The translations under genes and the position numbers were made by a program. This document shows, one piece after another, positions 1-64,000 of a stretch of DNA of 64,000 bases (its first letter is position 1; each line of letters begins with the position of its first letter). Source of the DNA: an uncultured Acidobacteriota bacterium (GTDB lineage Bacteria; Acidobacteriota; UBA6911); assembly GCA_963809485.1 (NCBI GenBank), contig CAWEJX010000006.1:288001-352000 (forward strand), in the 5' to 3' direction. Under the pieces are notes generated by a model. That model was not told the origin of the DNA and searched no databases. It was given only the letters and a program-made list of their open reading frames with translations.

Positions 1-411
1 TAGATGAGCAGTCCGGCGTCGGCGAAGCTGAAGTAGTCGGTTTCCCCGATTATGATGTGGTCGAGCACCCGGATGCCGAGGATCTTTGAGGCCTCGACCC
101 GGCGGTTCGTGCATTCGCGGTCTTCCCGGGATGGCGCCGGATCTCCGGAAGGATGGTTATGCAGGAATACGACCGCCGCCGAGTTGTCCAGAATTGCAGG
201 TTTCCAAAATCTCGCGAGGTTGGACAACCGAGGTGGACAGGCTTCCAATGCTGGCCGTATGGTAGCCAATGGTTCTGTTCTTGCTGTCAAGCTTTATCAT
301 GCAGAAATGCTCGCGGGAGTTCCGGAATTTCGGATACTTCGTGAAGGTATCCTCCGACTCCCTCATGAGCATGATCCTGCAACGAGGGAGAATGTTCTCG
401 AATCTGCTCAT
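1..411 (-). pseudogene. radC: RadC/JAB-domain protein, frameshifted near 205, 3' end at window edge
   Basis: N-part REHFCMIKLDSKNRTIGYHTASIGSLSTSVVQPREIL (ORF 157..444) continues in another frame as KPAILDNSAAVVFLHNHPSGDPAPSREDRECT...GIRVLDHIIIGETDYFSFADAGLL; HNHPSG and LDH are RadC motifs. Confidence 0.9.
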
Positions 412-477
412 GCGGGGTAGCTTCTCCGCGGTTTCGCGGCACACCCGTGCCGCCGGTTCGTCCGAAGGTCCCGCGAG

Positions 478-771
478 TCAATCGCCTGATTTGGATTGTC
501 TCCGAACCGGAATAGCGATGGGCGCGCCCGTGAGCGATCCCTTGCGGGCCTGCGACCGGTACCAGGCGGCGTGGCTGTCCTTGAACGCAGACTTGGGGAA
601 CTCGGCCTTGACGGCCGCGATAAGCTCGTCGTTGGTGACGGCGTTGTTCCTCGTGATGGCCTCGATGACCTCCTGCTTGATGGTGCGCTTCGCCCGGGTT
701 TCCGCAATCGCGGAACGCCCCGGTTTTGCCTGCGCCTGTTTCTTCGTCTTCTGCCGCTGTTTGCCTTTTAT
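478..771 (-). CDS. small basic hypothetical protein (97 aa) with ATA in the start position; absent from the ORF track
   Basis: GAAAGGAAAACC RBS-like sequence followed by ATA-AAA-GGC..., open to TGA at 478-480; KGKQRQKTKK...AWYRSQARKG. Confidence 0.5.
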   Translation of the reverse strand: MKGKQRQKTKKQAQAKPGRSAIAETRAKRTIKQEVIEAITRNNAVTNDELIAAVKAEFPKSAFKDSHAAWYRSQARKGSLTGAPIAIPVRRQSKSGD

Positions 772-929
772 GGTTTTCCTTTCAGATCGATGCGGGAGCT
801 TGATTGCCCCCCTGGCACCCTATATGTCGGGGCCGGCAAGCAATTCCCAGAGGGATATCTCGAGGAATTCGGGAGGGCGCGAAATGCCCGACAAACGGCG
901 GATACCGGCCATGCGCGCCCATACCCGTA

Positions 930-1232
930 ATGATGGTCATACCGGGATCGCTGGCCACCAAGTGGCAGCGGATCAATCCCTGGATCCCGGCCGACGGCGC
1001 GGCCCCGACGATCTGCGGCACGGCGACGGGATACGAGCTCAGGGAGGCTGCGCTCCGGCCGGCGCTGCAGATGTACCGCGTCCTGACCGGCCAGGAGAGG
1101 AAGAGGCACTTCGGGCTGATCAGCCTGGACCCGGACAGGCCGTCCCCGACCGTCCCGAAGAGCATGGGCGGCTCCACGACGGGCCCCGGGATAAAGGCCT
1201 GGATCGACCTCGAGCAAGGGGAGGGCAAATGA
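930..1232 (+). CDS. phage-region hypothetical protein or gene fragment
   Basis: GC3-rich codons; stop overlaps the endolysin ATG (ATGA at 1229-1232). Confidence 0.45.
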   Translation: MMVIPGSLATKWQRINPWIPADGAAPTICGTATGYELREAALRPALQMYRVLTGQERKRHFGLISLDPDRPSPTVPKSMGGSTTGPGIKAWIDLEQGEGK

Positions 1233-1565
1233 GGCATTTCCGCCTGGAGGAGCTCGATTCGCCCTACGCGCCGGGCAGCGGCGCCGGGATGGATCGGCAT
1301 TTCCTGGAGCTCGTCGACAGGATCCGGGAGGACGCCGGGATCCCGGTCGTCATAACCAGCGAGTACAGGACGGTCGGGCACAACGCCGAACTCGGCCCAT
1401 CTGAGCGGCCGGGCGGCCGATATCCGGGCGCTTGCCGGACGGGACAAGTGGCTGATCGTGGCAGCGGCGATTCGAACCGGAATCCGTCGCATAGGGATTG
1501 GCAGGAATTTTATCCATGTCGACAACGATGCTTCATTGCCCAATCCGTCGATCTGGCTTTACTGA
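1229..1565 (+). pseudogene. Peptidase M15A-family endolysin, frameshifted by a short deletion near 1391
   Basis: MRHFRLEELDSP...ITSEYRTVGHNAELG then, in another frame, SAHLSGRAADIR...GIRRIGIGRNFIHVDND...IWLY*; SxHxxGxAxD and FIHVD are M15 Zn-binding motifs. Confidence 0.85.
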
Positions 1566-1749
1566 ATGTCCCAAAACAGGGGTATCAGGATAAGCGCGAT
1601 GCCGGGATCGTTGCCCTGGGTGGCGCACGGCGCAAGTTTCCATCGTTGATCCGATGGATGCCAGGCTAAATGGCGTAAGGCCGACAAAACAGATCCAGGG
1701 GGAACCGCCAGTGATATGCAAACGCGGGAGGTTCCCCCTGGTTTTTGCT

Positions 1750-2232
1750 TTATTCCACCCGCACCCATCTAAAAGTGACCGGGTTGGCGATGGGACCGGC
1801 CTTATTGGCCTTTTGTGTCGCGAGAATCGTGTTTCCCTCGGCTTTGAAATCCCAGGTGGTGAATGAATCCGGCTCAAGCGGATTCTTCGCTAGGATGGGA
1901 TGAAATGTAAAGGTTGTTCCTTTGACCTCATAGGTTCCGATGACGGCCGTAAACGGTGTCCATGTGGCCACTTTTTGTGCATCGGTGGCTTCTTTTTGCG
2001 GTAGGTCCGGGCGAGGTTTGTCTCCACTGATCGCCACGATGCTGAAATGCTTTTTGGTGAAGATGATAAAACCAGGCTGCGGATTCGTGATTGTGCGAGC
2101 ATTCGGACCCGTTGAAGTGATTTCCGTGGTTTTCCATACTCCTTCCAACTTGCCTTGGGCCGCTGCGGATTGAACCGTCAGGAGGACAGCCAGAGCAGCC
2201 ATGCAGGCAACAACTACAAGAGACTTTTTCAT
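1750..2232 (-). CDS. secreted lipocalin-like domain protein
   Basis: signal peptide, KLEGVWK, GTYEVKG, WVRVE; GAGGAGG-type RBS. Confidence 0.7.
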   Translation of the reverse strand: MKKSLVVVACMAALAVLLTVQSAAAQGKLEGVWKTTEITSTGPNARTITNPQPGFIIFTKKHFSIVAISGDKPRPDLPQKEATDAQKVATWTPFTAVIGTYEVKGTTFTFHPILAKNPLEPDSFTTWDFKAEGNTILATQKANKAGPIANPVTFRWVRVE

Positions 2233-2420
2233 GCAAACCTCCTCTCCTTCTGATAGGCGCTCACATCATGAGTAAGAAAAAACCGACAAAAGAAATTCGA
2301 TCCTGCTGAAGCTTCCTGGAGGTCGCCAGATCCGGCAGGACTCAGCAGTAGTGGGTAACGGCCTCGTCGCGCAACGCTGCTCTTTTTGCTTTTAGCCTAC
2401 CATATTCGCGGCTGGAGATA

Positions 2421-2804
2421 TTGTCAACATGCAGATGGGATCACGGCTCCCAGGATATTACGGAGGGCAAATCCGATGGCACACGCGCTTTTCAGAGTTT
2501 TCCTGCACATAATCGCCTCCCCATTCGTGGCGACGCGGTTTTTTTCGCCCTGCGCTACTGGGGGATGCGCAACCGCAAAGTTGGCATCTTCATTTCGGGA
2601 CGGCGTACGCACCTTATAACCTTGTCGGCTCTGGTCACGCTCTTTTTGATGACGTTGCGGGAGCCGATCGACGCGGCCTTCGGCTGGCAGGTCTGGTGGA
2701 AGGGCCCGATCGACCAGGTTTCCTGGATCGTCGGGACGGGCCTGTGGGCCTGGGGCGCCTGCCGGATGCTGGCGACCAGGGAGGACCTATGGGATCGGCT
2801 GTGA
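2421..2804 (+). CDS. phage membrane protein (start uncertain)
   Basis: hydrophobic segments; stop overlaps the next GTG start. Confidence 0.45.
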   Translation: MSTCRWDHGSQDITEGKSDGTRAFQSFPAHNRLPIRGDAVFFALRYWGMRNRKVGIFISGRRTHLITLSALVTLFLMTLREPIDAAFGWQVWWKGPIDQVSWIVGTGLWAWGACRMLATREDLWDRL

Positions 2805-3148
2805 AGCTCTGGGTCGCCTACATCGTCGGCGCCCTCGGGAGTCTGGCGTGGAAGTACGGGCGCTATATCCGCGCCGCGAAGAGGGCCGGGGTCCCCGTCA
2901 GGACGGCGACCGCCGAATGGTTCTTCGAGGCCAGCGCCGAGAACGCCTTCTCCTGGGTCACCACGGTCGGCTTCGTCTGGTGCGTCGGCGTCATGTACAT
3001 CGATCGGCTGGACCTTTTCTTGACGGGTTGGCTGGGAAAGGTCCCGCCGCATCCGGCCTTCGCCCTGTTCCTGGGCTCGATCAATGAGTTCATCGCCCCC
3101 AATGCGGTCAAATGGGTCGTGAACAAAATCGGCGGAGGACAGGCATGA
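2801..3148 (+). CDS. putative holin-like multi-TM phage protein
   Basis: 115 aa with about 3 hydrophobic helices, in a lysis-gene context, translationally coupled to neighbours. Confidence 0.5.
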   Translation: MKLWVAYIVGALGSLAWKYGRYIRAAKRAGVPVRTATAEWFFEASAENAFSWVTTVGFVWCVGVMYIDRLDLFLTGWLGKVPPHPAFALFLGSINEFIAPNAVKWVVNKIGGGQA

Positions 3149-3549
3149 CGGCTTTTCTTCTGCACCTCTGGAAAAACGCTTTCGTCAGGAAGGCGCTTGT
3201 CTATGTCGCTATTTCGCTTGCCTTTCTTTATGCGTTTAGGATCTGGCTTAACAAGCATGACGATCAGGTTTACCGGCAGGGCAAAATCGCCGCTTCGGCG
3301 GAAATCCAAAGACAGAAAGAAGCCGAGTGGAAAGCCCGGGAAGCCGAGCTTGAAACCCGGGCGCGCGGGCTCGAGGAAGCCCGGGCGCGGATCGAAATCG
3401 ACAGGTTGAATCTCCACAGGAGTCTGGACAATGCGCTCAATTCCCTATCCGCGGCGAAGAACCGCGATTTCACGGCTGCTGCCGCTGTTCCTGCTGATCG
3501 GCTCGACGACGCTCTTCGCGCAGTCTCCCGGGAGCTCGCCCCTAAATAG
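3145..3549 (+). CDS. Rz-like i-spanin candidate
   Basis: single N-terminal TM followed by an Ala/Glu/Arg-rich coiled coil; overlapped by a second ORF in another frame. Confidence 0.55.
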   Translation: MTAFLLHLWKNAFVRKALVYVAISLAFLYAFRIWLNKHDDQVYRQGKIAASAEIQRQKEAEWKAREAELETRARGLEEARARIEIDRLNLHRSLDNALNSLSAAKNRDFTAAAAVPADRLDDALRAVSRELAPK

Positions 3550-3829
3550 CGAGGAGAAGCGGCAGATCCTCGTGCAGCTGCTCTAACTGAAATCCTGCAG
3601 GGCCGAGGTCTCCGCCTACGGGGACCACATCCGGAGGGAGAGGCAGCTTGCCGATCGCGCGCTGGGACTCGAGCGGCAGGCGACGGCGCTGGCCGGGAAG
3701 GAGCGCGACCTGGCGCTGGAGAAAGCCGCCATGTACGAGCAGCTCTACAATTCCGTCAAACCCAGGAAAACCACCTTCGGCTGCGTCCTGAAGACGATCT
3801 TCAGCGCGGGCCTCTACCGCTGCAAATGA
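3431..3829 (+). pseudogene. overlapping secreted coiled-coil protein (Rz1-position gene) with premature TAA at 3584-3586
   Basis: MRSIPYPRRRTAISRLLPLFLLIGSTTLFAQS...VQLL*LKSCRAEV...GLYRCK*; frame continues and its stop overlaps the next ATG. Confidence 0.6.
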
Positions 3830-4389
3830 AACCCGTCCTGACGATATGCTGGTTCCTGCTGTGGGCTCTCACGTTGCAGGCGGCCGACGTGTCCCTGTCG
3901 TGGGACCCGAGCGTCTCGCCGGGCGTCACCAAGGACAGGATCTATCGCGGCAATTCCTCGCGCTCCTATTCCGCCTACGACCACCTGGGCAACGTGACGA
4001 CTCATACCGTCATCGGCCTGGCGCCCGGGACCTGGTACTTCGCGGCGACGGCCCTGGATGCTGACGGCAACGAATCGGGCTATTCGAACGAGGTTCAGGC
4101 GACCATAGCCGATGAGTTCCGGATCACGAGCATGTCGGCGTCGATGCGGTGGTTCGGCGTCGTGCTGCTCTGCACGACTTCGGGCAACGCGAGCGCCATC
4201 CTGAGATACATGGATCTGCAGACGGGCGAGAAGCAGACGGTTATGGCGACGCCGACGGCCGCCAGGGCGCAGCACCGGGCCGTGCTTTACCTCACGATGG
4301 GGCGGACCAACTACCACAAATACGAATGGACCGTGACGAACGCGGCCGGGGCAGTGGCCGTCATGGAAGGCACTTTCCAGACAAAATGA
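3826..4389 (+). CDS. secreted fibronectin type III domain protein
   Basis: signal peptide; VSLSWDPS...GLAPGTWYFAATALDADGNESGYSNEV FN3 signature. Confidence 0.8.
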   Translation: MKPVLTICWFLLWALTLQAADVSLSWDPSVSPGVTKDRIYRGNSSRSYSAYDHLGNVTTHTVIGLAPGTWYFAATALDADGNESGYSNEVQATIADEFRITSMSASMRWFGVVLLCTTSGNASAILRYMDLQTGEKQTVMATPTAARAQHRAVLYLTMGRTNYHKYEWTVTNAAGAVAVMEGTFQTK

Positions 4390-4844
4390 CTCTTGAGCTT
4401 GAAATAAAGGCCACGGAGGGCGACGCCTGGTTTTTCCTGCTTGCCGTCGATCCGCGCCGCGGCCGGATAAAATTCACCAATGCAGCATTCAGCGACCGCA
4501 CGGCCGTCAAAGGAGACATCATGGCATTGATTCTAACGAACAGCCAGGAATTGGATCTCGCGGTCCAGCCCCTGGACAAGCGCGGCAAGCCCGCGCAGGT
4601 GGACGGCACCCCCGTATGGTCCTCGTCCGACATGGCGAAAGCCACCGTGGCGCCCGCGGCCGACGGGTTGTCGTGCGTCGCCAAGGCACTCGACAACGGG
4701 ACCGTGCAGATCAGCGTGAGCGCCGACGCCGATCTCGGCGACGGGATCCGCGCGCTTACCTGCACGCTCGACCTCGAGATCGTGAGTGGAGAGGCAGTGA
4801 GGCTCGGCATTATCGCCGGGACGCCGCGCGAGCAGGCGCTCTAG
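4386..4844 (+). CDS. Ig-like (Big_2-type) domain phage protein; alternative start at 4521
   Basis: PVWSSSDMAKATV...GTVQISVS; AAGGAG RBS before ATG 4521. Confidence 0.6.
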   Translation: MTLELEIKATEGDAWFFLLAVDPRRGRIKFTNAAFSDRTAVKGDIMALILTNSQELDLAVQPLDKRGKPAQVDGTPVWSSSDMAKATVAPAADGLSCVAKALDNGTVQISVSADADLGDGIRALTCTLDLEIVSGEAVRLGIIAGTPREQAL

Positions 4845-5263
4845 AGCCCCGCTGATTGTATAATCGCGGATCGATGAACGGACGCCTGCACAACTGACAA
4901 GGCCGACCAGCCGACGAACATCCTCAACACCACCGTGCAACTGGCCGTGAAAGCCTGAAAAGGTAGTTTCCCACAAGCCCGTTTATCGTTCCTTACAATG
5001 AATCGCTGATAATAAAACATTGAAGTGCAGCAACTTGCAGCCCCTTCATCTGCACGATCTCTATTGCTCTGCGTTATCAAATTTCGTTAGAATACCACCA
5101 TCTTCTGAACTGCTTTCCATTGCATTACACCGGCTGTCGACGTAGGGGAGGTTTCCTAATGATCGGCAAAACCCTCATGTGTCACATCCATCGCATGAAT
5201 AAATGCTCCTCATCGGGGCAGCCGAACAATTGCCATATGACAGGCCAATTGAGGGGGTATTCG

Positions 5264-6106
5264 ATGATAGAGGGAACAATTACCCGTCGTAGCGTCTTGT
5301 CCCTGTTGTGCTTATCTCCATTTCTCTATGCCCAGACGTTCGATAAGGAGCGAGTATGGCAGGACTTTCTTGACTGGCTGAAGAATGGATCGATAAGCAA
5401 CACTTCCAATTGCTCTAGCGTTCTTAAGGAATATCAAAACAAGCTCGCCGCTGACGGTGTCTCAACGATACAGATTGATTCGCGCATGTCTGTGATTAAT
5501 CAATTCTATCTATCCCGAAAGGAAGGAATGGCTCTTTTTTTTGATAGAGTCTACACAACCAGGGAAGACTTTTTTAGCCAAAAGCCCAATCTGTTTTTGG
5601 CGCAGGCAATACAAGGCATTAAACCAGGAACTGCGCTTGATGTATCCATGGGTCAAGGGCGCAATTCAATATACCTTGCCCAACAGGGATGGGAGGTTAC
5701 AGGATTTGACGTTGCAGATGAAGGTCTCTCAATAGCTCGCCGCAATGCGAAGAAGGCGGGCTTGACAATCCAGGCAATTCAATCAGGCTATCAGGAGTTT
5801 GGTTTTGGGAAGAGCCGGTGGGATCTTGTCGCCATGATCTATGCTTTTTTCCCCATTCGCGGTGCGAGCTACATCAGGAAGCTCATAGATTCGATAAAAC
5901 CAGGTGGAGTGATTATTTTTGAGCACTTTTTATCTCCGGATCCGAACGAAGCGGCAGGCATGATAGGCATACCGGCACAGAATGAGTTGCTTAAAATCTT
6001 CTCCGACTTTCATGTGACCCGATTCGAAGAAGTCACAGAAATCGCCGACTGGGGTGCATCGGGCAAACCGGCATCAATTGTGCGCCTATTAGCAAGAAAG
6101 CGCTGA
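5264..6106 (+). CDS. class I SAM-dependent methyltransferase with a twin-arginine-like leader
   Basis: ALDVSMGQGRN motif I, VTGFD, KPGGV; ITRRSVLSLL leader. Confidence 0.85.
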   Translation: MIEGTITRRSVLSLLCLSPFLYAQTFDKERVWQDFLDWLKNGSISNTSNCSSVLKEYQNKLAADGVSTIQIDSRMSVINQFYLSRKEGMALFFDRVYTTREDFFSQKPNLFLAQAIQGIKPGTALDVSMGQGRNSIYLAQQGWEVTGFDVADEGLSIARRNAKKAGLTIQAIQSGYQEFGFGKSRWDLVAMIYAFFPIRGASYIRKLIDSIKPGGVIIFEHFLSPDPNEAAGMIGIPAQNELLKIFSDFHVTRFEEVTEIADWGASGKPASIVRLLARKR

Positions 6107-6164
6107 TAGTTATCGAAATCAAGCCTTATCACAAGGAATCCCGGCGAGAGTGCCCTCTTGATGA

Positions 6165-6186
6165 TTCCGAGCCATAAGTCCCGTTC
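6165..6186. repeat. 22-bp direct repeat TTCCGAGCCATAAGTCCCGTTC, copy 1
   Basis: identical to 6750-6771. Confidence 0.9.
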
Positions 6187-6267
6187 GCGGAAGTATTCCG
6201 CAGAAACGCGGATGATTTCCAGGTCGGCGGCATCATCTTCATTTTGGCATCTCGACGGTTTTTGGCG

Positions 6268-6606
6268 TCAGGCCGATGCTCGAACTACTAGCTCGACTAA
6301 TACACCAAAGGCAAACATTGCCGCGATGCCGCCTATGAGCAGGGGCAGCACCATCAGAATCGACTGCTCACCTTTCCTTTTGATCGCAACTGTCGCCACA
6401 ACTGCAGCTGCGAGAGCTGACCCGCCTGCTGACGCAAGAGTGCATCCCAAGATAACGTCGTTTCTCGTCATCGACAGCATGACGAATAGCAGAATCATCA
6501 GGGCGACAAAACCGCCAACCAGCCCCAGCGACCAATTGCCGAGAGAGGTACTCGGCCGACCCCATCGCCGGGGAAACGTTGCGAAATTGCGGAGATCGTC
6601 CGTCAT
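6268..6606 (-). CDS. small 3-TM membrane protein
   Basis: three hydrophobic helices, GGAGG RBS. Confidence 0.65.
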   Translation of the reverse strand: MTDDLRNFATFPRRWGRPSTSLGNWSLGLVGGFVALMILLFVMLSMTRNDVILGCTLASAGGSALAAAVVATVAIKRKGEQSILMVLPLLIGGIAAMFAFGVLVELVVRASA

Positions 6607-6749
6607 AACGCACCTCCGATGTTTATGAATCGAGTTGGTGAGGCTATGTAGGATGATAGCTGGTCGAACAACAATCTTACATCTAAAAGTGGTGAGCAGT
6701 GCTCAGTTTTGCCAATGGAAGCATCCTTGGGGGGCGCGGTTCAGAACAG

Positions 6750-6838
6750 TTCCGAGCCATAAGTCCCGTTCCGTTACCTAACCCGACTCGGATCCGCAGA
6801 ACATGCCCAGAAGTCGTAGAACGTAACGCTGCTGACTT
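6750..6838. repeat. CCATAAGTC...GACTT hairpin element, copy 2
   Basis: 22-bp repeat plus AAGTC/GACTT and CGTTAC/GTAACG inverted arms. Confidence 0.7.
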
Positions 6839-6959
6839 TTCAGATTCCGCTCTAGCATGCTGACTGGATAATCCTGCTGGCAGACAGGAAGGGCGGCTTA
6901 GCTGATGGAAAGGTGTTCGCCGGGGTGCTGGATCATCCGGTTGCCGGGTTCCGTCGTGA

Positions 6960-7808
6960 TCATTGGACCGGAATACGGCCAAGAAACGTCATCATCTCCC
7001 TCAGCACAGGCGTCTGACCCTGCTCCTGCAAGTGCAGGAGATGGCCGACACCGCTGATCTGGGCACAATCCACGTAGCTGTAGTTTTGTTTCAGCCAGGC
7101 GATCTCTTCATCCGTCATGACAGCGCCCAGCCTGGCTTCACCCCGAATGAACAAAATGGGACAATGCAGCTCCGCCAGTATCTGTTTCGGGTCGTACCCC
7201 ATGATAAAAGCATCGACATCGTAAAGCAGCTTATCGAAGAAAGTCGGATCAAGCCGCCAGAGGCATCCGGCAAAAAACTGAATCCATGGGCCGGTCACAC
7301 CGGGATAGTTCCGATAGTTGTCCGCCAGGGCCAAGGCCAGTTCTGTTTCAGATTGCGCTGAGCCCTTAAGGTATAACCAAAGACGGTACATCTCCCGGCC
7401 TGAGACGATTATTTTCCTATAGGTGTCCAAGTCCACAGGCGAATCCTCGATGATAAGGGCCTTCACCTTTTCCGGACATCGCGCGGCTACCATGAGCGCG
7501 ATCACGCCACCGACGGAGTGTCCTACAAGAACCGCTCGCGGATTCAGCCGTCTCACGAACTGGACGTTATCTTCGACAAAGTCTTCCAGCCGATATTGTC
7601 CCTCAACCCAGCCTGAAGCGCCATTTCCCCTTAAATCCAACGCATATGTGCGCCACCTTTGAGACAGGCTCGGAATAAGGGAAATATACTCCTGCCAGCA
7701 CCAGGCACCGCCGTGAAGCATGACTAAAGGCTCATTAGTTGACGGAGAGCCATGATCCAGATAGTTTAATTTTACCGTACCTGTGTCGAAGCTCGCTTCC
7801 AATGTCAT
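6960..7808 (-). CDS. alpha/beta fold hydrolase
   Basis: LHGG oxyanion motif, DLRGNG, GHSVGG nucleophile elbow, GVGH. Confidence 0.92.
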   Translation of the reverse strand: MTLEASFDTGTVKLNYLDHGSPSTNEPLVMLHGGAWCWQEYISLIPSLSQRWRTYALDLRGNGASGWVEGQYRLEDFVEDNVQFVRRLNPRAVLVGHSVGGVIALMVAARCPEKVKALIIEDSPVDLDTYRKIIVSGREMYRLWLYLKGSAQSETELALALADNYRNYPGVTGPWIQFFAGCLWRLDPTFFDKLLYDVDAFIMGYDPKQILAELHCPILFIRGEARLGAVMTDEEIAWLKQNYSYVDCAQISGVGHLLHLQEQGQTPVLREMMTFLGRIPVQ

Positions 7809-8038
7809 ATTCCACCCTGTAAATTTGTGTTCCGAAGTGCGCAGCGCTCCTAACGAAGAGCTAGGTCATGAGGGTATCACAGCTATACGGAGGGAGTCTG
7901 CTCGATAGTGTCCTCCGCGTAAACGGCTAATTGGCCTCGGACAAACGACGGGCCAAGAAGCACCGGTTTTTAGCTGCGAACGGACCGATCTGAGGGTGCG
8001 GCTATTCCGTCGCCAGCTCCGCGGATCGACCACGCTGT

Positions 8039-8130
8039 CCATAAGTCCTAGGTTTTATCGGAAGCGCACTCACGGCACAAAATAACCTAGCTCCAGCCAC
8101 GATTCGCGTGCGCTTTCGATAAAACGACTT
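8039..8130. repeat. CCATAAGTC...GACTT hairpin element, copy 3
   Basis: GTTTTATCGGAAGCGCAC (8052-8069) pairs with GTGCGCTTTCGATAAAAC (8108-8125), flanked by AAGTC/GACTT. Confidence 0.7.
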
Positions 8131-8647
8131 GAAGTCCGGATGTGGGGAATTGCGCCAATTTGTATAAGGCCTGTTGAATCGCGGAAACTCCTAAAAATCC
8201 GGCGGATCTCTTGTGAGTTTTAAGCCAGCTTCGGCTCAGCGGTTGATCGGCAAAGCGCTACTGAACCTGGCGACGCAGATCATGCGCTCGAAGCTCCCGG
8301 CGGAGAAGGCCGACCTGCCGGCCAACTTCCTCAACACCGCCGTCCAGCTCGCCGTCAACGTGATCAAGGCTTAAAAGCAAATCCAGTAACATAAGAATTC
8401 AGGATCAACATAAAAATGTGCAAGCCAGCACTGGGCTAGAGTTCATAACAGCCTTTCTGAACTGAACTGTCCCGGGGTTTGGGTCAGTAAGGATATACGG
8501 CTGAGTCTCTTCCCAATGCCGCTTCAATTTGGACAAGCCTGGACTGAAATCCGGATCCGCCAAAATAACCCTTGGCGCCGAGATTTGCATGAGGCCTATC
8601 CCGATACTCCAGGCAGTTGAATAATGGAGGCTTTTTGATCCGCCAGC

Positions 8648-9137
8648 TCATTCGGCTGCGAAGAAGAAGATGCCGTCAAGACTCACCGTCCGCGTGTCGG
8701 GAGTACGGTCGCGGTTCCAAAGCTCCACATTGCCACCGCGCCGGATCATGACTACGGCCATGCCGAAACCCGACGACTGCAGGAACTCCAGATCGTTCTC
8801 CGGCCTGTATCCTTGCGGAAGCGTGCCGAAAACATCGAAGCGGTTCAGATCGTTCCGTTTGTGCACACTTCCGCGCAGATATACGATCCCCTCTTGCTTC
8901 ATATATTGAACCGGCTGTACGTTCGGATAGCTTCCGGCATCGCGCTGGTTGATGAATCCCTCCGCGAACGGAAATGACCTCCAGGTCGGCATCGGCTTTA
9001 CGGCAACCTCCCGTTGCGGGTTTGCGGCGCGTATGCCCTGCCTGGGACGAGGCGTTCTCCAGTGAAAGCATCGCGGTCGCGCACATGGCAAAAGCCGCCG
9101 TGATGCATATCATTACCCTTGAGTTGGGCACTTTCAT
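8648..9137 (-). pseudogene. secreted protein with a phage tail-fibre-like C-terminal domain, frameshift near 9040
   Basis: signal peptide in one frame; IVYLRGSV...FGTLPQGYRP...VSLDGIFF in another. Confidence 0.55.
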
Positions 9138-9274
9138 TGCGATCCTCCTGTGAACGGCGAATTGACGAAGCGGCCGGGCGGAACAAGCTGCATATCGCTT
9201 TGGAAACCGGCACAGCCAATTTCTAATGATTTCAATTTATGTCAGCCACCGGCCGCCCTGCACACGTCTCGATT

Positions 9275-9496
9275 TTAATGAATGGCGCGCCTCAGCCCAT
9301 AACCGTAAAAATGCCGGTTGGCTTCATGCCTCATCGTGGGCTGCTTTCCATACGGCCCGTCGATTACCCATCCTTCCCATGTCAAATCCGAAAGGGCCGA
9401 CTGCCGATCCGCCCACTTCCGATCGCAATCATGGGAATTGCCTGTAACCAAATGCCAGTACCCCCCATAAAAATCGAGCCACGCGTATTGGCACAC
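9275..9496 (-). CDS. hypothetical protein (73 aa)
   Basis: protein-like composition; lies directly downstream of the S74-type gene on the same strand. Confidence 0.45.
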   Translation of the reverse strand: MCQYAWLDFYGGYWHLVTGNSHDCDRKWADRQSALSDLTWEGWVIDGPYGKQPTMRHEANRHFYGYGLRRAIH

Positions 9497-9514
9497 TGGA
9501 TCCTCCGAATGGAT

Positions 9515-10393
9515 CTACTTCTCCTGCTTCGCTAGCCGCCCCATGATCTGCTCCACTGCTGCCAATCGAGCATCAAGCGCCCCGTTCTGAGCCTGAAGCG
9601 CTGCAATCATAGAATCCTTCTGTTCAAGCACTGCCTTTTGGTCATCAATAGCTTTTGCCTGTTGCACGGTATAAAGGGTCAGCTCCTCGATCTTCTGCAG
9701 GAGCTTCATCTGAAATTCACTCATGTTCAGTCCCTTGTCCTTGATCTCTGCGGCGGCAGGGATATTGGGCAGGTGTTTCTCTCTGTCGATGAACTTTTCC
9801 AGCTCGTCAATACCCATCAGCCTGTAGCCCGGATCAAAGACGTAATCCGGCACAGGTGCCCCGGAGTCCGTCCAGATGAGATTCCCGTCGATCCGGACAT
9901 TCCCGACGACGTGGAGACGTTCCAGTGGTGCAGTCGTATTGATGCCGACGTTGCCCGTATTCAGGATGGACACTCTTTCGGTTGCTATATCACGGTCCAG
10001 GAATGCGAAGCGGCCGTTCTGGCTGGTGTCGCTGGCGATGAAGGCCATCGTGCCGTACTCGATTGCAGCGCTGCCCACTACTCTACAGAATTGCACTTTG
10101 CCAAGATAGTCGCCCGCCTGGATGTTTGCTGGCGCCAGCTGGGTTCCCCGGGACCGCTCGAGCAGAAATATCGGGGCGAAGGTTCGCGTGAAAGGATCGG
10201 TAGTGCCATAATATCGCCTTAACCTTCCTACGGCCTGAGTTCCTTCAACCGTCAGTTGCCGGTCTGGATTTGTGACCCGATTCCGACGTTGGTTTCAGCT
10301 TCGGCGCCGTTGATGCCGTTGACGCCTCCAAGGACGAGGCTGTTGCTTCGAGTGACTATTGCCTGATGGCCGATTGCTGCAGCATTAGTAATT
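9515..10393 (-). pseudogene. tail-fibre/peptidase-S74-chaperone-type protein copy A, 5'-truncated by IS, frameshift near 10277
   Basis: GNVGINTTAP, PDYVF, KHLPNIP, LLQKIEELTLY plus coiled coil; collinear with 11907..13143. Confidence 0.85.
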
Positions 10394-10400
10394 CGCATTA

Positions 10401-10945
10401 GGGTAAACCGCCGCCTCTGGCGGCGCGACTCGAAAAGGCTCTGCCGTTACGGCGTGCAAATATGAGACGGTCTCCCCACGTGAACAGTCAGGTTCACGAG
10501 AAAGGAGACCGTCATGAGAGAGTGGCAGAGCCTCTCACATGTGAGATGGTACTGCAGGTACCACGTAATATTGGTACCAAAATAGCGCAAGCGGGCGATC
10601 TTCGGATCGCTGCGGAAATCGATCGGTGGGATATTGAGGAAGTTGTGCGAGCGGGAAGGGGTTGAGCTGGTTGAAGGGCATGCGCTCCCCGACCATGTGC
10701 ATCTATGTTTGAGCATTCCGCCGAAGTTCAGCGTGGCAAATACGATCGGCTTCTTGAAAGGGAAGTCGGCGATCCGAATCCATCGAGAATTCTTGGCAAA
10801 GGAAAGAAACTTCACTGGCTACCACTTCTGGGCGCGAGGATACTGTGCAAGCACGGTGGGGCTGGATGAACAGACGATCCGAGACTACATTCGCGATCAG
10901 GAAGAGGAGGAGAAGCGGCAAGAGCAGTTATCGTTTGGGGGGCTA
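10401..10945 (+). mobile_element. IS200/IS605-family element, left end plus tnpA; right end missing
   Basis: left-end hairpin GGTAAACCGCCGCCTCTGGCGGCG followed by tnpA. Confidence 0.85.
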
Positions 10946-11008
10946 TCGCCCCGAGTTTCCGAAGATCCGGGTCAGCAATACCCGCAAGGGCTTTTTCGAA
11001 GAGCCTGA
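10514..11008 (+). pseudogene. tnpA: IS200/IS605 Y1 transposase with TAG at 10583-10585
   Basis: WYCRYHVILVPK*RK, DHVH (HUH), GFLKGKS, FWARGY, YIRDQ. Confidence 0.92.
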
Positions 11009-11606
11009 CTTTCGCGTTCTTTTGGAAAAATTGAATCCGTGGGTGCAGCCTCCGGTCCAGTTCGCATAGCTCACGGGGTGGCGCCTGAGGAGCGAGGTGT
11101 TGCCGCTTCAGTGGAGCCAGGTCGATTTCGAGGCGGGAGAAGTGCGCCTCGAGCCCGGGACCACCAAAAACGACGAGGGCCGGACGTTTCCTTTCGCCGT
11201 GCTGCCCGAACTGGAGCAGCTGCTCAGAACGCAGCGCGAGCGGACCAACGCGCTGCAAAAGGCAACCGGAAGGATTATCCCATGGGTGTTTCATCACAAC
11301 GGAGAGCGGATCGGGGAGTACCTGGGATCCTGGCGCAGCGCCATCACAAAGGCGGGGCTGGCCGGAAAGATCCCGCACGATCTCAGGCGCACCGCGGTCC
11401 GCAACCTCGAGCGCGCCTGCGTTCCGCGCTCCGTTGCGATGAAGCTGGTGGGGCACAAGACCGAGAGCATTTACCGGCGCTACGCCATCGTTGCGAAGCA
11501 GGACCTCGTCGACGGCCTTAAGCGCCTGGCCGATTACAGGGCAGGTCTTGCCAAGGCTCCGGCGGACCCGAAAGCCGTCTCGATCACGAGCGCAGGATTG
11601 CAGTAA
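10941..11606 (+). pseudogene. tyrosine recombinase/phage integrase, C-terminal domain only, TAG at 11067-11069
   Basis: FA*LTGWR, TTKN, HDLRR, LVGH, YRRY catalytic set. Confidence 0.9.
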
Positions 11607-11745
11607 GACGGTTGTGCTTGAATTGTACTTAAACTATCGGAAGGAACCGCGAAAATATCGATATCAGCGAGGAAGGACATAGGATCTAAGTCATTGATAA
11701 ACATAAGAATGGCCGCAATGGGCGTAAATGGCCATGGGGCTTAGA

Positions 11746-11802
11746 GCGGACTCAAAATCCCGCGGTACTTGGTACCATGGGGATTCGCCCCCCCTTCGGC
11801 AC
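11746..11802 (+). other. degenerate 3' portion of tRNA-Leu(CAA), att-site remnant
   Basis: GCGGA-CTCAAAA-TCC anticodon arm, long variable arm GGTAC..GTACC, damaged T-arm, CTTCGGCAC acceptor end; 140 bp after the integrase. Confidence 0.75.
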
Positions 11803-11906
11803 TTTCTTTAAAGGACTTATCCAGATTTATTTGATAGAGTGAAAGGCAGCTATCCATGCTGCTTTGTCTAAACTTTGTCCAAATCCTTTGCTGGACGGAT
11901 GCCGAG

Positions 11907-13143
11907 ATGAAACACACTTGGCTTACGGTAATTGTCTTTATTGTGTTTGCGCTGGCATTAATCACATCCTTGGCGCAAGCAACTGAAATTCAAACTACCA
12001 ATTTAACTTCCTTCGGTTACACCGCCGGCACGGCCGGTGCCAACGTAGCCTTCTTCGGGGACCATGCCGGCGCGGGCAACTCGGGCAGCTATAACTCCTT
12101 CTTCGGAGGCTTTGCCGGCGTTCAAAACACCACGGGTTACGATAACTCCTTCTTCGGGAACTATGCCGGCACCGACACCACGGGCAGCTACAACACTTTT
12201 TTCGGAAGCTATGCCGGCCAATCCAATACCGTGGAAAACGGAAATTCCTTCATAGGTGCGTATTCCGACGGAACAGTTGGGATCTCGAATGCCACGGCAA
12301 TTGGCTATCTATCCATCGTCACTCGTAGCAACAGCCTCGTCCTCGGGAGCGTCAACGGACAGAATGGCGCTACGGCGGAAACCAATGTCGGGATCGGGGT
12401 AACCAATCCGGATCGCCAATTGACGGTTGAGGGGACTCAGGCGGCGGTAGGAAGGTTACGACGATATTATGGCACTGCGGATGCCTTCACACGCACGTTC
12501 GCTCCTACGTTTCTGCTTGAACGGTCCCGAGGGACTCAGGCGTCGCCGGCCAACATCTGGGCGGGCGATTATCTCGGCAAAGTGCAATTCCGGGGAGTAG
12601 TGGGCAGCACTGCCATCGAGTATGGCGCGATGGCCTTCATCGCCACCGACACCAGCCAGAACGGCCGTTTTTCATTTCTTGACCTGGATCTTTCAACTGA
12701 GAGAATGGTGATCCCTGAATACCGGCAACGTCGGCATCAACACGACTGCGCCACTGGAACGGCTCCACGTAGTTGGAAATGTGCGGATTGACGGGGACCT
12801 AATCTGGACGGATCCCGGGGCTGCCATGCCGGACTACGTCTTTGATCCTGACTATAAGCTAATGGGTATCGATGAACTGGGGAAATTCATCACAGGAGAG
12901 AAACACCTGCCAAATATCCCCGCAGCCGCCGAGATTAGAGACAAGGGGCTGAACATGGGCGATTTTCAGATGAAGCTGCTGGAAAAGATCGAGGAGCTGA
13001 CGCTTTATACAGTACAGCAGTCGAAAGCTATTGATGACCAGAAGGCATTGCTAGAACAAAAGGATGCAAGGATCGCGGAACTTGATGCGCGTATAGATGC
13101 CCTTGAGAAGATGATGGGGCGATTGGCAAAACTAGAGAAGTAG
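11907..13143 (+). CDS. secreted fibre-like protein with Gly-rich NSFFG repeats and C-terminal S74-type chaperone/coiled coil, copy B; frameshift near 12712
   Basis: signal peptide; repeats NSFFGGFAG/NSFFGNYAG/NTFFGSYAG; ORFs 11856..12791 and 12781..13143 join if one C is removed from ATCCCTG. Confidence 0.85.
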
Positions 13144-13539
13144 TAGTACCAAGACCAGTGTTACAACAGCACTAAATCTACCGAGAAGATGCGAAGATGC
13201 GGACACCCATTGGTGGTCCCTATCCGGGATGGCCGAAATAGGCAGAATGAATTCACAGACTTCCCAAAGAAAAAGCCGGACCAACAGCTTCATAGCCTCC
13301 TGATCGCTATACAATTCGTGATGCGCGATTACCAATCCATGGCACATTTTGGATTTTGTTTGGGTATTCGACCAGTATTATTGGCTAAAATATCCACCAC
13401 TGTGAAAAACGAATTTATGACCGTTCCTTTCATTGAGGCGAATGCACTTGTACTCAAAAGCTGCCTCCGCCGCAAACCAATGCCTCAGTGAAAACACAAT
13501 GGATGCATTTTGGGTAGAACGAGTGAGGGGGAGAGCATT

Positions 13540-14127
13540 ATGAATATTCGCAGGATCTTAAGTGCAGTAACAGGGTGTTTGGCGCCGTTGATGCCCGCGT
13601 TTTCTCAGAGTCCGGAGACGGTCAATATCGATCCATTTTACGCAACATTGGATGCCAACAAAGACGGGTTCATAGGCAGGGGAGAATGGAAGGAGTTTGG
13701 ATTATTGGATGCGTCCTTCCCGCTTTGCGATCCCGACAAGGATGACAAGATCACCAAACAGGAGATGGCAGCTTGTGCCGTTCCGGAATCGATGGATCCC
13801 AGGAAGGAAGGGGTTCTCACCGTATATTCCGGGGGACGTTTTGTAATTCCATCGCCTGGAGCCTCGTTCCCTAAACCCGCGAATGCCCCGCCGGGAATCA
13901 TGCAGGCGACGCAAATGGTCTCCGACAGCCCCTATGTGGAAGGCGGACCGACTGGACAGGATTTCGTCAAAATGTTCGATGCGGATGGAGACGGAAAAAT
14001 CAACCACGATGAGTGGGAGAAGCTGAAGAACAATACCGTCTTCAAGCCATTTCGCTGGCCGCAATACAACAGGAACCGGGACCAGTGGATCACCGTGGAC
14101 GAGGCCCCAAAGGCGCCCTCGAAGTAA
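13540..14127 (+). CDS. secreted EF-hand protein
   Basis: DANKDGFIGRGE, DPDKDDKITKQE, DADGDGKINHDE, NRNRDQWITVDE loops; signal peptide. Confidence 0.85.
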   Translation: MNIRRILSAVTGCLAPLMPAFSQSPETVNIDPFYATLDANKDGFIGRGEWKEFGLLDASFPLCDPDKDDKITKQEMAACAVPESMDPRKEGVLTVYSGGRFVIPSPGASFPKPANAPPGIMQATQMVSDSPYVEGGPTGQDFVKMFDADGDGKINHDEWEKLKNNTVFKPFRWPQYNRNRDQWITVDEAPKAPSK

Positions 14128-14130
14128 TTT

Positions 14131-14254
14131 CATTGGTAAACCCGCGGCTCTGCCGGGGGGCTCAAAGAGTTTGACAGCTCCGTATTTTGAAACGATGAGA
14201 AACGCTGATAAAAGCGCTGACAAACGCGGATTTGTTCGGCGAGGGTCGGCGAGC
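14131..14254 (+). repeat. partial IS200/IS605-derived non-coding element
   Basis: near-identical to 31213-31336. Confidence 0.85.
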
Positions 14255-14401
14255 CGATTTGCCCGGTCAGATCCCAATACTATGGAATTGGGGAAGCTTG
14301 GGTGAGGGGCGTTTTATTCCTACGCGGCATCGTACACCGGGGCGGATGAGATTCCGGCGGAATGAACCGATCCGGCAAAGTGGTCTCAAAGGAAAGCTGA
14401 G

Positions 14402-15040
14402 TTAATGGCAGTTGCATCCATCAGAGCAATGCTCGCCCTTCAGGACTTCAACCCCCTCGTTGGCAATGATCGGAACCATTATTAGGGCGGCTATGGGGTC
14501 AGCCCACCACCATCCGAAAAGCGCATTGAGAAGCAGCCCGCAAAGCAGGATAGCCGACAAATAGGCGCAGAAGTCAGTCTGGCGTGAATCCGCCCGCATG
14601 GCAGCACTGCTGATTTTGGAGGCAACCTGTCTCTTGGACCGTGCGAGCAGCGGCATCACAACGACGGACACAGCGGCAATTGCAATGCCGGGAATGCTCC
14701 GTTCCGGAGCTTCATGCCGGACCAGAATCGATACAGAATCATAGAGAATGTATAAAGCCAATCCCATGAAGCAAAATCCGACGATTCTCAAAGTCGCCCG
14801 TTCCACGGATTCGCGCCGCTCGGGATTGAATTCATGGCGAAGCCGCCACAATAGCGCAGTTCCCGAAGTTACCTCGATTGCGCTGTCTATCCCGAATCCG
14901 ACAAGCGAGACCGACCCGGCGATCAGTCCGGCAACGATTGAGATAATGCCTTCCAGGCAGTTATAAATAATCGTGAAATACTCCAGCCTGCGTCCATGCC
15001 TGACGTATCTTTCTCTGTTGGGGTCCGGATCTTGTTTCAT
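14402..15040 (-). CDS. cation efflux (CDF-like) transporter
   Basis: GSVSLVGFGIDS, ADSRQT, WWADP motifs; multi-TM. Confidence 0.85.
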   Translation of the reverse strand: MKQDPDPNRERYVRHGRRLEYFTIIYNCLEGIISIVAGLIAGSVSLVGFGIDSAIEVTSGTALLWRLRHEFNPERRESVERATLRIVGFCFMGLALYILYDSVSILVRHEAPERSIPGIAIAAVSVVVMPLLARSKRQVASKISSAAMRADSRQTDFCAYLSAILLCGLLLNALFGWWWADPIAALIMVPIIANEGVEVLKGEHCSDGCNCH

Positions 15041-15186
15041 GATTTCGGAATATATCAGTCCAACCTTCAAATAGGGAACTTTGCTGCGAATGCATCTTTA
15101 CGGTCGGGAACACAGTAAGGCCGCACCGATACACCTTTCCGCTTGCACTGACGAAGCGAACTCACAAATGCCGGCACTCGAAAAAA

Positions 15187-16326
15187 TTACGCCAGAAGCT
15201 GTTGCGCCCGGATCAGGCGGTTCCGGACATCGACTCCATTCGGACACTCCACGGCGCAGGAAGAGCAGTCGCTGCATCGAACCCTGAGGATTTCCTGCGG
15301 AAGCCGCCTGAAATACCCGCGCGCCTGCTCGAAGTTGCCACCGAAATCGTGGTAAGCCAGGAACCGCAATTCATCGGTAACAGGCACCCCATTCGGGCAT
15401 TGGCCTTTGCATTCATAGCACATGCGGCAGTACCGGGACCGGATCTCCTCATTGCGCACGTACAGCATTTTCTCGTCCTGGGAGGTGTAAGGCTCCGTCA
15501 TCGCCCGGAAATTCATCTCGAGTTCGGCTATGTTTTTGGCAAAAGGCACCGTGGTTGAGATCGCGGGATTCATGAGAACCCACTTGATGGCGGCCAGCGG
15601 GCCCTCGTTTTTCAGCCTCAACTCTTTGGGAGGGATGAATCCGGCTACGGCAAGAATGACTTTCATCGCCACCACCCCGATTCCCGCATCATGCAGCTTG
15701 CGTATGGCCGCATTGCGCAGATGCGAACCTATCGGGTAGCTGTAGGTAGTCTGCACGACATCGAATTTGCCGATCTCAAGGATTTTATCCACGACCGCAT
15801 ATATGTCGTGCGCGCTGACGCCGATAAATCGGGTCTTGCCCTGTTTTTTCAGCGATTCGCAGGCCTCGACCGCCTCGTCCGTGATGGCATCCGGTGTGTC
15901 CCGGGAATGCAGATGCCAGATGTCAACGTAATCCGTCTGCAGAGCCTTCAGACTGGCGTCGATATCCCTGAGGACTTCCGCTTTGGTTTTTCCATCGGTT
16001 TTGGTCGCGATGACAACCTTGTCTCTCTTTCCTTTGAGAGCAGCCCCCGCGATCTCCTCGCTTTGGCCCTGCTGGTACATGCGGGCGGTATCGTAGTAGG
16101 TGACCCCCAATTCCGCAGCACGAGCGACGACTGCCGGATCGATCTGTGAGTATCCGACGCCGCAACCGACAGCAGACACTTTCAGCCCGGTCTTACCCAG
16201 CGTCCGATAGGCCGGGCCGGCAGAAGTCTGGCTAAAGGCGTCCGGGTAGTGCGATGCGACAAAGCCCGCTGCGGGCAGGATCAATCCGGACTGCAGAAAC
16301 CTTCTTCGCGATGAATCGAATTCCAC
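15187..16326 (-). CDS. Tat-exported aldo/keto reductase with C-terminal 4Fe-4S domain
   Basis: SRRRFLQ Tat motif, RTLGKTG, YDTARMY, CRMCYECKGQCP, CSDCSSCAVECP. Confidence 0.9.
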   Translation of the reverse strand: MEFDSSRRRFLQSGLILPAAGFVASHYPDAFSQTSAGPAYRTLGKTGLKVSAVGCGVGYSQIDPAVVARAAELGVTYYDTARMYQQGQSEEIAGAALKGKRDKVVIATKTDGKTKAEVLRDIDASLKALQTDYVDIWHLHSRDTPDAITDEAVEACESLKKQGKTRFIGVSAHDIYAVVDKILEIGKFDVVQTTYSYPIGSHLRNAAIRKLHDAGIGVVAMKVILAVAGFIPPKELRLKNEGPLAAIKWVLMNPAISTTVPFAKNIAELEMNFRAMTEPYTSQDEKMLYVRNEEIRSRYCRMCYECKGQCPNGVPVTDELRFLAYHDFGGNFEQARGYFRRLPQEILRVRCSDCSSCAVECPNGVDVRNRLIRAQQLLA

Positions 16327-16693
16327 AAAGCCTCCTTTCACGGCAAAGCTCATGGGTTCAGGGTTCGAATTTCGATCGATGCAACGACCTTATTGCGCAG
16401 CCTTTGCTGCAGCAAGATACCATAGTGACGACACTGTTCTCAATCCACCCGGCTTTCAGCCCGTTGAAAACGGCAACGTATTTTCCGGTAGCCGTCTCAA
16501 GATGACGGCGATATAGGGTCTTCCCGCCACAACCCGGATTGTAGCCCCGGAATTTGCATGTCTGGAATCGGGTTAGACTCTCTGACTCAGTGGTCAGCGG
16601 TTTTTATTTATTTTCCTGCATAAAAGGGTGGGTTATAGTGGCGAGTGGTGCGCGCGCGATCATTATCGCATCCATTCCAGGAGGGAACGGAAC

Positions 16694-18682
16694 ATGACGG
16701 ATTTCATCAATGCCAGCGTGGCGGAGTGGCCTTATCCCGTGAACTATGGAAAGGAGAACGTTGTCACCGCCGATGTCGTCATCCTCGGCGGAGGCATTGC
16801 GGGATGCCATGCTGCCGTACATGCGGCGAGGCGGGGAGCGAAGGTTGTTGTTGTCGACAAAGGGCCGGTGATCCGCAGCGGCTCGGGCGGGGCCGGCGTC
16901 GATCATTGGCACGCCGCCTGCACGAATCCCTGCTCCAAGGTCACGCCGGAAGAGATGATGGAAATCGTCAAAGTGTTTGGCGACTACTCTTACCATGAAT
17001 ACGGCAACGGCATCACCTGTTACATCCAATGCAAGGAAAGCTATGATGCGCTTCTGGACGTCGAGGGCATGGGAGTGAAGGTCCGGGATGTCGACGATCA
17101 ATTCGTGGGCGCCGAGTTCCGCGACGAAAAAACCAAGCTCATGTTTGCCTACGACTATGTGAACAGGACCTGCATCCGCGTCAACGGCGGAGCCCACATC
17201 AAAGTCGCTCTGTACAAGGAACTCAAAAGACTCGGAGTGCAGGTTTTTGACCGCATCATGGTCACAAGCCTGCTCAATGAGGGGGGCAAGCCGGGCGGAC
17301 GGGTGGCAGGGGCTGCCGGCGTCAACATGCGCACCGGCGAGTTTTACATATTCAACGCCAAGGCCGCGATACTGTCGATGTCGGTTTTTGCCGGACAGTG
17401 GGTGTTTTCCACAGAGATCGCCGGCCTCAGCTCCATCTTCAACGATCCGAACAACTCGGGTGACGGCACGGCTATGGCCTGGAATGCCGGGGCCGATCTG
17501 GCATTGATGGAAAGGAGCGGCCGCGGGCTGTCGAGCGGATTCTTCCGCTATCCCCCATACGGGACGGGCGACCACAACAACACCTGGTTTGCCTGCACCA
17601 TCGTCGATGCCAACGGCAAAGAGATCCCTTATGTGGACAGAGAGGGGAATGTTCTGAAGACGGTTTCGGAACGTAACCGTCCCGCGCCCGGTCAAAAGTA
17701 CTTTATGTACGGCCGCATGGGTCCCAAAGCGATTTGGGGGCCCGGCCTCATTCCGGATCTGTCGGAACGAATAGCAAAAGGGGAGTACGCCTTGCCCCTG
17801 TACGCCGATCTGCCCGGCATGCCGGAGCACGAGCGCCGCGCAATCTGGGGTTTGATGATCTATAACGAAGGCAAGTGCAGCATCATTTACGACAATTACT
17901 GCAAGGCCGGATTTGATCCCGACAAAGACATGCTTCAACTGCCGGTCATGCCTCCAGAACAATACGGCCGCGGGCCCGCCTGGGAGACCTACGGGCCGCG
18001 TCAGTGGCGTGAAGGAGCCTTCGGCGGCGGCGGGGGCATCGTTTTTGACTGGGATCTGAAATCAAGTCTGGACGGGCTCTATGTCGCGGGCAGCCAGCAA
18101 TATTCAGGCGGAACACACGCCCACGCCGCTGCAACGGGCAGATATGCGGGACGAAAGGCCGCCGGCTATTCGAAGCGGGCCATTCTGGGCGCCATTGATA
18201 GAAAGCAGGTAGAGGCCGAAAAAGCGCGCGTCTACGCGCCCGCCATGCGCAAGGACGGCATCGGCTGGAAGGAATTAAGGTCCGGGCTGTGCCGTGTCAT
18301 GCAGGATTACTGCGGCGAGTTCAAGAGCGAACCGGTTCTGAAAACGGGCCTGCACTGGATCCGCAGCATCCGTGAGAGCGAAGCCCCGACGGCCTTCGCA
18401 AGAAATCCCCATGAGCTTTGCCGGGTTCTCGAATGCCATACCCACATGACGATCGCGGAGATCATCATGCAGGCTTCGCTCGCGCGCAAAGCCAGCAGCG
18501 CGCTTCTGGATTTCAAGCGACTGGACTATCCGGAAGTCGATCCCCCGGAATGGAACAAAATTGTGACCATCCGGCTGGAAAACAACAGGGTCAAGGCCGG
18601 AGAGCTTCCCATGAAGTACTGGCTCCTGCCGCCCTGCGCACCGGACTACGAAGAAAATTACAGGAAGCACAGCGAACTATAG
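16694..18682 (+). CDS. FAD-dependent oxidoreductase, AprA/SdhA-like flavoprotein
   Basis: VILGGGIAG, RSGSGGAGVDH, NSGDGTAMA, GLYVAG, helical C-terminal domain. Confidence 0.85.
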   Translation: MTDFINASVAEWPYPVNYGKENVVTADVVILGGGIAGCHAAVHAARRGAKVVVVDKGPVIRSGSGGAGVDHWHAACTNPCSKVTPEEMMEIVKVFGDYSYHEYGNGITCYIQCKESYDALLDVEGMGVKVRDVDDQFVGAEFRDEKTKLMFAYDYVNRTCIRVNGGAHIKVALYKELKRLGVQVFDRIMVTSLLNEGGKPGGRVAGAAGVNMRTGEFYIFNAKAAILSMSVFAGQWVFSTEIAGLSSIFNDPNNSGDGTAMAWNAGADLALMERSGRGLSSGFFRYPPYGTGDHNNTWFACTIVDANGKEIPYVDREGNVLKTVSERNRPAPGQKYFMYGRMGPKAIWGPGLIPDLSERIAKGEYALPLYADLPGMPEHERRAIWGLMIYNEGKCSIIYDNYCKAGFDPDKDMLQLPVMPPEQYGRGPAWETYGPRQWREGAFGGGGGIVFDWDLKSSLDGLYVAGSQQYSGGTHAHAAATGRYAGRKAAGYSKRAILGAIDRKQVEAEKARVYAPAMRKDGIGWKELRSGLCRVMQDYCGEFKSEPVLKTGLHWIRSIRESEAPTAFARNPHELCRVLECHTHMTIAEIIMQASLARKASSALLDFKRLDYPEVDPPEWNKIVTIRLENNRVKAGELPMKYWLLPPCAPDYEENYRKHSEL

Positions 18683-18708
18683 GGATCAACGATCCGGAGG
18701 TATTGATC

Positions 18709-19047
18709 ATGTCGGAAAAAGCTCTTTTGGTGACCAACCCCCCATCCGCCTGCAAGGCAATCCTATTCGATGCCGATCTTTGCACCGCTTGTCTGAATTG
18801 CGTCGAGGTGTGCCGGACGGACGTGTTGATCCCCAATCCGAAACAGGGCGAGCCGCCCATTGTGCTGTATCCCGATGAATGCTGGTTCTGCGGCAGCTGC
18901 GTGGCGCATTGCCCCTGTCCCGGCGCCATCCGGATGGAGCATCCTTTGAGCCAGCGCGCGACCTGGAAACGGAAAGAAACCGGAGAGCTGTTCCGTATCG
19001 GGATGAAGAATCCTCCTCCGCCGAATACCAAGCCACCGGTTTGCTAG
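18709..19047 (+). CDS. AprB-like 2x[4Fe-4S] ferredoxin
   Basis: CTACLNCVEVC, PDECWFCGSCVAHCP, followed by WKRK. Confidence 0.85.
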   Translation: MSEKALLVTNPPSACKAILFDADLCTACLNCVEVCRTDVLIPNPKQGEPPIVLYPDECWFCGSCVAHCPCPGAIRMEHPLSQRATWKRKETGELFRIGMKNPPPPNTKPPVC

Positions 19048-19357
19048 CGGAGAGTGGCTAACGGAGCATCGCAAAACAAGACGGAACTCCGCCCCGCGGC
19101 ATCCGAACGGCTCCAGTAAACGAGTTTCGAAAATGCGTTACGCGCTGCAATGGCAATTATAGGGTAAAGAGCTTTTCCTGTTGCGATCAGCTCTTTACCA
19201 TTGCCTTTGATGGACCATCCATACAGGCGGTTCTTCAATGCAGGAATAGGATAGCGTTTAGTGCCGCAGCCGCGCCTATAGGAAGATCCGCAAATGCGGC
19301 ATATCCTACAAGTTTTTGCGTTTTCAAAAATCTTTTTTAATCCGGCTCAATACCTGT

Positions 19358-19738
19358 TCACTGCCACGGATACTTATCGAATGGGAACTCTGTGCGGGAG
19401 TTCTTGACCGCCGCTGGATAATCCTTCTGGTTCAGGTCCGGAAACCATCCCACCAATTCACGATAAACCATACATTTGTCCCGTTGCGCCGACAGCCGCG
19501 AATCGGGGCCGACGGCTGCAAACAAAGCTGCCTCGGATACCGAATCCGACGACATGCGCAGCCCGCCGCCTTCCGCGGTATCGAAAATCAGGAATTTCGG
19601 GCTTTTCGAGGAGCTATTGTCCCATGCGGGCCACTCCGGCAGTTTCCCATCCCGTCCGCGTCCGGGAGCGCCGTGATAGGCGAACTCTGCCCAATAGGAC
19701 ATTATTTGTTTCGACAATGCCAGGCGTGTTTCCCGGGT
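19358..19738 (-). pseudogene. C-terminal fragment of a type-B carboxylesterase
   Basis: LSKQIMSYWAEFAYHGAPG...WPAWD; no N-terminal catalytic part upstream. Confidence 0.7.
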
Positions 19739-20080
19739 GTGCTGCCAACCGCGGGCATGTATGCTGGATGTGAAGTATCTGAATGCATTTTGCATTTTTG
19801 CGGTAAAATCTGCCTGGATATCATTCGAACAATGAGATGAGCATCTGGTGGTTGCCACAAAATGATATTGTCAGAAACTGCCGTCGCCGGCTGCCCAAGC
19901 GGTATGCAGCTTGTTCGGCCCATCCGCTGGGACCGCGGGATGCGCTTTTTATAGCGTCTCACGATGGCTCTGTGTAACTCGTCCGTCCGAATGAAGGACG
20001 GGTCGCCGGGCTGGTCGATGGGGACGAGATAGCCGTGCTTATGCCGCCGGTCATCGGGTGATCTCAGAAAGGAGTTCAAC

Positions 20081-21175
20081 ATGAGCAAGTTGGCAAATGC
20101 TGCAGTCGTGCGGGAAGTCGGCGGGCCGTACTCCATCGAGGCGGTCGAACTCGACGATCTGCGCACCAATGAGGTCTATGTGCGTGTGGAGGCGGCCGGG
20201 GTATGCCATACCGACGCCAACATGCAGGTCATGGTTCCGATGCCGGCGGTGCTCGGCCACGAAGGCGCGGGGGTCGTGGAAGAGGTCGGGGCCGGTGTCG
20301 ATTACGTCAAGCCCGGAGACCGGGTGATCATCTCCTGGCCGGCCTGCGGCGTTTGCCCCAACTGCTTGACAGGCAAACGCTACATCTGCGACAACGCTTT
20401 CTCCCTGCTTTTCGGCGGCCGAAGACCGGACGGCTCCCGGACGATCAGGCTTGGCGGCGCCTGGATCTCGGGTTCCTGGTTCCAGCAGTCCTCGTTTGCC
20501 ACCTCCTCTCTGTGCCCGGCCGAGTCGCTCGTCAAGGTCGGAGATGACGTGCCGCCGGAGATCCTGGCTGCTCTTCCGTGCGGCGCGATGACGGGCGCCG
20601 GCGCGGTAGTCAGCGCCCTGCAGGTTGGTCCTCAGGACGGCCTGCTGGTCCTCGGCGGGGGAGGAGTGGGGCTGAGCGCGGTCATGGCTGCGCGCATGGC
20701 CGGCGCCTACCCCATCATCACAGTGGATGTGAACGAGGAACGCCTGGCCCTCGCCCTCGAGCTTGGGTCCACTCATGGGATCAACGCCGGGAAGGAGGAT
20801 GCAGCGGCGCGGGTGCAGGAGATCAGCCCGGGCGGGGTGAGGTACGCCTTCGACAGTTCCGGAGTGGTCTCCAGCTGGAATGTCGCCGCCCTGAGCGTGC
20901 GCGCCGGCGGTACCTTCGGGGTCTGCGCCGCCGCAAGCCAGGAGACCCTCGGGGGGAGCCCGCACATAACCCTGTCCAAGGGCATGCGCATACAGTTCAT
21001 CATGGGAGGCTCGGTCGTTCCCCGGTTGTTCCTGCCCAAGATGATCGAGTGGTACAAGCAGGGACGGTTCCCTGTCGATAAGCTGATCAAGACCTTCCCG
21101 TTTTCGCAGATCAACGAGGCCTTCGCCGCAGCTCATCACGGCGCCGCGATAAAGCCGGTGCTGCTTATCGAGTAG
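20081..21175 (+). CDS. Zn-dependent (aryl-)alcohol dehydrogenase
   Basis: GVCHTD, GHEGAG, CGVCPNC...C, GGGGVG. Confidence 0.93.
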   Translation: MSKLANAAVVREVGGPYSIEAVELDDLRTNEVYVRVEAAGVCHTDANMQVMVPMPAVLGHEGAGVVEEVGAGVDYVKPGDRVIISWPACGVCPNCLTGKRYICDNAFSLLFGGRRPDGSRTIRLGGAWISGSWFQQSSFATSSLCPAESLVKVGDDVPPEILAALPCGAMTGAGAVVSALQVGPQDGLLVLGGGGVGLSAVMAARMAGAYPIITVDVNEERLALALELGSTHGINAGKEDAAARVQEISPGGVRYAFDSSGVVSSWNVAALSVRAGGTFGVCAAASQETLGGSPHITLSKGMRIQFIMGGSVVPRLFLPKMIEWYKQGRFPVDKLIKTFPFSQINEAFAAAHHGAAIKPVLLIE

Positions 21176-21286
21176 CGGTGCAGATCTTTTGTCGGCAGCC
21201 GGGTGAGGGCATGCAGGCAGCAGCGGCGGAGACCGGATCAGCAGCCGCATCCAGGTTTTTAAGGTTTCAGAATTGAGGAGGAATTG

Positions 21287-22882
21287 ATGTCGCACGCCAC
21301 AGTTGCCATCGAACCGCAGACTGCGCCCAAAAGCAAAACCTGGCTCGCGCTCGCAGCGATTTTCATCACGTATTTCGCCTCCAGCTATATCTTTCGCGGC
21401 TGGACGGTTGCAGCGCCGAGGATCGCGGCTGAACTGAACGGCATGAGCCTGTTTTCGTGGGCGATCTCACTGCCGGCCCTCGCCGCCGCTTTCGTAACGC
21501 TCATATTCGGGAAGCTGTCCGATATGTACGGGCGCCGCCCCATAATTGCGATTAGCTTGTTGGTCTATCTGGCCGGATCGGTCCTCTGTGCGGTCAGCGA
21601 GACATTCGTTTTCTTTATCGTGGCCCGCATAATCCTCGCCATGGGCCAGGGCGCCATTGCCCCGTTGTGCTTCTCCGTCGTGGGAGATCTGTTCCCGCCG
21701 GCCGAGCGAAGCAGATGGACCGGCTTGCTGCAGATTCCGGCGGGTATTGCGGCCGTGCTCATCCCGACATTTGTGGGAGTCCTCACAGACAGGCTGAGCT
21801 GGCGCCACTACTTCTGGATAGCGCTGGCGCTCGCTTTGATCGGCGCGATTTTCGTGCTTGTTGGAGTGCCGCCGCAAACCAAAAAGGTTCAGCACAGGAT
21901 CGATTTCTTCGGCTCCTGTCTGCTTGCGGTCGCCTCTTCGACAACAATCCTGGCGTTTTCCTGGGCCGGGAGCGCCTATGCCTGGTCCTCGATGCGGATC
22001 CTGGGCCTGCTGACTGTTTCTTTGATCTTCTGGGCTCTATTCATCAGGGTCGAGCATAAGGCCGCTGAACCCATGCTAGCGCCCCAGGTTTTGGTCAACC
22101 GCACCTTTCTCACAGCCGCCGGCGCGGCTTTCTTTTCAGCTTTTGGTTTGATCGGAGTCTCGGTGTACTACCTGCTTTTCCTGCAGGGCGTCCAGGGTAC
22201 CAGCGCCACATTGAGCGGACAGATCATCACTCCCTTCAGCGTTCTCATGGCATTTGTCGGCGTCCCCACGGGATACCTGCTCGCCTGGAAGAAGCGTTTC
22301 AGGGCGCTGTACATCGCGGGCTACGGCACCCTGACTGTGGTAATGATTGCGGTCGTTTTCTTCGATGCCCGCACGCCGCTCTGGCTGGGAGTTGTGGTCA
22401 CCTCGATTGCCGGGCTGGGCATTGGCGCCATTCCGACGATGAATACGCTCCTGGCGCAGTTCGCCTTTCCCAAAAAGCTGCTGGGTGTCGCCGTGGCGGC
22501 GATGTTTTTTGTGGTCTTTCTGTCTCAGGCGGTCTCCCCTGCCGTTCTGGGCTCGGCCATGAACGCGAGCTACTCAAAGAAGCTGCAAACGTCGCTGCCA
22601 TCCGAACTGAACCGGATTGCGGACAAAGAGACACTGGCCGCTCTTGCGGATCCCCGGGTGCTTCTGTCGGATCAAGCAATGAAATCTCTGCGCAACGATT
22701 TCAAGGAAATTGAGGGTGAAGGAGAGGTTTTGTTCCAGAGGACCGTTCAGGCAATCCGTGACTCTCTTGAAGCGAGCCTTAGGACGATTTTCGTGATCGG
22801 GGCGGTGGCGATGCTGATCTCTTTCCTCCTCGTCGTTACTATTCCGGAGGTGTCGATGGAAGTAAAACCCGAGGACCGGTAG
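21287..22882 (+). CDS. MFS transporter (DHA2-like)
   Basis: GKLSDMYGRR, DLFPPAER, about 14 TM. Confidence 0.92.
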   Translation: MSHATVAIEPQTAPKSKTWLALAAIFITYFASSYIFRGWTVAAPRIAAELNGMSLFSWAISLPALAAAFVTLIFGKLSDMYGRRPIIAISLLVYLAGSVLCAVSETFVFFIVARIILAMGQGAIAPLCFSVVGDLFPPAERSRWTGLLQIPAGIAAVLIPTFVGVLTDRLSWRHYFWIALALALIGAIFVLVGVPPQTKKVQHRIDFFGSCLLAVASSTTILAFSWAGSAYAWSSMRILGLLTVSLIFWALFIRVEHKAAEPMLAPQVLVNRTFLTAAGAAFFSAFGLIGVSVYYLLFLQGVQGTSATLSGQIITPFSVLMAFVGVPTGYLLAWKKRFRALYIAGYGTLTVVMIAVVFFDARTPLWLGVVVTSIAGLGIGAIPTMNTLLAQFAFPKKLLGVAVAAMFFVVFLSQAVSPAVLGSAMNASYSKKLQTSLPSELNRIADKETLAALADPRVLLSDQAMKSLRNDFKEIEGEGEVLFQRTVQAIRDSLEASLRTIFVIGAVAMLISFLLVVTIPEVSMEVKPEDR

Positions 22883-23035
22883 CCCCGGGTTCCACCAAAG
22901 ATGAACACCAAAGATGAAGACACTCACTGTGCGGGGCAGCTCAAACGACCGCTGCATACAGCCATCGTAATTCCTTGTTGGGACCTATTATCGAGCCCAT
23001 CCTGCTTTCCTAACCATACATAAAGGGAGCACACG

Positions 23036-23310
23036 ATGAAAACGGAAATTGAGTTTTGAGGCAGACGTCGGACCGGTTCAAGGAGGGCTTTGACCGCATC
23101 CTGAGGGCTGTGGGCCAGCTTGACGAACGGCAGATGTGGGTGCGGCCTTCAACGGAATCCAATAGCGCCGGCATCATTCTTCAGCCCCTGATCGGCAACC
23201 TGAACCAATGGATCTGCGCAGGGCTTGGAGGAACTGAGTTCAAACGGAATCGTCCGGAAGAGTTCAAGGACGATCGGCACGCCTCAAAAGATGAGATCGT
23301 TCGGGGATAG
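23036..23310 (+). pseudogene. DinB/DUF1572-like fragment
   Basis: QLDERQMWVRPSTESNSAG...GNLNQWI...RNRPEEF; frameshift near the start, truncated. Confidence 0.7.
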
Positions 23311-23383
23311 GATGCCTTACGGCATTGGCGACAAATGGGCCGGTCCTCTGTGCAAACAGAGGAGCTGCAACTGTCTTTTGTTG

Positions 23384-23926
23384 CTACTCGAGAATCTGCT
23401 CCAATCGGCTGAGGTAATTTTCGTTTGTCAGATTTGAGAATTCGGCAAGCCAATGCCGGATATATGAGAGTTCCGCGCTGGGATTCTTCAGGAGAATGAT
23501 TCTGGCATCCTCAATATCTCTTGCTCGCCCGGCGATGAGTTTGTGGATAAGAAGATCTTCCAATGAGGCGAAGCATACATCTGTGTCGCCGATGCGCACC
23601 ATGCGCGAGCGGCTTATGGCCAACTGTTCAAAAGGACTGAACGAAAATATCATATCCACTCGGATTCCAGTCTCCGGATCAGAACAGGGCAACACCATCG
23701 TTTCACGCGTGAATTTTTCAGGATCGACTAAGGGAATTACTTTCATGCTGTCCAGAGCAGCAAGCACGTCCGGCAGGCGTGTGAGATCTGCGCCCAAGGT
23801 TATGTCTATATCTTTGGTGAGTCGTGGCTCGCCGTATAACAGGACCGCCTGTCCCCCGATAACCATATAGGGAATTCCGGCAGTCCTTAAACTTTGGGCG
23901 ATGCGTTCAAGCAGTTTTTCGAACAT
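23384..23926 (-). CDS. nucleotidyltransferase (DUF6036/AbiEii-like)
   Basis: YMVIGGQAV, PRLTKDIDI, EDLLIHKLIAGRARDIED. Confidence 0.85.
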   Translation of the reverse strand: MFEKLLERIAQSLRTAGIPYMVIGGQAVLLYGEPRLTKDIDITLGADLTRLPDVLAALDSMKVIPLVDPEKFTRETMVLPCSDPETGIRVDMIFSFSPFEQLAISRSRMVRIGDTDVCFASLEDLLIHKLIAGRARDIEDARIILLKNPSAELSYIRHWLAEFSNLTNENYLSRLEQILE

Positions 23927-24113
23927 TAACTACCCGGGCAAGATGAATATCGGAATCGATGCCGTCAAGGGGATCCTTGAGAGGAAGAACACCAAGCGAG
24001 AGCGCTTCCTGATACATGGCTGCAAAAACTTGCAGGTTCCGATGATAATCCGGAATGCTCCGTTTTGCGACCGCGTTTTCAAATGAAATGATGGCAGGAT
24101 GATCCATGATCAT
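23907..24113 (-). CDS. small partner protein, possible antitoxin
   Basis: overlaps the nucleotidyltransferase start in a two-gene layout. Confidence 0.6.
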   Translation of the reverse strand: MIMDHPAIISFENAVAKRSIPDYHRNLQVFAAMYQEALSLGVLPLKDPLDGIDSDIHLARVVNVRKTA

Positions 24114-24163
24114 AGTTTTTCTCACCTTTAATCATACCGCCCTTTAAGCTGCTATCAAAACGA

Positions 24164-24368
24164 GATAAATCGGATAAATCGTTAAATCGTGGTAAATCGG
24201 GACACCCACGAGGGGTTAAATCGGGTTAAATCGTGGACACCCACGAGGGGTTAAATTGGGGACACCCGTATAAATCGTGGACACCCGTATAAATCGTGGA
24301 CACCCACGTGTAAATCGGGGACACCCGTCGAATGTCCCCCGTCGAATGTCCCATTGAATCGCTGTCCG
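24164..24368. repeat. stuttered tandem array of TAAATCG-GGACACCC units with inverted TGTCC(C) copies
   Basis: about 10 TAAAT(C/T)G and 6 GGACACCC copies, then 3 TGTCC. Confidence 0.9.
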
Positions 24369-24832
24369 GTTAAGGACGGGGTGAGGTGCTGTAACTTGTT
24401 ATTATCTTTGATAATGTGAGGAAATAGGCTAATAACCGATTTGAAAGGAGATTGAGGAACTCGGAAGGAGTTCGGACACCCAATCATCGCCCAATTATCG
24501 GAGACTGGGAGTTGGGGTTTGAAGCCCAAAAAAGTCTATGCACTACGACCGTCAATGTAATTGACGTTGATCACTCTTTACCGTCTCTTTAATAATCATG
24601 GGCAATTTCGCGTAACCACACGGCCCGTAATGCAAATTTTGCATCGCTTGAGGCGCATTGTGCAAAAAGTGCGTGCCCAAATTCCCCCAAATCCCCATTT
24701 TCCTTGGAAATCATGGGGAAATGAACTGGCATGCATATTGCCTACATTATGGCTGCGTGCAGTTCATTAGGGGCCGCAAGGCAACATGCCTCCGGGGAGT
24801 CCCGGACGGTGCAACAAAGAAAAGAAGTAAAT

Positions 24833-25162
24833 ATGTTCAGAAAAACACTTGGTATTACTGCTGCGGCTGTTATCGCTTTGGGGATGCTGACTGTCGGACC
24901 GGTGTCGGCTGCGCAGGCTTCAGCGCCTTGCGCTGTGCCTGGAGAAGGGCCCCGTGATGGCAGCGGCCAGGGACAGGGGCTTCGCGACGGCAAGGGCAAC
25001 GGGCCGCGCAACGGTCAGGGGTATGGTCCGAGACGCGGCCAGGCTCAGGGCTTGCGAAACGGCAGCGGCCAGGGCCAGGCAATGAAACAAGGGCGTGGTC
25101 GAATGCTTCGCGACGGCAGCTGCGTAAATCGGGGCCTGCAGCCCGGCGCGGGAAAGCCATAA
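24833..25162 (+). CDS. secreted Gly-rich repeat protein
   Basis: signal peptide; repeats RDGSGQGQG, RDGKGNG, RNGQGYG, RNGSGQG. Confidence 0.75.
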   Translation: MFRKTLGITAAAVIALGMLTVGPVSAAQASAPCAVPGEGPRDGSGQGQGLRDGKGNGPRNGQGYGPRRGQAQGLRNGSGQGQAMKQGRGRMLRDGSCVNRGLQPGAGKP

Positions 25163-25213
25163 ATCAGTAAGCCGTGCTCAAACTGCGGAGTATTGAGTTG
25201 GCGATCTTAAATG

Positions 25214-25250
25214 ACCGGCAGGGAACAGACGCCGTCTGTTCTTTGCCGGT
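25214..25250. terminator. stem-loop between convergent genes
   Basis: ACCGGCAGGGAACAGAC-GCC-GTCTGTTCTTTGCCGGT. Confidence 0.7.
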
Positions 25251-25289
25251 AAATTTTCCTTCCCCTGCATGTCCCATGCTGGTTCCATC

Positions 25290-25593
25290 TTACCAGCGGT
25301 CACGGCGAACAAGCTCCTGAAGCGGGCGCCTTTTCTTCGGGCCCGGAGCGTCGGCCGCGTAGCCGCGGGGCGTGAAGGCTAAGGGAATGACATCGGGCGG
25401 CAAGCCCAGCACCTCGCGCGCGGCCTTGGGATCGAACGCGGCGATCCAGCGGGTTCCCAATTCTTCGTCGGCCGCAGCCAGGACCATGTGCGTCATGGCA
25501 ATGGCCTCATCAACCTCCCCCGCATTCCAGTTGTCGTAGTTCCGCACCCAGCTTTCGCCTGTGACGACGCAAACCGCGAGGACAGGCGGCGCC
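25290..25593 (-). pseudogene. 3' half of nitroreductase (duplicate of 29566-29869)
   Basis: close nucleotide match; GTRWI replaces GTCWI; no 5' half. Confidence 0.9.
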
Positions 25594-25650
25594 GGGGTGA
25601 ACTGCGGGCTGTGGATCGCTGAAGCAATTCACGGCCGGCTTCTGTCCGGC

Positions 25651-27786
25651 CTACATGTTAAATCTAAGGCCGCCTCGATACGTGCGGCCTGCGGATGGAA
25701 ACAGGTATAGTGTCTCGTAGTACCTGTTCAGCATGTTTTCAACCGCAAAATAAACGCTGAATCCGCCGGGAAGTCTCTGGCTGATCTTCGCGTTCAACAG
25801 CACATAACTGCCCAGTTCTCCCTTTGTCGCCAGCAACACTCTGTTGTCGGCCGGATTGTAGTGGTCGTAATAGGTCGCTCTCGAGAAATAGGCGCCATAA
25901 AGATTTGCTTCGAGACCAACAGGGAATCTTTGTCTGAACTCGAAATCAATCTGGTGAGAGGGACGATAGGGAAGCTCTTCCGGGCGATACTCGAGGGCGG
26001 ACCAGTACTGATTTGTAATCGTAACTAGAGAATCGGCCCGCGCTCTAAGAAACGTGTAAGCGAGGTAGGCGTCCGTGGAATCCGTAAGGCGGCCGCTCGC
26101 GGTCAATTCAAACCCGGCAATGGATGCTTCAGGGTACTGCTCAAACCGCCCGATCTGATTGTCGAGGCTGATCATATTCTTGATATCGTTGTAGAAAAAA
26201 GACCCGCCCAGCTTCCATTTGTCGTTCACATCGACGCTGGATCCGACTTCCACGCTGATGTTGCTCTCTTCTTCCAGATCCGGATTGCCCAGGGGGCCTA
26301 CCGTCCCATCCGCATACAGGTTCCGCATGGTCGGGAAACGCATTTTGCGCCCGACGGACCCGTACAAGCTCACGCGGGCTGAGGCCGCGAAGCGCAATCC
26401 GATCTGAGGGCTAATGGAATTGATGTCTTCTCCCGGCTCCAGGTCGGCGGAATCCTGAAATCTTTCGCGCTTATCCAGGTAATCGAAGCTGACGCCCGGC
26501 GTCATAGTGAGTTTGTTGCTCAGCTGGATCTCATCCTCAATTCCGACGGACCACGTGTCGGAAGAGAGGCGATCTGTCGGAGAGTCGGCGAAGGTGCTCT
26601 GATGGACATCCCGCCGGAAATTAAAGGAAGCCCGCAGCTCATTCCTGGGGATTCCCTTCCAAAAGGCATAGCCGCTGAATCCAAAGTCATAGTCGTCGTA
26701 AAGCGAGCTTCCCGACGCCGGGCCGATGCGGTCCTGGGTGGTATAGCTGGGATCGTCGTAAGCGTCGAGAAGGTTGTCGTATTTATCGTAATAAAATCGG
26801 CCTTTGACGGTCAGGCTGTCCGAAACCCGGCTTTCCTCGAGCACATTAAACATCGTTCGGTCCCAGTCCGTGAAGCGCCAGTATCGGGGGAAGTAGTAGA
26901 ATCCTTTCTTGTGCTCGCGATAGACCGAAGCGGGCGGGACGCCGTACTTATTGTTATAATGCTCGAAGGATACCCCGAGAGTGTTCTTCGAATTGAGCTC
27001 CACGGTCGAAGTAAGAGTGAATGCTGTGCGCGAATAGTCGCCGTTGTCGCGGCTCCCCGAATCGGGTGCGAACGGGACATTGGGCAGGGAGGGAGGATTG
27101 GCGGGCGACGCTTTCATGCTGTTGAGAACGGATTCCGGAAGCGTAAAGTTTCGGGCAAGCGGGTAGCCATTGCTTTCGCGATGGCCAAAAGCGGCAAAGT
27201 AGCTGAAAGGGCCCCTTTTCCACCCGTGCCCTACCTGAATGTTATGGGTCGCGTATTGGCTGCCCTCATATTGAGCGGAAAGGCTCGGTTGTTCCTCGCC
27301 GTGCCTGGTTATAATGTTGATAACGCCGCCCATTCCGTTCGCGCCGTACAAAACGGAGCTGAGCCCTTTGGTCAACGTAATCTTGGCAATGTTCTGCACC
27401 GGAATATCGCCCAGATTAATCTGTCCCTCATAAGGGATGGAAACAGGGATGCCGTCCATGAGGATCAGCACCTTCTCCTGCTCGAATCCCCGCACGGTTA
27501 CCTGCTCTTCAAGTTTGGACCGACCTACGCGGAAATGCACACCCGGCAACAGTTCCAAAGCCTCCCCGAGGTTGTTGACCGTGCGGGCCTGGATCTGTTC
27601 GGCCGTTATTTCGGCAATGGTCGTGGGGCTTTCCTGGGGCTCCAGTTCTGCCGTCACGGTAACGACTTCAAATAAATGGATAATAGGATTTTTCTTCTCT
27701 TCTTCCGCGGGCTGCTGCGCATATGCCCACGCACAACAGGCGAATAGCGACACAAGAAACACGTTTATTCCTGTAGTTTTTCTCAT
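25651..27786 (-). CDS. TonB-dependent receptor
   Basis: EVVTVTA TonB box, plug VRGF...LMDGIP...SVLYGANGMGGVINIIT, GNPDL, GRTYRGGLRFNM end. Confidence 0.95.
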   Translation of the reverse strand: MRKTTGINVFLVSLFACCAWAYAQQPAEEEKKNPIIHLFEVVTVTAELEPQESPTTIAEITAEQIQARTVNNLGEALELLPGVHFRVGRSKLEEQVTVRGFEQEKVLILMDGIPVSIPYEGQINLGDIPVQNIAKITLTKGLSSVLYGANGMGGVINIITRHGEEQPSLSAQYEGSQYATHNIQVGHGWKRGPFSYFAAFGHRESNGYPLARNFTLPESVLNSMKASPANPPSLPNVPFAPDSGSRDNGDYSRTAFTLTSTVELNSKNTLGVSFEHYNNKYGVPPASVYREHKKGFYYFPRYWRFTDWDRTMFNVLEESRVSDSLTVKGRFYYDKYDNLLDAYDDPSYTTQDRIGPASGSSLYDDYDFGFSGYAFWKGIPRNELRASFNFRRDVHQSTFADSPTDRLSSDTWSVGIEDEIQLSNKLTMTPGVSFDYLDKRERFQDSADLEPGEDINSISPQIGLRFAASARVSLYGSVGRKMRFPTMRNLYADGTVGPLGNPDLEEESNISVEVGSSVDVNDKWKLGGSFFYNDIKNMISLDNQIGRFEQYPEASIAGFELTASGRLTDSTDAYLAYTFLRARADSLVTITNQYWSALEYRPEELPYRPSHQIDFEFRQRFPVGLEANLYGAYFSRATYYDHYNPADNRVLLATKGELGSYVLLNAKISQRLPGGFSVYFAVENMLNRYYETLYLFPSAGRTYRGGLRFNM

Positions 27787-27811
27787 ATAAGCTCCCTAGC
27801 CTTGGATTTGC

Positions 27812-28834
27812 CTATCTCACTTCGATTTTCTTGATGCGTTTGACAGAACGGCCGCCGGTACTGTCCTCACCCGTGATGGACATGGCGAATCCATCCTCCG
27901 ACGACAGTGGTTTCCCGTCTTTCATTGTGGCAATGACAACCTGATCACCCAGACGCGAATTGAAAAGCTCGCCAAAGGAGTAAGTCGCACAATAGCCGTC
28001 ATCACTCGTTATCAGCACATAGCGGTTGTAGGGCGCAGGATCCGGTATGGTCAGAGTTTGTTTCAGCAGAGTGGACAAGGGCACGCCATCCAGGGAATGG
28101 ATGCCATGGAACCCCTCGCAGTCACCGATCAAAACCGCAGCAGGAACATGCACCGTGGGAAGAGCCTTGAGGTCGGCGGGTTTGAGCACGCGCTGCTTTC
28201 GATCGATCTGGTCGATCAGAGTGAACTCCGTACTTGGAGGCCGCACTTTATTGTTCGCCTTGTCTTCATATGCGAGGAGTTCGACGTCCGCGCGGGCGAC
28301 CCGTATTTCAGCGAGGTCGGCCATCATGCGGCCGTCGTGAATGTCCGTCGCCACGACCAGCGTCAGGGGGCATGATTTACCATCACGCTCATAGGCGATT
28401 AAAATGCTGCGCCCGATGCTGGAGTAAAAGATTTCACCGAACGAGAAGACGATTTCCCGGCCGCCTTTGTTCAGGACCAGGACAAATACTCCCGGTTCCC
28501 ATTTGCGCTTGTGTTTCATGCCGGCCTTGTAAAGGACATCCCTCAGCAGGACGCCGCGAAATGTCGTCTGAGTAACGCGTTCCTCATCCTTCCTGTCGCG
28601 CACCCGTTCCGGGATCACGGGCACGTCCCGGATGAGAAACGGCGGCATTGTCTTTATGTCTGCCGTGGATAGCGACAGTTCGTTCAATACTTCGCCTCTG
28701 ACGGTGACAGAGGCTTCCTGCGGCCAGGCTTCACTTGTTGCTAGGACTGCGATAACCAAAAGGTAGAATACGGTAGAGATCACCCAGCAGGCTTTCCGAG
28801 CCTGCGCACGATACAAATTGATTACAGAGGACAT
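27812..28834 (-). CDS. exported molybdopterin-dependent-oxidoreductase-like protein (two-domain)
   Basis: FRGVLLRDVL...FSFGEIF, and DGVPLSTLL...DDGYCATYSFGELF duplicated domains. Confidence 0.65.
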   Translation of the reverse strand: MSSVINLYRAQARKACWVISTVFYLLVIAVLATSEAWPQEASVTVRGEVLNELSLSTADIKTMPPFLIRDVPVIPERVRDRKDEERVTQTTFRGVLLRDVLYKAGMKHKRKWEPGVFVLVLNKGGREIVFSFGEIFYSSIGRSILIAYERDGKSCPLTLVVATDIHDGRMMADLAEIRVARADVELLAYEDKANNKVRPPSTEFTLIDQIDRKQRVLKPADLKALPTVHVPAAVLIGDCEGFHGIHSLDGVPLSTLLKQTLTIPDPAPYNRYVLITSDDGYCATYSFGELFNSRLGDQVVIATMKDGKPLSSEDGFAMSITGEDSTGGRSVKRIKKIEVR

Positions 28835-28840
28835 TGGACG

Positions 28841-28940
28841 CTCCCTGTGAGAATGCGGCAACCACATCGTTGCCGCCCTCTCAAGGGAGGTTTATCAGGC
28901 AGGTAGAATCTCCTGCAGAATGGTTCCCTCGGGGAGATGC
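28841..28940 (-). promoter_or_regulatory. structured 5' leader with RBS-sequestering hairpin
   Basis: on the minus strand CTCCCT-TGAGA-GCGGCAAC pairs with GTTGCCGC-TCTCA-AGGGAG, burying the SD. Confidence 0.5.
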
Positions 28941-29122
28941 AAGGACGCGGCTTGGCCGGCCTTCAGCATTTGCACGCCGTGCAACCGGTGCCGGGTTCAG
29001 GTTTTTCTTATATACTTCACCATGTTTAGCCTCGCCTGCGGATTCTAACATAGACAACCGGGTTCACAAATAGAATGCTTGTCGGCACTGAGAGGAGGCG
29101 GTCTTTGAGCCGGAAGCTGACG

Positions 29123-29445
29123 CTATTCTCCCAATTTTAAAATGTGTATCTCCTGAACAGCCTTGATGGCGCGATCGGAGAAGAAATCGGCACTGGGGAA
29201 TACGGAATAGCGTCCACCGTCCTGTTCCTGACCCTGGTCGATCAACAGGAACTCCGCCTGATCGTTGCGGTTGCACAATTCGCTATAGGCCAGAGCTATG
29301 CGATAGCCGTCTGCGCCGATTAGGACGAAGTATGCCGTCTTCATTATTTCGGACGTAGCTGGTATGTGCTGCTGCAGGATTGCTTTCAGCAGGTATCCGG
29401 AAAACATCTGGTATCCATGGAAGCCTTTGCCGCCGCCCGTTAAGC
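29123..29445 (-). pseudogene. C-terminal fragment of a second molybdopterin-oxidoreductase-like protein
   Basis: GKGFHG...FSGYLLKAIL...GADGYRIALAYSEL...DRAIKAVQEI resembles the C-domain of 27812..28834. Confidence 0.65.
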
Positions 29446-29565
29446 GCGCGATCCTGCGCCTGCTCTGCCATCCGGACAAAAATATTGCAGCCTCCCTGTC
29501 GAGAACCTCTTGTGCGCAGCATTGAAGCCTGTCGGCGCCGGCGCCTTCTTCACGCTGTTTCCATC

Positions 29566-30078
29566 TCACCAGCGGTCGCGGCGGACAAGCTCCGGAAGCG
29601 GACGCCTCTTCTTAGGTGCCAAAGCGTCGGCCGCGTAGCCGAGGGGCGTGAAGGCTGAGGGTATGACATCGGGCGGCAAACCCAGTACCTCGCGCGCGGC
29701 CTTGGGATCGAACGCGGCGATCCAGCAGGTCCCCAATCCCTCCTCGGCCGCAGCCAGGACGATGTGCGTCATGGCAATGGCCGCATCAACCTCTCCCGCG
29801 TTCCAGTTGTCGTAGTTCCGCACCCAGCTTTCGCCTGTGACGACGCAAACCGCGAGGACAAGCGGCGCCTGTGTGAACCATTCGCGCCCGTAAATCCGGC
29901 GCAGTTCCTCCTCGCGGCCTTTCGTGGAGAGGACAAGGATCCGGAAAGGCTGGCGATTGGCTGCCGTGGGCGCCAGCCGAGCCGCCTCGAGTATACGGGC
30001 CAGCTTTTCGTCTTCCACCCGATCGGGCTTGTACGCCCGGACACTGTATCTTATGCGGATCAGTTGCTGAAAATCCAT
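29566..30078 (-). CDS. nitroreductase family protein
   Basis: RYSVRAY, APTAANRQP, GLGTCWI. Confidence 0.95.
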   Translation of the reverse strand: MDFQQLIRIRYSVRAYKPDRVEDEKLARILEAARLAPTAANRQPFRILVLSTKGREEELRRIYGREWFTQAPLVLAVCVVTGESWVRNYDNWNAGEVDAAIAMTHIVLAAAEEGLGTCWIAAFDPKAAREVLGLPPDVIPSAFTPLGYAADALAPKKRRPLPELVRRDRW

Positions 30079-30106
30079 TGCCGACCTCCGCTGGCAGAAT
30101 CTTGAG

Positions 30107-31180
30107 TTAGCGACCCGTGACGAAATCGTAACTCGGCGTCGATGTATAGCTGCCCGTCATACCTATCGAAAAGAACAGGATTGGAGCGTCGATGCGCTTG
30201 AACCGGATAGGACAATGCTTCAATCCCTTCGGCACGAAGATCAGGCAGCTTTTGCGGATCAGATATTTTTCTCCGCCGAGCCAGAACTCCATCTCTCCAC
30301 CCAGGTCTTGAGGGTTCTTCTCACCTCCCCTTGTTCCAACGAATCCGATAGCCTCGTCAAAATCGTGGGAATGCTCCACGACACTGTTGCCTCTTGCCGA
30401 CCCGCTCCACAGCCAGGCAAAATCCGTATAAAAGGCCCCGGGCACCTGGTCGAGGTCCAGCAGCCGTGTTCCCCTGACAGTGGAGCCGATTTTCCTGTCT
30501 TCCTGCATTTGCTTCTTTTCCGCTTCCGGCGACACCTTGGAGTAGTTCACACCGTAGGAGATATACCGGGCATAGTTGCGTTCCGCGCTCTTGGCATCGA
30601 TAAACTTCGTATGCGTCAGCGAATATTTGGCAGTCTGCCCGAAGGTGAAAAAGAGAACGGGCGCATTGTCAATCCGGTTAAAACGAATAGGGATGTGTTT
30701 CAATCCCTTCGGCACGAAGATCAGGCAGCTCCTGTTAATCAGATATTTTTCGCCCCCGAGCCACATCTCCACTTCGCCGCCTAACGCGCGGGGATCCTTT
30801 TCTCCCTGGCTTCCGATAAGGCCGATCACCTCGTCGAAGTCATTGTAATGCTCCCCGTCATCCAGGTAGTCTTTCGAATATCCCTTGCCCATCCAGTTGA
30901 GGTCTATATAAAAGGCTCCCGGAACTCTGTCGAGATCCAACAGAGGCGTTATTTTGATCGTCGAGTCAAATTTCCTCGGTGGTTCAGCCGGCGGAGTCGA
31001 CTCCTTGGGAAGCCACTTGGCTTTATCCACATCATAGGAGATATATTTGGCATACTTCTGTTCGCCGCTCTTATCGGCCTGGCCCTTCTTACCCGACTGG
31101 CCCGGAGCAAGAGTTGCCAAAACCGACACGATGAGCACCAGCGCTGCGAAAAGCCCGAACTTTTGAATTGCCTTAGGCAT
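30107..31180 (-). CDS. secreted tandem cupin-domain protein
   Basis: two copies of H.hDFDE...LGGE.E.WLGGEKY...CLIFVPKGLKH.P; N-terminal signal. Confidence 0.8.
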   Translation of the reverse strand: MPKAIQKFGLFAALVLIVSVLATLAPGQSGKKGQADKSGEQKYAKYISYDVDKAKWLPKESTPPAEPPRKFDSTIKITPLLDLDRVPGAFYIDLNWMGKGYSKDYLDDGEHYNDFDEVIGLIGSQGEKDPRALGGEVEMWLGGEKYLINRSCLIFVPKGLKHIPIRFNRIDNAPVLFFTFGQTAKYSLTHTKFIDAKSAERNYARYISYGVNYSKVSPEAEKKQMQEDRKIGSTVRGTRLLDLDQVPGAFYTDFAWLWSGSARGNSVVEHSHDFDEAIGFVGTRGGEKNPQDLGGEMEFWLGGEKYLIRKSCLIFVPKGLKHCPIRFKRIDAPILFFSIGMTGSYTSTPSYDFVTGR

Positions 31181-31212
31181 GTCACATCCTCCTGAAGCTG
31201 AAATAATGATTA

Positions 31213-31609
31213 CATTGGCAAACCCCCGGCTCTGCCGGGGGACTCAAAGAGTTTGACAGCTCCATATTTTGAAACGCTGAGAAACGCTGATAAAAGCGCT
31301 GACAAACGCCGATTTGTTCGGCGAGGGTCGGTGAGCAAAAGCCGATGAGGCGCTTCCGATGAAGTTTTCTGCGGCGGCACTGTGGCAAACGCCCGGTTTC
31401 TCATACCCTTCATCTCCCTGCCGCACGGCGCTTGCCACAGTGCCGCCACAGAAAACTGTCCAGCGCGGAGCGCTGGCCCCTGCGGGGATCGGAAGCGCCT
31501 CATCGGCTTTTGCCCGCGTAAGTCAGCGTTCAAAACCGGCGCAACTCCTCCAACCGCTTCGAGCGGTTCAAATCTTTCAAGCCTCCGGCTTTGCCGGAGG
31601 TGCCTGACT
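31213..31609 (+). mobile_element. non-autonomous IS200/IS605-type element (about 400 bp) with a long internal hairpin
   Basis: left-end hairpin GGCAAACCCCCGGCTCTGCCGGGGGACTC; right-end TCAAGCCTCCGGCTTTGCCGGAGGTGCCTGACT; no credible ORF. Confidence 0.75.
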
Positions 31610-31809
31610 GCCGCCCCAGTAATCGGATCGCTGCACCACGGCGGATAGGTCGCACACGTTGAGCCTTTAGATTTACTCGGCCCTATCCCCGGGGTTAGAA
31701 CCATTCATTACATGCATCCCTGCTTCCGGGGACTACATAGCGCCTTAATGACCCGTATTTTACTAGGATATTAAAAGAAGGATATAAAGAATTGTTGGGA
31801 TATATGGAA

Positions 31810-31960
31810 GTCAACTCGGACTGGCCCGCGCTTATGCCGCACAGGGGGACCTGGCCAACGCCCGGATCGCCTGCCAGGACCTTCTGTCGATCTGGAAAGA
31901 CGCCAACCCCGATCTGCCCGTTCTGCAAAAAGCCAAAGCGGAATACACAAAACTGCAGTA
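31810..31960 (+). pseudogene. C-terminal TPR remnant of a Ser/Thr-kinase-type protein
   Basis: QLGLARAYAAQGDLANARIACQDLLSIWKDANPDLPVLQKAKAEYTKLQ*. Confidence 0.6.
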
Positions 31961-32241
31961 AACATCCTGCCCTATGGATACAGTGCAATATATGATGCAT
32001 CGGCAATCCATGCCCTCCCGGGTACTTACGCCCGGAACAGTTGCAGGACCCGCTAACCTGGACCTGCGCCATAAAAGCCCTGAAGAACGCCGACCCCAGC
32101 AACGAGGAAGAACATGGGGGAAAACGCTTGCCCCGAGGAAGGCAATCAATGCTAAACTCGCCCCTTCAGCAGCAGCGTAAAGTGTCTCAAAATTTTGGGA
32201 TCCCTGTGTACCACTTTTATTGAGGACATGCAGAGGAGAAT

Positions 32242-34047
32242 ATGAACTCATTACATTACAGTGCCAGACGGTTTTGGGGCTGGTTTATTGCCGGCGCTCT
32301 CATTTTGGCTTCATTTATTGGCTGTAAAAACCTGGCTCAATCAGGAGGCGCCGGAGAGAAGAAGGTAACTGTTCTCGACCCCCGGGGGCAGCCGTCCGGA
32401 GTATTCGGCCGGCGTGGCGAACCCGGCTCGCACATGATGGCAATTTTTAATCCCGAAACGCACCCCACAATTGCCCGGAATGAACTGGTTCTTCTTCGGA
32501 TGGCTCCCAGGCTGGATAGCCTGGATAACAAAACGATTTACCTGGTGGATGTAGGTTTCGCCGGCGGCAAGGAGTTCCTTGAAGAGATGCAGGCGTGGTT
32601 CAGTAAAAATATGCCTTCGGTCAAAACAGTGCTGAGTATCAAGTCAGGCACGCCGTTTTCGGACAGCCCTGAACTCTGGGCGGAAATCAAACAAAAGGCG
32701 GACGGTGTGATCTTCGGGGTGGGCGGCTGAGACGGCTGTTCGGCGAGTCTCGCCGAATTTTCCCGGACCATGGAAGGCGAATATGGTGTGCCCACAGCCC
32801 CTATTGTCACCTCCCGATTCGCGGAGTATGTCATACGGGATGGCCACTCCCACGGAATGAATCTGCGCTGGAGCTTTCCCCCATATCCGGTCGGGTGGGT
32901 CCCCAGGGAAACCCTGCGCGGATATATTCAGGGGGACGATCCCGTCACCAAAGTGAAGCTGATGACGGAAGTGGTCGATGCGCTGACGAAACCCCTGACC
33001 GAGGATGAGAAGAATCCCAAAATAGTTGAAAAGCCCAAAAGACCCCGCCTGCTGGAACCGGAATCCGAGACGAACCTCCATCAGCTGTTCCTGAGAAACG
33101 GCTGGACAGACGGATTGCCTATAGTGCTGCCGACAGAGGAACGGGTCGCTGAAATGCTTACGGGAACCGACCATGATCCCCAGGAGGTGGTCGGCAGGAT
33201 GTCGGTCACCACGCATGAGGAAATGAAGGAATACACGGTAGAGAAGGTAGCCGTAATCGCTGTGATGGCCGGAGCCAGACCGGAGCACCTGCCGGTCATC
33301 CTTGCGATCGCATCGACTCAGCACCCCTCCATACCCAGTTCCACCGGATCTTACGGTAGCATGGTGTTAGTGAACGGTCCGGTTGCCAAAACCATCGGTA
33401 TGAACGGCGGCGTCGCCGCGCTTGGGCCGTTTAATTATGCCAATTCCGTCATCGGCAGGGCCTGGACGCTGATGAGCATAAACTTTGGCGATGCACGCCC
33501 GGGTGACACCTTCATGGCGACGATCGGCAACGGTTTGAGTTTTACCAACCAATGCTGCGCCGAAAACGAGGGAAAAACTCCATGGCAACCGTTTCATGTA
33601 CGGAAAGGATTCAAGGCTTCGGAGAGCACGGTCAGCGTCTTTCGCGGCTGGAACGTCATGACGCTGGGAATGGGTACTGCGGAAGGATTGCAGCAGAGAA
33701 TCCGGACCTTTGACTCAATGGGCACCTACACTTTCGTGATGGATCCCCTGGCTGCCAAAGCCCTGAAAGCCGAAGGCTGGAATGATCCGGACAAGCTGAG
33801 CAAATATCTGGCTGAAAAGTCGAAATCCCCTTTCCTCAAACCGGAAGGCATCAATTTTCTTGTGGTGGGGGGTGAAACCAATCCGATTTTTCAGACGACC
33901 GATTATGTCTATTACAAGACTGCGTCGGTGGACAAGTGGATCCCTAAGGGCGGGATCAAGCTTGATAAAAACCCCCTCCGCATGCCTGCAAGCAAGGAAT
34001 GCGAGGACGGATTGTGTAACTACGCCTATAACTATAATAAGAAGTAG
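32242..34047 (+). CDS. UGSC-family-like selenoprotein lipoprotein (about 601 aa; Sec at TGA 32728-32730)
   Basis: ORFs 32242..32730 and 32770..34047 are in frame: GVGG-TGA-DGCS gives U-x-x-C; lipobox-like FIGC; WTDGLPIVLPT, VNGP, ANSVIGRA. Confidence 0.85.
32739..32757 (+). promoter_or_regulatory. SECIS-like hairpin
   Basis: TTCGGCGA-GTC-TCGCCGAA starting 9 nt after the in-frame TGA. Confidence 0.65.
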
Positions 34048-34056
34048 ATGATGTCG

Positions 34057-34093
34057 AGTCGGCAACCTCAGGCAAAGCCTGAGGTTGCCGACT
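34057..34093. terminator. strong stem-loop between convergent genes
   Basis: AGTCGGCAACCTCAGGC-AAA-GCCTGAGGTTGCCGACT. Confidence 0.8.
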
Positions 34094-34122
34094 ACGAAGT
34101 TTTATATTGTCGTGGCCTTCAG

Positions 34123-36162
34123 CTAGACTCCCAGCTTGCCTTTGCCTGCCATTGTGTCCGCGACCTTCTTCATGCCCAATTCTTCCAGGGTCTTCCGCGT
34201 AGGCCAGCCGTTGTTGGCATCCCAGCCTTCCACTTTGTAGAAGTGGGTCTTGAACGCCTCCACGCCGGCTTTTTCCAAATACAGGTCGCTCTGGTCCTCA
34301 AAACTCCATTTGCCGTCCCGATAAACAGGCTTGTTGCCCAAAGACATGAAGGTGGCGCCGGGCATATACATGAAAGGCGCAAACTGCTCGTTATCACGGT
34401 GCCTTCCCGCCATCACGCGGATTGCGCGCTCCATGTTCCAGATCTTCCGGCCGATCTCAATCGTTTCGGCGAAAGTCTTCTTATTGCCGGTAACGGCCTG
34501 ATAGTAGCGGTATTCCAATTCGGGACTGGGTCCGGCGATGCCATTCGCCGATCTGCCGATAAAATTGGGCAGCATCATTTCACAGAATGCCATGGATTCG
34601 TTGTAGAAGCCGGCATAGCGCCTGGCCCAGGAAACCATTTTGGCTTTATGTTCGGAATAGACGCCGGTCTTACGGGCCTCCTCTCCCTTCCAGCAGTTGC
34701 TGAACATCAGGGGATCCCCGGTAAACGGTTCAACCTTGGCCGCCAGCATTTCGACAAGCTGCTCGGCCGTATAGGCCGCCGGACCGCCGAATCCGCCTCC
34801 GCCGCTCACGCCCATGAATCCGTGCCACATGGGATCGCCGGACATAAAGATGTAGCCATAAGCCCAGTCCACACCCGGGAGCGAATGATGCCAGCTAGCA
34901 CCATAAGCGGGAAAGCGCAATGCGCCGGAATTCAGATCCTCTTCCAGCCTTCCCCACTTCTTGGCCGCTTCCAGTGTCCCTTCCGCCAGGTCCGCGCCGA
35001 TGCCGATTTTGCGCGCAATGGCATCGCAGAAGGTTTCACGAAAACTCAATTGCCCCCACTGATCCATCGGCAACGGATGCGACTCTATTTTCTTTCCCGG
35101 TCCCAGGACGCCGAGCTCATACAGATATTTGATATACCAGCCCATTCCCGGTTCCATCGGCACGCGGCCTTTGAACAGCGCGGGCGCGCCCGGCACCTTG
35201 TTTTCCATGGCGCCGCCGAATTTTGTGGCCCAGGTGCAGATTCCCCACTTGATGGCGACATCGGCGCCCTTCATCAGGTCGCCCATGTACCAGAACTGAT
35301 CTGCGCACATGGATTCGCCGCCGTAATAGGAATCGCGGGTGCGGTCGCTGTTGACGCAGGCCATACAAGAGGCAGGGACGCCGCCTCTCATGGGCATTGT
35401 TACCTGGGAGGTCTGCCCGTGAGTGACCCTGGTGTCCACAAGCGCTTTCGGATCCGCTACCTGAATGCTGCCGGTGCCGAGCACGCTGACAGCTTTCAGG
35501 TTCTTTGATCCGAAAACACCCCCAAAACCGCCGGTTCGGCCGCTGATGCCGCTGCCATGGATCAGAGCGGCCACTCGAGTCATCGATTCTCCTACCGGGC
35601 CGATGCAGATGATCTGCGGTCTAGCCGTGGTGAAGTCATCCCCGATCTGGTGCCATTCATCCCCGAAGCGGGTGCGGCCTCCCACCATCGACAGGATTTG
35701 GCCCTGTGTCTCGAATGTGTTGAGGCCCCAAAGCGTTTTGGCGTCTTCAATGGTCACCTTGTCATTAATAATGTTGATCCATACCGGTCTGTCGGCTTTC
35801 CCCTGAATCACAACCCCGTCCCACCCGGCAAGTTTCAGCATTGTGGCAAACCTGCCGCCCATACTGGTCCGATGGAACAAGGGCGTAGGAAAAGTTTCGG
35901 GAGCTATGGCGCAGACACTGGTCCTTCCGGCGCCGGGAACTCCGGTTGCCGCCAGGGGGCCCGACATCAGGGAAATCACATTTCTCGGATCAAATGCATC
36001 CTGCAAATCCCAATCGCCCGGCGCGACCGCCAGGTCCCAGAATATGGCAGATCCTATTCCGACACCGCCTCCGTATTCTTCATATTGGGCCGTATCAATT
36101 CTGCTGATCTCTTTGGTCGTCAGATTTATTTTCAGTATCTTGCCTGCGTATCCGTTAGCCAT
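34123..36162 (-). CDS. aldehyde:ferredoxin oxidoreductase (W/Mo AOR family)
   Basis: GYAGKILKINLT, MGGRFATMLKLAGWD, GGFGGVFGSKNLKAV, GWPTRKTLEELG. Confidence 0.93.
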   Translation of the reverse strand: MANGYAGKILKINLTTKEISRIDTAQYEEYGGGVGIGSAIFWDLAVAPGDWDLQDAFDPRNVISLMSGPLAATGVPGAGRTSVCAIAPETFPTPLFHRTSMGGRFATMLKLAGWDGVVIQGKADRPVWINIINDKVTIEDAKTLWGLNTFETQGQILSMVGGRTRFGDEWHQIGDDFTTARPQIICIGPVGESMTRVAALIHGSGISGRTGGFGGVFGSKNLKAVSVLGTGSIQVADPKALVDTRVTHGQTSQVTMPMRGGVPASCMACVNSDRTRDSYYGGESMCADQFWYMGDLMKGADVAIKWGICTWATKFGGAMENKVPGAPALFKGRVPMEPGMGWYIKYLYELGVLGPGKKIESHPLPMDQWGQLSFRETFCDAIARKIGIGADLAEGTLEAAKKWGRLEEDLNSGALRFPAYGASWHHSLPGVDWAYGYIFMSGDPMWHGFMGVSGGGGFGGPAAYTAEQLVEMLAAKVEPFTGDPLMFSNCWKGEEARKTGVYSEHKAKMVSWARRYAGFYNESMAFCEMMLPNFIGRSANGIAGPSPELEYRYYQAVTGNKKTFAETIEIGRKIWNMERAIRVMAGRHRDNEQFAPFMYMPGATFMSLGNKPVYRDGKWSFEDQSDLYLEKAGVEAFKTHFYKVEGWDANNGWPTRKTLEELGMKKVADTMAGKGKLGV

Positions 36163-36164
36163 GT

Positions 36165-36911
36165 CTATGCTCCTTCCTTGGGCGCCGGTTTCGGGGCCAT
36201 TTTGGGAGCTGCTTTCGGCGGCGGAGCCAGATTGAGGTCATATCCGGCAACGTCCGTTTGAGAAGGAGCTTCCGCCACCAGCTTGAGCGCTTTGGCCACG
36301 CAGGTTTCCACGCAGGCCTGCTTGCCGCCGGGCCCGCCCTTCTGGTTCCAATAAGGAGCGTCGGCGCAAAGGTCGCATTTGGCGGATTTCTTTTTCGCCG
36401 AATTCCAGATCGTCCGGTGCGGCCTTTGAGGACAGGAGTTGATGCACCGCTTGCAGCCGATGCATTTTGTCTGGTCGATCCTCCTCACATTGCCGTTGGC
36501 AGCATCCACATGACAGGCGCCCGTGGGGCAATTCTGGACGCATAGCGGCGTAACGCACTGCCGGCATACCGACATGACGATGTCATAAGGGTACTTTGTG
36601 AATGACGGAGCATCGCGGATGATCTGTATCCTGGATAAGGAAGGATTTGCCACGCCTTCGTGAGTCAAAGAGCAGGCAAACATGCAGCTCTGGCAGCCCA
36701 GGCACAGCCTGCTGTCGTATACGATGTATCCGGTCGAAGCCGCGAAGGACGGCTTTGCATCCTGCGCTGCCGGTTGCGCCAATACTGCGGCCGTGGACGC
36801 GGAGGTGCTCGCAGCCAGGGCGCCGGCAGCAATAGCGGCGCCGCTTCCGGCCAGAAAATCCCGCCTCAAAACCTTTTTTCTTTTAATCTCGGCTTTCACG
36901 GATTCAGCCAT
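36165..36911 (-). CDS. Tat-signal 4x[4Fe-4S] subunit (DmsB/NrfC-like)
   Basis: LRRDFL; CLGCQSCMFAC, CRQC...CVQNCP, CIGCKRCINSCP, KCDLC...ACVETC. Confidence 0.92.
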   Translation of the reverse strand: MAESVKAEIKRKKVLRRDFLAGSGAAIAAGALAASTSASTAAVLAQPAAQDAKPSFAASTGYIVYDSRLCLGCQSCMFACSLTHEGVANPSLSRIQIIRDAPSFTKYPYDIVMSVCRQCVTPLCVQNCPTGACHVDAANGNVRRIDQTKCIGCKRCINSCPQRPHRTIWNSAKKKSAKCDLCADAPYWNQKGGPGGKQACVETCVAKALKLVAEAPSQTDVAGYDLNLAPPPKAAPKMAPKPAPKEGA

Positions 36912-37035
36912 AAATGGATCTCCTTCCCGTCAGCTTAAGGATAGTTTCAAGACGCATGCGAGGATCACAGGGACCTACAATAACAAAAATCATCTTTTCG
37001 AACCACACCATTGCAGATTCAGCCGGCAAAGAGCT

Positions 37036-38145
37036 CTAATCCGCCCTTCGACGTGATTTCTGGCCTGCTGCAACTGCGCGGCAAAAATGGTTTTTCGAGA
37101 ACCATGTATCAAGAGCGACGTACAGAATCCTCTCGTCCAGGGGGATGTCCGCGGAAAGTAAATCCAGGGAGTTCATGACAGCCGAATCATGGTTCAGGGT
37201 ATGGTTGGCGCTCCCGTCCGGCTTTCTCAGCGGCCATTCATCATAGAGAGTATTTGTGAACCCGGCAACCTGCGCCAAAGTCAAGGTGTCGAGAAGCTCT
37301 CTTTCGTCAAGTTTCTGCAATATAGGGTCGTAGCTTCTCAGATAGTGAACGAGCACCGAGGTTGAGTGTCTGCTATATTCATACCAGGAAATTCCGTCGA
37401 CTGCTTTGTCGAAAACCTTCATGGCGGATTTGCCCAAAAACCTGAATTCCTTGCTCGCTTCGCAGTCGACGCTGTTGCAGCAACCGGTATGGTTGAAGAA
37501 ACCCACATGGTCCCGTCCGTCGTGACCGTGAGAAGTCTCCGCCAGCGGGTGGGCCATGCAGCCGACTCTGCTATTCCCATCAATGAATCCCAATAACTGG
37601 CACTCCGGCAGTTCGCCTTGCCGGGGATGCTTCGGAACCGATCCTCCAAGAAACAAGGAAACGGGCCCCGCACTTGCCTCAGGCTTGTACCTGTACCCTT
37701 CGTGCCTTTGAGCTGTTTTCATGTACTGAGTCAAAGATTGTTTCGGATGCTCCGGGTCATACAGGGCTAGAAACAGTTTTCTTCTTTCTGAGAACCGCCT
37801 TTCCATCTCCTCTCTTCCGACATCCGGGAAAGAATCCTCGTATTTGGATGCCTCGAATTTTGGATCGTGCAGAGGATTGAAATTCCTGAACTTCATCACA
37901 ATGTTGCCCGGACCGAGATATCTGCCTGACTCCCGAGGATGAGGGGTAACGTTGTTTTTATTGATCGGATGGAGTTCCTTCTCTCCGGAATCCTCCAGGT
38001 GTGAATCTCCCCCTATGTGGGGAAGACAACATCGGACGCATGAGACGTTCCTGTATTGGCACAGGCTCGCTTCGTTACCTTCGCCCGAACGCATTATCTC
38101 CTGCTCTGCGAGGTTTCTGCTTTCCTGTTCGTCTGAGTAGGACAT
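37036..38145 (-). CDS. Cys-rich hypothetical protein (C-terminus possibly frameshifted)
   Basis: CQYRNVSCVRCC, CQLLGF...GCMAHP, CCNSVDC. Confidence 0.7.
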   Translation of the reverse strand: MSYSDEQESRNLAEQEIMRSGEGNEASLCQYRNVSCVRCCLPHIGGDSHLEDSGEKELHPINKNNVTPHPRESGRYLGPGNIVMKFRNFNPLHDPKFEASKYEDSFPDVGREEMERRFSERRKLFLALYDPEHPKQSLTQYMKTAQRHEGYRYKPEASAGPVSLFLGGSVPKHPRQGELPECQLLGFIDGNSRVGCMAHPLAETSHGHDGRDHVGFFNHTGCCNSVDCEASKEFRFLGKSAMKVFDKAVDGISWYEYSRHSTSVLVHYLRSYDPILQKLDERELLDTLTLAQVAGFTNTLYDEWPLRKPDGSANHTLNHDSAVMNSLDLLSADIPLDERILYVALDTWFSKNHFCRAVAAGQKSRRRAD

Positions 38146-38253
38146 GGGCAATAGGAAACCGGCTATGAAGATTTCCTCATGACATCACAATTTATGACCT
38201 GACCGGGAAATCTTAACATTTCTGGCTTTTCCAGGAGCCGACCGCTCAACCAA

Positions 38254-39657
38254 TCACCGATTTTGTTGACTGAAGCTATATAAGGCCTTGGCGGTGCGGA
38301 TATAGATGCTCTTGCCCCCGATTGCGGGCGTAGCCTGGCACTCTTCTCCCAGATCATTCACGGCCAGCACTTCCCACTGTGCATCCGCCTTCAAGACGCT
38401 GACTTTCCCGTCGTTGCTCACCAGGTAGACCTTCCCATCCGCGGCGACGGGTGATGCAAAATATGTTTCGATCGCTTTTTCAGACCGGCCGCTCTTCAAC
38501 ACGTCGCCGGTTGCGGGATTCAGGCTGGTTATAATGCCCCCGTCCTTTACCGTGTAAAGAACATCCCGGTATACCAGCGGCGAAGTGACTTCCGAATAGG
38601 CTTTCTTGAAACGCCAAAGCAGGTGATTCCGGGTCTGGTCCCCCAATCCCCCGGCTAGCACCGCGGCGAGGCCGTGCTCGGAAACACTTAGCTTCAAAAT
38701 CTCATCCCATTCCGTCTCGGTAAGATATCCGTCTCCATTCCTGTCTGCCCACCCGAAATGGTCGCCAAGATCGGGCACTGCCGCGGCTTCTTCAGCCGAA
38801 ATCTTTCCATCCTTGTTCGCATCCATTCCCACCAGTTTGGTCCAAGGATCAAACGTTGGTTTTTCCGCGCCATAGGAGGTTGCATAGATGATTCCGTTCG
38901 CCAGCGCGGGCGTCGAGATGGGGGATGTCCCTTGATTTCCCACCCACCATAGGTTTTCGCCCGAATCAATGTCGTAAGCGTCGATCCGGTAGGAGCCCGA
39001 CACAATCACTTGTGCCTTTTGGTCGGGAGTCGTCCATATTATTGGCGTGGAGAAAGCCTCAAGCTTTGCCTCTTTCCGCTCCTTGCGCCACCGTAAGCGT
39101 CCTGTGTCCTTGGCGAGCGCGATGATGAAGGACCCGCCAACCTGATCGCACACCAATACCAGCGTGCCGCCGTGTATGATCGGCGAGGAGGATACCCCAT
39201 AAAAACTGTTAAAGGGACCCAGCTTGAACCGCCATCGCTCTTTGCCTGCAGGGTCGTAGGAAACCAGGCCGAGATCAGGGAAAAACACATAGAAATTTCT
39301 GCCGTCCGTGGCTGGAGTCGGTGTCGACGTATCATTTCCCTTATAGATTTTCTGCGCGCGATCCCTCGATAACTCGCGCTGCCAAATGATTCGCCCTGTT
39401 TTGCGATCCAGGCAAACGGTGACCAGCCTCGGCCCCTCGCTGCCGGTAGCCACTATTTTGTCAGCCGTCAAAATGGGCGATGACCTTCCGAAAGGCAGTT
39501 CCTGGCGCCAGTCGAGGTTTTTAACCGGTCCGAACTCCACCGGCAATGAAGTGGCATTCGAAATCCCGCTCCCGTTGGGCCCGCGGAAACGGTTCCAGTC
39601 CTCGGTCCAGCCGGTTGCGGCAATCGTCAAAATGACAATCGGAAGCAGTTTTGTCAT
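38254..39657 (-). CDS. PQQ-binding-like beta-propeller protein with EF-hand insert
   Basis: DWNRFRGPNGSG, SSP/STP blades, DANKDGKIS, DRNGDGYLT. Confidence 0.9.
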   Translation of the reverse strand: MTKLLPIVILTIAATGWTEDWNRFRGPNGSGISNATSLPVEFGPVKNLDWRQELPFGRSSPILTADKIVATGSEGPRLVTVCLDRKTGRIIWQRELSRDRAQKIYKGNDTSTPTPATDGRNFYVFFPDLGLVSYDPAGKERWRFKLGPFNSFYGVSSSPIIHGGTLVLVCDQVGGSFIIALAKDTGRLRWRKERKEAKLEAFSTPIIWTTPDQKAQVIVSGSYRIDAYDIDSGENLWWVGNQGTSPISTPALANGIIYATSYGAEKPTFDPWTKLVGMDANKDGKISAEEAAAVPDLGDHFGWADRNGDGYLTETEWDEILKLSVSEHGLAAVLAGGLGDQTRNHLLWRFKKAYSEVTSPLVYRDVLYTVKDGGIITSLNPATGDVLKSGRSEKAIETYFASPVAADGKVYLVSNDGKVSVLKADAQWEVLAVNDLGEECQATPAIGGKSIYIRTAKALYSFSQQNR

Positions 39658-39694
39658 AGTCTTCCCCCTATTTGCCATGTGAGACTCTGATCAG

Positions 39695-40492
39695 TCACCG
39701 AATTTTGATATGGTCGCCTATGCGGCGCATGCGGGCCAGTTCATCTCCTGTCATGGGCGCTTGTTCAAGGATCGCCAGGTTCTGCCGCATCTGGTCCAAA
39801 GTCCTGGCTCCGGTCATGCAAACGTCCACTGCATGATGGGATAGAACAAATCGATAGCATTCGACGGCAGTAGGAACTCTTTCGCCGGGAGGCATCTTTT
39901 GGGGCCTCAGGAGCTTGCCCCAGGCTGTGCCTGTAAAATTAACAACTCCGGGCCTGTCATTCCCCGCCAGGTGTGGGAAAATTTCAGTCTCAGCACTCCG
40001 GTGCGCGGCGTTATATCGAAGGTGGAAGACATCGAATATTCCGGCGCCAAGGAGCCTGGGAAACAAAAGGCGACTATGGCTGGAAATGCCGAGGAAGCGC
40101 ACAAGGCCCTTTTCCTTCAGACGCATGGCTCCATCGATGATGCCCGCTGAGGGGGGTCTGTAAAATCCGCCCAGTATCAGCACATCCGCATAATCCAATC
40201 CCGCGGCCTTCAATCCCTTGACCAGGAAATGCTCGGTCAGAAATGACTGATGGGCATAGCTGAACATCGAAAGGACCAGGCGGTCCCGCTGGCCCCTGCC
40301 AGTGATATTGCGGACAGCATCGCGAAAATGGGGCGAGTAGCCTTTGACAAAGGTTCCCCATGTCATGTAATTGCAGCCGTGTTCAAAGGCTTCTTCTATA
40401 GCCTTCGCCGGCGCCCAATAGCCGGAGGCTATGCCCAGTCGGCATACGCTGAGTCCGGTTCTTCCCAATAAGACTTTTTCACAGAATTTCAT
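39695..40492 (-). CDS. aldo/keto reductase
   Basis: LGRTGLSVCRLG, GLVRFLGISSH, RYNAAH. Confidence 0.88.
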   Translation of the reverse strand: MKFCEKVLLGRTGLSVCRLGIASGYWAPAKAIEEAFEHGCNYMTWGTFVKGYSPHFRDAVRNITGRGQRDRLVLSMFSYAHQSFLTEHFLVKGLKAAGLDYADVLILGGFYRPPSAGIIDGAMRLKEKGLVRFLGISSHSRLLFPRLLGAGIFDVFHLRYNAAHRSAETEIFPHLAGNDRPGVVNFTGTAWGKLLRPQKMPPGERVPTAVECYRFVLSHHAVDVCMTGARTLDQMRQNLAILEQAPMTGDELARMRRIGDHIKIR

Positions 40493-40893
40493 GCCGTTAC
40501 CAGGATCATCCATTGCACGCCGAAGCGATCCACGACCATGCCGAAAAGAGGGGAATAGAAAGTTTGAGCCAGAGGCATCCGGATTTTTCCGCCTTCGGCG
40601 AGGGCTTGAAACATGCGTGAAGCCTGGGCTTCGCTTGCCAGTGCCAGTGTGAGGGAAAAGCCCTGGAAATTCGGTAGCCCGCTGCAGAGGCCATCTGAAA
40701 CCATGACGGTTGTTTCCCCGATGCGGAGATTGGCATGCATGATTTTATCCTCCGTTCCCGGGCGGCTTGAGTCCCGGTCGGGATTGTCTTTGTAACGCAG
40801 GAGCGCAGTGACCTCGGCGCCCAGCGCGTCACGGTAGAATTCAATAGCTTCGTCGCAGCGGCCCTCGAAGAACAGGTAGGGTTCAATTTTCAT
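40489..40893 (-). CDS. VOC/PhnB family protein
   Basis: PYLFFEGRCDEAIEFY, IMHA, DRFGVQW. Confidence 0.92.
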   Translation of the reverse strand: MKIEPYLFFEGRCDEAIEFYRDALGAEVTALLRYKDNPDRDSSRPGTEDKIMHANLRIGETTVMVSDGLCSGLPNFQGFSLTLALASEAQASRMFQALAEGGKIRMPLAQTFYSPLFGMVVDRFGVQWMILVTA

Positions 40894-41160
40894 GGATTTT
40901 TCCCCCCAATCTTATCTTGAATATCACACGGCATGGAAGAGGTGTCAATTTCGGGCAGGCAGAACTCGCAGGAATTGCCGGTCAGTTCCTGGCGACTAAG
41001 GCGCGCAGCGGCGAATATCCTTGAGAGAATCACCATCGAAAAATCCTCCGCGGTGCCCGGAACCTGGTTTTGTTAAGGCAATGCCGGGTATCTTTCGAGT
41101 AGGCTATTCTTCAGACCATGGCCGTTATCTCTGGAGAGCGTCGCCCTCAACTGGGGCCGA

Positions 41161-41568
41161 TCAGCAGCGGCAAATCGAAAGGCCGCAGTTGTTGTATCGA
41201 GCCCGGACTGCCGGGATTTTCAGGATTCGTTCCGTCTCTGCATCGTCGGCCATGGAATGCCCCAGCATATCCACCCAGAAATCCACCCAATTGTGGCCGC
41301 TTGAGGCGTCGGTTGAGGTCAGTGCCGCCTCCAGTTCCGAAAGATCGCACCCCACTTCACATACTGAAAAGCAACCCGATGCAATCTTGATGCGTGCATT
41401 CTCCAGCAAACGGTCTGCTTCGCCGGGCAGCGTGACATGCCGCAAATGCAGGGCATCGCGCCAGCCGGCCAGTACAGCCCAACGCAATCCAAATTGCTTC
41501 AGCACTGCTTCTTCAAGTACGCCCGCATCTTCGCCGCTTTTCTGATTTTCCATTCCCATGGCGCCCAT
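41161..41568 (-). CDS. Cys-rich hypothetical protein downstream of the response regulator
   Basis: AGAAAGG RBS; CFSVCEVGC and C-terminal CGLSICRC. Confidence 0.7.
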   Translation of the reverse strand: MGAMGMENQKSGEDAGVLEEAVLKQFGLRWAVLAGWRDALHLRHVTLPGEADRLLENARIKIASGCFSVCEVGCDLSELEAALTSTDASSGHNWVDFWVDMLGHSMADDAETERILKIPAVRARYNNCGLSICRC

Positions 41569-41631
41569 TCCTTTCTGAGCAATACCTATATACCGCTCTT
41601 CCTGCCGACATTCGCCTCGTGCCGGCGAATC

Positions 41632-42300
41632 TCACGGCCAGGATTCAAGATTGATGAGACCGCGCTTCAAGGCATACTTCACCAATGCCGTGACATCGTG
41701 CAGATCGAGCTTGCGCATGATATTGGTGCGGTGTGTGTCAACGGTTTTTCTGCCGAGTCCCAGGAGATCGGCGATCTGCTGGTTGGTGTGGCCTTCCGCG
41801 ATGAGCTTCAGGACTTCGGACTCACGGGCGGTGAGTGCCGAACCGGAGTCCCCATGTTCGCTGGACCGGGTTCTGCGAACGTAATCCTTGATGAGTTTCG
41901 CTGCAACCGCAGGGTGTAGAGCCGATCCCCCTTTGTCCACTTCCCGAATGGCGCGCAGGAGGTCATCGCTCGCCGCACGCTTGAGAACATACCCGGATGC
42001 TCCCGCTTTGAGAATTTGACGAATATATTCCTCATCGTCGTACATGCTTAAAATGAGCACTTTGATATCCGGGTGCCTGTCGTGCAGTTGCTGGGCAGCC
42101 TGCATACCATTCATGCCGGGCATGATCAGATCCATCACGATGATGTCCGGCGAGATTTTTGCGGCCAGCTCGATCGCCTGTGCGCCATCGCAAGCCTCTC
42201 CTACAACTTCCATATCCGGCTCTGCTGAAAGCAGGGCGCGGATTCCTTCCCGAAAAATGGTGTGGTCGTCAACGAGCAGCACCTTGATCATAGGGTTCAT
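41632..42300 (-). CDS. NarL/LuxR-family response regulator
   Basis: VDDH, MDLIMP, GYVLK, LTARESEVL HTH. Confidence 0.95.
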   Translation of the reverse strand: MNPMIKVLLVDDHTIFREGIRALLSAEPDMEVVGEACDGAQAIELAAKISPDIIVMDLIMPGMNGMQAAQQLHDRHPDIKVLILSMYDDEEYIRQILKAGASGYVLKRAASDDLLRAIREVDKGGSALHPAVAAKLIKDYVRRTRSSEHGDSGSALTARESEVLKLIAEGHTNQQIADLLGLGRKTVDTHRTNIMRKLDLHDVTALVKYALKRGLINLESWP

Positions 42301-43370
42301 GCCTCGCATGGCATGGAATTGTGTCCCGCGATAGGAACCACGATGTTGAGCTGCGTTCCCATGCCTGTTTCCGATTTTATAGTTAGAGTTCCCTTTGCCA
42401 GTTTGACCCGTTCCCTGATGGTATGAAGCCCCAGGCCTCCGCCTTTTTTGTCGCTCAGGATCACCGAATCCGGATTGAAGCCCTGTCCATTGTCTGCAAT
42501 CGCCAGCACGGCATACTCCGGCCTAATTTCGAGTTTTATGGAAACACGGGTTGCATGGGCATGACGGAGCACATTCGCCAGCGCTTCCTGGGCGATGCGA
42601 TAAAGAGCAGTTTCGATGTTCAGCGGCGCCCGAAGCGCCGCATCCTCGAAATCGGCATCAACAACGAGTCCCGTTCCTGCCAGGTGGGTCTTGATGTACC
42701 AGCGCAAGGTCGGCACCAGACCCAGATCATCCAGCATGACCGGCCTGAGGTCGTAGACACAAATCTTGATTTGCTCCAGGCTGTGCTCGATGAGCTGCTT
42801 GACTCCGGCAAGTTTTTTACGGGCATCCACGGGATTGCTGCCAATGGCGGTATCGGCCAGCTTCAGGTTGACGAGAGCGGTGGCCAATGTCTGGCTGGTC
42901 TGGTCATGAAGCTCCCGGCCTATGCGCTGCCGCTCCGCTTCAATGGAGTTTAAAAGCTGCGTCGTATGCCACAGGGATTCATCCTCCAGGCGGTCAATCG
43001 CATCACGGACAGAACGGATGACGCCGCCGATTGCGGGATCGGAATCCGAGCGGGCAACGATAGATGGGGATATCCCCTGATGAATCGATTCCACGGCTTT
43101 TCGGAATTCCGTGAGCGGACGGAAATAGTCGCGCATTATCAGGTAACCCGAAGTTATGGACACAGCAGAACCTGCAGCCCCCAGCACGACAATAAGGACA
43201 ATAGCCGGGAGGTCGTGAAGATGCCGGGAAAGCCAGACTCCGCCTACAGTTACTGAAACGATTATGAGTGCATTGGAAACCATCAGTTTGGCAGCCAAAC
43301 CAAGGTGTGTTGAAATACCGACCTCCAATCTAAGGCTTATACCGGATAAAGAATGAAAAAATCTTATCAC
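42297..43370 (-). CDS. membrane sensor histidine kinase (HisKA_3)
   Basis: ERQRIGRELHD, LRP..LDDLG, QEALANV, DNGQGF, GLGL. Confidence 0.93.
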   Translation of the reverse strand: MIRFFHSLSGISLRLEVGISTHLGLAAKLMVSNALIIVSVTVGGVWLSRHLHDLPAIVLIVVLGAAGSAVSITSGYLIMRDYFRPLTEFRKAVESIHQGISPSIVARSDSDPAIGGVIRSVRDAIDRLEDESLWHTTQLLNSIEAERQRIGRELHDQTSQTLATALVNLKLADTAIGSNPVDARKKLAGVKQLIEHSLEQIKICVYDLRPVMLDDLGLVPTLRWYIKTHLAGTGLVVDADFEDAALRAPLNIETALYRIAQEALANVLRHAHATRVSIKLEIRPEYAVLAIADNGQGFNPDSVILSDKKGGGLGLHTIRERVKLAKGTLTIKSETGMGTQLNIVVPIAGHNSMPCEA

Positions 43371-43468
43371 AGGATGTTATGAAGATGCAATCTGTTGCGA
43401 TTCCAATAATTCATGGGATTATCGATCTGCTTCACCCGTACCTGCGATGGATGATTTATACGATATTA

Positions 43469-43499
43469 ACCCTACTAATAGAATAGGGTAAAAACCTTA
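43469..43499. promoter_or_regulatory. candidate response-regulator binding sites in the divergent promoter
   Basis: ACCCTA...TAGGGT inverted pair and TAGGGTA-AA-AACCTTA in an AT-rich intergenic region. Confidence 0.4.
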
Positions 43500-43592
43500 T
43501 ATTATTTATAAGTATTATTTGACAATGGTGGATTCATCATGATACACAAACTGAAAGAAAAAATTTCTCAACACCCGCTCACGGAGGTCCTC

Positions 43593-45403
43593 ATGCGAAC
43601 AGGCGTTTATTTCTGCCAGGTGGAGCAAATGGATGGCCTGAATCTGGATGCGGTTGCCAAGTATGCATCCAATCTGCCTGAAGTGGAAACCGTCGAGACT
43701 CTTGGCGTTCAACCTCGACTGGATCCCCAGTTGCTGGCGGAATCTTTGAAGCGCAGCCGGATCGAACGTGTGGTTATTGCCGGCGATCAGCCCGGTTATT
43801 TCAAACCGATTTTTACAAGATCCATGGCGCTCGCGGGACAGGACCCCACCGAAGTGCGCCTGGCTTCCTTCCGTTCCCGAGGGGCTACCTTTCAATATTC
43901 CCTGGAGCGAGCCAAGGCCATCGTTGCCTGTGCCACTATGGCCGTGCCGTATGCTCTCGCTGCCATTCCGGCGGAAACACCGGTCCATCCTTCAACCCTG
44001 ATCATCGGAGGAGGTGTGGCAGGGATACAGGCAGCCCTGGAGATCGCCGATGCCGGCAGGCAGGTCTACCTTGTGGAAAGAAGCGGCACCATCGGCGGCC
44101 ACATGGCCATGTTCGACAAAACCTTTCCGACCCTCGACTGCGCGGCCTGCATTCTGACTCCCAAAATGGTCGCCGTTGGCCAGCATGACATGATCAATCT
44201 CATCACCAACTGCGAAGTGACGGAAGTGTCGGGAGCCCCCGGCGCGTACCGCGCGAAAATTTTGAAAAGAGCGCGCCGCGTGGACGCCAAAGCATGTGTG
44301 GCCTGCGGCATTTGTTCCGATGTCTGCCCCGTAAGCGTTCCGAGCGATTTCGATGCCAACATAACAACCCGCAAGGCCATTTATGTGCCATTCCCCCAGG
44401 CTGTGCCGAATGCCTACCTGGTGGACGCCTTGAGCTGCACTTATGTCCAAAGCAAAAAGTGCGGCGCCTGCGCCAAAAAATGCCCGAAGGAGTGCATCAA
44501 CCTGGAGGAACAGGACGAGACCATGGAAATTGACGTCGGCAATATCATCGTGGCCACCGGCTACGACGTGCTCGACGCCGGCAAGGTCGAGCGCTACGGC
44601 TATGGGAAAAATCCCAATGTGCTCACGGCGCTCGAATTCGAGCGGCTGACGAATGCTTCGGGTCCCACGGGCGGGAAAATTGTTATGAAAACCAGGCAGT
44701 TCAATAAACGCCTGAAAAAGGACGAGTGGACATTTGACGTCTCAGGGCCTCCGCCCCAAAGCGTGGCGATCATTCACTGCGTCGGGTCGAGGGATGCGAG
44801 CTACAACCCCTATTGCTCCCGGGTCTGCTGCATGTATTCCCTGAAATTCGCCCATCTCGTGAAAGAGAAACTGCATGACGCCGCCTGCTATGAGTTCTAT
44901 ATCGATATGCGGGCGTTCGGCAAAGGGTATGAGGAATTTGCCGAACGGATCAAGCAGGAGGGAGCGTTTGTCGTCCGCGGGCGTTCGGCAACAGTGACGG
45001 AAACAGACGGCCGCCTCGTCGTCAAAGGCGAGGATATTGTGAACGACCGGCTGCTCGAGTTCCCGGTGGATATGGTCCTGCTTGCTGTGGGCCTGATTCC
45101 CGCGCGGGGAACCGAGGACCTCAGCAAACTGCTGGGTGTCACGCGGGGACCGGACGGCTGGTTCTCCGAGCTTGACTACAATGGAAATCCCACGGATACG
45201 GAGCGCGGAGGCATTTACGTAGCCGGGATGTGCCAGGCGCCGAAAGACATTCCCGATACGGTGGCTCAGGCTTCGGCGGTCGCCGCCGGCGTTTTGCGAA
45301 GCATATCGAGCGGCAAGGGAATGGGCATTGGGATACTCTCTCGCTAAGCGAAATCGAGGCGCGTGCCAAAAACCTGGCCCGGGTCTCCGACAAGCCTGCA
45401 TAG
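43593..45403 (+). CDS. hdrA: heterodisulfide reductase subunit A-like flavoprotein 1 (possible frameshift near 45330)
   Basis: IGGGVAG, DKTFPTLDCAAC, inserted ferredoxin, [22 protein letters not shown]. Confidence 0.92.
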
Positions 45404-45477
45404 CGTGCCTGTGTCCCGGATCGATGCTTTGATTGCGCGAATCTCAAGCAAACTGAAAGCGGCTCGAGGAGGTTACG

Positions 45478-46642
45478 ATGGCGATACGGGTGAATCCCAA
45501 GCTGATTGACGAGCTGGAGCGTTTCGGATCCGAGGATGTGCAGAACTGCTATCACTGCGGCAACTGCTCGGCTGTCTGTCCGCACGCGGACGACATGTTT
45601 GTCTTCCCGCGCAAGCCGATGCGTTTTCTGCAAATGGGTCTCGAGAAGAAACTGGAAAGGTCTCTGACGCCATGGCTCTGTTACTACTGCGGCCAATGCT
45701 CGGTGCAGTGCCCGAGAGAAGCCGAGCCCGGCGAGACCATGATGAGCATGCGCCGCTGGCTGATTTCCCGGTATGATTTTACGGGGATTGCCAGGCTCTT
45801 TTACATGTCCTGGAAAGGGGAACTGGCCTTCGTCGTCATCATCGCCTTGCTCACGGGCGCGGGACTGTCCGCCTATGGCTTGTCCAAGGGCGACATCGGC
45901 ATCTACGACGGCCCGGGAGCCTTCTTGCCCAGTTCCTTGATTCATATCGATCGACCTGGTTTTGATGGCCGTGCTGACCGTCTTGCTGGCCGTCAATATC
46001 ATACGGATGTGGCGATTCATAATGCAGGATGCCGCCAAGGCGCCCATTTCGTTTGGGCTGTATCTGAAGAAGCTCTATCTGCTGCCGGTGCATTTTTTCT
46101 CTCAGAAACGCTATGCCCAGTGCGACCCCGAAAACAAAAACAGCGTCCACTTCCCCTGGATCACTCACCTGGGAATCGTGCTCGGCTATTTCACGATGCT
46201 TGTGCTGATCATACTTTTTCTGGACCGTCTGCAGGCGGGTCCGGAAATCCAATGGCCGGTTCACGTGTTTGGCTACCTTGCAAGCATCGGATTGCTCATC
46301 GGGACCGTTTACGTGCTTTACGGCCGGCTGACAAAGACCCAGGTCCAGCACCGGCGCTCCCATAGCACGGATTGGATGTTCCTGTGGCTGCTCTTCTACA
46401 TGGTCGTCACCGGCATTATCCAGCATCTGCTGCATCGCGCCGGTTTCCCGGAGGCAGCCAATATTGCTTATGTCGCACATCTGATGGGCGTATTCCCCTG
46501 GCTGTTGAGGATGCCTTTCAGCAAATGGGCTCACATGATATACCGCCCGATCGCCATGTATATTGCGGGAATCATTCGAGAATCGGCAGCACTGGAGAAA
46601 GCGCCCCAACGTTCCACCCAGCATTTGCAGCCAGCCGCGTGA
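45478..46642 (+). CDS. QmoC-like protein: HdrC-type 2x[4Fe-4S] fused to a NarI-like membrane domain (frameshift near 45948)
   Basis: CYHCGNCSAVCP, PWLCYYCGQCSVQCP, multi-TM with His residues (ITHL, VAHL, FSKWAH). Confidence 0.85.
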
Positions 46643-46654
46643 CGAGAGGTGATC

Positions 46655-48376
46655 ATGCCAAATTCCAGGATAGGGGTTTATATCTGCAACTGTGGTACGA
46701 ACATCGCCAAACTGGTCGATTGCGAAGCCGTTGCCAGGTTTGCTTCCGAGCAGCCGACCGTCGCAATCACAAAAACCTATAAGTACATGTGCTCGAATCC
46801 GGGCCAGGAAATGATCGCGCAGGATATCCATGAGCATGCTCTTGACAGTGTGGTGGTCGCCGCCTGCAGCCCGCGTATGCATGAACGGACCTTTCGCAGG
46901 GTGCTGCAAACGGCCGGGCTGAATCCCTATATGTGCGATATGGCCAATATCCGCGAGCACTGCAGCTGGGTTCACCAGGATGCGGCTGCGGCCACGGAAA
47001 AGGCCAAGGCGCTGACCAAGGCGTCGATCCTGCGTGTGGAACGGCATGAGGCTTTGGACCGGTTCTCCGTGGATATGTGTCCCTCCACGCTCGTAATCGG
47101 CGGCGGTGTCGCGGGTATGACGGCTGCCCTGGAATTAGCGGAGGCGGGCTACCCGGTCTATCTTGTGGAGAAAAAAGACCATCTAGGGGGAAACCTTACC
47201 CGGACGGACTTGACGGCTCCGTATCTCGACTCGGCGCGGGACCTGGTTACCGAGCGTATCACGCGTGTGCAGGAGAACCGCAATATTGAAGTCCTGCTCA
47301 ATTCTCAGGTTAAAACCCTGGAGGGATTTGTCGGGAATTTTACCGCCGGCATCGAGCGCGGCTCCCCACAGGCGGACGGCAAGGACCAGATTCAGGTCGG
47401 GAATGTGGTGGTGAGCACGGGCTACAAGGAATTTGATGCCGCCCGTATCAGCCATTATGGATATGGGAAGCTGCCGAATGTGATCACGTCCTTTGACTTT
47501 GAAAAAATGCTCCGCGCCGGCCGCATCCAGACCAAAGAAGGACGGATCCCTCAGTATGTGGCGATCCTTCACTGTGTCGGGAGCCGCAGCCAGGAGTTTC
47601 ACGGCTACTGCTCGCGCGTCTGCTGCATGACGGCGCTCAAGTATGTCCACGAAATCAAGTCGGCCATACCCAAGTGCTATGTTTCGGACCTTTATATCGA
47701 CATGCATGCCTTCGGCAAAGGGCACGAGGATTTCTATCGCAAGACCTCGGAAGTAAAAACCGTATTCCTGATGTACGGAAAGAACGAACACCCGGTCATC
47801 CGCAAGGCGGATCCCAAAGACGATTGTGAAATGATCATCGAGGTGAACGAGAAGCTTTCGGGCGAGAGGATCGAGATTCCGGCGGATATGGTCATTCTCA
47901 TGGTCGGCATGGAATCGCGAGAGGATTCTGCGCAGGTCGCCCGGCTGGTAAACATCAGCCAGGACAAGGACGGATGGTTCATAGAAAGCCATCCCAAGCT
48001 CGATCCCGTGGCCACAACCACCGACGGCATATACATCGCCGGCACTTGCGTCGCTCCCAAAGATATTCCGGATACCGTCGCCCAGGCGCGCGCGGCGGCC
48101 GCCCGCATCCTGGGCAAGATCGCCAGAGGGAAGATCGAAGTGGATGCCGTATTTGCCGAAGTGGACGAAACCCGCTGCTCGGGTTGCCGCATGTGCAACG
48201 AATTATGTCCGTACAGCGCCATTGAGTTTGACGAGGAAAAGAGACGCAGCAGGGTCATCAGCGCCGTGTGCAAAGCGTGCGGCTGCTGCGTCGCATCCTG
48301 TCCTTCCGGCGCCATTAAAGGACGTCATTTCACCGACCAACAGATCTTCGCGCAAATTGAAGGGGTGCTGCTATGA
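46655..48376 (+). CDS. hdrA: heterodisulfide reductase subunit A-like flavoprotein 2
   Basis: [37 protein letters not shown]-terminal 2x[4Fe-4S]. Confidence 0.93.
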
Positions 48377-48807
48377 GCTTCGAGCCCAAGATTGTCGGAT
48401 TCCTATGCAACTGGTGTTCCTACGCAGGAGCGGATCTTGCGGGAACAAGCCGCATTCAGTATCGACCGAATATACGCATTATCCGCGTCATGTGCTCAGC
48501 GCGCGTGGACCCCACCTTTGTCGTCAAAGCGCTGACTCAGGGCGCCGACGGCGTCCTCGTCTGCGGATGCCATCCCGGGGATTGCCACTATTCGGAGGGG
48601 AACCACAAAGCCATGCGGCGGTTCCCCCTGCTTCAGAAGCTGCTTGCCGACTTGGGAGTTGAAGATGAGCGCGTGCGCCTGGAATGGGTCAGCGCCAGTG
48701 AAGGGCAACATTTCGCGGATATTGTCAACGACATGACGGATCGCATCAAAGTCCTCGGCCCGAGCCGAATCCCCGGCGTGTTGCAGGCAGACAGGATAGA
48801 GAGGTGA
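48373..48807 (+). CDS. mvhD: MvhD [2Fe-2S] subunit
   Basis: [39 protein letters not shown]. Confidence 0.95.
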
Positions 48808-48810
48808 ACC

Positions 48811-49777
48811 ATGGCGGAGAAAAAGCTACAGATCGCACTGTATTGGGCAGCTGCCTGCGGCGGCTGTGACGTCGCCGTCCTGGATACCAACGAGTTCATT
48901 CTCGACGTCGCCCAATTGGCCGATATTCGCCTGTGGCCGATCGCCGTCGATGGGAAATACAAAGATGTGGAAGCGATGCAGGACGGCGAATTGGATGTGA
49001 GTCATTTTTAACGGCGCCGTGCGCAACAGCGAGAACGAGCATCTGGCCAAACTCCTGCGCCGGAAAAGCAAAATTCTCGTCGCCTTCGGCTCCTGCGCGC
49101 ACATGGGGGGTATACCGGGATTGGCGAATCTGGCCAGAAAGGACGAAATCCTCACCCGGGCGTACCTGAATAATCCATCCATTGAACCTGGAAACCAGAA
49201 GACGCCGCGCCCTGAAACTCAGGTCAACGGATTCACATTGCATATCCCCCAATTCTACAAGCGCGTTTACAGGCTGAGCGATATTGTGGAGGTCGACTAT
49301 TTTGTTCCGGGTTGCCCGCCCGCGCCGCACCAGGTGAAAGCGGTCCTTCTTGCTATCGCCAAAGGCGACCTGCCGCCCAGGGGGTCCGTGGTTGGGGCCT
49401 CGGAGCTGACGGTCTGCGATGACTGCAAGCGCAAAAAAACAGAAAAGAAAATCAAACGATTCTACCGGCCTTATGAAATTATCCAGGATCCGGAGAAGTG
49501 CCTTCTCGAACAGGGAATTCTCTGCATGGGTTCGGCCACGCGCTCCGGATGCGGAGTTCGCTGCCCGGATACCGGACAAGGCTGCCGCGGATGTTACGGC
49601 CCCACTGCGAATGTCGTGGATCAAGGGGTGAAATTTGCCAGCGCGCTGGCCGCCATTATCGACAGCAAGGATCCGACAGAGATACAGGAAATTATCAGCG
49701 GACTGCCGGATTTTGTCAGCTTTGCTTACCGTTTTGGCATGCCGGCCTCTTTGCTGCAAAGGAGTTTGCGGACATGA
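48811..49777 (+). CDS. mvhG: [NiFe]-hydrogenase small subunit MvhG (frameshift near 49002)
   Basis: CGGCD, FGSCAHMGG, PGCPP, TVCDDC, CLLEQG..CMG, CRGCYGP. Confidence 0.9.
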
Positions 49778-51236
49778 CGAGAACCATCAGTATCGACCCT
49801 ATTACGAGGCTTGAAGGTCACGGCAAAATTGAGATATTTCTCGATGACGAAGGGGGCGTAAAGGACTGCTTTTTCCAGATCCCGGAACTCCGCGGCTTCG
49901 AGCGCTTCGTGGTGGGCAGGCCCATCGAGGAGCTGCCCCGCATTGTGACGCGAATATGCGGCGTCTGCCCGGCAAGCCATCATATGGCGAGCGCCAAGGC
50001 CGTCGACGGCTGCTTTGGCAACGAGGTGGCTCCCGTAGCGCACAAGCTGCGGGATATGTATTACCACGCTCATTACATCCACAGCCACATTGCCCACTTT
50101 TATGCTTTGGCGGCCCCCGATTTTGTTTGCGGCCCGGACGCGGATCCGGCCACGCGAAACATTTTGGGTGTTGTGGCAAAGGTCGGCCTCGAAATCGGCG
50201 GGTCCGTCATCAAAGCTCGTGCCATGGCCCAGAGGATTCAGCAGATTTTAGGGGGCCGTTTCACGCACCTCGTCTGGTGCCTGCCGGGTGGAGTCTGCAA
50301 GGGTCTGAACAAGGACGAACTGGAGACCATCAAGCCCATGGTCGGAGAGCTTTCGGCTTTTGCCGATTTTTCCATCAAGCTTTTCCACGATGTGGTATTG
50401 GCGAATCCCGCCTACGTGGACATCATTCTCAACGGGCCCTATACTCTTGACGTCCACAATATGGGCCTTGTAGATGAGAACAATGCTCCTAACTTCTATC
50501 AACGGCCAGGTCCGCGTCGTTGATTTCACCGGGCGGGAGATCTGCAAATATAAACCGGAAGATTACGCACAATATGTCGCGGAACATGTCGAGGAGTGGT
50601 CCTATCTGAAGTTCCCGTATCTGAGGAAGCGCGGCTGGAAAGGCTTCGTCGAAGGCCTCGATTCCGGCATCTACTGCGCAACTCCGCTCGCACGGTTGAA
50701 TGTCGCCGACCGCATGGCGACACCCAGAGCGCAGGAGGCCTTTGAAGAAATGTTCAAAACCCTCGGCGGCAAACCCTGCAAGGCGCTCATGGCCAACCAC
50801 TGGGCGCGGCTGGTGGAAATGCTGCAGAACGTCGAGATGCTGGAGCGCTATTGCGCCGATCCCGAGATCACCAGCGACAAGTTCCGCGTCGTTCCGCAAG
50901 GGCATTACGGGAGAAGGCGTCGGGATTGTGGAAGCCATGCGCGGCACTCTGACCCACCACTACACGTGCGACAAAAATGGCATCTGCAAAAGCGCCAATC
51001 TCATAGTGGGAACGACTAATAACAATGCTCCTATACAGATGGTTACCAAAAAGGTGGCCCAGGCTTTGATTAAGCCGGGGAAGGAACCGACTCAGGGGAT
51101 CCTCAACATGGTGGAAATGGCATTCCGCTGCTTCGATCCCTGCTATAGCTGTGCGACTCATTCTTTGCCCGGGCAGATGCCGCTTGATATTTCCATATAT
51201 GAAAACGACAAGCTGCGCTGGCATTTCAAGCGTTAG
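49774..51236 (+). CDS. mvhA: [NiFe]-hydrogenase large subunit MvhA (frameshifts near 50498 and 50898)
   Basis: IDPITRLEGHG, RICGVC (L1), EAMRGTLTHHY, RCFDPCYSCATH (L2). Confidence 0.92.
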
Positions 51237-51238
51237 CC

Positions 51239-51760
51239 ATGGAGACCACTTCCCAAACAAGGAATATTCCCATCAAAACCTTACTCCTCGGGATGGGGAA
51301 TCCCTATCTCTCGGATGACGCTGTGGGAATCCGTCTGGTCTCCGATTTCAGCCGGAGGCACGGCAGCATCCCGAATCTTGATGTCCTGGAAGAGTGTTCG
51401 ATAGGGGGATTGAATTTGCTCGATCTCCTGGAGAATTTCGAGCGCCTCATTGTTGTGGACTCCATCAAAACGCAAGGAGGGATTCCGGGCAACTGGTATC
51501 GTTTCACCGCCGGGGAGCTTCGCGAGACAATGAATCTCAGCAATGTCCACGACGCCAATTTCGCGACCGCTCTGGAACTGGGACGCCGGATGGGAATGAA
51601 GATTCCCGCTGAGAGAGAGACTCACATCTTCGCGGTCGAAATTCTTGAAAATCTGGTTTTCAGCGATCGTCTGACGGAGGATCTCGAAAAAACCTACGCG
51701 GTCTATTCCGAAGAAATTTTCCGGGAACTCTGCTCGCTGATCGGCATCAGGCCGCTTTGA
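51239..51760 (+). CDS. hydrogenase maturation protease
   Basis: LGMGNPYLSDDAVG, IVVDS, NVHD. Confidence 0.92.
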   Translation: METTSQTRNIPIKTLLLGMGNPYLSDDAVGIRLVSDFSRRHGSIPNLDVLEECSIGGLNLLDLLENFERLIVVDSIKTQGGIPGNWYRFTAGELRETMNLSNVHDANFATALELGRRMGMKIPAERETHIFAVEILENLVFSDRLTEDLEKTYAVYSEEIFRELCSLIGIRPL

Positions 51761-51764
51761 GCAA

Positions 51765-51860
51765 ACTGGCAAATCCAGCTCCGCTGGGGGGACTCACAGA
51801 GTTTGGCAGTTCCGGGATCCTTGAACGCCGACACACACTGACAAAACGCTGACGAACAGC
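51765..51860 (+). repeat. degenerate copy of the IS200/IS605-derived element left part
   Basis: TGGCAAA...GGGGGACTCACAGAGTTTGGCAG...ACGCTGAC. Confidence 0.7.
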
Positions 51861-51877
51861 TCAAAGTCGACACCGAG

Positions 51878-52130
51878 ATGCTCCGCCTCGTGACCGCCAT
51901 TGTGCTTGCGGCAGGCGCGCTTGCCTTCGGAATATCCTTCGGATTTGGAGCGAAAGATATCGTCCGCAATATCCTCGCCGGCTTTTACGCGCGGAAGTTC
52001 CTCCAGATAGGAAAGCCGGTCGAGATCGCGGGCCAGCAGGGAACGCTGCGGGCCATTACGGCCACGCACACGATCCTCGATTCCGGCGAACGCAGCGTCA
52101 CGCTGTCCAATGCGACTTTTTGGATCAGGT
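51878..52130 (+). pseudogene. mechanosensitive channel (MscS-like) fragment
   Basis: FGFGAKDIVRNILAGFY...VEIAGQQG. Confidence 0.7.
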
Positions 52131-52381
52131 CGGCAGGCGGACAACCTGGCTGCAAAAATGGCGGAAATCAACGCTGAAAAAAAGCTTTGCCGGGTGACCC
52201 CCGGCCCTGCAGTCGTTGCCAAATGGATTGCACAGGCGCAAACTATGGAGGCAGCAATCCGATATTAGACCGATAACACTCAATGCGTTGTCGGCGTGCA
52301 TTTCCATCGGCTGCGAACCCAAAAACGGCGGCCGACCATCATAAATGCATCAGCAAATAGGATCTTTCGAAAGGAGATGTC

Positions 52382-52795
52382 ATGGACCGTCTTGAGGAGC
52401 TTAAGTTGAAGTACCAGTCAGTCCTGCGGCTTATCGAGCAAAAGGGCGTTCGGATGCACAATCTTCACTTGAAGGATAACAAGCTTTACCTCAAAGCTTC
52501 CGCGGGAACACAGGATTTGAAGAACGCCATCTGGGGGCAGATCAAGCTTGTGGATCCTGCCTACGCCGACTTGACATGCGATATCGTCGTGGATCCGAGC
52601 CTGGCTCCGCCGAAACCTGCTGCGCCGGAGGCGAAGACCTATACGGTTCAGCCCGGGGATACTCTGTCAAAGCTGGCGAAGCAGTTTTACGGAAACGCCA
52701 ACAGTTATATGAAGATTTTTGATGCCAACAAGGATCAGCTTAGCGATCCGAACATGATCAAGGTGGGCCAGGTGCTGAAAATTCCCAATGCCTAG
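52382..52795 (+). CDS. LysM peptidoglycan-binding protein
   Basis: YTVQPGDTLSKLAKQFYGN...IKVGQVLKIP. Confidence 0.92.
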   Translation: MDRLEELKLKYQSVLRLIEQKGVRMHNLHLKDNKLYLKASAGTQDLKNAIWGQIKLVDPAYADLTCDIVVDPSLAPPKPAAPEAKTYTVQPGDTLSKLAKQFYGNANSYMKIFDANKDQLSDPNMIKVGQVLKIPNA

Positions 52796-52913
52796 CGGGT
52801 TTACTGTATCGCGGCGATGCCTGGATCACGGTATCAACTGCAAATCGGGTAAGCATCCGGGCGAGAGGGAACAACCAGGGTACAAATTCAGGCAGAATTT
52901 TCGGGGATCAATT

Positions 52914-53273
52914 ATGAAAAAGGGAATTGCTGTTTTTGCTTTGTTTTTTTTGAGTATGGGAGTTTTCGGGATGGGATTGGCGCTGGCCGAGGAAGGCGTA
53001 GCGGTGCATTACAGCAACGCGTTTCAAGGCAAGCCGACGGCGAATGAGGAAACCTTCGATCAGGAAGGGATGACTGCGGCGCATAAGACGCTTCCGTTCG
53101 GCACCAAAGTGAAGGTGACCAACCTTGAAAACAACCAGAGTGTGGTCGTTACCATCAACGACCGTATGGCCCGGCGCAATCGCAACCTGATCGACGTCAC
53201 CCGGCGCGCCGCCCGGGAGCTTGGTTTCGAAAAGCAGGGACGCGCCCGTGTCAGCGTCGAACCCGTAAAATAG
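52914..53273 (+). CDS. rlpA: RlpA-family lytic transglycosylase (DPBB)
   Basis: MTAAHKTLPFGTKVKVTN...INDR...IDVT..AA. Confidence 0.85.
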   Translation: MKKGIAVFALFFLSMGVFGMGLALAEEGVAVHYSNAFQGKPTANEETFDQEGMTAAHKTLPFGTKVKVTNLENNQSVVVTINDRMARRNRNLIDVTRRAARELGFEKQGRARVSVEPVK

Positions 53274-53389
53274 ACGATCCTCAGGCAGGCCGGAACAGCT
53301 TTGCCGCTGCTGATGTAATCAATTTGTTTCCTTGAAAACAGAAAAAGATTCCCCCTGCTATTCCGCATTTTTTCATATAATTGAGAATT

Positions 53390-53953
53390 ATGCCCGAACA
53401 GCTCATTTTCAAAGACCGCACCGTTTTTCGTAACTGGCTCAAGGAAAATTATGCCCGTCAGGGTGGAATCTGGCTGGTCTTCGGCAAGAATAACACGGTC
53501 AAAACCCTGACCGCGGAGGAAGCGCTGGAGGAAGCTCTCTGTTTTGGCTGGATCGATGGCCTTATCAAGCGAGTGGATGAAGCACGATATGTCAAATTTT
53601 TCTCACCCCGCCGGGCTAAGAGCCTCTGGTCCGGGAAAAACAAAAAAACCGCGGAGAGACTGATGCGAGAGCGACGTATGGCATCTCCGGGCCGCCAGGC
53701 GATCGAGAGAGCCAAGGCCGATGGTTCGTGGAACAGACCGCAGAGACCGGTTGTTATGCCGGAAGATATCGAGAGTTTCGGCCGGCTGGTTGCCGCCAAC
53801 CGCCGGGCGTTCATCAACTTTCAAAACATGCCCCCGTCGTCAAAGAAGCTGTTCACCGGATTTTATCTTGATGCCAAACAGAACCTCACGCGACAGCGCC
53901 GGCTGGAGAAGCTGATCGGGCTGCTGGAGCAAAATAAGAGAACGATGATGTAG
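53390..53953 (+). CDS. YdeI/OmpD-associated family protein
   Basis: EEALCFGWIDG, FSPRR..S.WS..N. Confidence 0.9.
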   Translation: MPEQLIFKDRTVFRNWLKENYARQGGIWLVFGKNNTVKTLTAEEALEEALCFGWIDGLIKRVDEARYVKFFSPRRAKSLWSGKNKKTAERLMRERRMASPGRQAIERAKADGSWNRPQRPVVMPEDIESFGRLVAANRRAFINFQNMPPSSKKLFTGFYLDAKQNLTRQRRLEKLIGLLEQNKRTMM

Positions 53954-54019
53954 CGTCCGGCCCTTGCAGGATTGAATGATCGGTATTCCCCTCAACCTTG
54001 CCCGGGAATCACGGAGTTT

Positions 54020-54193
54020 TACAGCCTTGCCGGACTGGCCTCCGGGATTTTTTTTGGCCTGGGCGGCATTTTGGGAATGCATTGCGGGGCGCGACCGCAA
54101 AGACTTGTGCCGCAGAGACTTATTAAGATAATGCTGAGCTTGGCGCTGACATTCCTGGCTGCATGCTATATCCTCAAATTTTTCACAGGATGA
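54020..54193 (+). pseudogene. C-terminal fragment of a TauE/SafE-like exporter
   Basis: GIFFGLGGILGMHCGAR.Q..VP...IK..L. Confidence 0.5.
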
Positions 54194-54366
54194 GGTCGCG
54201 CAGAGCCTTTAGCATACTGGGCGGCGCCTGAGTGGAAGTTAGGCAGCTTTCCACCCAAATTCCATCAACTAAGGCCTCAAAATTGCATTAGGATCCAGGG
54301 ATAATTTTGGGATGGTGGCCGGAATTTGAAATACCTCCCGGCCGATTCAGATAGAAGGAGACAGAA

Positions 54367-54741
54367 ATGAAGGTAGGTTTTGCCGTACAAGTCAACGAAG
54401 GATTGGATAGCATTGTTTACGCCCATTTCGGCTCAGCGCCCGCCTTTGTTATCGTCGATACCGATTTTCAGCAGATTTCGGCAGTTAACAATTCAAACGA
54501 GCACCACGTCCACGGCGCCTGCAATCCGGTAATGGCGCTCGGAGGTAACAGCATCGATGCAATTGTTGTGGGTGGAATCGGCCCGGGGGCTATCATGAAG
54601 CTGAACGCCATGGGAGTTAAAGTCTACAGGGCCGGCGCTCCTACTGTTAAGGAAAATATAGCCTTATTGGGAAACAAGGGGCTCCAGGAGTTATCGATGG
54701 ACGATTCCTGCCGGGAACACGGAGGCCAGTGCGGCCATTAG
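54367..54741 (+). CDS. NifB/NifX-family FeMo-cofactor-binding-like protein
   Basis: AHFGSAPAFVIVD, VGGIGPGA. Confidence 0.88.
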   Translation: MKVGFAVQVNEGLDSIVYAHFGSAPAFVIVDTDFQQISAVNNSNEHHVHGACNPVMALGGNSIDAIVVGGIGPGAIMKLNAMGVKVYRAGAPTVKENIALLGNKGLQELSMDDSCREHGGQCGH

Positions 54742-55089
54742 GTCAAGTGGCTGGTGAGGGTGGCATAGCGGCCCACCACTCTCTGTGACAGGAGTCCTGA
54801 AATGCTCGAAAAGGAGCCAACGGAATCGACGAGATAATATAAATTCAGAATGGTGAAATGCTCCGGCAAACCTTAAACCGGGAGGGCCGCGCACGTAGTC
54901 AGCTTAAAGTTCCATTCCTTTTGTTGCAATCTGCAATAAATCGGCAGTGGAAACCTTATTGACCTCGGCAGGGATTCCCTTCAGAGCATGCTTAAAGCCA
55001 CAAGGAAACTAACCGCCGCTTTTGAGGATTTCCAGTAATTGGCAATGGTGCAGGCTTGTGAATGAAATCGATAGTACAGGAGCACACCA

Positions 55090-55899
55090 GTGAAAATACA
55101 AAAGGCTCGGCTGGTTTATTTTTCGCCTACGCGGACCACGAAAGCGATACTCGAAAGCATTGCCGGAGGCACGGGAGTCGAAGCCGTGGAGCACCTGGAC
55201 ATTACTCTTCCCGATGCAGGGCGCGATTTTGCCGAGATGGAAGAGGATGAACTGCTCCTCATCGGGGCCCCCGTCTATGCCGGCAGGCTCCCGAAGATAG
55301 CCGTTCAACGGTTTAACAGCATGAAATCCAATGGAGGTCCGGCGGTTATCGTTGTTCTCTACGGCAACAGGGAAATCGAGGACGCTCTGGCTGAATTGTC
55401 CGATATTGCAGCGGCGAGGGGCTTTATACCCGTGGCTGGAGGCGCGTTCATCGGGGAGCATTCATTTTCCAACGCTTCCGTCCCTCTGGCCAAGGGAAGG
55501 CCGGATGCGTCGGATATCCAATGCGCCCGCGAATTCGGGAGATCCATTGGTGAATATCTGCAAAGCATTGAAAGCCTCCGGGATATCGGCCCGCTGAAAC
55601 TGCCCGGGAACCGGCCATATAGAGATCATATCGTTCACCCGAAAACATCTCCGGTGACGGACAACGAGCTGTGCACGGCGTGTGGAACTTGTGCATCCGC
55701 ATGCCCTACAGGCTCGATACTCGTCGACAAAACGGCCAAAACGGATGTGGAAACATGCATCCTCTGCTGCGCCTGCGTGAAGCTTTGCCCGGAGAATGCC
55801 AGGGCTCTCAAAGATCCCTTTCTCGGGCAAATCATCGAGTGGCTTCACTCCAATACCGAGAGAAGAAAAGAGCCCGAAATCTACATGGCCGGACGTTAA
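55090..55899 (+). CDS. EFR1-type flavodoxin-ferredoxin fusion
   Basis: YFSPTRTT, PVYAGR, YGNR, CTACGTC..CP, CILCCAC..CP. Confidence 0.9.
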   Translation: MKIQKARLVYFSPTRTTKAILESIAGGTGVEAVEHLDITLPDAGRDFAEMEEDELLLIGAPVYAGRLPKIAVQRFNSMKSNGGPAVIVVLYGNREIEDALAELSDIAAARGFIPVAGGAFIGEHSFSNASVPLAKGRPDASDIQCAREFGRSIGEYLQSIESLRDIGPLKLPGNRPYRDHIVHPKTSPVTDNELCTACGTCASACPTGSILVDKTAKTDVETCILCCACVKLCPENARALKDPFLGQIIEWLHSNTERRKEPEIYMAGR

Positions 55900-55979
55900 C
55901 CCAAATTCTGTATCCTCAGCCCGATGGCCGAAGCTTCATTCAACCGCATTTTATTCCGCATCCGTCGTCTTATATTACT

Positions 55980-58454
55980 TTATGGAATCGGGCATGGCTT
56001 CACACCCCAAATGTCCGCTGCGTATTCGGCAATGGTGCGGTCGCTGGAAAATTTGCCCGAACCGGCCACATTAAGGATCGCCTTACTCACCCATCCATCA
56101 GGATCGGCATAGAGGTCGCAAAGCCGCCGGTCGGCTTCGAGATAAGACGTCAGGTCTGCAAGGTGCATGTAGGGGTCCCCTCCTGCCAACAGCGTGTGAT
56201 GCAGCGGTTCGAAGACGCCCGGCTCGAAGCGGCTGAAGTGGTTGGACAGGATCAGGTCCACCGCTGCGCGTGTTTCCGCCTCGTTCTCGTAATGCCAGCG
56301 CGGATCGTACCAGCCCTGGCTTCCGGCCACCTGTTCCGCAGTAAGGCCGAACAGGAAAAAGCTTTCCTCGCCTGCCTCTTCGGCCATCTCGATGGTTGCG
56401 CCGTCGCGCGTGCCCAGCGTCAGCGCTCCGTTCATCATGAATTTCATGTTGCTGGTGCCGCTCGCCTCGTACCCGGCCGTTGAAATCTGGTTGGAGACGT
56501 CGGCGGCCGGGATGAGCCGCTCGGCAAGCGACACGCAATATTCGGGCAGAAATACGACTTTGAGCCTCCCGCGGGCCACCGGATCGCCGTCGATCGTCCC
56601 GGCCAGGTTGTTCAGGAACTTGATAATCAGTTTGGCCAGGTGGTAGGCCGGCGCCGCCTTGCCGGCAAAAAAGAACGTCCTCGGAACCATTTCAAGTTTC
56701 GGATTCTCCCGCAGGCGGTTGTAGAGCACAACGATGCGCAGCGCGTTGAGCAATTGCCTCTTGTACTCGTGGATGCGCTTGATCTGGCAATCAAAGATCG
56801 AATCCGGATCGACCGTTTGCCCGGATGCGGATTTGAGCCACAGGGCAAACTGTGACTTGGCCTCGCGTTTGGCGCTGCGGAAGGATTCACGAAATCCGGC
56901 GTCGCGGGCCAATGGCTTGAGCTTGCTCAATTGGCCAAGATCGGTGATCCACCCGTCACCGAGGGCTCCGGTGATTGTGCCGGACAGGGCGGGGTTTGCC
57001 AGGAGCAGCCAGCGGCGAGGGGTAACCCCGTTGGTCTTGTTGTTGAACCGCTCGGGAAACATCTCGGCCAGGTCCTTTACCGTCATCGTGCGCAGCAGCC
57101 TCGAATGAATTGCGGCTACGCCGTTCGTGCTGTGCGACCCGACAATGGCAAGGTTCGCCATGCGGACCTGGCGCCGCGGCTGCTCTTCCACGAGGCTGGT
57201 GCGCGCCACCCGTCCCTCATCCCCGGGGAAACGGGTCCGGACTTCGTCGAGCAGGCGCTTGTTGATCTCGTAGATGATTTCCAGGTGGCGCGGCAGCATG
57301 ATCTCGAACCATTCGAGCGGCCATTTTTCCAGGGCCTCGGGCAGCAGGGTGTGATTCGTGTACGCCAGGCTCCGTCGTGTGAGGTCCCAGGCTTTTTCCC
57401 ATTCCAGGTGCGCGTCGTCGAGCAGGATCCGCATCAATTCGGGAACGGCCATTGCCGGGTGGGTATCGTTCAGCTGGATAGCGACTTTTCCCGGAAGGTT
57501 TTCCCAATCCGGATTGCTGCTCCGGAAGCGCCGGACCAGATCGGCCAGCGAACAGGCGATGAGAAAATACTCCTGCAGAAAGCGCAGGCCTTTTCCCATA
57601 GCTGTCGAGTCGTCCGGATAGAGCACACGCGTCAGCGATTCCGCACCCAGTGTTTCCGCCAGTGCCCCCACGAAATCGCCTCGACTGAACTGCTGGAAGT
57701 CGAAATAATCCCACGCGCTCGCGGCCCACAAGCGAAGCGTGTTGATTGTTTTGCCTCCATATCCGATCACCGGCCGGTCAAAGGGTATGCCGATCAGTGT
57801 CGAGGGTCGGCCAATGACAGGGCGCAGAACGCCGGCGCGCATTTCGAATGAGCAGTTCAGCTTTACTTCAACCGCTTCCTCGAGCCTCGTGATTTCCCAC
57901 GGATCGGGGCGCCGCAACCAGTTGTCCGGCTGCTCATACTGCCAGCCGTCCTGAATAGTCTGCCTGAAGATGCCGAATTCATAGCGCAACCCGTATCCCA
58001 TACCGGGAATCTCCATGGTCGCCATGGAATCGAGGAAGCAGGCCGCCAGCCGGCCAAGCCCGCCGTTGCCCAGGCCGGCATCCGGTTCCTTTTCGAGCAG
58101 CGCCAGCGGATCCACTCCCTTTTTCATCATATTCTCGACAGCGAGGTCCACCAGCAGCGCATTGGTGATGTTGTTGGCCAGGGATCGCCCCAACAGGTAC
58201 TCCATGGAAAGGTAGTACACCCTTTTGGGATTCCTTGCTTCATAGGTCTTCTCCGTCTTGAGCCAGCGCTGCGAAATGATGTCGCGGACCGATCGCGCCG
58301 CTGCCTCATACTGGTCCCGCAATTCGGCTTGCCGGGGATCCACGACATGGTCGAAGATCAGGTGCCTTTCATATAGCGCATCCTTCGTGCCGGAGAACTG
58401 GATGGGTCCGGTTCCATATTGTTCCAGCAGCCCCTTCAAACGCTCCGGTGTCAT
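55980..58454 (-). CDS. glgP: glycogen/alpha-glucan phosphorylase
   Basis: GLGNGGLGRLAAC, QLNDTHP, KRIHEYKRQ, EASGTSNMK. Confidence 0.98.
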   Translation of the reverse strand: MTPERLKGLLEQYGTGPIQFSGTKDALYERHLIFDHVVDPRQAELRDQYEAAARSVRDIISQRWLKTEKTYEARNPKRVYYLSMEYLLGRSLANNITNALLVDLAVENMMKKGVDPLALLEKEPDAGLGNGGLGRLAACFLDSMATMEIPGMGYGLRYEFGIFRQTIQDGWQYEQPDNWLRRPDPWEITRLEEAVEVKLNCSFEMRAGVLRPVIGRPSTLIGIPFDRPVIGYGGKTINTLRLWAASAWDYFDFQQFSRGDFVGALAETLGAESLTRVLYPDDSTAMGKGLRFLQEYFLIACSLADLVRRFRSSNPDWENLPGKVAIQLNDTHPAMAVPELMRILLDDAHLEWEKAWDLTRRSLAYTNHTLLPEALEKWPLEWFEIMLPRHLEIIYEINKRLLDEVRTRFPGDEGRVARTSLVEEQPRRQVRMANLAIVGSHSTNGVAAIHSRLLRTMTVKDLAEMFPERFNNKTNGVTPRRWLLLANPALSGTITGALGDGWITDLGQLSKLKPLARDAGFRESFRSAKREAKSQFALWLKSASGQTVDPDSIFDCQIKRIHEYKRQLLNALRIVVLYNRLRENPKLEMVPRTFFFAGKAAPAYHLAKLIIKFLNNLAGTIDGDPVARGRLKVVFLPEYCVSLAERLIPAADVSNQISTAGYEASGTSNMKFMMNGALTLGTRDGATIEMAEEAGEESFFLFGLTAEQVAGSQGWYDPRWHYENEAETRAAVDLILSNHFSRFEPGVFEPLHHTLLAGGDPYMHLADLTSYLEADRRLCDLYADPDGWVSKAILNVAGSGKFSSDRTIAEYAADIWGVKPCPIP

Positions 58455-58586
58455 AAATCCCCCATTAAGGCATTCAGCCACTTAGGCTCTCAGTGGAAAC
58501 CATTCTCGATAGCTCCTGGTAACGCTGACAAAAGCGCTGACGACCGCCGAGAATGGTTGGCAATGCTTTCAATACAATCCAACTGA

Positions 58587-60170
58587 CTACTGCGATGGAG
58601 AGTCCGGCTCGACGTAGCGCGGGAAAATGCCCTCGGGTGCAGGCAAGGGAGTCCCGGGTTTCAGCCTGGCGGATTCGAGGGCCGCAAAAATCCTATCCTC
58701 AACCGGCACGGCCAAAAATTCGAGCAGGCGGCCGCAGGACTGAGGCATAAAGGGCTGGGTAAGTATCGCCAGGTGCCGGATGGTCTCCGCCAGGACGTAA
58801 AGGACGGTACCCATGCGTTTCGGATCCGATTTTTTGAGGCTCCAGGGCTTCTGCTCATTGACATAGCGGTCCGCAGCGCCGATTGCCTGCCACAAAGCAT
58901 CCAGCGCCCTATGAAATGCCTGCTGCCCGATTTCCTCCCGCAACCTCGCGTGCAGCCCGTGCACGGCCTGAAGCAGGGCTTCATCGTCGGCTGTCAGAGG
59001 TCCTGGTTCGGGCACAGCCGCACCGCAAGCGCCGTTGACCATTTTGAGCACACGTTGCGCAAGGTTGCCGAGTCCGTTGGCGAGATCGCCGTTGATCCTG
59101 TTGACCATGGACCGGTGAGAGAAGTCGCCGTCATTTCCGAACGGGACTTCCCGCAGGAGGAAGTAGCGGACCTGGTCGAGCCCGTATTTGGCGATCAGCT
59201 CATGCGGATCGATGAAGTTGCCGAGCCGCTTGGAGATTTTTTGCCCCTCGTTCATCCACCATCCGTGGGCAAAAATGCGCTTCGGAGGCTCCAGCCCGGC
59301 AGCCATCAGGAAAGCAGGCCAATAGACCGCGTGAAAGCGAAGGATGTCTTTGCCCATCATGTGCACGTCAACCGGCCAGAAGGTTCGGAAGGCCTGAGTG
59401 TCGGTATCGGGATATCCGATGGCTGTGAGATAGTTGGTCAGTGCGTCCAGCCACACATACATGATATGAGCGGGGTCGTCCGGCACGGGGATGCCCCATG
59501 CAAAAGTGGTTCGAGAAATCGAAAGGTCCTTGAGGCCGCCTTTCACGAAACTTACAACTTCGTTGTGACGCGCCTCGGGCGCCACGGGAGACGGCGTGCG
59601 GCTGTAATATTCCATCAGCCGGTCCTGCCATTCCGACAGCCTGAAGAAATAGCTGGGTTCCTCCAACCACTCGCACTCGGCGCCCGATGGCGCGATTTTT
59701 TTGCCGTTCGGGCCGAGGGTCAAATCGCTTTCATCGATGAAGGCTTCATCCGCGACTGCGTACCAGCCGGAATAACTGCCAAGGTAGATCTGGTTGTTGG
59801 ACTTCAACCGCCGCCAGAGCTCCTGGCAGGAGCGGATGTGACGCGGTTCGGTCGTGCGTATGAAATCGTCATTGCTGAAGTTCATGGCCTTCGCCAGGTC
59901 GCGGAAGTTTTGCGATACCTTGTCGGTGAATGACTGCGGATCCATGCCGGCGGCGCTGGAGGACTTCTCGATCTTCTGGCCATGTTCGTCGGTGCCAGTC
60001 AGGAACTTGACCTCGGCACCGTCCAGGCGCATAAAGCGCGCAGCCACATCGCAGGCCAGTGTCGTGTAAGTGTGGCCAATATGCGGGGAATCGTTCACAT
60101 AATATATGGGTGTCGTGATGTAGTAGCGGCGTTGTGGCAGCATCGGATCTCCTGTGATCGGCTCAGCCAT
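58587..60170 (-). CDS. metG: methionine--tRNA ligase
   Basis: YITTPIYYVN, HIGH, GTDEHG, YVWLDAL, GKDILRFH, KISKRLGN. Confidence 0.97.
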   Translation of the reverse strand: MAEPITGDPMLPQRRYYITTPIYYVNDSPHIGHTYTTLACDVAARFMRLDGAEVKFLTGTDEHGQKIEKSSSAAGMDPQSFTDKVSQNFRDLAKAMNFSNDDFIRTTEPRHIRSCQELWRRLKSNNQIYLGSYSGWYAVADEAFIDESDLTLGPNGKKIAPSGAECEWLEEPSYFFRLSEWQDRLMEYYSRTPSPVAPEARHNEVVSFVKGGLKDLSISRTTFAWGIPVPDDPAHIMYVWLDALTNYLTAIGYPDTDTQAFRTFWPVDVHMMGKDILRFHAVYWPAFLMAAGLEPPKRIFAHGWWMNEGQKISKRLGNFIDPHELIAKYGLDQVRYFLLREVPFGNDGDFSHRSMVNRINGDLANGLGNLAQRVLKMVNGACGAAVPEPGPLTADDEALLQAVHGLHARLREEIGQQAFHRALDALWQAIGAADRYVNEQKPWSLKKSDPKRMGTVLYVLAETIRHLAILTQPFMPQSCGRLLEFLAVPVEDRIFAALESARLKPGTPLPAPEGIFPRYVEPDSPSQ

Positions 60171-60402
60171 AGTCTCCAGCTCCGAATCCACCTAATCATA
60201 CAGGCGCCGGGATCGCACGGCAATCCTGCTAAAAAATAGGAGCCAAAAATCGCGATGGGATTGCGCTCAAAAGGGTCCGCTGAAGGCTGCCCGAAAATGC
60301 GAAAATCCAGGACACTCGTTTACGGACAGCCTTCAGATTGCTCCTGCAGAGATCGGCGTGGGCATAAATACGGAGGCTTGATTAAGCCTCACGCTAGGGT
60401 TT

Positions 60403-61419
60403 CTATTCCCAGCCGCTTTTCGATCCGTAGGGCAGGACCAGGCCGGTTGCCTCGATATCGTAAATCTTGCCCTTTTTAATTTTGAAAAAGTGCATTGCCG
60501 GCATGTTGAAAAGACCCTGGTAGGACGGCACGCTCTCAAGTCCAGGAATCCCCTTGAGCTTCATGGTTTTGAGTTTGCTGTCGTGGTAAAAATTTGAAAA
60601 GCCCACAGCCAGCCCTTTCTGTTCATCAATGACGAGCACACGGCGGTCCCTGATTTCGGTTATATAGGCCCAAACGCCGGCGCTGATCTGTTCTTCGCAG
60701 GTATTGGGCGCTGCCGCGAGCGCCATGCCCAATTTCGCCATTTCAGGATCGATATTGCCTTCCGCAGGGAATTGCGGCTTGGCTTCGCCGGATTTGGCTT
60801 CCCGCTTGCCTCCTACAGAAGTCGATCCGTTTTCGCGGCGCTCGCATTCCTTGGCAAACGGCGCCAGAGTGCCGTCTTCACCCGTCAGCGCGTCATAATA
60901 AGCAAGCCCGATATCGAGCATCTGGTCACGGGGAGTGCGGTCGGCAGGCGCAAGGTCCTCGACGAGCCCGGGACGCGGCTTTTGCAGATTCGGCATCGCG
61001 CCCGCCAGAAGATCTTCCCGAACCACATGGTGCTCGGCTTCCGCGATCTTGCCGCGCTGCAAGGCCAGGCGAACACCTAACAACACGTCCTGGTTGCTGT
61101 TTTCCTTCATCACAACAAGGCAGGCAACTTGCTGCGCCACGGGATCTGCGGCATAGACCTGGAATCCTGTGGGCCCGCCGGATGCGGTAACCCATAATCC
61201 GTCCCCGACCGGAATATTCGCCGTGTTCTCGGTAAACTTGACTTCCCTGGCGAAGGGCACTGCGGTGGGATCATGTTTGACCAGGGCCGCCAGATAGTTT
61301 TGCATGAGAGTGACCAGGCACTGCCGGTCACAGGTTGGAGCTGCCTGCAGCAGATCAGAAGCTCCCAATGTGACAATTGCTACCATCATTACTGTGATAC
61401 ACAGGCGTTTCATTTTCAT
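60403..61419 (-). CDS. secreted hypothetical protein
   Basis: signal peptide, CDRQCL...YLAAL..HD, FTEN, CERRENG, FKIKKGKI. Confidence 0.8.
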   Translation of the reverse strand: MKMKRLCITVMMVAIVTLGASDLLQAAPTCDRQCLVTLMQNYLAALVKHDPTAVPFAREVKFTENTANIPVGDGLWVTASGGPTGFQVYAADPVAQQVACLVVMKENSNQDVLLGVRLALQRGKIAEAEHHVVREDLLAGAMPNLQKPRPGLVEDLAPADRTPRDQMLDIGLAYYDALTGEDGTLAPFAKECERRENGSTSVGGKREAKSGEAKPQFPAEGNIDPEMAKLGMALAAAPNTCEEQISAGVWAYITEIRDRRVLVIDEQKGLAVGFSNFYHDSKLKTMKLKGIPGLESVPSYQGLFNMPAMHFFKIKKGKIYDIEATGLVLPYGSKSGWE

Positions 61420-61673
61420 TCCGGATGCTCCCATAAAGTTTTCAAAACTGTTGTGCCGCCACTTCGGATATGAGGCAATCCCGGCCCGGGGATTGTCAAG
61501 CAAAATAGCCGCGAGGGCAAAGATTCAAGATGCCCGCCGGATGCTGCATCCCGGCTGCCTCAGGCCGCAGTCTGCCAATCGGAATCCGGCGGCTATCGAT
61601 TCACAAATCCTATACCCACACCCTGCGGAGGATATGTGTATAATGGCACGTTCGTTCCCGGGGTTGGAACCGT

Positions 61674-62876
61674 ATGAACAAGAAGGCATTCTGGGTGCTT
61701 GTGGGAAGCATGCTCATATCCATGCTTGGAATGGGCATCGTCAGCCCGTTTCTTCCCATATACGCCAACACGATGGGTGCTTCCTCGCTGGAAATCGGCT
61801 TTGTGCAGGCAGGCTTCAACATCACGGGCATTGGCACACTGCTTTTTATCGGGCGGCTTTCGGACCGCTATGGACGGAAATCGTTCCTCAGCGGCGGGCT
61901 CCTGGTCCTCTCCGTCTCTGCCATAGGACTGATGTACGCCAACGACCCCATCCACCTTATCCTTTGGCGCTTTATCCAGGGGCTGGGGGCTTCAGCCCAT
62001 ATGCCGATCGCGCAGGCATACCTCGGGGACATCACCCCGGAAGGGAGCGAGGGGAGGTGGATGGGATATTTCAACGCCGTCCTCTTTTCCGGAATGGGCC
62101 TTGGCCCTCTCGTAGGCGGAGTCGTCTCGGACGCATACAGCATCCGGACCACGTTTCTGCTCATGGCCTTGCTGAATACTCTCGCCCTGGTTGCTACTCT
62201 CATCTTTTTGAAGGAAATGCCGCGCAAAGCTGCCGCCCGCGGTAAAACCGCTTTCCTGGCGCCGCTGAGGAGCCGCACGATGCAGGGCGCCTGCTGTTAC
62301 TGCCTGACAACGGGAGTTGGAGTCGCCAGCCTCATGGCTTTTATGCCGCTTTTTGCGGACGTGAAAATCGGGCTCAGCGCCACCCTGATCGGTGTCCTGC
62401 TGGCGGCCCGGACTCCGGTTTCCCTGCTTCAGTCCTATACCGGCCGCATGGCTGACCGGTGCAACCGCCGATTGATGGTGCTTTGGGGTGGCGCCATCGC
62501 GTCCGTCTCGGTTTTTTTGCTTCCGATGACCACGGTTTTCTGGACCCTGATCGTTGCCTACCTGTCCGTCGCGGTCGGGCAATCCATAGGAATGCCCGCG
62601 GCTAATGCCTATGTCGTGCAGGAGGGGCGGACCTATGGAATGGGCACCTCCATGACGACGTTCATGCTTGCCATGAATGTGGGCAGCGGCGTCGGTCCGG
62701 TGGCGCTTGGCGGCATTGCGGACTGGCTGGGATTGAGTGCTGCGTTTCATGCATCCGCTGTCTGCATGGTGGTCGGGCTCGTGGTATTCGCGCTGATGGT
62801 GCGCGGCAACGATCGGGCAGGAAAGCCCGGAAGCACTGAGAGCAAACAGGAACTGACCGCCGCAAGATCCGAATAG
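61674..62876 (+). CDS. MFS transporter (DHA1-like)
   Basis: GRLSDRYGRK, RFIQG, about 12 TM. Confidence 0.93.
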   Translation: MNKKAFWVLVGSMLISMLGMGIVSPFLPIYANTMGASSLEIGFVQAGFNITGIGTLLFIGRLSDRYGRKSFLSGGLLVLSVSAIGLMYANDPIHLILWRFIQGLGASAHMPIAQAYLGDITPEGSEGRWMGYFNAVLFSGMGLGPLVGGVVSDAYSIRTTFLLMALLNTLALVATLIFLKEMPRKAAARGKTAFLAPLRSRTMQGACCYCLTTGVGVASLMAFMPLFADVKIGLSATLIGVLLAARTPVSLLQSYTGRMADRCNRRLMVLWGGAIASVSVFLLPMTTVFWTLIVAYLSVAVGQSIGMPAANAYVVQEGRTYGMGTSMTTFMLAMNVGSGVGPVALGGIADWLGLSAAFHASAVCMVVGLVVFALMVRGNDRAGKPGSTESKQELTAARSE

Positions 62877-62894
62877 GACACTTCCAGTATCTAA

Positions 62895-62982
62895 TGACGC
62901 TGACATACGCCGACAAAGCCGCTGATGAACGCTGAAAATAAAGCTGATGTTCATCGACTTTTGCCGGCGTTTATCGGCGGTT
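62895..62982. repeat. ACGC(T/C)GA short-repeat cluster related to the element interior; similar cluster at 58510-58552
   Basis: ACGCTGAC, ACGCCGAC, CCGCTGAT, ACGCTGAA. Confidence 0.55.
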
Positions 62983-63051
62983 AAAGCTCATAGAGCTTAT
63001 GAAACCGCATCATTTTGAAATATAGTCTCTTAACGATAGCGTGCGGGCTTA

Positions 63052-63924
63052 TCAGCGCGCTTGTTTGGATGCCGCTTCCTCGAGGAGCACTCGCCGGGTT
63101 GATCCCATGGTCATTTCAAGAGATTCCTTTGGGATCTCGGTCACGAATGGCTTGATGATGGGAGAAACGATCAAGGGAATGCTCCGAGTCAGAGAGATCG
63201 ATTCGCATTCGACGTAGATGCCGCCGTCCTTCTGTTCGAATTTCCAGTAGGAATTGAGCCGCCAGAGAAATCCGTTGTCCTGACCGACAGGCTTCTGCTT
63301 TTCTGTCGGCTCATCCGCGTCTGTAACCTCCTGGATGCGGGTAGTGTAGGAGCGGCTGTGGCAGCGGGCAGCGTCCATAGGGTGGTAGTGGACGTCGTGG
63401 TCGGTATTCAGCGTCACTGTGATAATTTTTTTCTTCCGCAGGCGATAATAGATCTTGAAATCGTTGCCGCTGCGGCTCATCAGCTTGGAGCGCAGGACTT
63501 CCGGCTTGTATATATATTGATGCCGGTCGTAATCCTGCACCAGCGCGAGCACCTGGGAGAGCGTGGCCCCGGGAACGAACACGACACCCAGCCAATGATG
63601 GATGAGCCCGTCGGGGATTTTGATCTCATGGCCGGCTTGATCTGCCGTTTTCAAGCGCTCCATGAAGATCTCGTTGCGTTTCATGACATCGTAGGCTTTG
63701 CGCCGCCCGGCTTCCGGCAATCCGTCGATGTATAGGAACGAGGAGGGCTTTTTCAACTCATTGTCGATGCGCGCTTCGGTTGCGGCCACGTACTTCTGGA
63801 ATGCTGCCAGAGTGGCGGGCTTCAGCTCTGCGCTCAACGCTTCAGCGGGCCAGTGGAGGACGGTGAGAAAAAGCAGTAGCGCCCCGGGAATTCTGAAGGT
63901 GTGATATGACGGATTCATATACAC
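63052..63924 (-). CDS. secreted hypothetical protein
   Basis: signal peptide; GLIHHWLG, QDYD, GFLWRLNSYW, ESISLTR. Confidence 0.8.
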   Translation of the reverse strand: MYMNPSYHTFRIPGALLLFLTVLHWPAEALSAELKPATLAAFQKYVAATEARIDNELKKPSSFLYIDGLPEAGRRKAYDVMKRNEIFMERLKTADQAGHEIKIPDGLIHHWLGVVFVPGATLSQVLALVQDYDRHQYIYKPEVLRSKLMSRSGNDFKIYYRLRKKKIITVTLNTDHDVHYHPMDAARCHSRSYTTRIQEVTDADEPTEKQKPVGQDNGFLWRLNSYWKFEQKDGGIYVECESISLTRSIPLIVSPIIKPFVTEIPKESLEMTMGSTRRVLLEEAASKQAR

Positions 63925-63966
63925 AGCATATCAAGAAACCGGCATAAAGGCTCAGTCTAATCCATC

Positions 63967-64000
63967 GGGGAATCCACCGGCTCTGTCGGAGGATACCCAC
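63967..64000 (+). mobile_element. probable IS200/IS605-type end hairpin at the window edge
   Basis: GGGGAATCCACCGGCTCTGTCGGAGGATAC resembles the hairpin at 31217. Confidence 0.5.

Follow-up and report, generated by a model that had tools for sequence, protein, structure and literature searches.

A gene cluster named 'Mvh-Qmo-Hdr' has been described in Ca. Methanoglobus, where bifurcation of H2 electrons to menaquinone and ferredoxin was hypothesised and the archaeal cluster was found to be expressed at 995-2431 RPKM (bioRxiv 10.1101/2022.12.01.518715; ISME J 2024, PMC10945360; here and below, we rely on those parts of the cited papers available to us). For QmoABC acting with APS reductase, confurcation has been proposed with a hydrogenase as co-donor (Ramos et al. 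2012, PMC3333476), and in the tandem HdrA proteins of ANME, complementary retention of Cys197 and of the N-terminal cluster was taken as a sign of heterodimers (Chadwick et al. 2022, PMC9012536). The hydrogenase, MvhD, and HdrA proteins of the locus described here are close homologues of those in MvhADG-HdrABC (5odc, 8rvu, and 9sw2; E values from 1e-108 to 1e-146), and the HdrC-like dicluster of that complex is likewise kept.

The locus is a seven-gene operon at positions 43593-51760, plus strand, of the window (the whole 64-kb stretch of Acidobacteriota DNA that was analysed). Pfam and NCBIfam identify, in order, hdrA', a QmoC-like gene, hdrA'', mvhD, mvhG, mvhA, and a maturation protease gene, confirming in full the gene list without HdrB given in the original prediction. 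We consider it moderately probable that the region encodes a bacterial 'Mvh-Qmo-Hdr' module, that is, a membrane-anchored cytoplasmic [NiFe]-hydrogenase in which electrons from H2 would be bifurcated to menaquinone and ferredoxin.

Gene content and conservation of the operon

The three hydrogenase genes lie in the second half of the operon. The [2Fe-2S] linker subunit gene mvhD (48373-48807, +) has a start codon that overlaps the hdrA'' stop codon (ATGA) and encodes a separate protein of 144 residues that matches Pfam FlpD over positions 1-123 of 123 (E 3.3e-56) and NCBIfam VhuD (2.2e-40); the small subunit gene mvhG (48811-49777, +) matches VhuG (6e-55); and the large subunit gene mvhA (49774-51236, +) matches VhuA, which is the best or near-best NCBIfam model for all three pieces into which mvhA is broken. 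VhuG and VhuD too rank best or near-best for their genes, and the scores of all three models fall below the NCBIfam equivalog cut-offs. The MvhA translation shows both nickel-iron cysteine pairs (N-terminal CGVC and C-terminal DPCYSC) and carries a C-terminal extension for the protease, a HycI/HyaD-type hydrogenase maturation endopeptidase encoded immediately downstream (51239-51760, +; Pfam HycI 4.1e-8; NCBIfam hydrog_prot 69.2 bits against a cut-off of 47.45). In G027, another Acidobacteriota genome with the same operon intact at 70-75% amino-acid identity, the MvhA orthologue matches 9sw2_F (1e-108) and 5odc_F (2.5e-108) over its full length. Judged from its sequence, the hydrogenase is of the Mvh/Vhu type.

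The two flavoproteins both score highest with methanogen-type HdrA models in NCBIfam, and each has lost what the other has kept. HdrA' (43593 to ~45403, +) aligns to residues 5-565 of 5odc_A (E 2.9e-132) and retains the FAD/Pyr_redox fold seen by Pfam, the inserted 2x[4Fe-4S] ferredoxin domain, and the equivalent of Cys197 (DCAAC), but has neither the C-terminal ferredoxin domain nor the cysteines of the N-terminal cluster. HdrA'' (46655-48376, +; an alternative start is the GTG at 46649) aligns to residues 9-244 and 326-653 of 8rvu_a (E 3.3e-146) and has the reverse pattern: by Pfam it comprises a cysteine-rich N-terminal domain whose cysteines are kept, an FAD domain, and a C-terminal 2x[4Fe-4S] ferredoxin domain, but the inserted ferredoxin domain is missing and Cys197 is lost (LDSARD). 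Together the two proteins supply one copy of every HdrA domain, and these complementary losses imply that HdrA' and HdrA'' would form an obligate heterodimer.

Between them lies the QmoC-like gene (45478-46642, +), in which an HdrC-like 2x[4Fe-4S] domain is joined to a six-helix NarI-like cytochrome-b domain. The N-terminal Fer4 dicluster matches HdrC (residues 26-118 of 7bkb_C, E 4.4e-12), the C-terminal part matches Pfam Nitrate_red_gam at 24.3 bits (cut-off 22.9), and the NCBIfam qmoC scores of 95.9 and 81 bits are below the cut-off of 300. The predicted structure of the intact G027 orthologue has six confident helices, with pLDDT of 80-96 in the membrane part. The best fold matches of the membrane domain are to M. 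smegmatis EtfD (9ojn_A, Z 10.8, 230 residues aligned) and E. coli NarI (1q16_C, Z 9.8, 181 aligned), Z values too low to be specific for helical bundles, for which the arrangement of helices alone may suffice; sequence identity to both is low (12-18%), NarI has five helices rather than six, and a Foldseek search returned no match at E <= 0.001. Eight histidines of the membrane domain are invariant in 15 homologues, and all eight are retained in the window copy; that copy differs at 15 of the 131 columns invariant in these homologues (0 to 6 in leave-one-out controls), and none of the eight histidines is among the changed columns. Candidate ligands for haem b, on whose presence the original prediction had depended, are thus in place, and the subunit may bind haem b.

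The arrangement recurs widely. Of 80 related loci, 76 have hdrA' immediately upstream of the qmoC homologue, 72 have hdrA'' immediately downstream (and 5 others are at a contig edge), and 67 have mvhA adjacent, so the arrangement is not due to chance. The operon is conserved in most of these loci, which come from Acidobacteriota, Actinomycetota, Myxococcota, Planctomycetota, Bacteroidota, Sumerlaeota, Krumholzibacteriota, Latescibacterota, Chrysiogenales, and others; the module is widespread in bacteria, in about ten phyla.

Divergent from the operon, on the minus strand, are genes for a NarL/LuxR-type response regulator (41632..42309; Pfam Response_reg 4.8e-30, GerE 2.5e-19) and a HisKA_3 histidine kinase (42297..43370; HisKA_3 7.1e-14, HATPase_c 6.4e-15), the latter showing, by hydropathy, two hydrophobic helices at the N-terminus and an outer loop that is very short. 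Of the 80 loci, 19 have a homologue of the regulator, about 60% identical, upstream of the operon, and 17 have a homologue of the kinase; this two-component system probably regulates the operon.

A CCG (HdrB) domain was not found anywhere in the 64-kb window by a six-frame search using an HMM derived from the CCG domains of the genome itself, nor does a CCG gene occur inside the operon in any of the 80 related loci; the 8 loci with a CCG gene in the flanks each have it beside a separate second hdrA-mvh cluster. The rest of the genome holds 19 matches to the CCG domain, at some ten places, among them one on contig C1, where an hdrB-like gene sits upstream of a second mvhDGA cluster. One could therefore suppose, in what would count against the original prediction, that HdrB or HdrBC from elsewhere joins the complex, with a disulfide for acceptor, as canonical Mvh-Hdr has, and with no role beyond anchoring for the QmoC-like protein. 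We regard this as very improbable, given that the operon is CCG-free at every locus, that the hdrB-like gene on C1 belongs to its own NuoEF/HdrA-type cluster, and that the HdrC-like domain to which HdrB would dock is fused to cytochrome b instead.

Frame breaks in the deposited sequence

In the deposited sequence the operon is interrupted by five frame-breaking 1-nt indels: i) a deletion at ~45322 in hdrA', after which the deposited frame stops at 45347, changing only the last ~25 residues; ii) an insertion at ~45947 in the QmoC-like gene; iii) an insertion in a T5 run at ~49001 in mvhG, the only one of the five in a homopolymer; and iv) two insertions in mvhA, at ~50502 and ~50896. The break at ~45322 is a fifth one, missing from the list given in the original prediction; read in the other frame, the end of hdrA' agrees with that of its G027 counterpart.

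In contigs of about 95% identity, from three public DNA runs, all five indels are missing: there is one extra A behind 45322 and one letter fewer at each of the insertions (50502/3 and 50896 in mvhA), and a contig from an RNA library, about 98% identical, is also without the insertion at 50896. Elsewhere in the genome we found 14 frame switches, again clustered, in 9 of 143 conserved long genes (~194 kb), one 1153-codon gene alone holding three of them; hypD is likewise split, and rpoB is intact. The absence of the indels from related contigs and the genome-wide clustering of frame breaks make assembly errors the likelier source of all five, in which case the organism itself probably has an intact operon. 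The frameshifts, which would have counted against the original prediction had they been real, thus fit a genome-wide assembly problem.

The opposing view is that the operon has recently become a cluster of pseudogenes in this strain and that the five indels are genuine mutations. The density of breaks is about eightfold higher here (5 in the 8.2 kb of the operon as against 14 in ~194 kb of other genes), flanks of ~10 kb compared with G006, the closest genome, are almost free of them, rpoB is undamaged, and four of the five indels lie outside homopolymers; moreover, G006 has lost the operon, of which only 172 bp of the protease gene survive, next to a repeat, and an orthologue is found in 0 of 24 same-genus genomes, from which it would follow that the operon is dispensable in the lineage. 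Decay would nevertheless have to be reconciled with operon genes that, the indels apart, are undamaged and free of in-frame stops, with hdrA' differences from the related contigs that fall mostly at third codon positions (25 of 31, among the 40 of 505 entries listed), with indels missing from 95-98% identical contigs of four other runs, and with clustered breaks in conserved genes elsewhere and in hypD, which point to the quality of the assembly. We therefore consider real pseudogenes unlikely and proceed on the assembly-error reading.

Proposed electron flow

In the scheme we favour, H2 would be oxidised in the cytoplasm by MvhAG, and electrons would pass via MvhD and the ferredoxin domain at the C-terminus of HdrA'' to an FAD of the obligate HdrA'/HdrA'' heterodimer, where the pair would be bifurcated. 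On the high-potential branch, electrons would travel through the cluster of the thioredoxin-reductase domain, the two HdrC-like [4Fe-4S] clusters of QmoC, and a pair of haems b before reaching menaquinone, which would take the role held by the heterodisulfide in methanogens; on the low-potential branch, they would travel through a single N-terminal cluster, ligated by the HdrA'' cysteines together with the Cys197-equivalent of HdrA', to the ferredoxin domain inserted in HdrA' and from there to ferredoxin. We infer bifurcation from likeness to HdrA, the one ground on which it is proposed. A menA match was found only below the cut-off, and a literature search for the module in any organism found no biochemical or genetic evidence. 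Of the original suggestion that H2 reduces quinone and ferredoxin, or the reverse, the anatomy fits the forward direction, whose function remains a prediction from sequence; H2 evolution from quinol is thermodynamically unfavourable, and we do not retain it.

The potential of H2 is about -414 mV, and the drop to menaquinone is large enough for electrons to proceed unaided; the menaquinol potential is -75 mV (PMC3333476). The operon might encode a simple, non-bifurcating H2:menaquinone oxidoreductase, with all electrons from H2 going to quinone and the second flavoprotein, along with its ferredoxin domain, having a role in wiring or regulation only; all parts needed to carry electrons from H2 to quinone are present, and a plain oxidoreductase would need the same parts. 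We think this unlikely, as both FAD domains, the inserted ferredoxin domain, and the single shared N-terminal cluster are conserved across the 80 loci; the latter two make up the ferredoxin branch in HdrA, and this apparatus exceeds the needs of a plain quinone reductase.

Confurcation, in which electrons from H2 (through Mvh) and menaquinol (through QmoC) would be joined at the flavin and delivered to a cytoplasmic acceptor of intermediate potential, draws on the Qmo-like subunit types and on the hydrogenase co-donor already proposed for Qmo (PMC3333476). It would call for an acceptor, however, and the 80 loci show no acceptor gene consistently next to the operon; dsrA was not found (0 matches in the 95.67%-complete genome), and the one AprA-like protein in the window, encoded by an AprA/SdhA-like gene 25 kb upstream, scores 69.6 bits against an aprA cut-off of 641.75 and is not operon-linked. 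We accordingly regard confurcation as quite improbable, and retain bifurcation of H2 to menaquinone and ferredoxin as the preferred reading.

Comparison with known systems

The operon differs from MvhADG-HdrABC, the group 3c [NiFe]-hydrogenase/heterodisulfide reductase of hydrogenotrophic methanogens, in three respects: i) that complex has an HdrB whose two CCG domains are the disulfide-reducing site, whereas here there is none in the operon and HdrC forms one protein with a membrane cytochrome b; ii) its single four-domain HdrA forms a symmetric homodimer, whereas here two complementary paralogues share the domains; and iii) its high-potential acceptor is CoM-S-S-CoB, whereas here it is likely a quinone. 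[quoted passage not shown] In the ANME pairs, however, the N-terminal domain is missing altogether from the copy that bears Cys197, while HdrA' retains a cysteine-poor one; partners and context also differ, and QmoC does not occur in that text.

QmoABC of sulfate reducers, as described in the accessible portions of PMC3333476, resembles the operon in having two HdrA-like flavoproteins and an MvhD-like element that goes with one flavoprotein. Its QmoC fuses an HdrC-like domain with an HdrE/NarI-like dihaem membrane domain, an architecture that the QmoC-like protein matches, with a qmoC model score below the cut-off. Gene order is A-B-C there, but A'-C-A''-D here with a hydrogenase attached; QmoB has a fused MvhD-like domain, whereas HdrA'' ends with a ferredoxin domain and MvhD is separate; and QmoABC is linked to AprAB, Sat, and Dsr, whereas this operon has no aprBA, sat, or dsr context, and the queries used turned up none of these genes beside it at the 80 loci.

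The nearest counterpart is the cluster of Ca. Methanoglobus nevadensis and hypatiae (Archaeoglobi), which by its published description, so far as available to us, has the same MvhA/G/D, two HdrA proteins, and HdrC-QmoC cytochrome-b fusion, and no HdrB. Since both this cluster and the same hypothesis of its function were already in print, the hybrid put forward in the original prediction is not new. These archaea are hot-spring methanogens, whereas the operon comes from a soil or wetland Acidobacteriota genome, in a module that extends across about ten bacterial phyla and has a two-component system at a subset of loci. We conclude that the module had already been noted in archaea, where the likeness is one of published description, and that the Acidobacteriota operon is probably its bacterial copy.

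Gene content, conservation and loss of the operon

Seven closely packed genes occupy window 43593-51760 on the plus strand, with the following domains in Pfam and NCBIfam: hdrA', with an FAD/pyridine-nucleotide-disulfide fold and an internal Fer4 pair; a qmoC-like gene, whose N-terminal dicluster domain resembles HdrC residues 26-118 of 7bkb_C (E 4.4e-12) and whose C-terminal membrane part falls in the NarI family (24.3 bits, cut-off 22.9); hdrA'', an HdrA paralogue; mvhD (FlpD, E 3.3e-56); mvhG; mvhA; and a gene for a HycI/HyaD-type maturation protease. ATGA overlaps join the hdrA'' stop to the mvhD start and the mvhG stop to the mvhA start. The MvhA translation contains both the N- and C-terminal nickel-iron cysteine pairs and the C-terminal tail for the protease, and its intact orthologue in G027, another Acidobacteriota genome whose operon is 70-75% identical at the amino acid level, matches 9sw2_F and 5odc_F, solved large subunits of F420-non-reducing hydrogenases, over the full length (~1e-108). 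An HMM of the CCG domain that marks HdrB, built from 17 CCG stretches of the window's own genome, found no match in the six-frame translation of the 64-kb window. This blank, together with the gene and domain evidence, bears out the original prediction of an HdrB-less operon, coordinates included. A promoter/terminator scan gave counts at the level of shuffled sequence (7 vs 5.3 and 12 vs 10.2).

The module is widespread. Of 6022 database candidates for relatives of the G027 QmoC-like protein, 3140 pass E <= 1e-10, the best 120 being 61-95% identical to it, and at least 583 of 596 pattern matches in species-representative genomes encode a relative. The best 80 of these at least 583 loci, with phyla read from record titles, come from Acidobacteriota (Thermoanaerobaculia, Aminicenantes, Holophagae, Vicinamibacterales), Actinomycetota (Thermoleophilia, Gaiellales), Myxococcota, Pirellulales, Sumerlaeota, Krumholzibacteriota, Latescibacterota, Eisenbacteria, Chrysiogenales, and Bacteroidota. 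Among the 80, hdrA' lies directly upstream of qmoC in 76 (2 more at a contig edge), hdrA'' directly downstream in 72 (5 at an edge), and mvhA is adjacent in 67; the order is hdrA'-qmoC-hdrA''-mvhD-G-A(-protease) in most, and mvhD-G-A-hdrA'-qmoC-hdrA'' in Bacteroidota. None of the 80 has a CCG gene inside the operon, and the 8 with one in the flanks each have it beside a separate second hdrA-mvh cluster. Although 19 CCG-domain matches occur across the window's genome, an HdrB acting in trans is unlikely, given that the operon is conserved without HdrB. Two Thermoanaerobaculia MAGs (loci L037 and L042) carry hdrA'-qmoC-hdrA''-mvhD with no mvhG or mvhA match in the ~7 kb downstream, and may represent a variant of the module with a different electron-input enzyme.

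Within the window's phylum, a match at E <= 1e-60 occurs in 28 of the 401 genomes sampled, with >=59% identity in about 11 of them; none of 24 genomes of the same genus has an orthologue, four holding only relatives of 28-35% identity. In G006, the genome nearest to the window's, positions 8242-8413 of contig C64 (locus L127) are a 172-bp remnant of the protease gene, 93% identical to window 51325-51493; the contig holds nothing corresponding to window 38241-51324 and, past the remnant, has no match to the window. The alignment points to loss of the operon in this sister species. Window proteins share 70-86% identity with counterparts from several different phyla, and this, with the patchy distribution and the loss in G006, therefore makes the module an accessory, horizontally distributed element in this genus. 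A repeat of ~400 bp at window 31209-31609, overlapping an ORF at 31210-31704 on the minus strand, has at least eight more copies at 96-97% identity on other contigs of the same genome and is also found in G006, where one copy lies at the junction of the operon loss, next to the protease remnant; it is possibly a small mobile element.

Origin of the frame breaks

Frame breaks interrupt the deposited qmoC at ~45947, mvhG at ~49001 (inside a T5 run), and mvhA at ~50502 and ~50896; a fifth break, which the original prediction had not noted, lies at ~45322 near the end of hdrA', and beyond it another frame yields a G027-like tail. Contigs of ~95% identity from three DNA runs (soil and wetland metagenomes) have one letter fewer at 45947, 49001, 50502/50503, and 50896, wherever these sites are covered, and one extra letter behind 45322. 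An RNA-library contig differing from the window at 4 of 223 positions also has no insertion at 50896; none of the compared DNA and RNA contigs is the window's own strain, and the gaps that the RNA run leaves in the operon carry no evidential weight. Relative to related contigs, 25 of 31 hdrA' substitutions (counted from 40 of 505 rows) fall at third codon positions, and in-frame stops occur only where the indels cause them; the genes were therefore under purifying selection until very recently.

We compared 143 long G006 ORFs with an orthologue-level match (64,697 residues, from the first 20 kb of the 20 largest contigs) with the window's genome. One frame suffices for 133, and 9 are spread over two to four frames, with 14 clustered switches, for instance three within one 1153-codon gene; the remaining case is a paralogue rather than a frameshift. 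Broken conserved genes lie at C8:18606-23221, C20:643658-648165, and C20:936259-945094 of this genome (5, 3, and 3 switches relative to the G006 orthologues), and at C20:717928-718972, where hypD is split over two frames; HypD is present in the genome. In the ~10 kb flanking the operon, at 91-93% nucleotide identity to G006, there are almost no single-base indels in coding DNA, and rpoB is uninterrupted over its 1454 codons. Well-conserved genes with clustered frame breaks occur across the 21-contig assembly, and the operon is above average in this respect. We consider assembly error the probable source of the breaks in the operon, and real recent decay unlikely; the organism's own copy is probably intact. 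Gene calls in this assembly need caution given its clustered, gene-breaking indels.

Two further measures were set aside. Coverage by long ORFs (frames >=200 residues) is 0.815 genome-wide and 0.706 in the window, against 0.917 in related loci, a set biased to long genes, and is not decisive; the 14 genome-wide switches split about equally in both directions, so the argument from a directional bias of indels was dropped. Pfam searches of five pairs of window ORFs that overlap on the same strand revealed no additional clear frameshift.

Subunit architecture and a candidate electron route

In methanogen HdrA, as described by Chadwick et al. 2022 (PMC9012536), one electron pair exits through the thioredoxin-reductase-domain cluster to HdrBC and the other through the N-terminal cluster and the inserted ferredoxin domain to ferredoxin; the partner subunit contributes its Cys197 as one ligand of the N-terminal cluster, and in the tandem HdrA genes of ANME the same account takes complementarity of Cys197 and the N-terminal cluster as a sign of obligate heterodimers. 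Aligned to solved HdrA, the two paralogues divide these features: i) HdrA'' (8rvu_a residues 9-244 and 326-653) has no inserted ferredoxin domain, and the two cysteines at its Cys197 site are gone; ii) HdrA' (5odc_A residues 5-565) retains the inserted ferredoxin domain and the Cys197 equivalent, and has lost the C-terminal ferredoxin domain and the cysteines of the N-terminal cluster; and iii) the FAD fold is conserved in both, as is the cysteine motif for the thioredoxin-reductase-domain cluster. Jointly they have one input domain (in HdrA''), one ferredoxin-output domain (in HdrA'), and one shared N-terminal cluster made up of HdrA'' and an HdrA' cysteine. As judged from these alignments, the pair fits the obligate-heterodimer reading made for ANME, with the difference that the Cys197-bearing ANME copy, in the published description, has no N-terminal domain at all, whereas HdrA' retains a cysteine-poor one (PMC9012536).

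The QmoC-like subunit would supply two [4Fe-4S] clusters as HdrC does, and is predicted to run on into a membrane domain with no HdrB docking. A predicted model of the intact G027 orthologue (mean pLDDT 74.5, 80-96 in the membrane part) has six long helices; among 48,161 chains its best match is the membrane cytochrome-b domain of M. smegmatis EtfD (Z 10.8, 230 aligned), followed by E. coli NarI (Z 9.8, 181 aligned, 18% identity), both in the range where helical bundles may match through arrangement alone. Foldseek against the PDB with this model gave no match at E <= 0.001, NarI first appearing at rank 43. Eight histidines, placed near both membrane faces by the predicted helices, are invariant across 15 QmoC homologues of different phyla and all present in the window copy; they would suffice for two bis-histidine haems.

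From these parts, which are present and conserved, we infer a route in which MvhAG would oxidise H2 and pass electrons via MvhD and HdrA'' to FAD, with bifurcation i) through QmoC and haems b to menaquinone, and ii) through the N-terminal cluster and the ferredoxin domain of HdrA' to ferredoxin. The potential of H2 is about -414 mV, and the drop from there to menaquinone can fund ferredoxin reduction, the role that heterodisulfide plays in methanogens. For menaquinone the value is -75 mV (PMC3333476). Reduction of quinone and ferredoxin by H2, as originally predicted, is the best-supported reading, one already published for archaea; the "or the reverse" that accompanied it is unlikely in its H2-evolving half, since H2 evolution from quinol is strongly uphill.

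Genome context and comparison with known systems

A HisKA_3 kinase, with two hydrophobic helices at its N terminus and a very short loop of few residues, and a NarL/LuxR-type regulator are encoded divergently upstream of the operon (window 41632-43370, minus strand). Upstream homologues of the kinase occur at 17 and of the regulator at 19 of the 80 loci; among the matches listed, these loci belong mainly to Thermoleophilia or Actinomycetota, with a Holophagae genome besides. The pair probably regulates the operon.

The 95.67%-complete genome yielded neither dsrA nor a canonical qmoC above cut-off; menA-type prenyltransferases score below their cut-off, and menaquinone is accordingly a putative acceptor here. 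A second mvhD-mvhG-mvhA cluster (L148, C1:325000-344000 in the same genome) is preceded by NuoE/NuoF-like genes, a 2Fe-2S/4Fe-4S-HdrA fusion (NuoG/HdrA), [FeFe]-hydrogenase-like, DRTGG, and HATPase genes, a short HdrA-like ORF, and an hdrB-like CCG gene. This module is distinct from that of the operon and may be an NAD(P)H-linked Hdr/Mvh one. Elsewhere in the window, a 684-residue flavoprotein of the SdhA/FrdA/AprA superfamily (16628-19047, plus strand), whose gene overlaps a following ORF that encodes a 2x[4Fe-4S] domain, fits no named family (best score 198.5 bits, cut-off 587; aprA 69.6, cut-off 641.75). An NrfC/DsrO/HybA-like four-cluster FeS protein (36165-38151, minus strand; nrfC 102 bits, under cut-off) adjoins a 371-residue ORF with no family match, and the two may form a further membrane redox module near the operon.

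We tentatively suggest that the operon could represent a widespread bacterial class of membrane-bound, flavin-based bifurcating hydrogenases, with the menaquinone pool as high-potential acceptor and reduced ferredoxin made from H2, at at least 583 sites in about ten phyla of bacteria from soils, wetlands, and sediments, a subset moving horizontally with a dedicated kinase/NarL-type pair. If this were true, many organisms annotated as "group 3c, Hdr-linked" or "qmoABC-positive" would carry an unrecognised respiratory H2-uptake enzyme; anaerobic and facultative bacteria of soils and wetlands would charge the quinone pool and make low-potential ferredoxin from H2; heterodisulfide would be unnecessary for this distinct mode of energy conservation from H2; and "group 3c hydrogenase" and "qmoABC" annotations in metagenome surveys would read differently.

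The bacterial operon itself was described in no paper found by a literature search, mostly of non-subscription journals; a genome paper on D. autotrophicum and one on FCB phyla name Qmo and Mvh separately, not as this cluster. Ramos et al. 2012 (PMC3333476) had already suggested a hydrogenase as a Qmo partner. A cluster of MvhAGD, two HdrA, and an HdrC-QmoC fusion, with no HdrB, is called "fascinating" and "unique" in Ca. Methanoglobus nevadensis and Ca. M. hypatiae; it is expressed at 995-2431 RPKM in M. hypatiae, and the authors hypothesise that H2 electrons are bifurcated to menaquinone and ferredoxin (bioRxiv 10.1101/2022.12.01.518715; PMC10945360). What this window adds is the regulator link, the loss in a sister genome, and the assembly caveat, and little beyond these.

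Set beside known systems, then, i) QmoABC has subunits of like types, but the operon has no fused QmoB and no apr/dsr context, and falls below the qmoC equivalog cut-off; ii) Mvh-Hdr may be likened to it in mode of action, with quinone replacing heterodisulfide, but the operon has no HdrB and two HdrAs rather than one; and iii) Mvh-Qmo-Hdr of Ca. Methanoglobus, compared through the published description of its gene content, has the same composition as the operon. On its gene content, the window copy would be a bacterial representative of this known, uncharacterised type of module, for which the proposed reaction has already been published in archaea.
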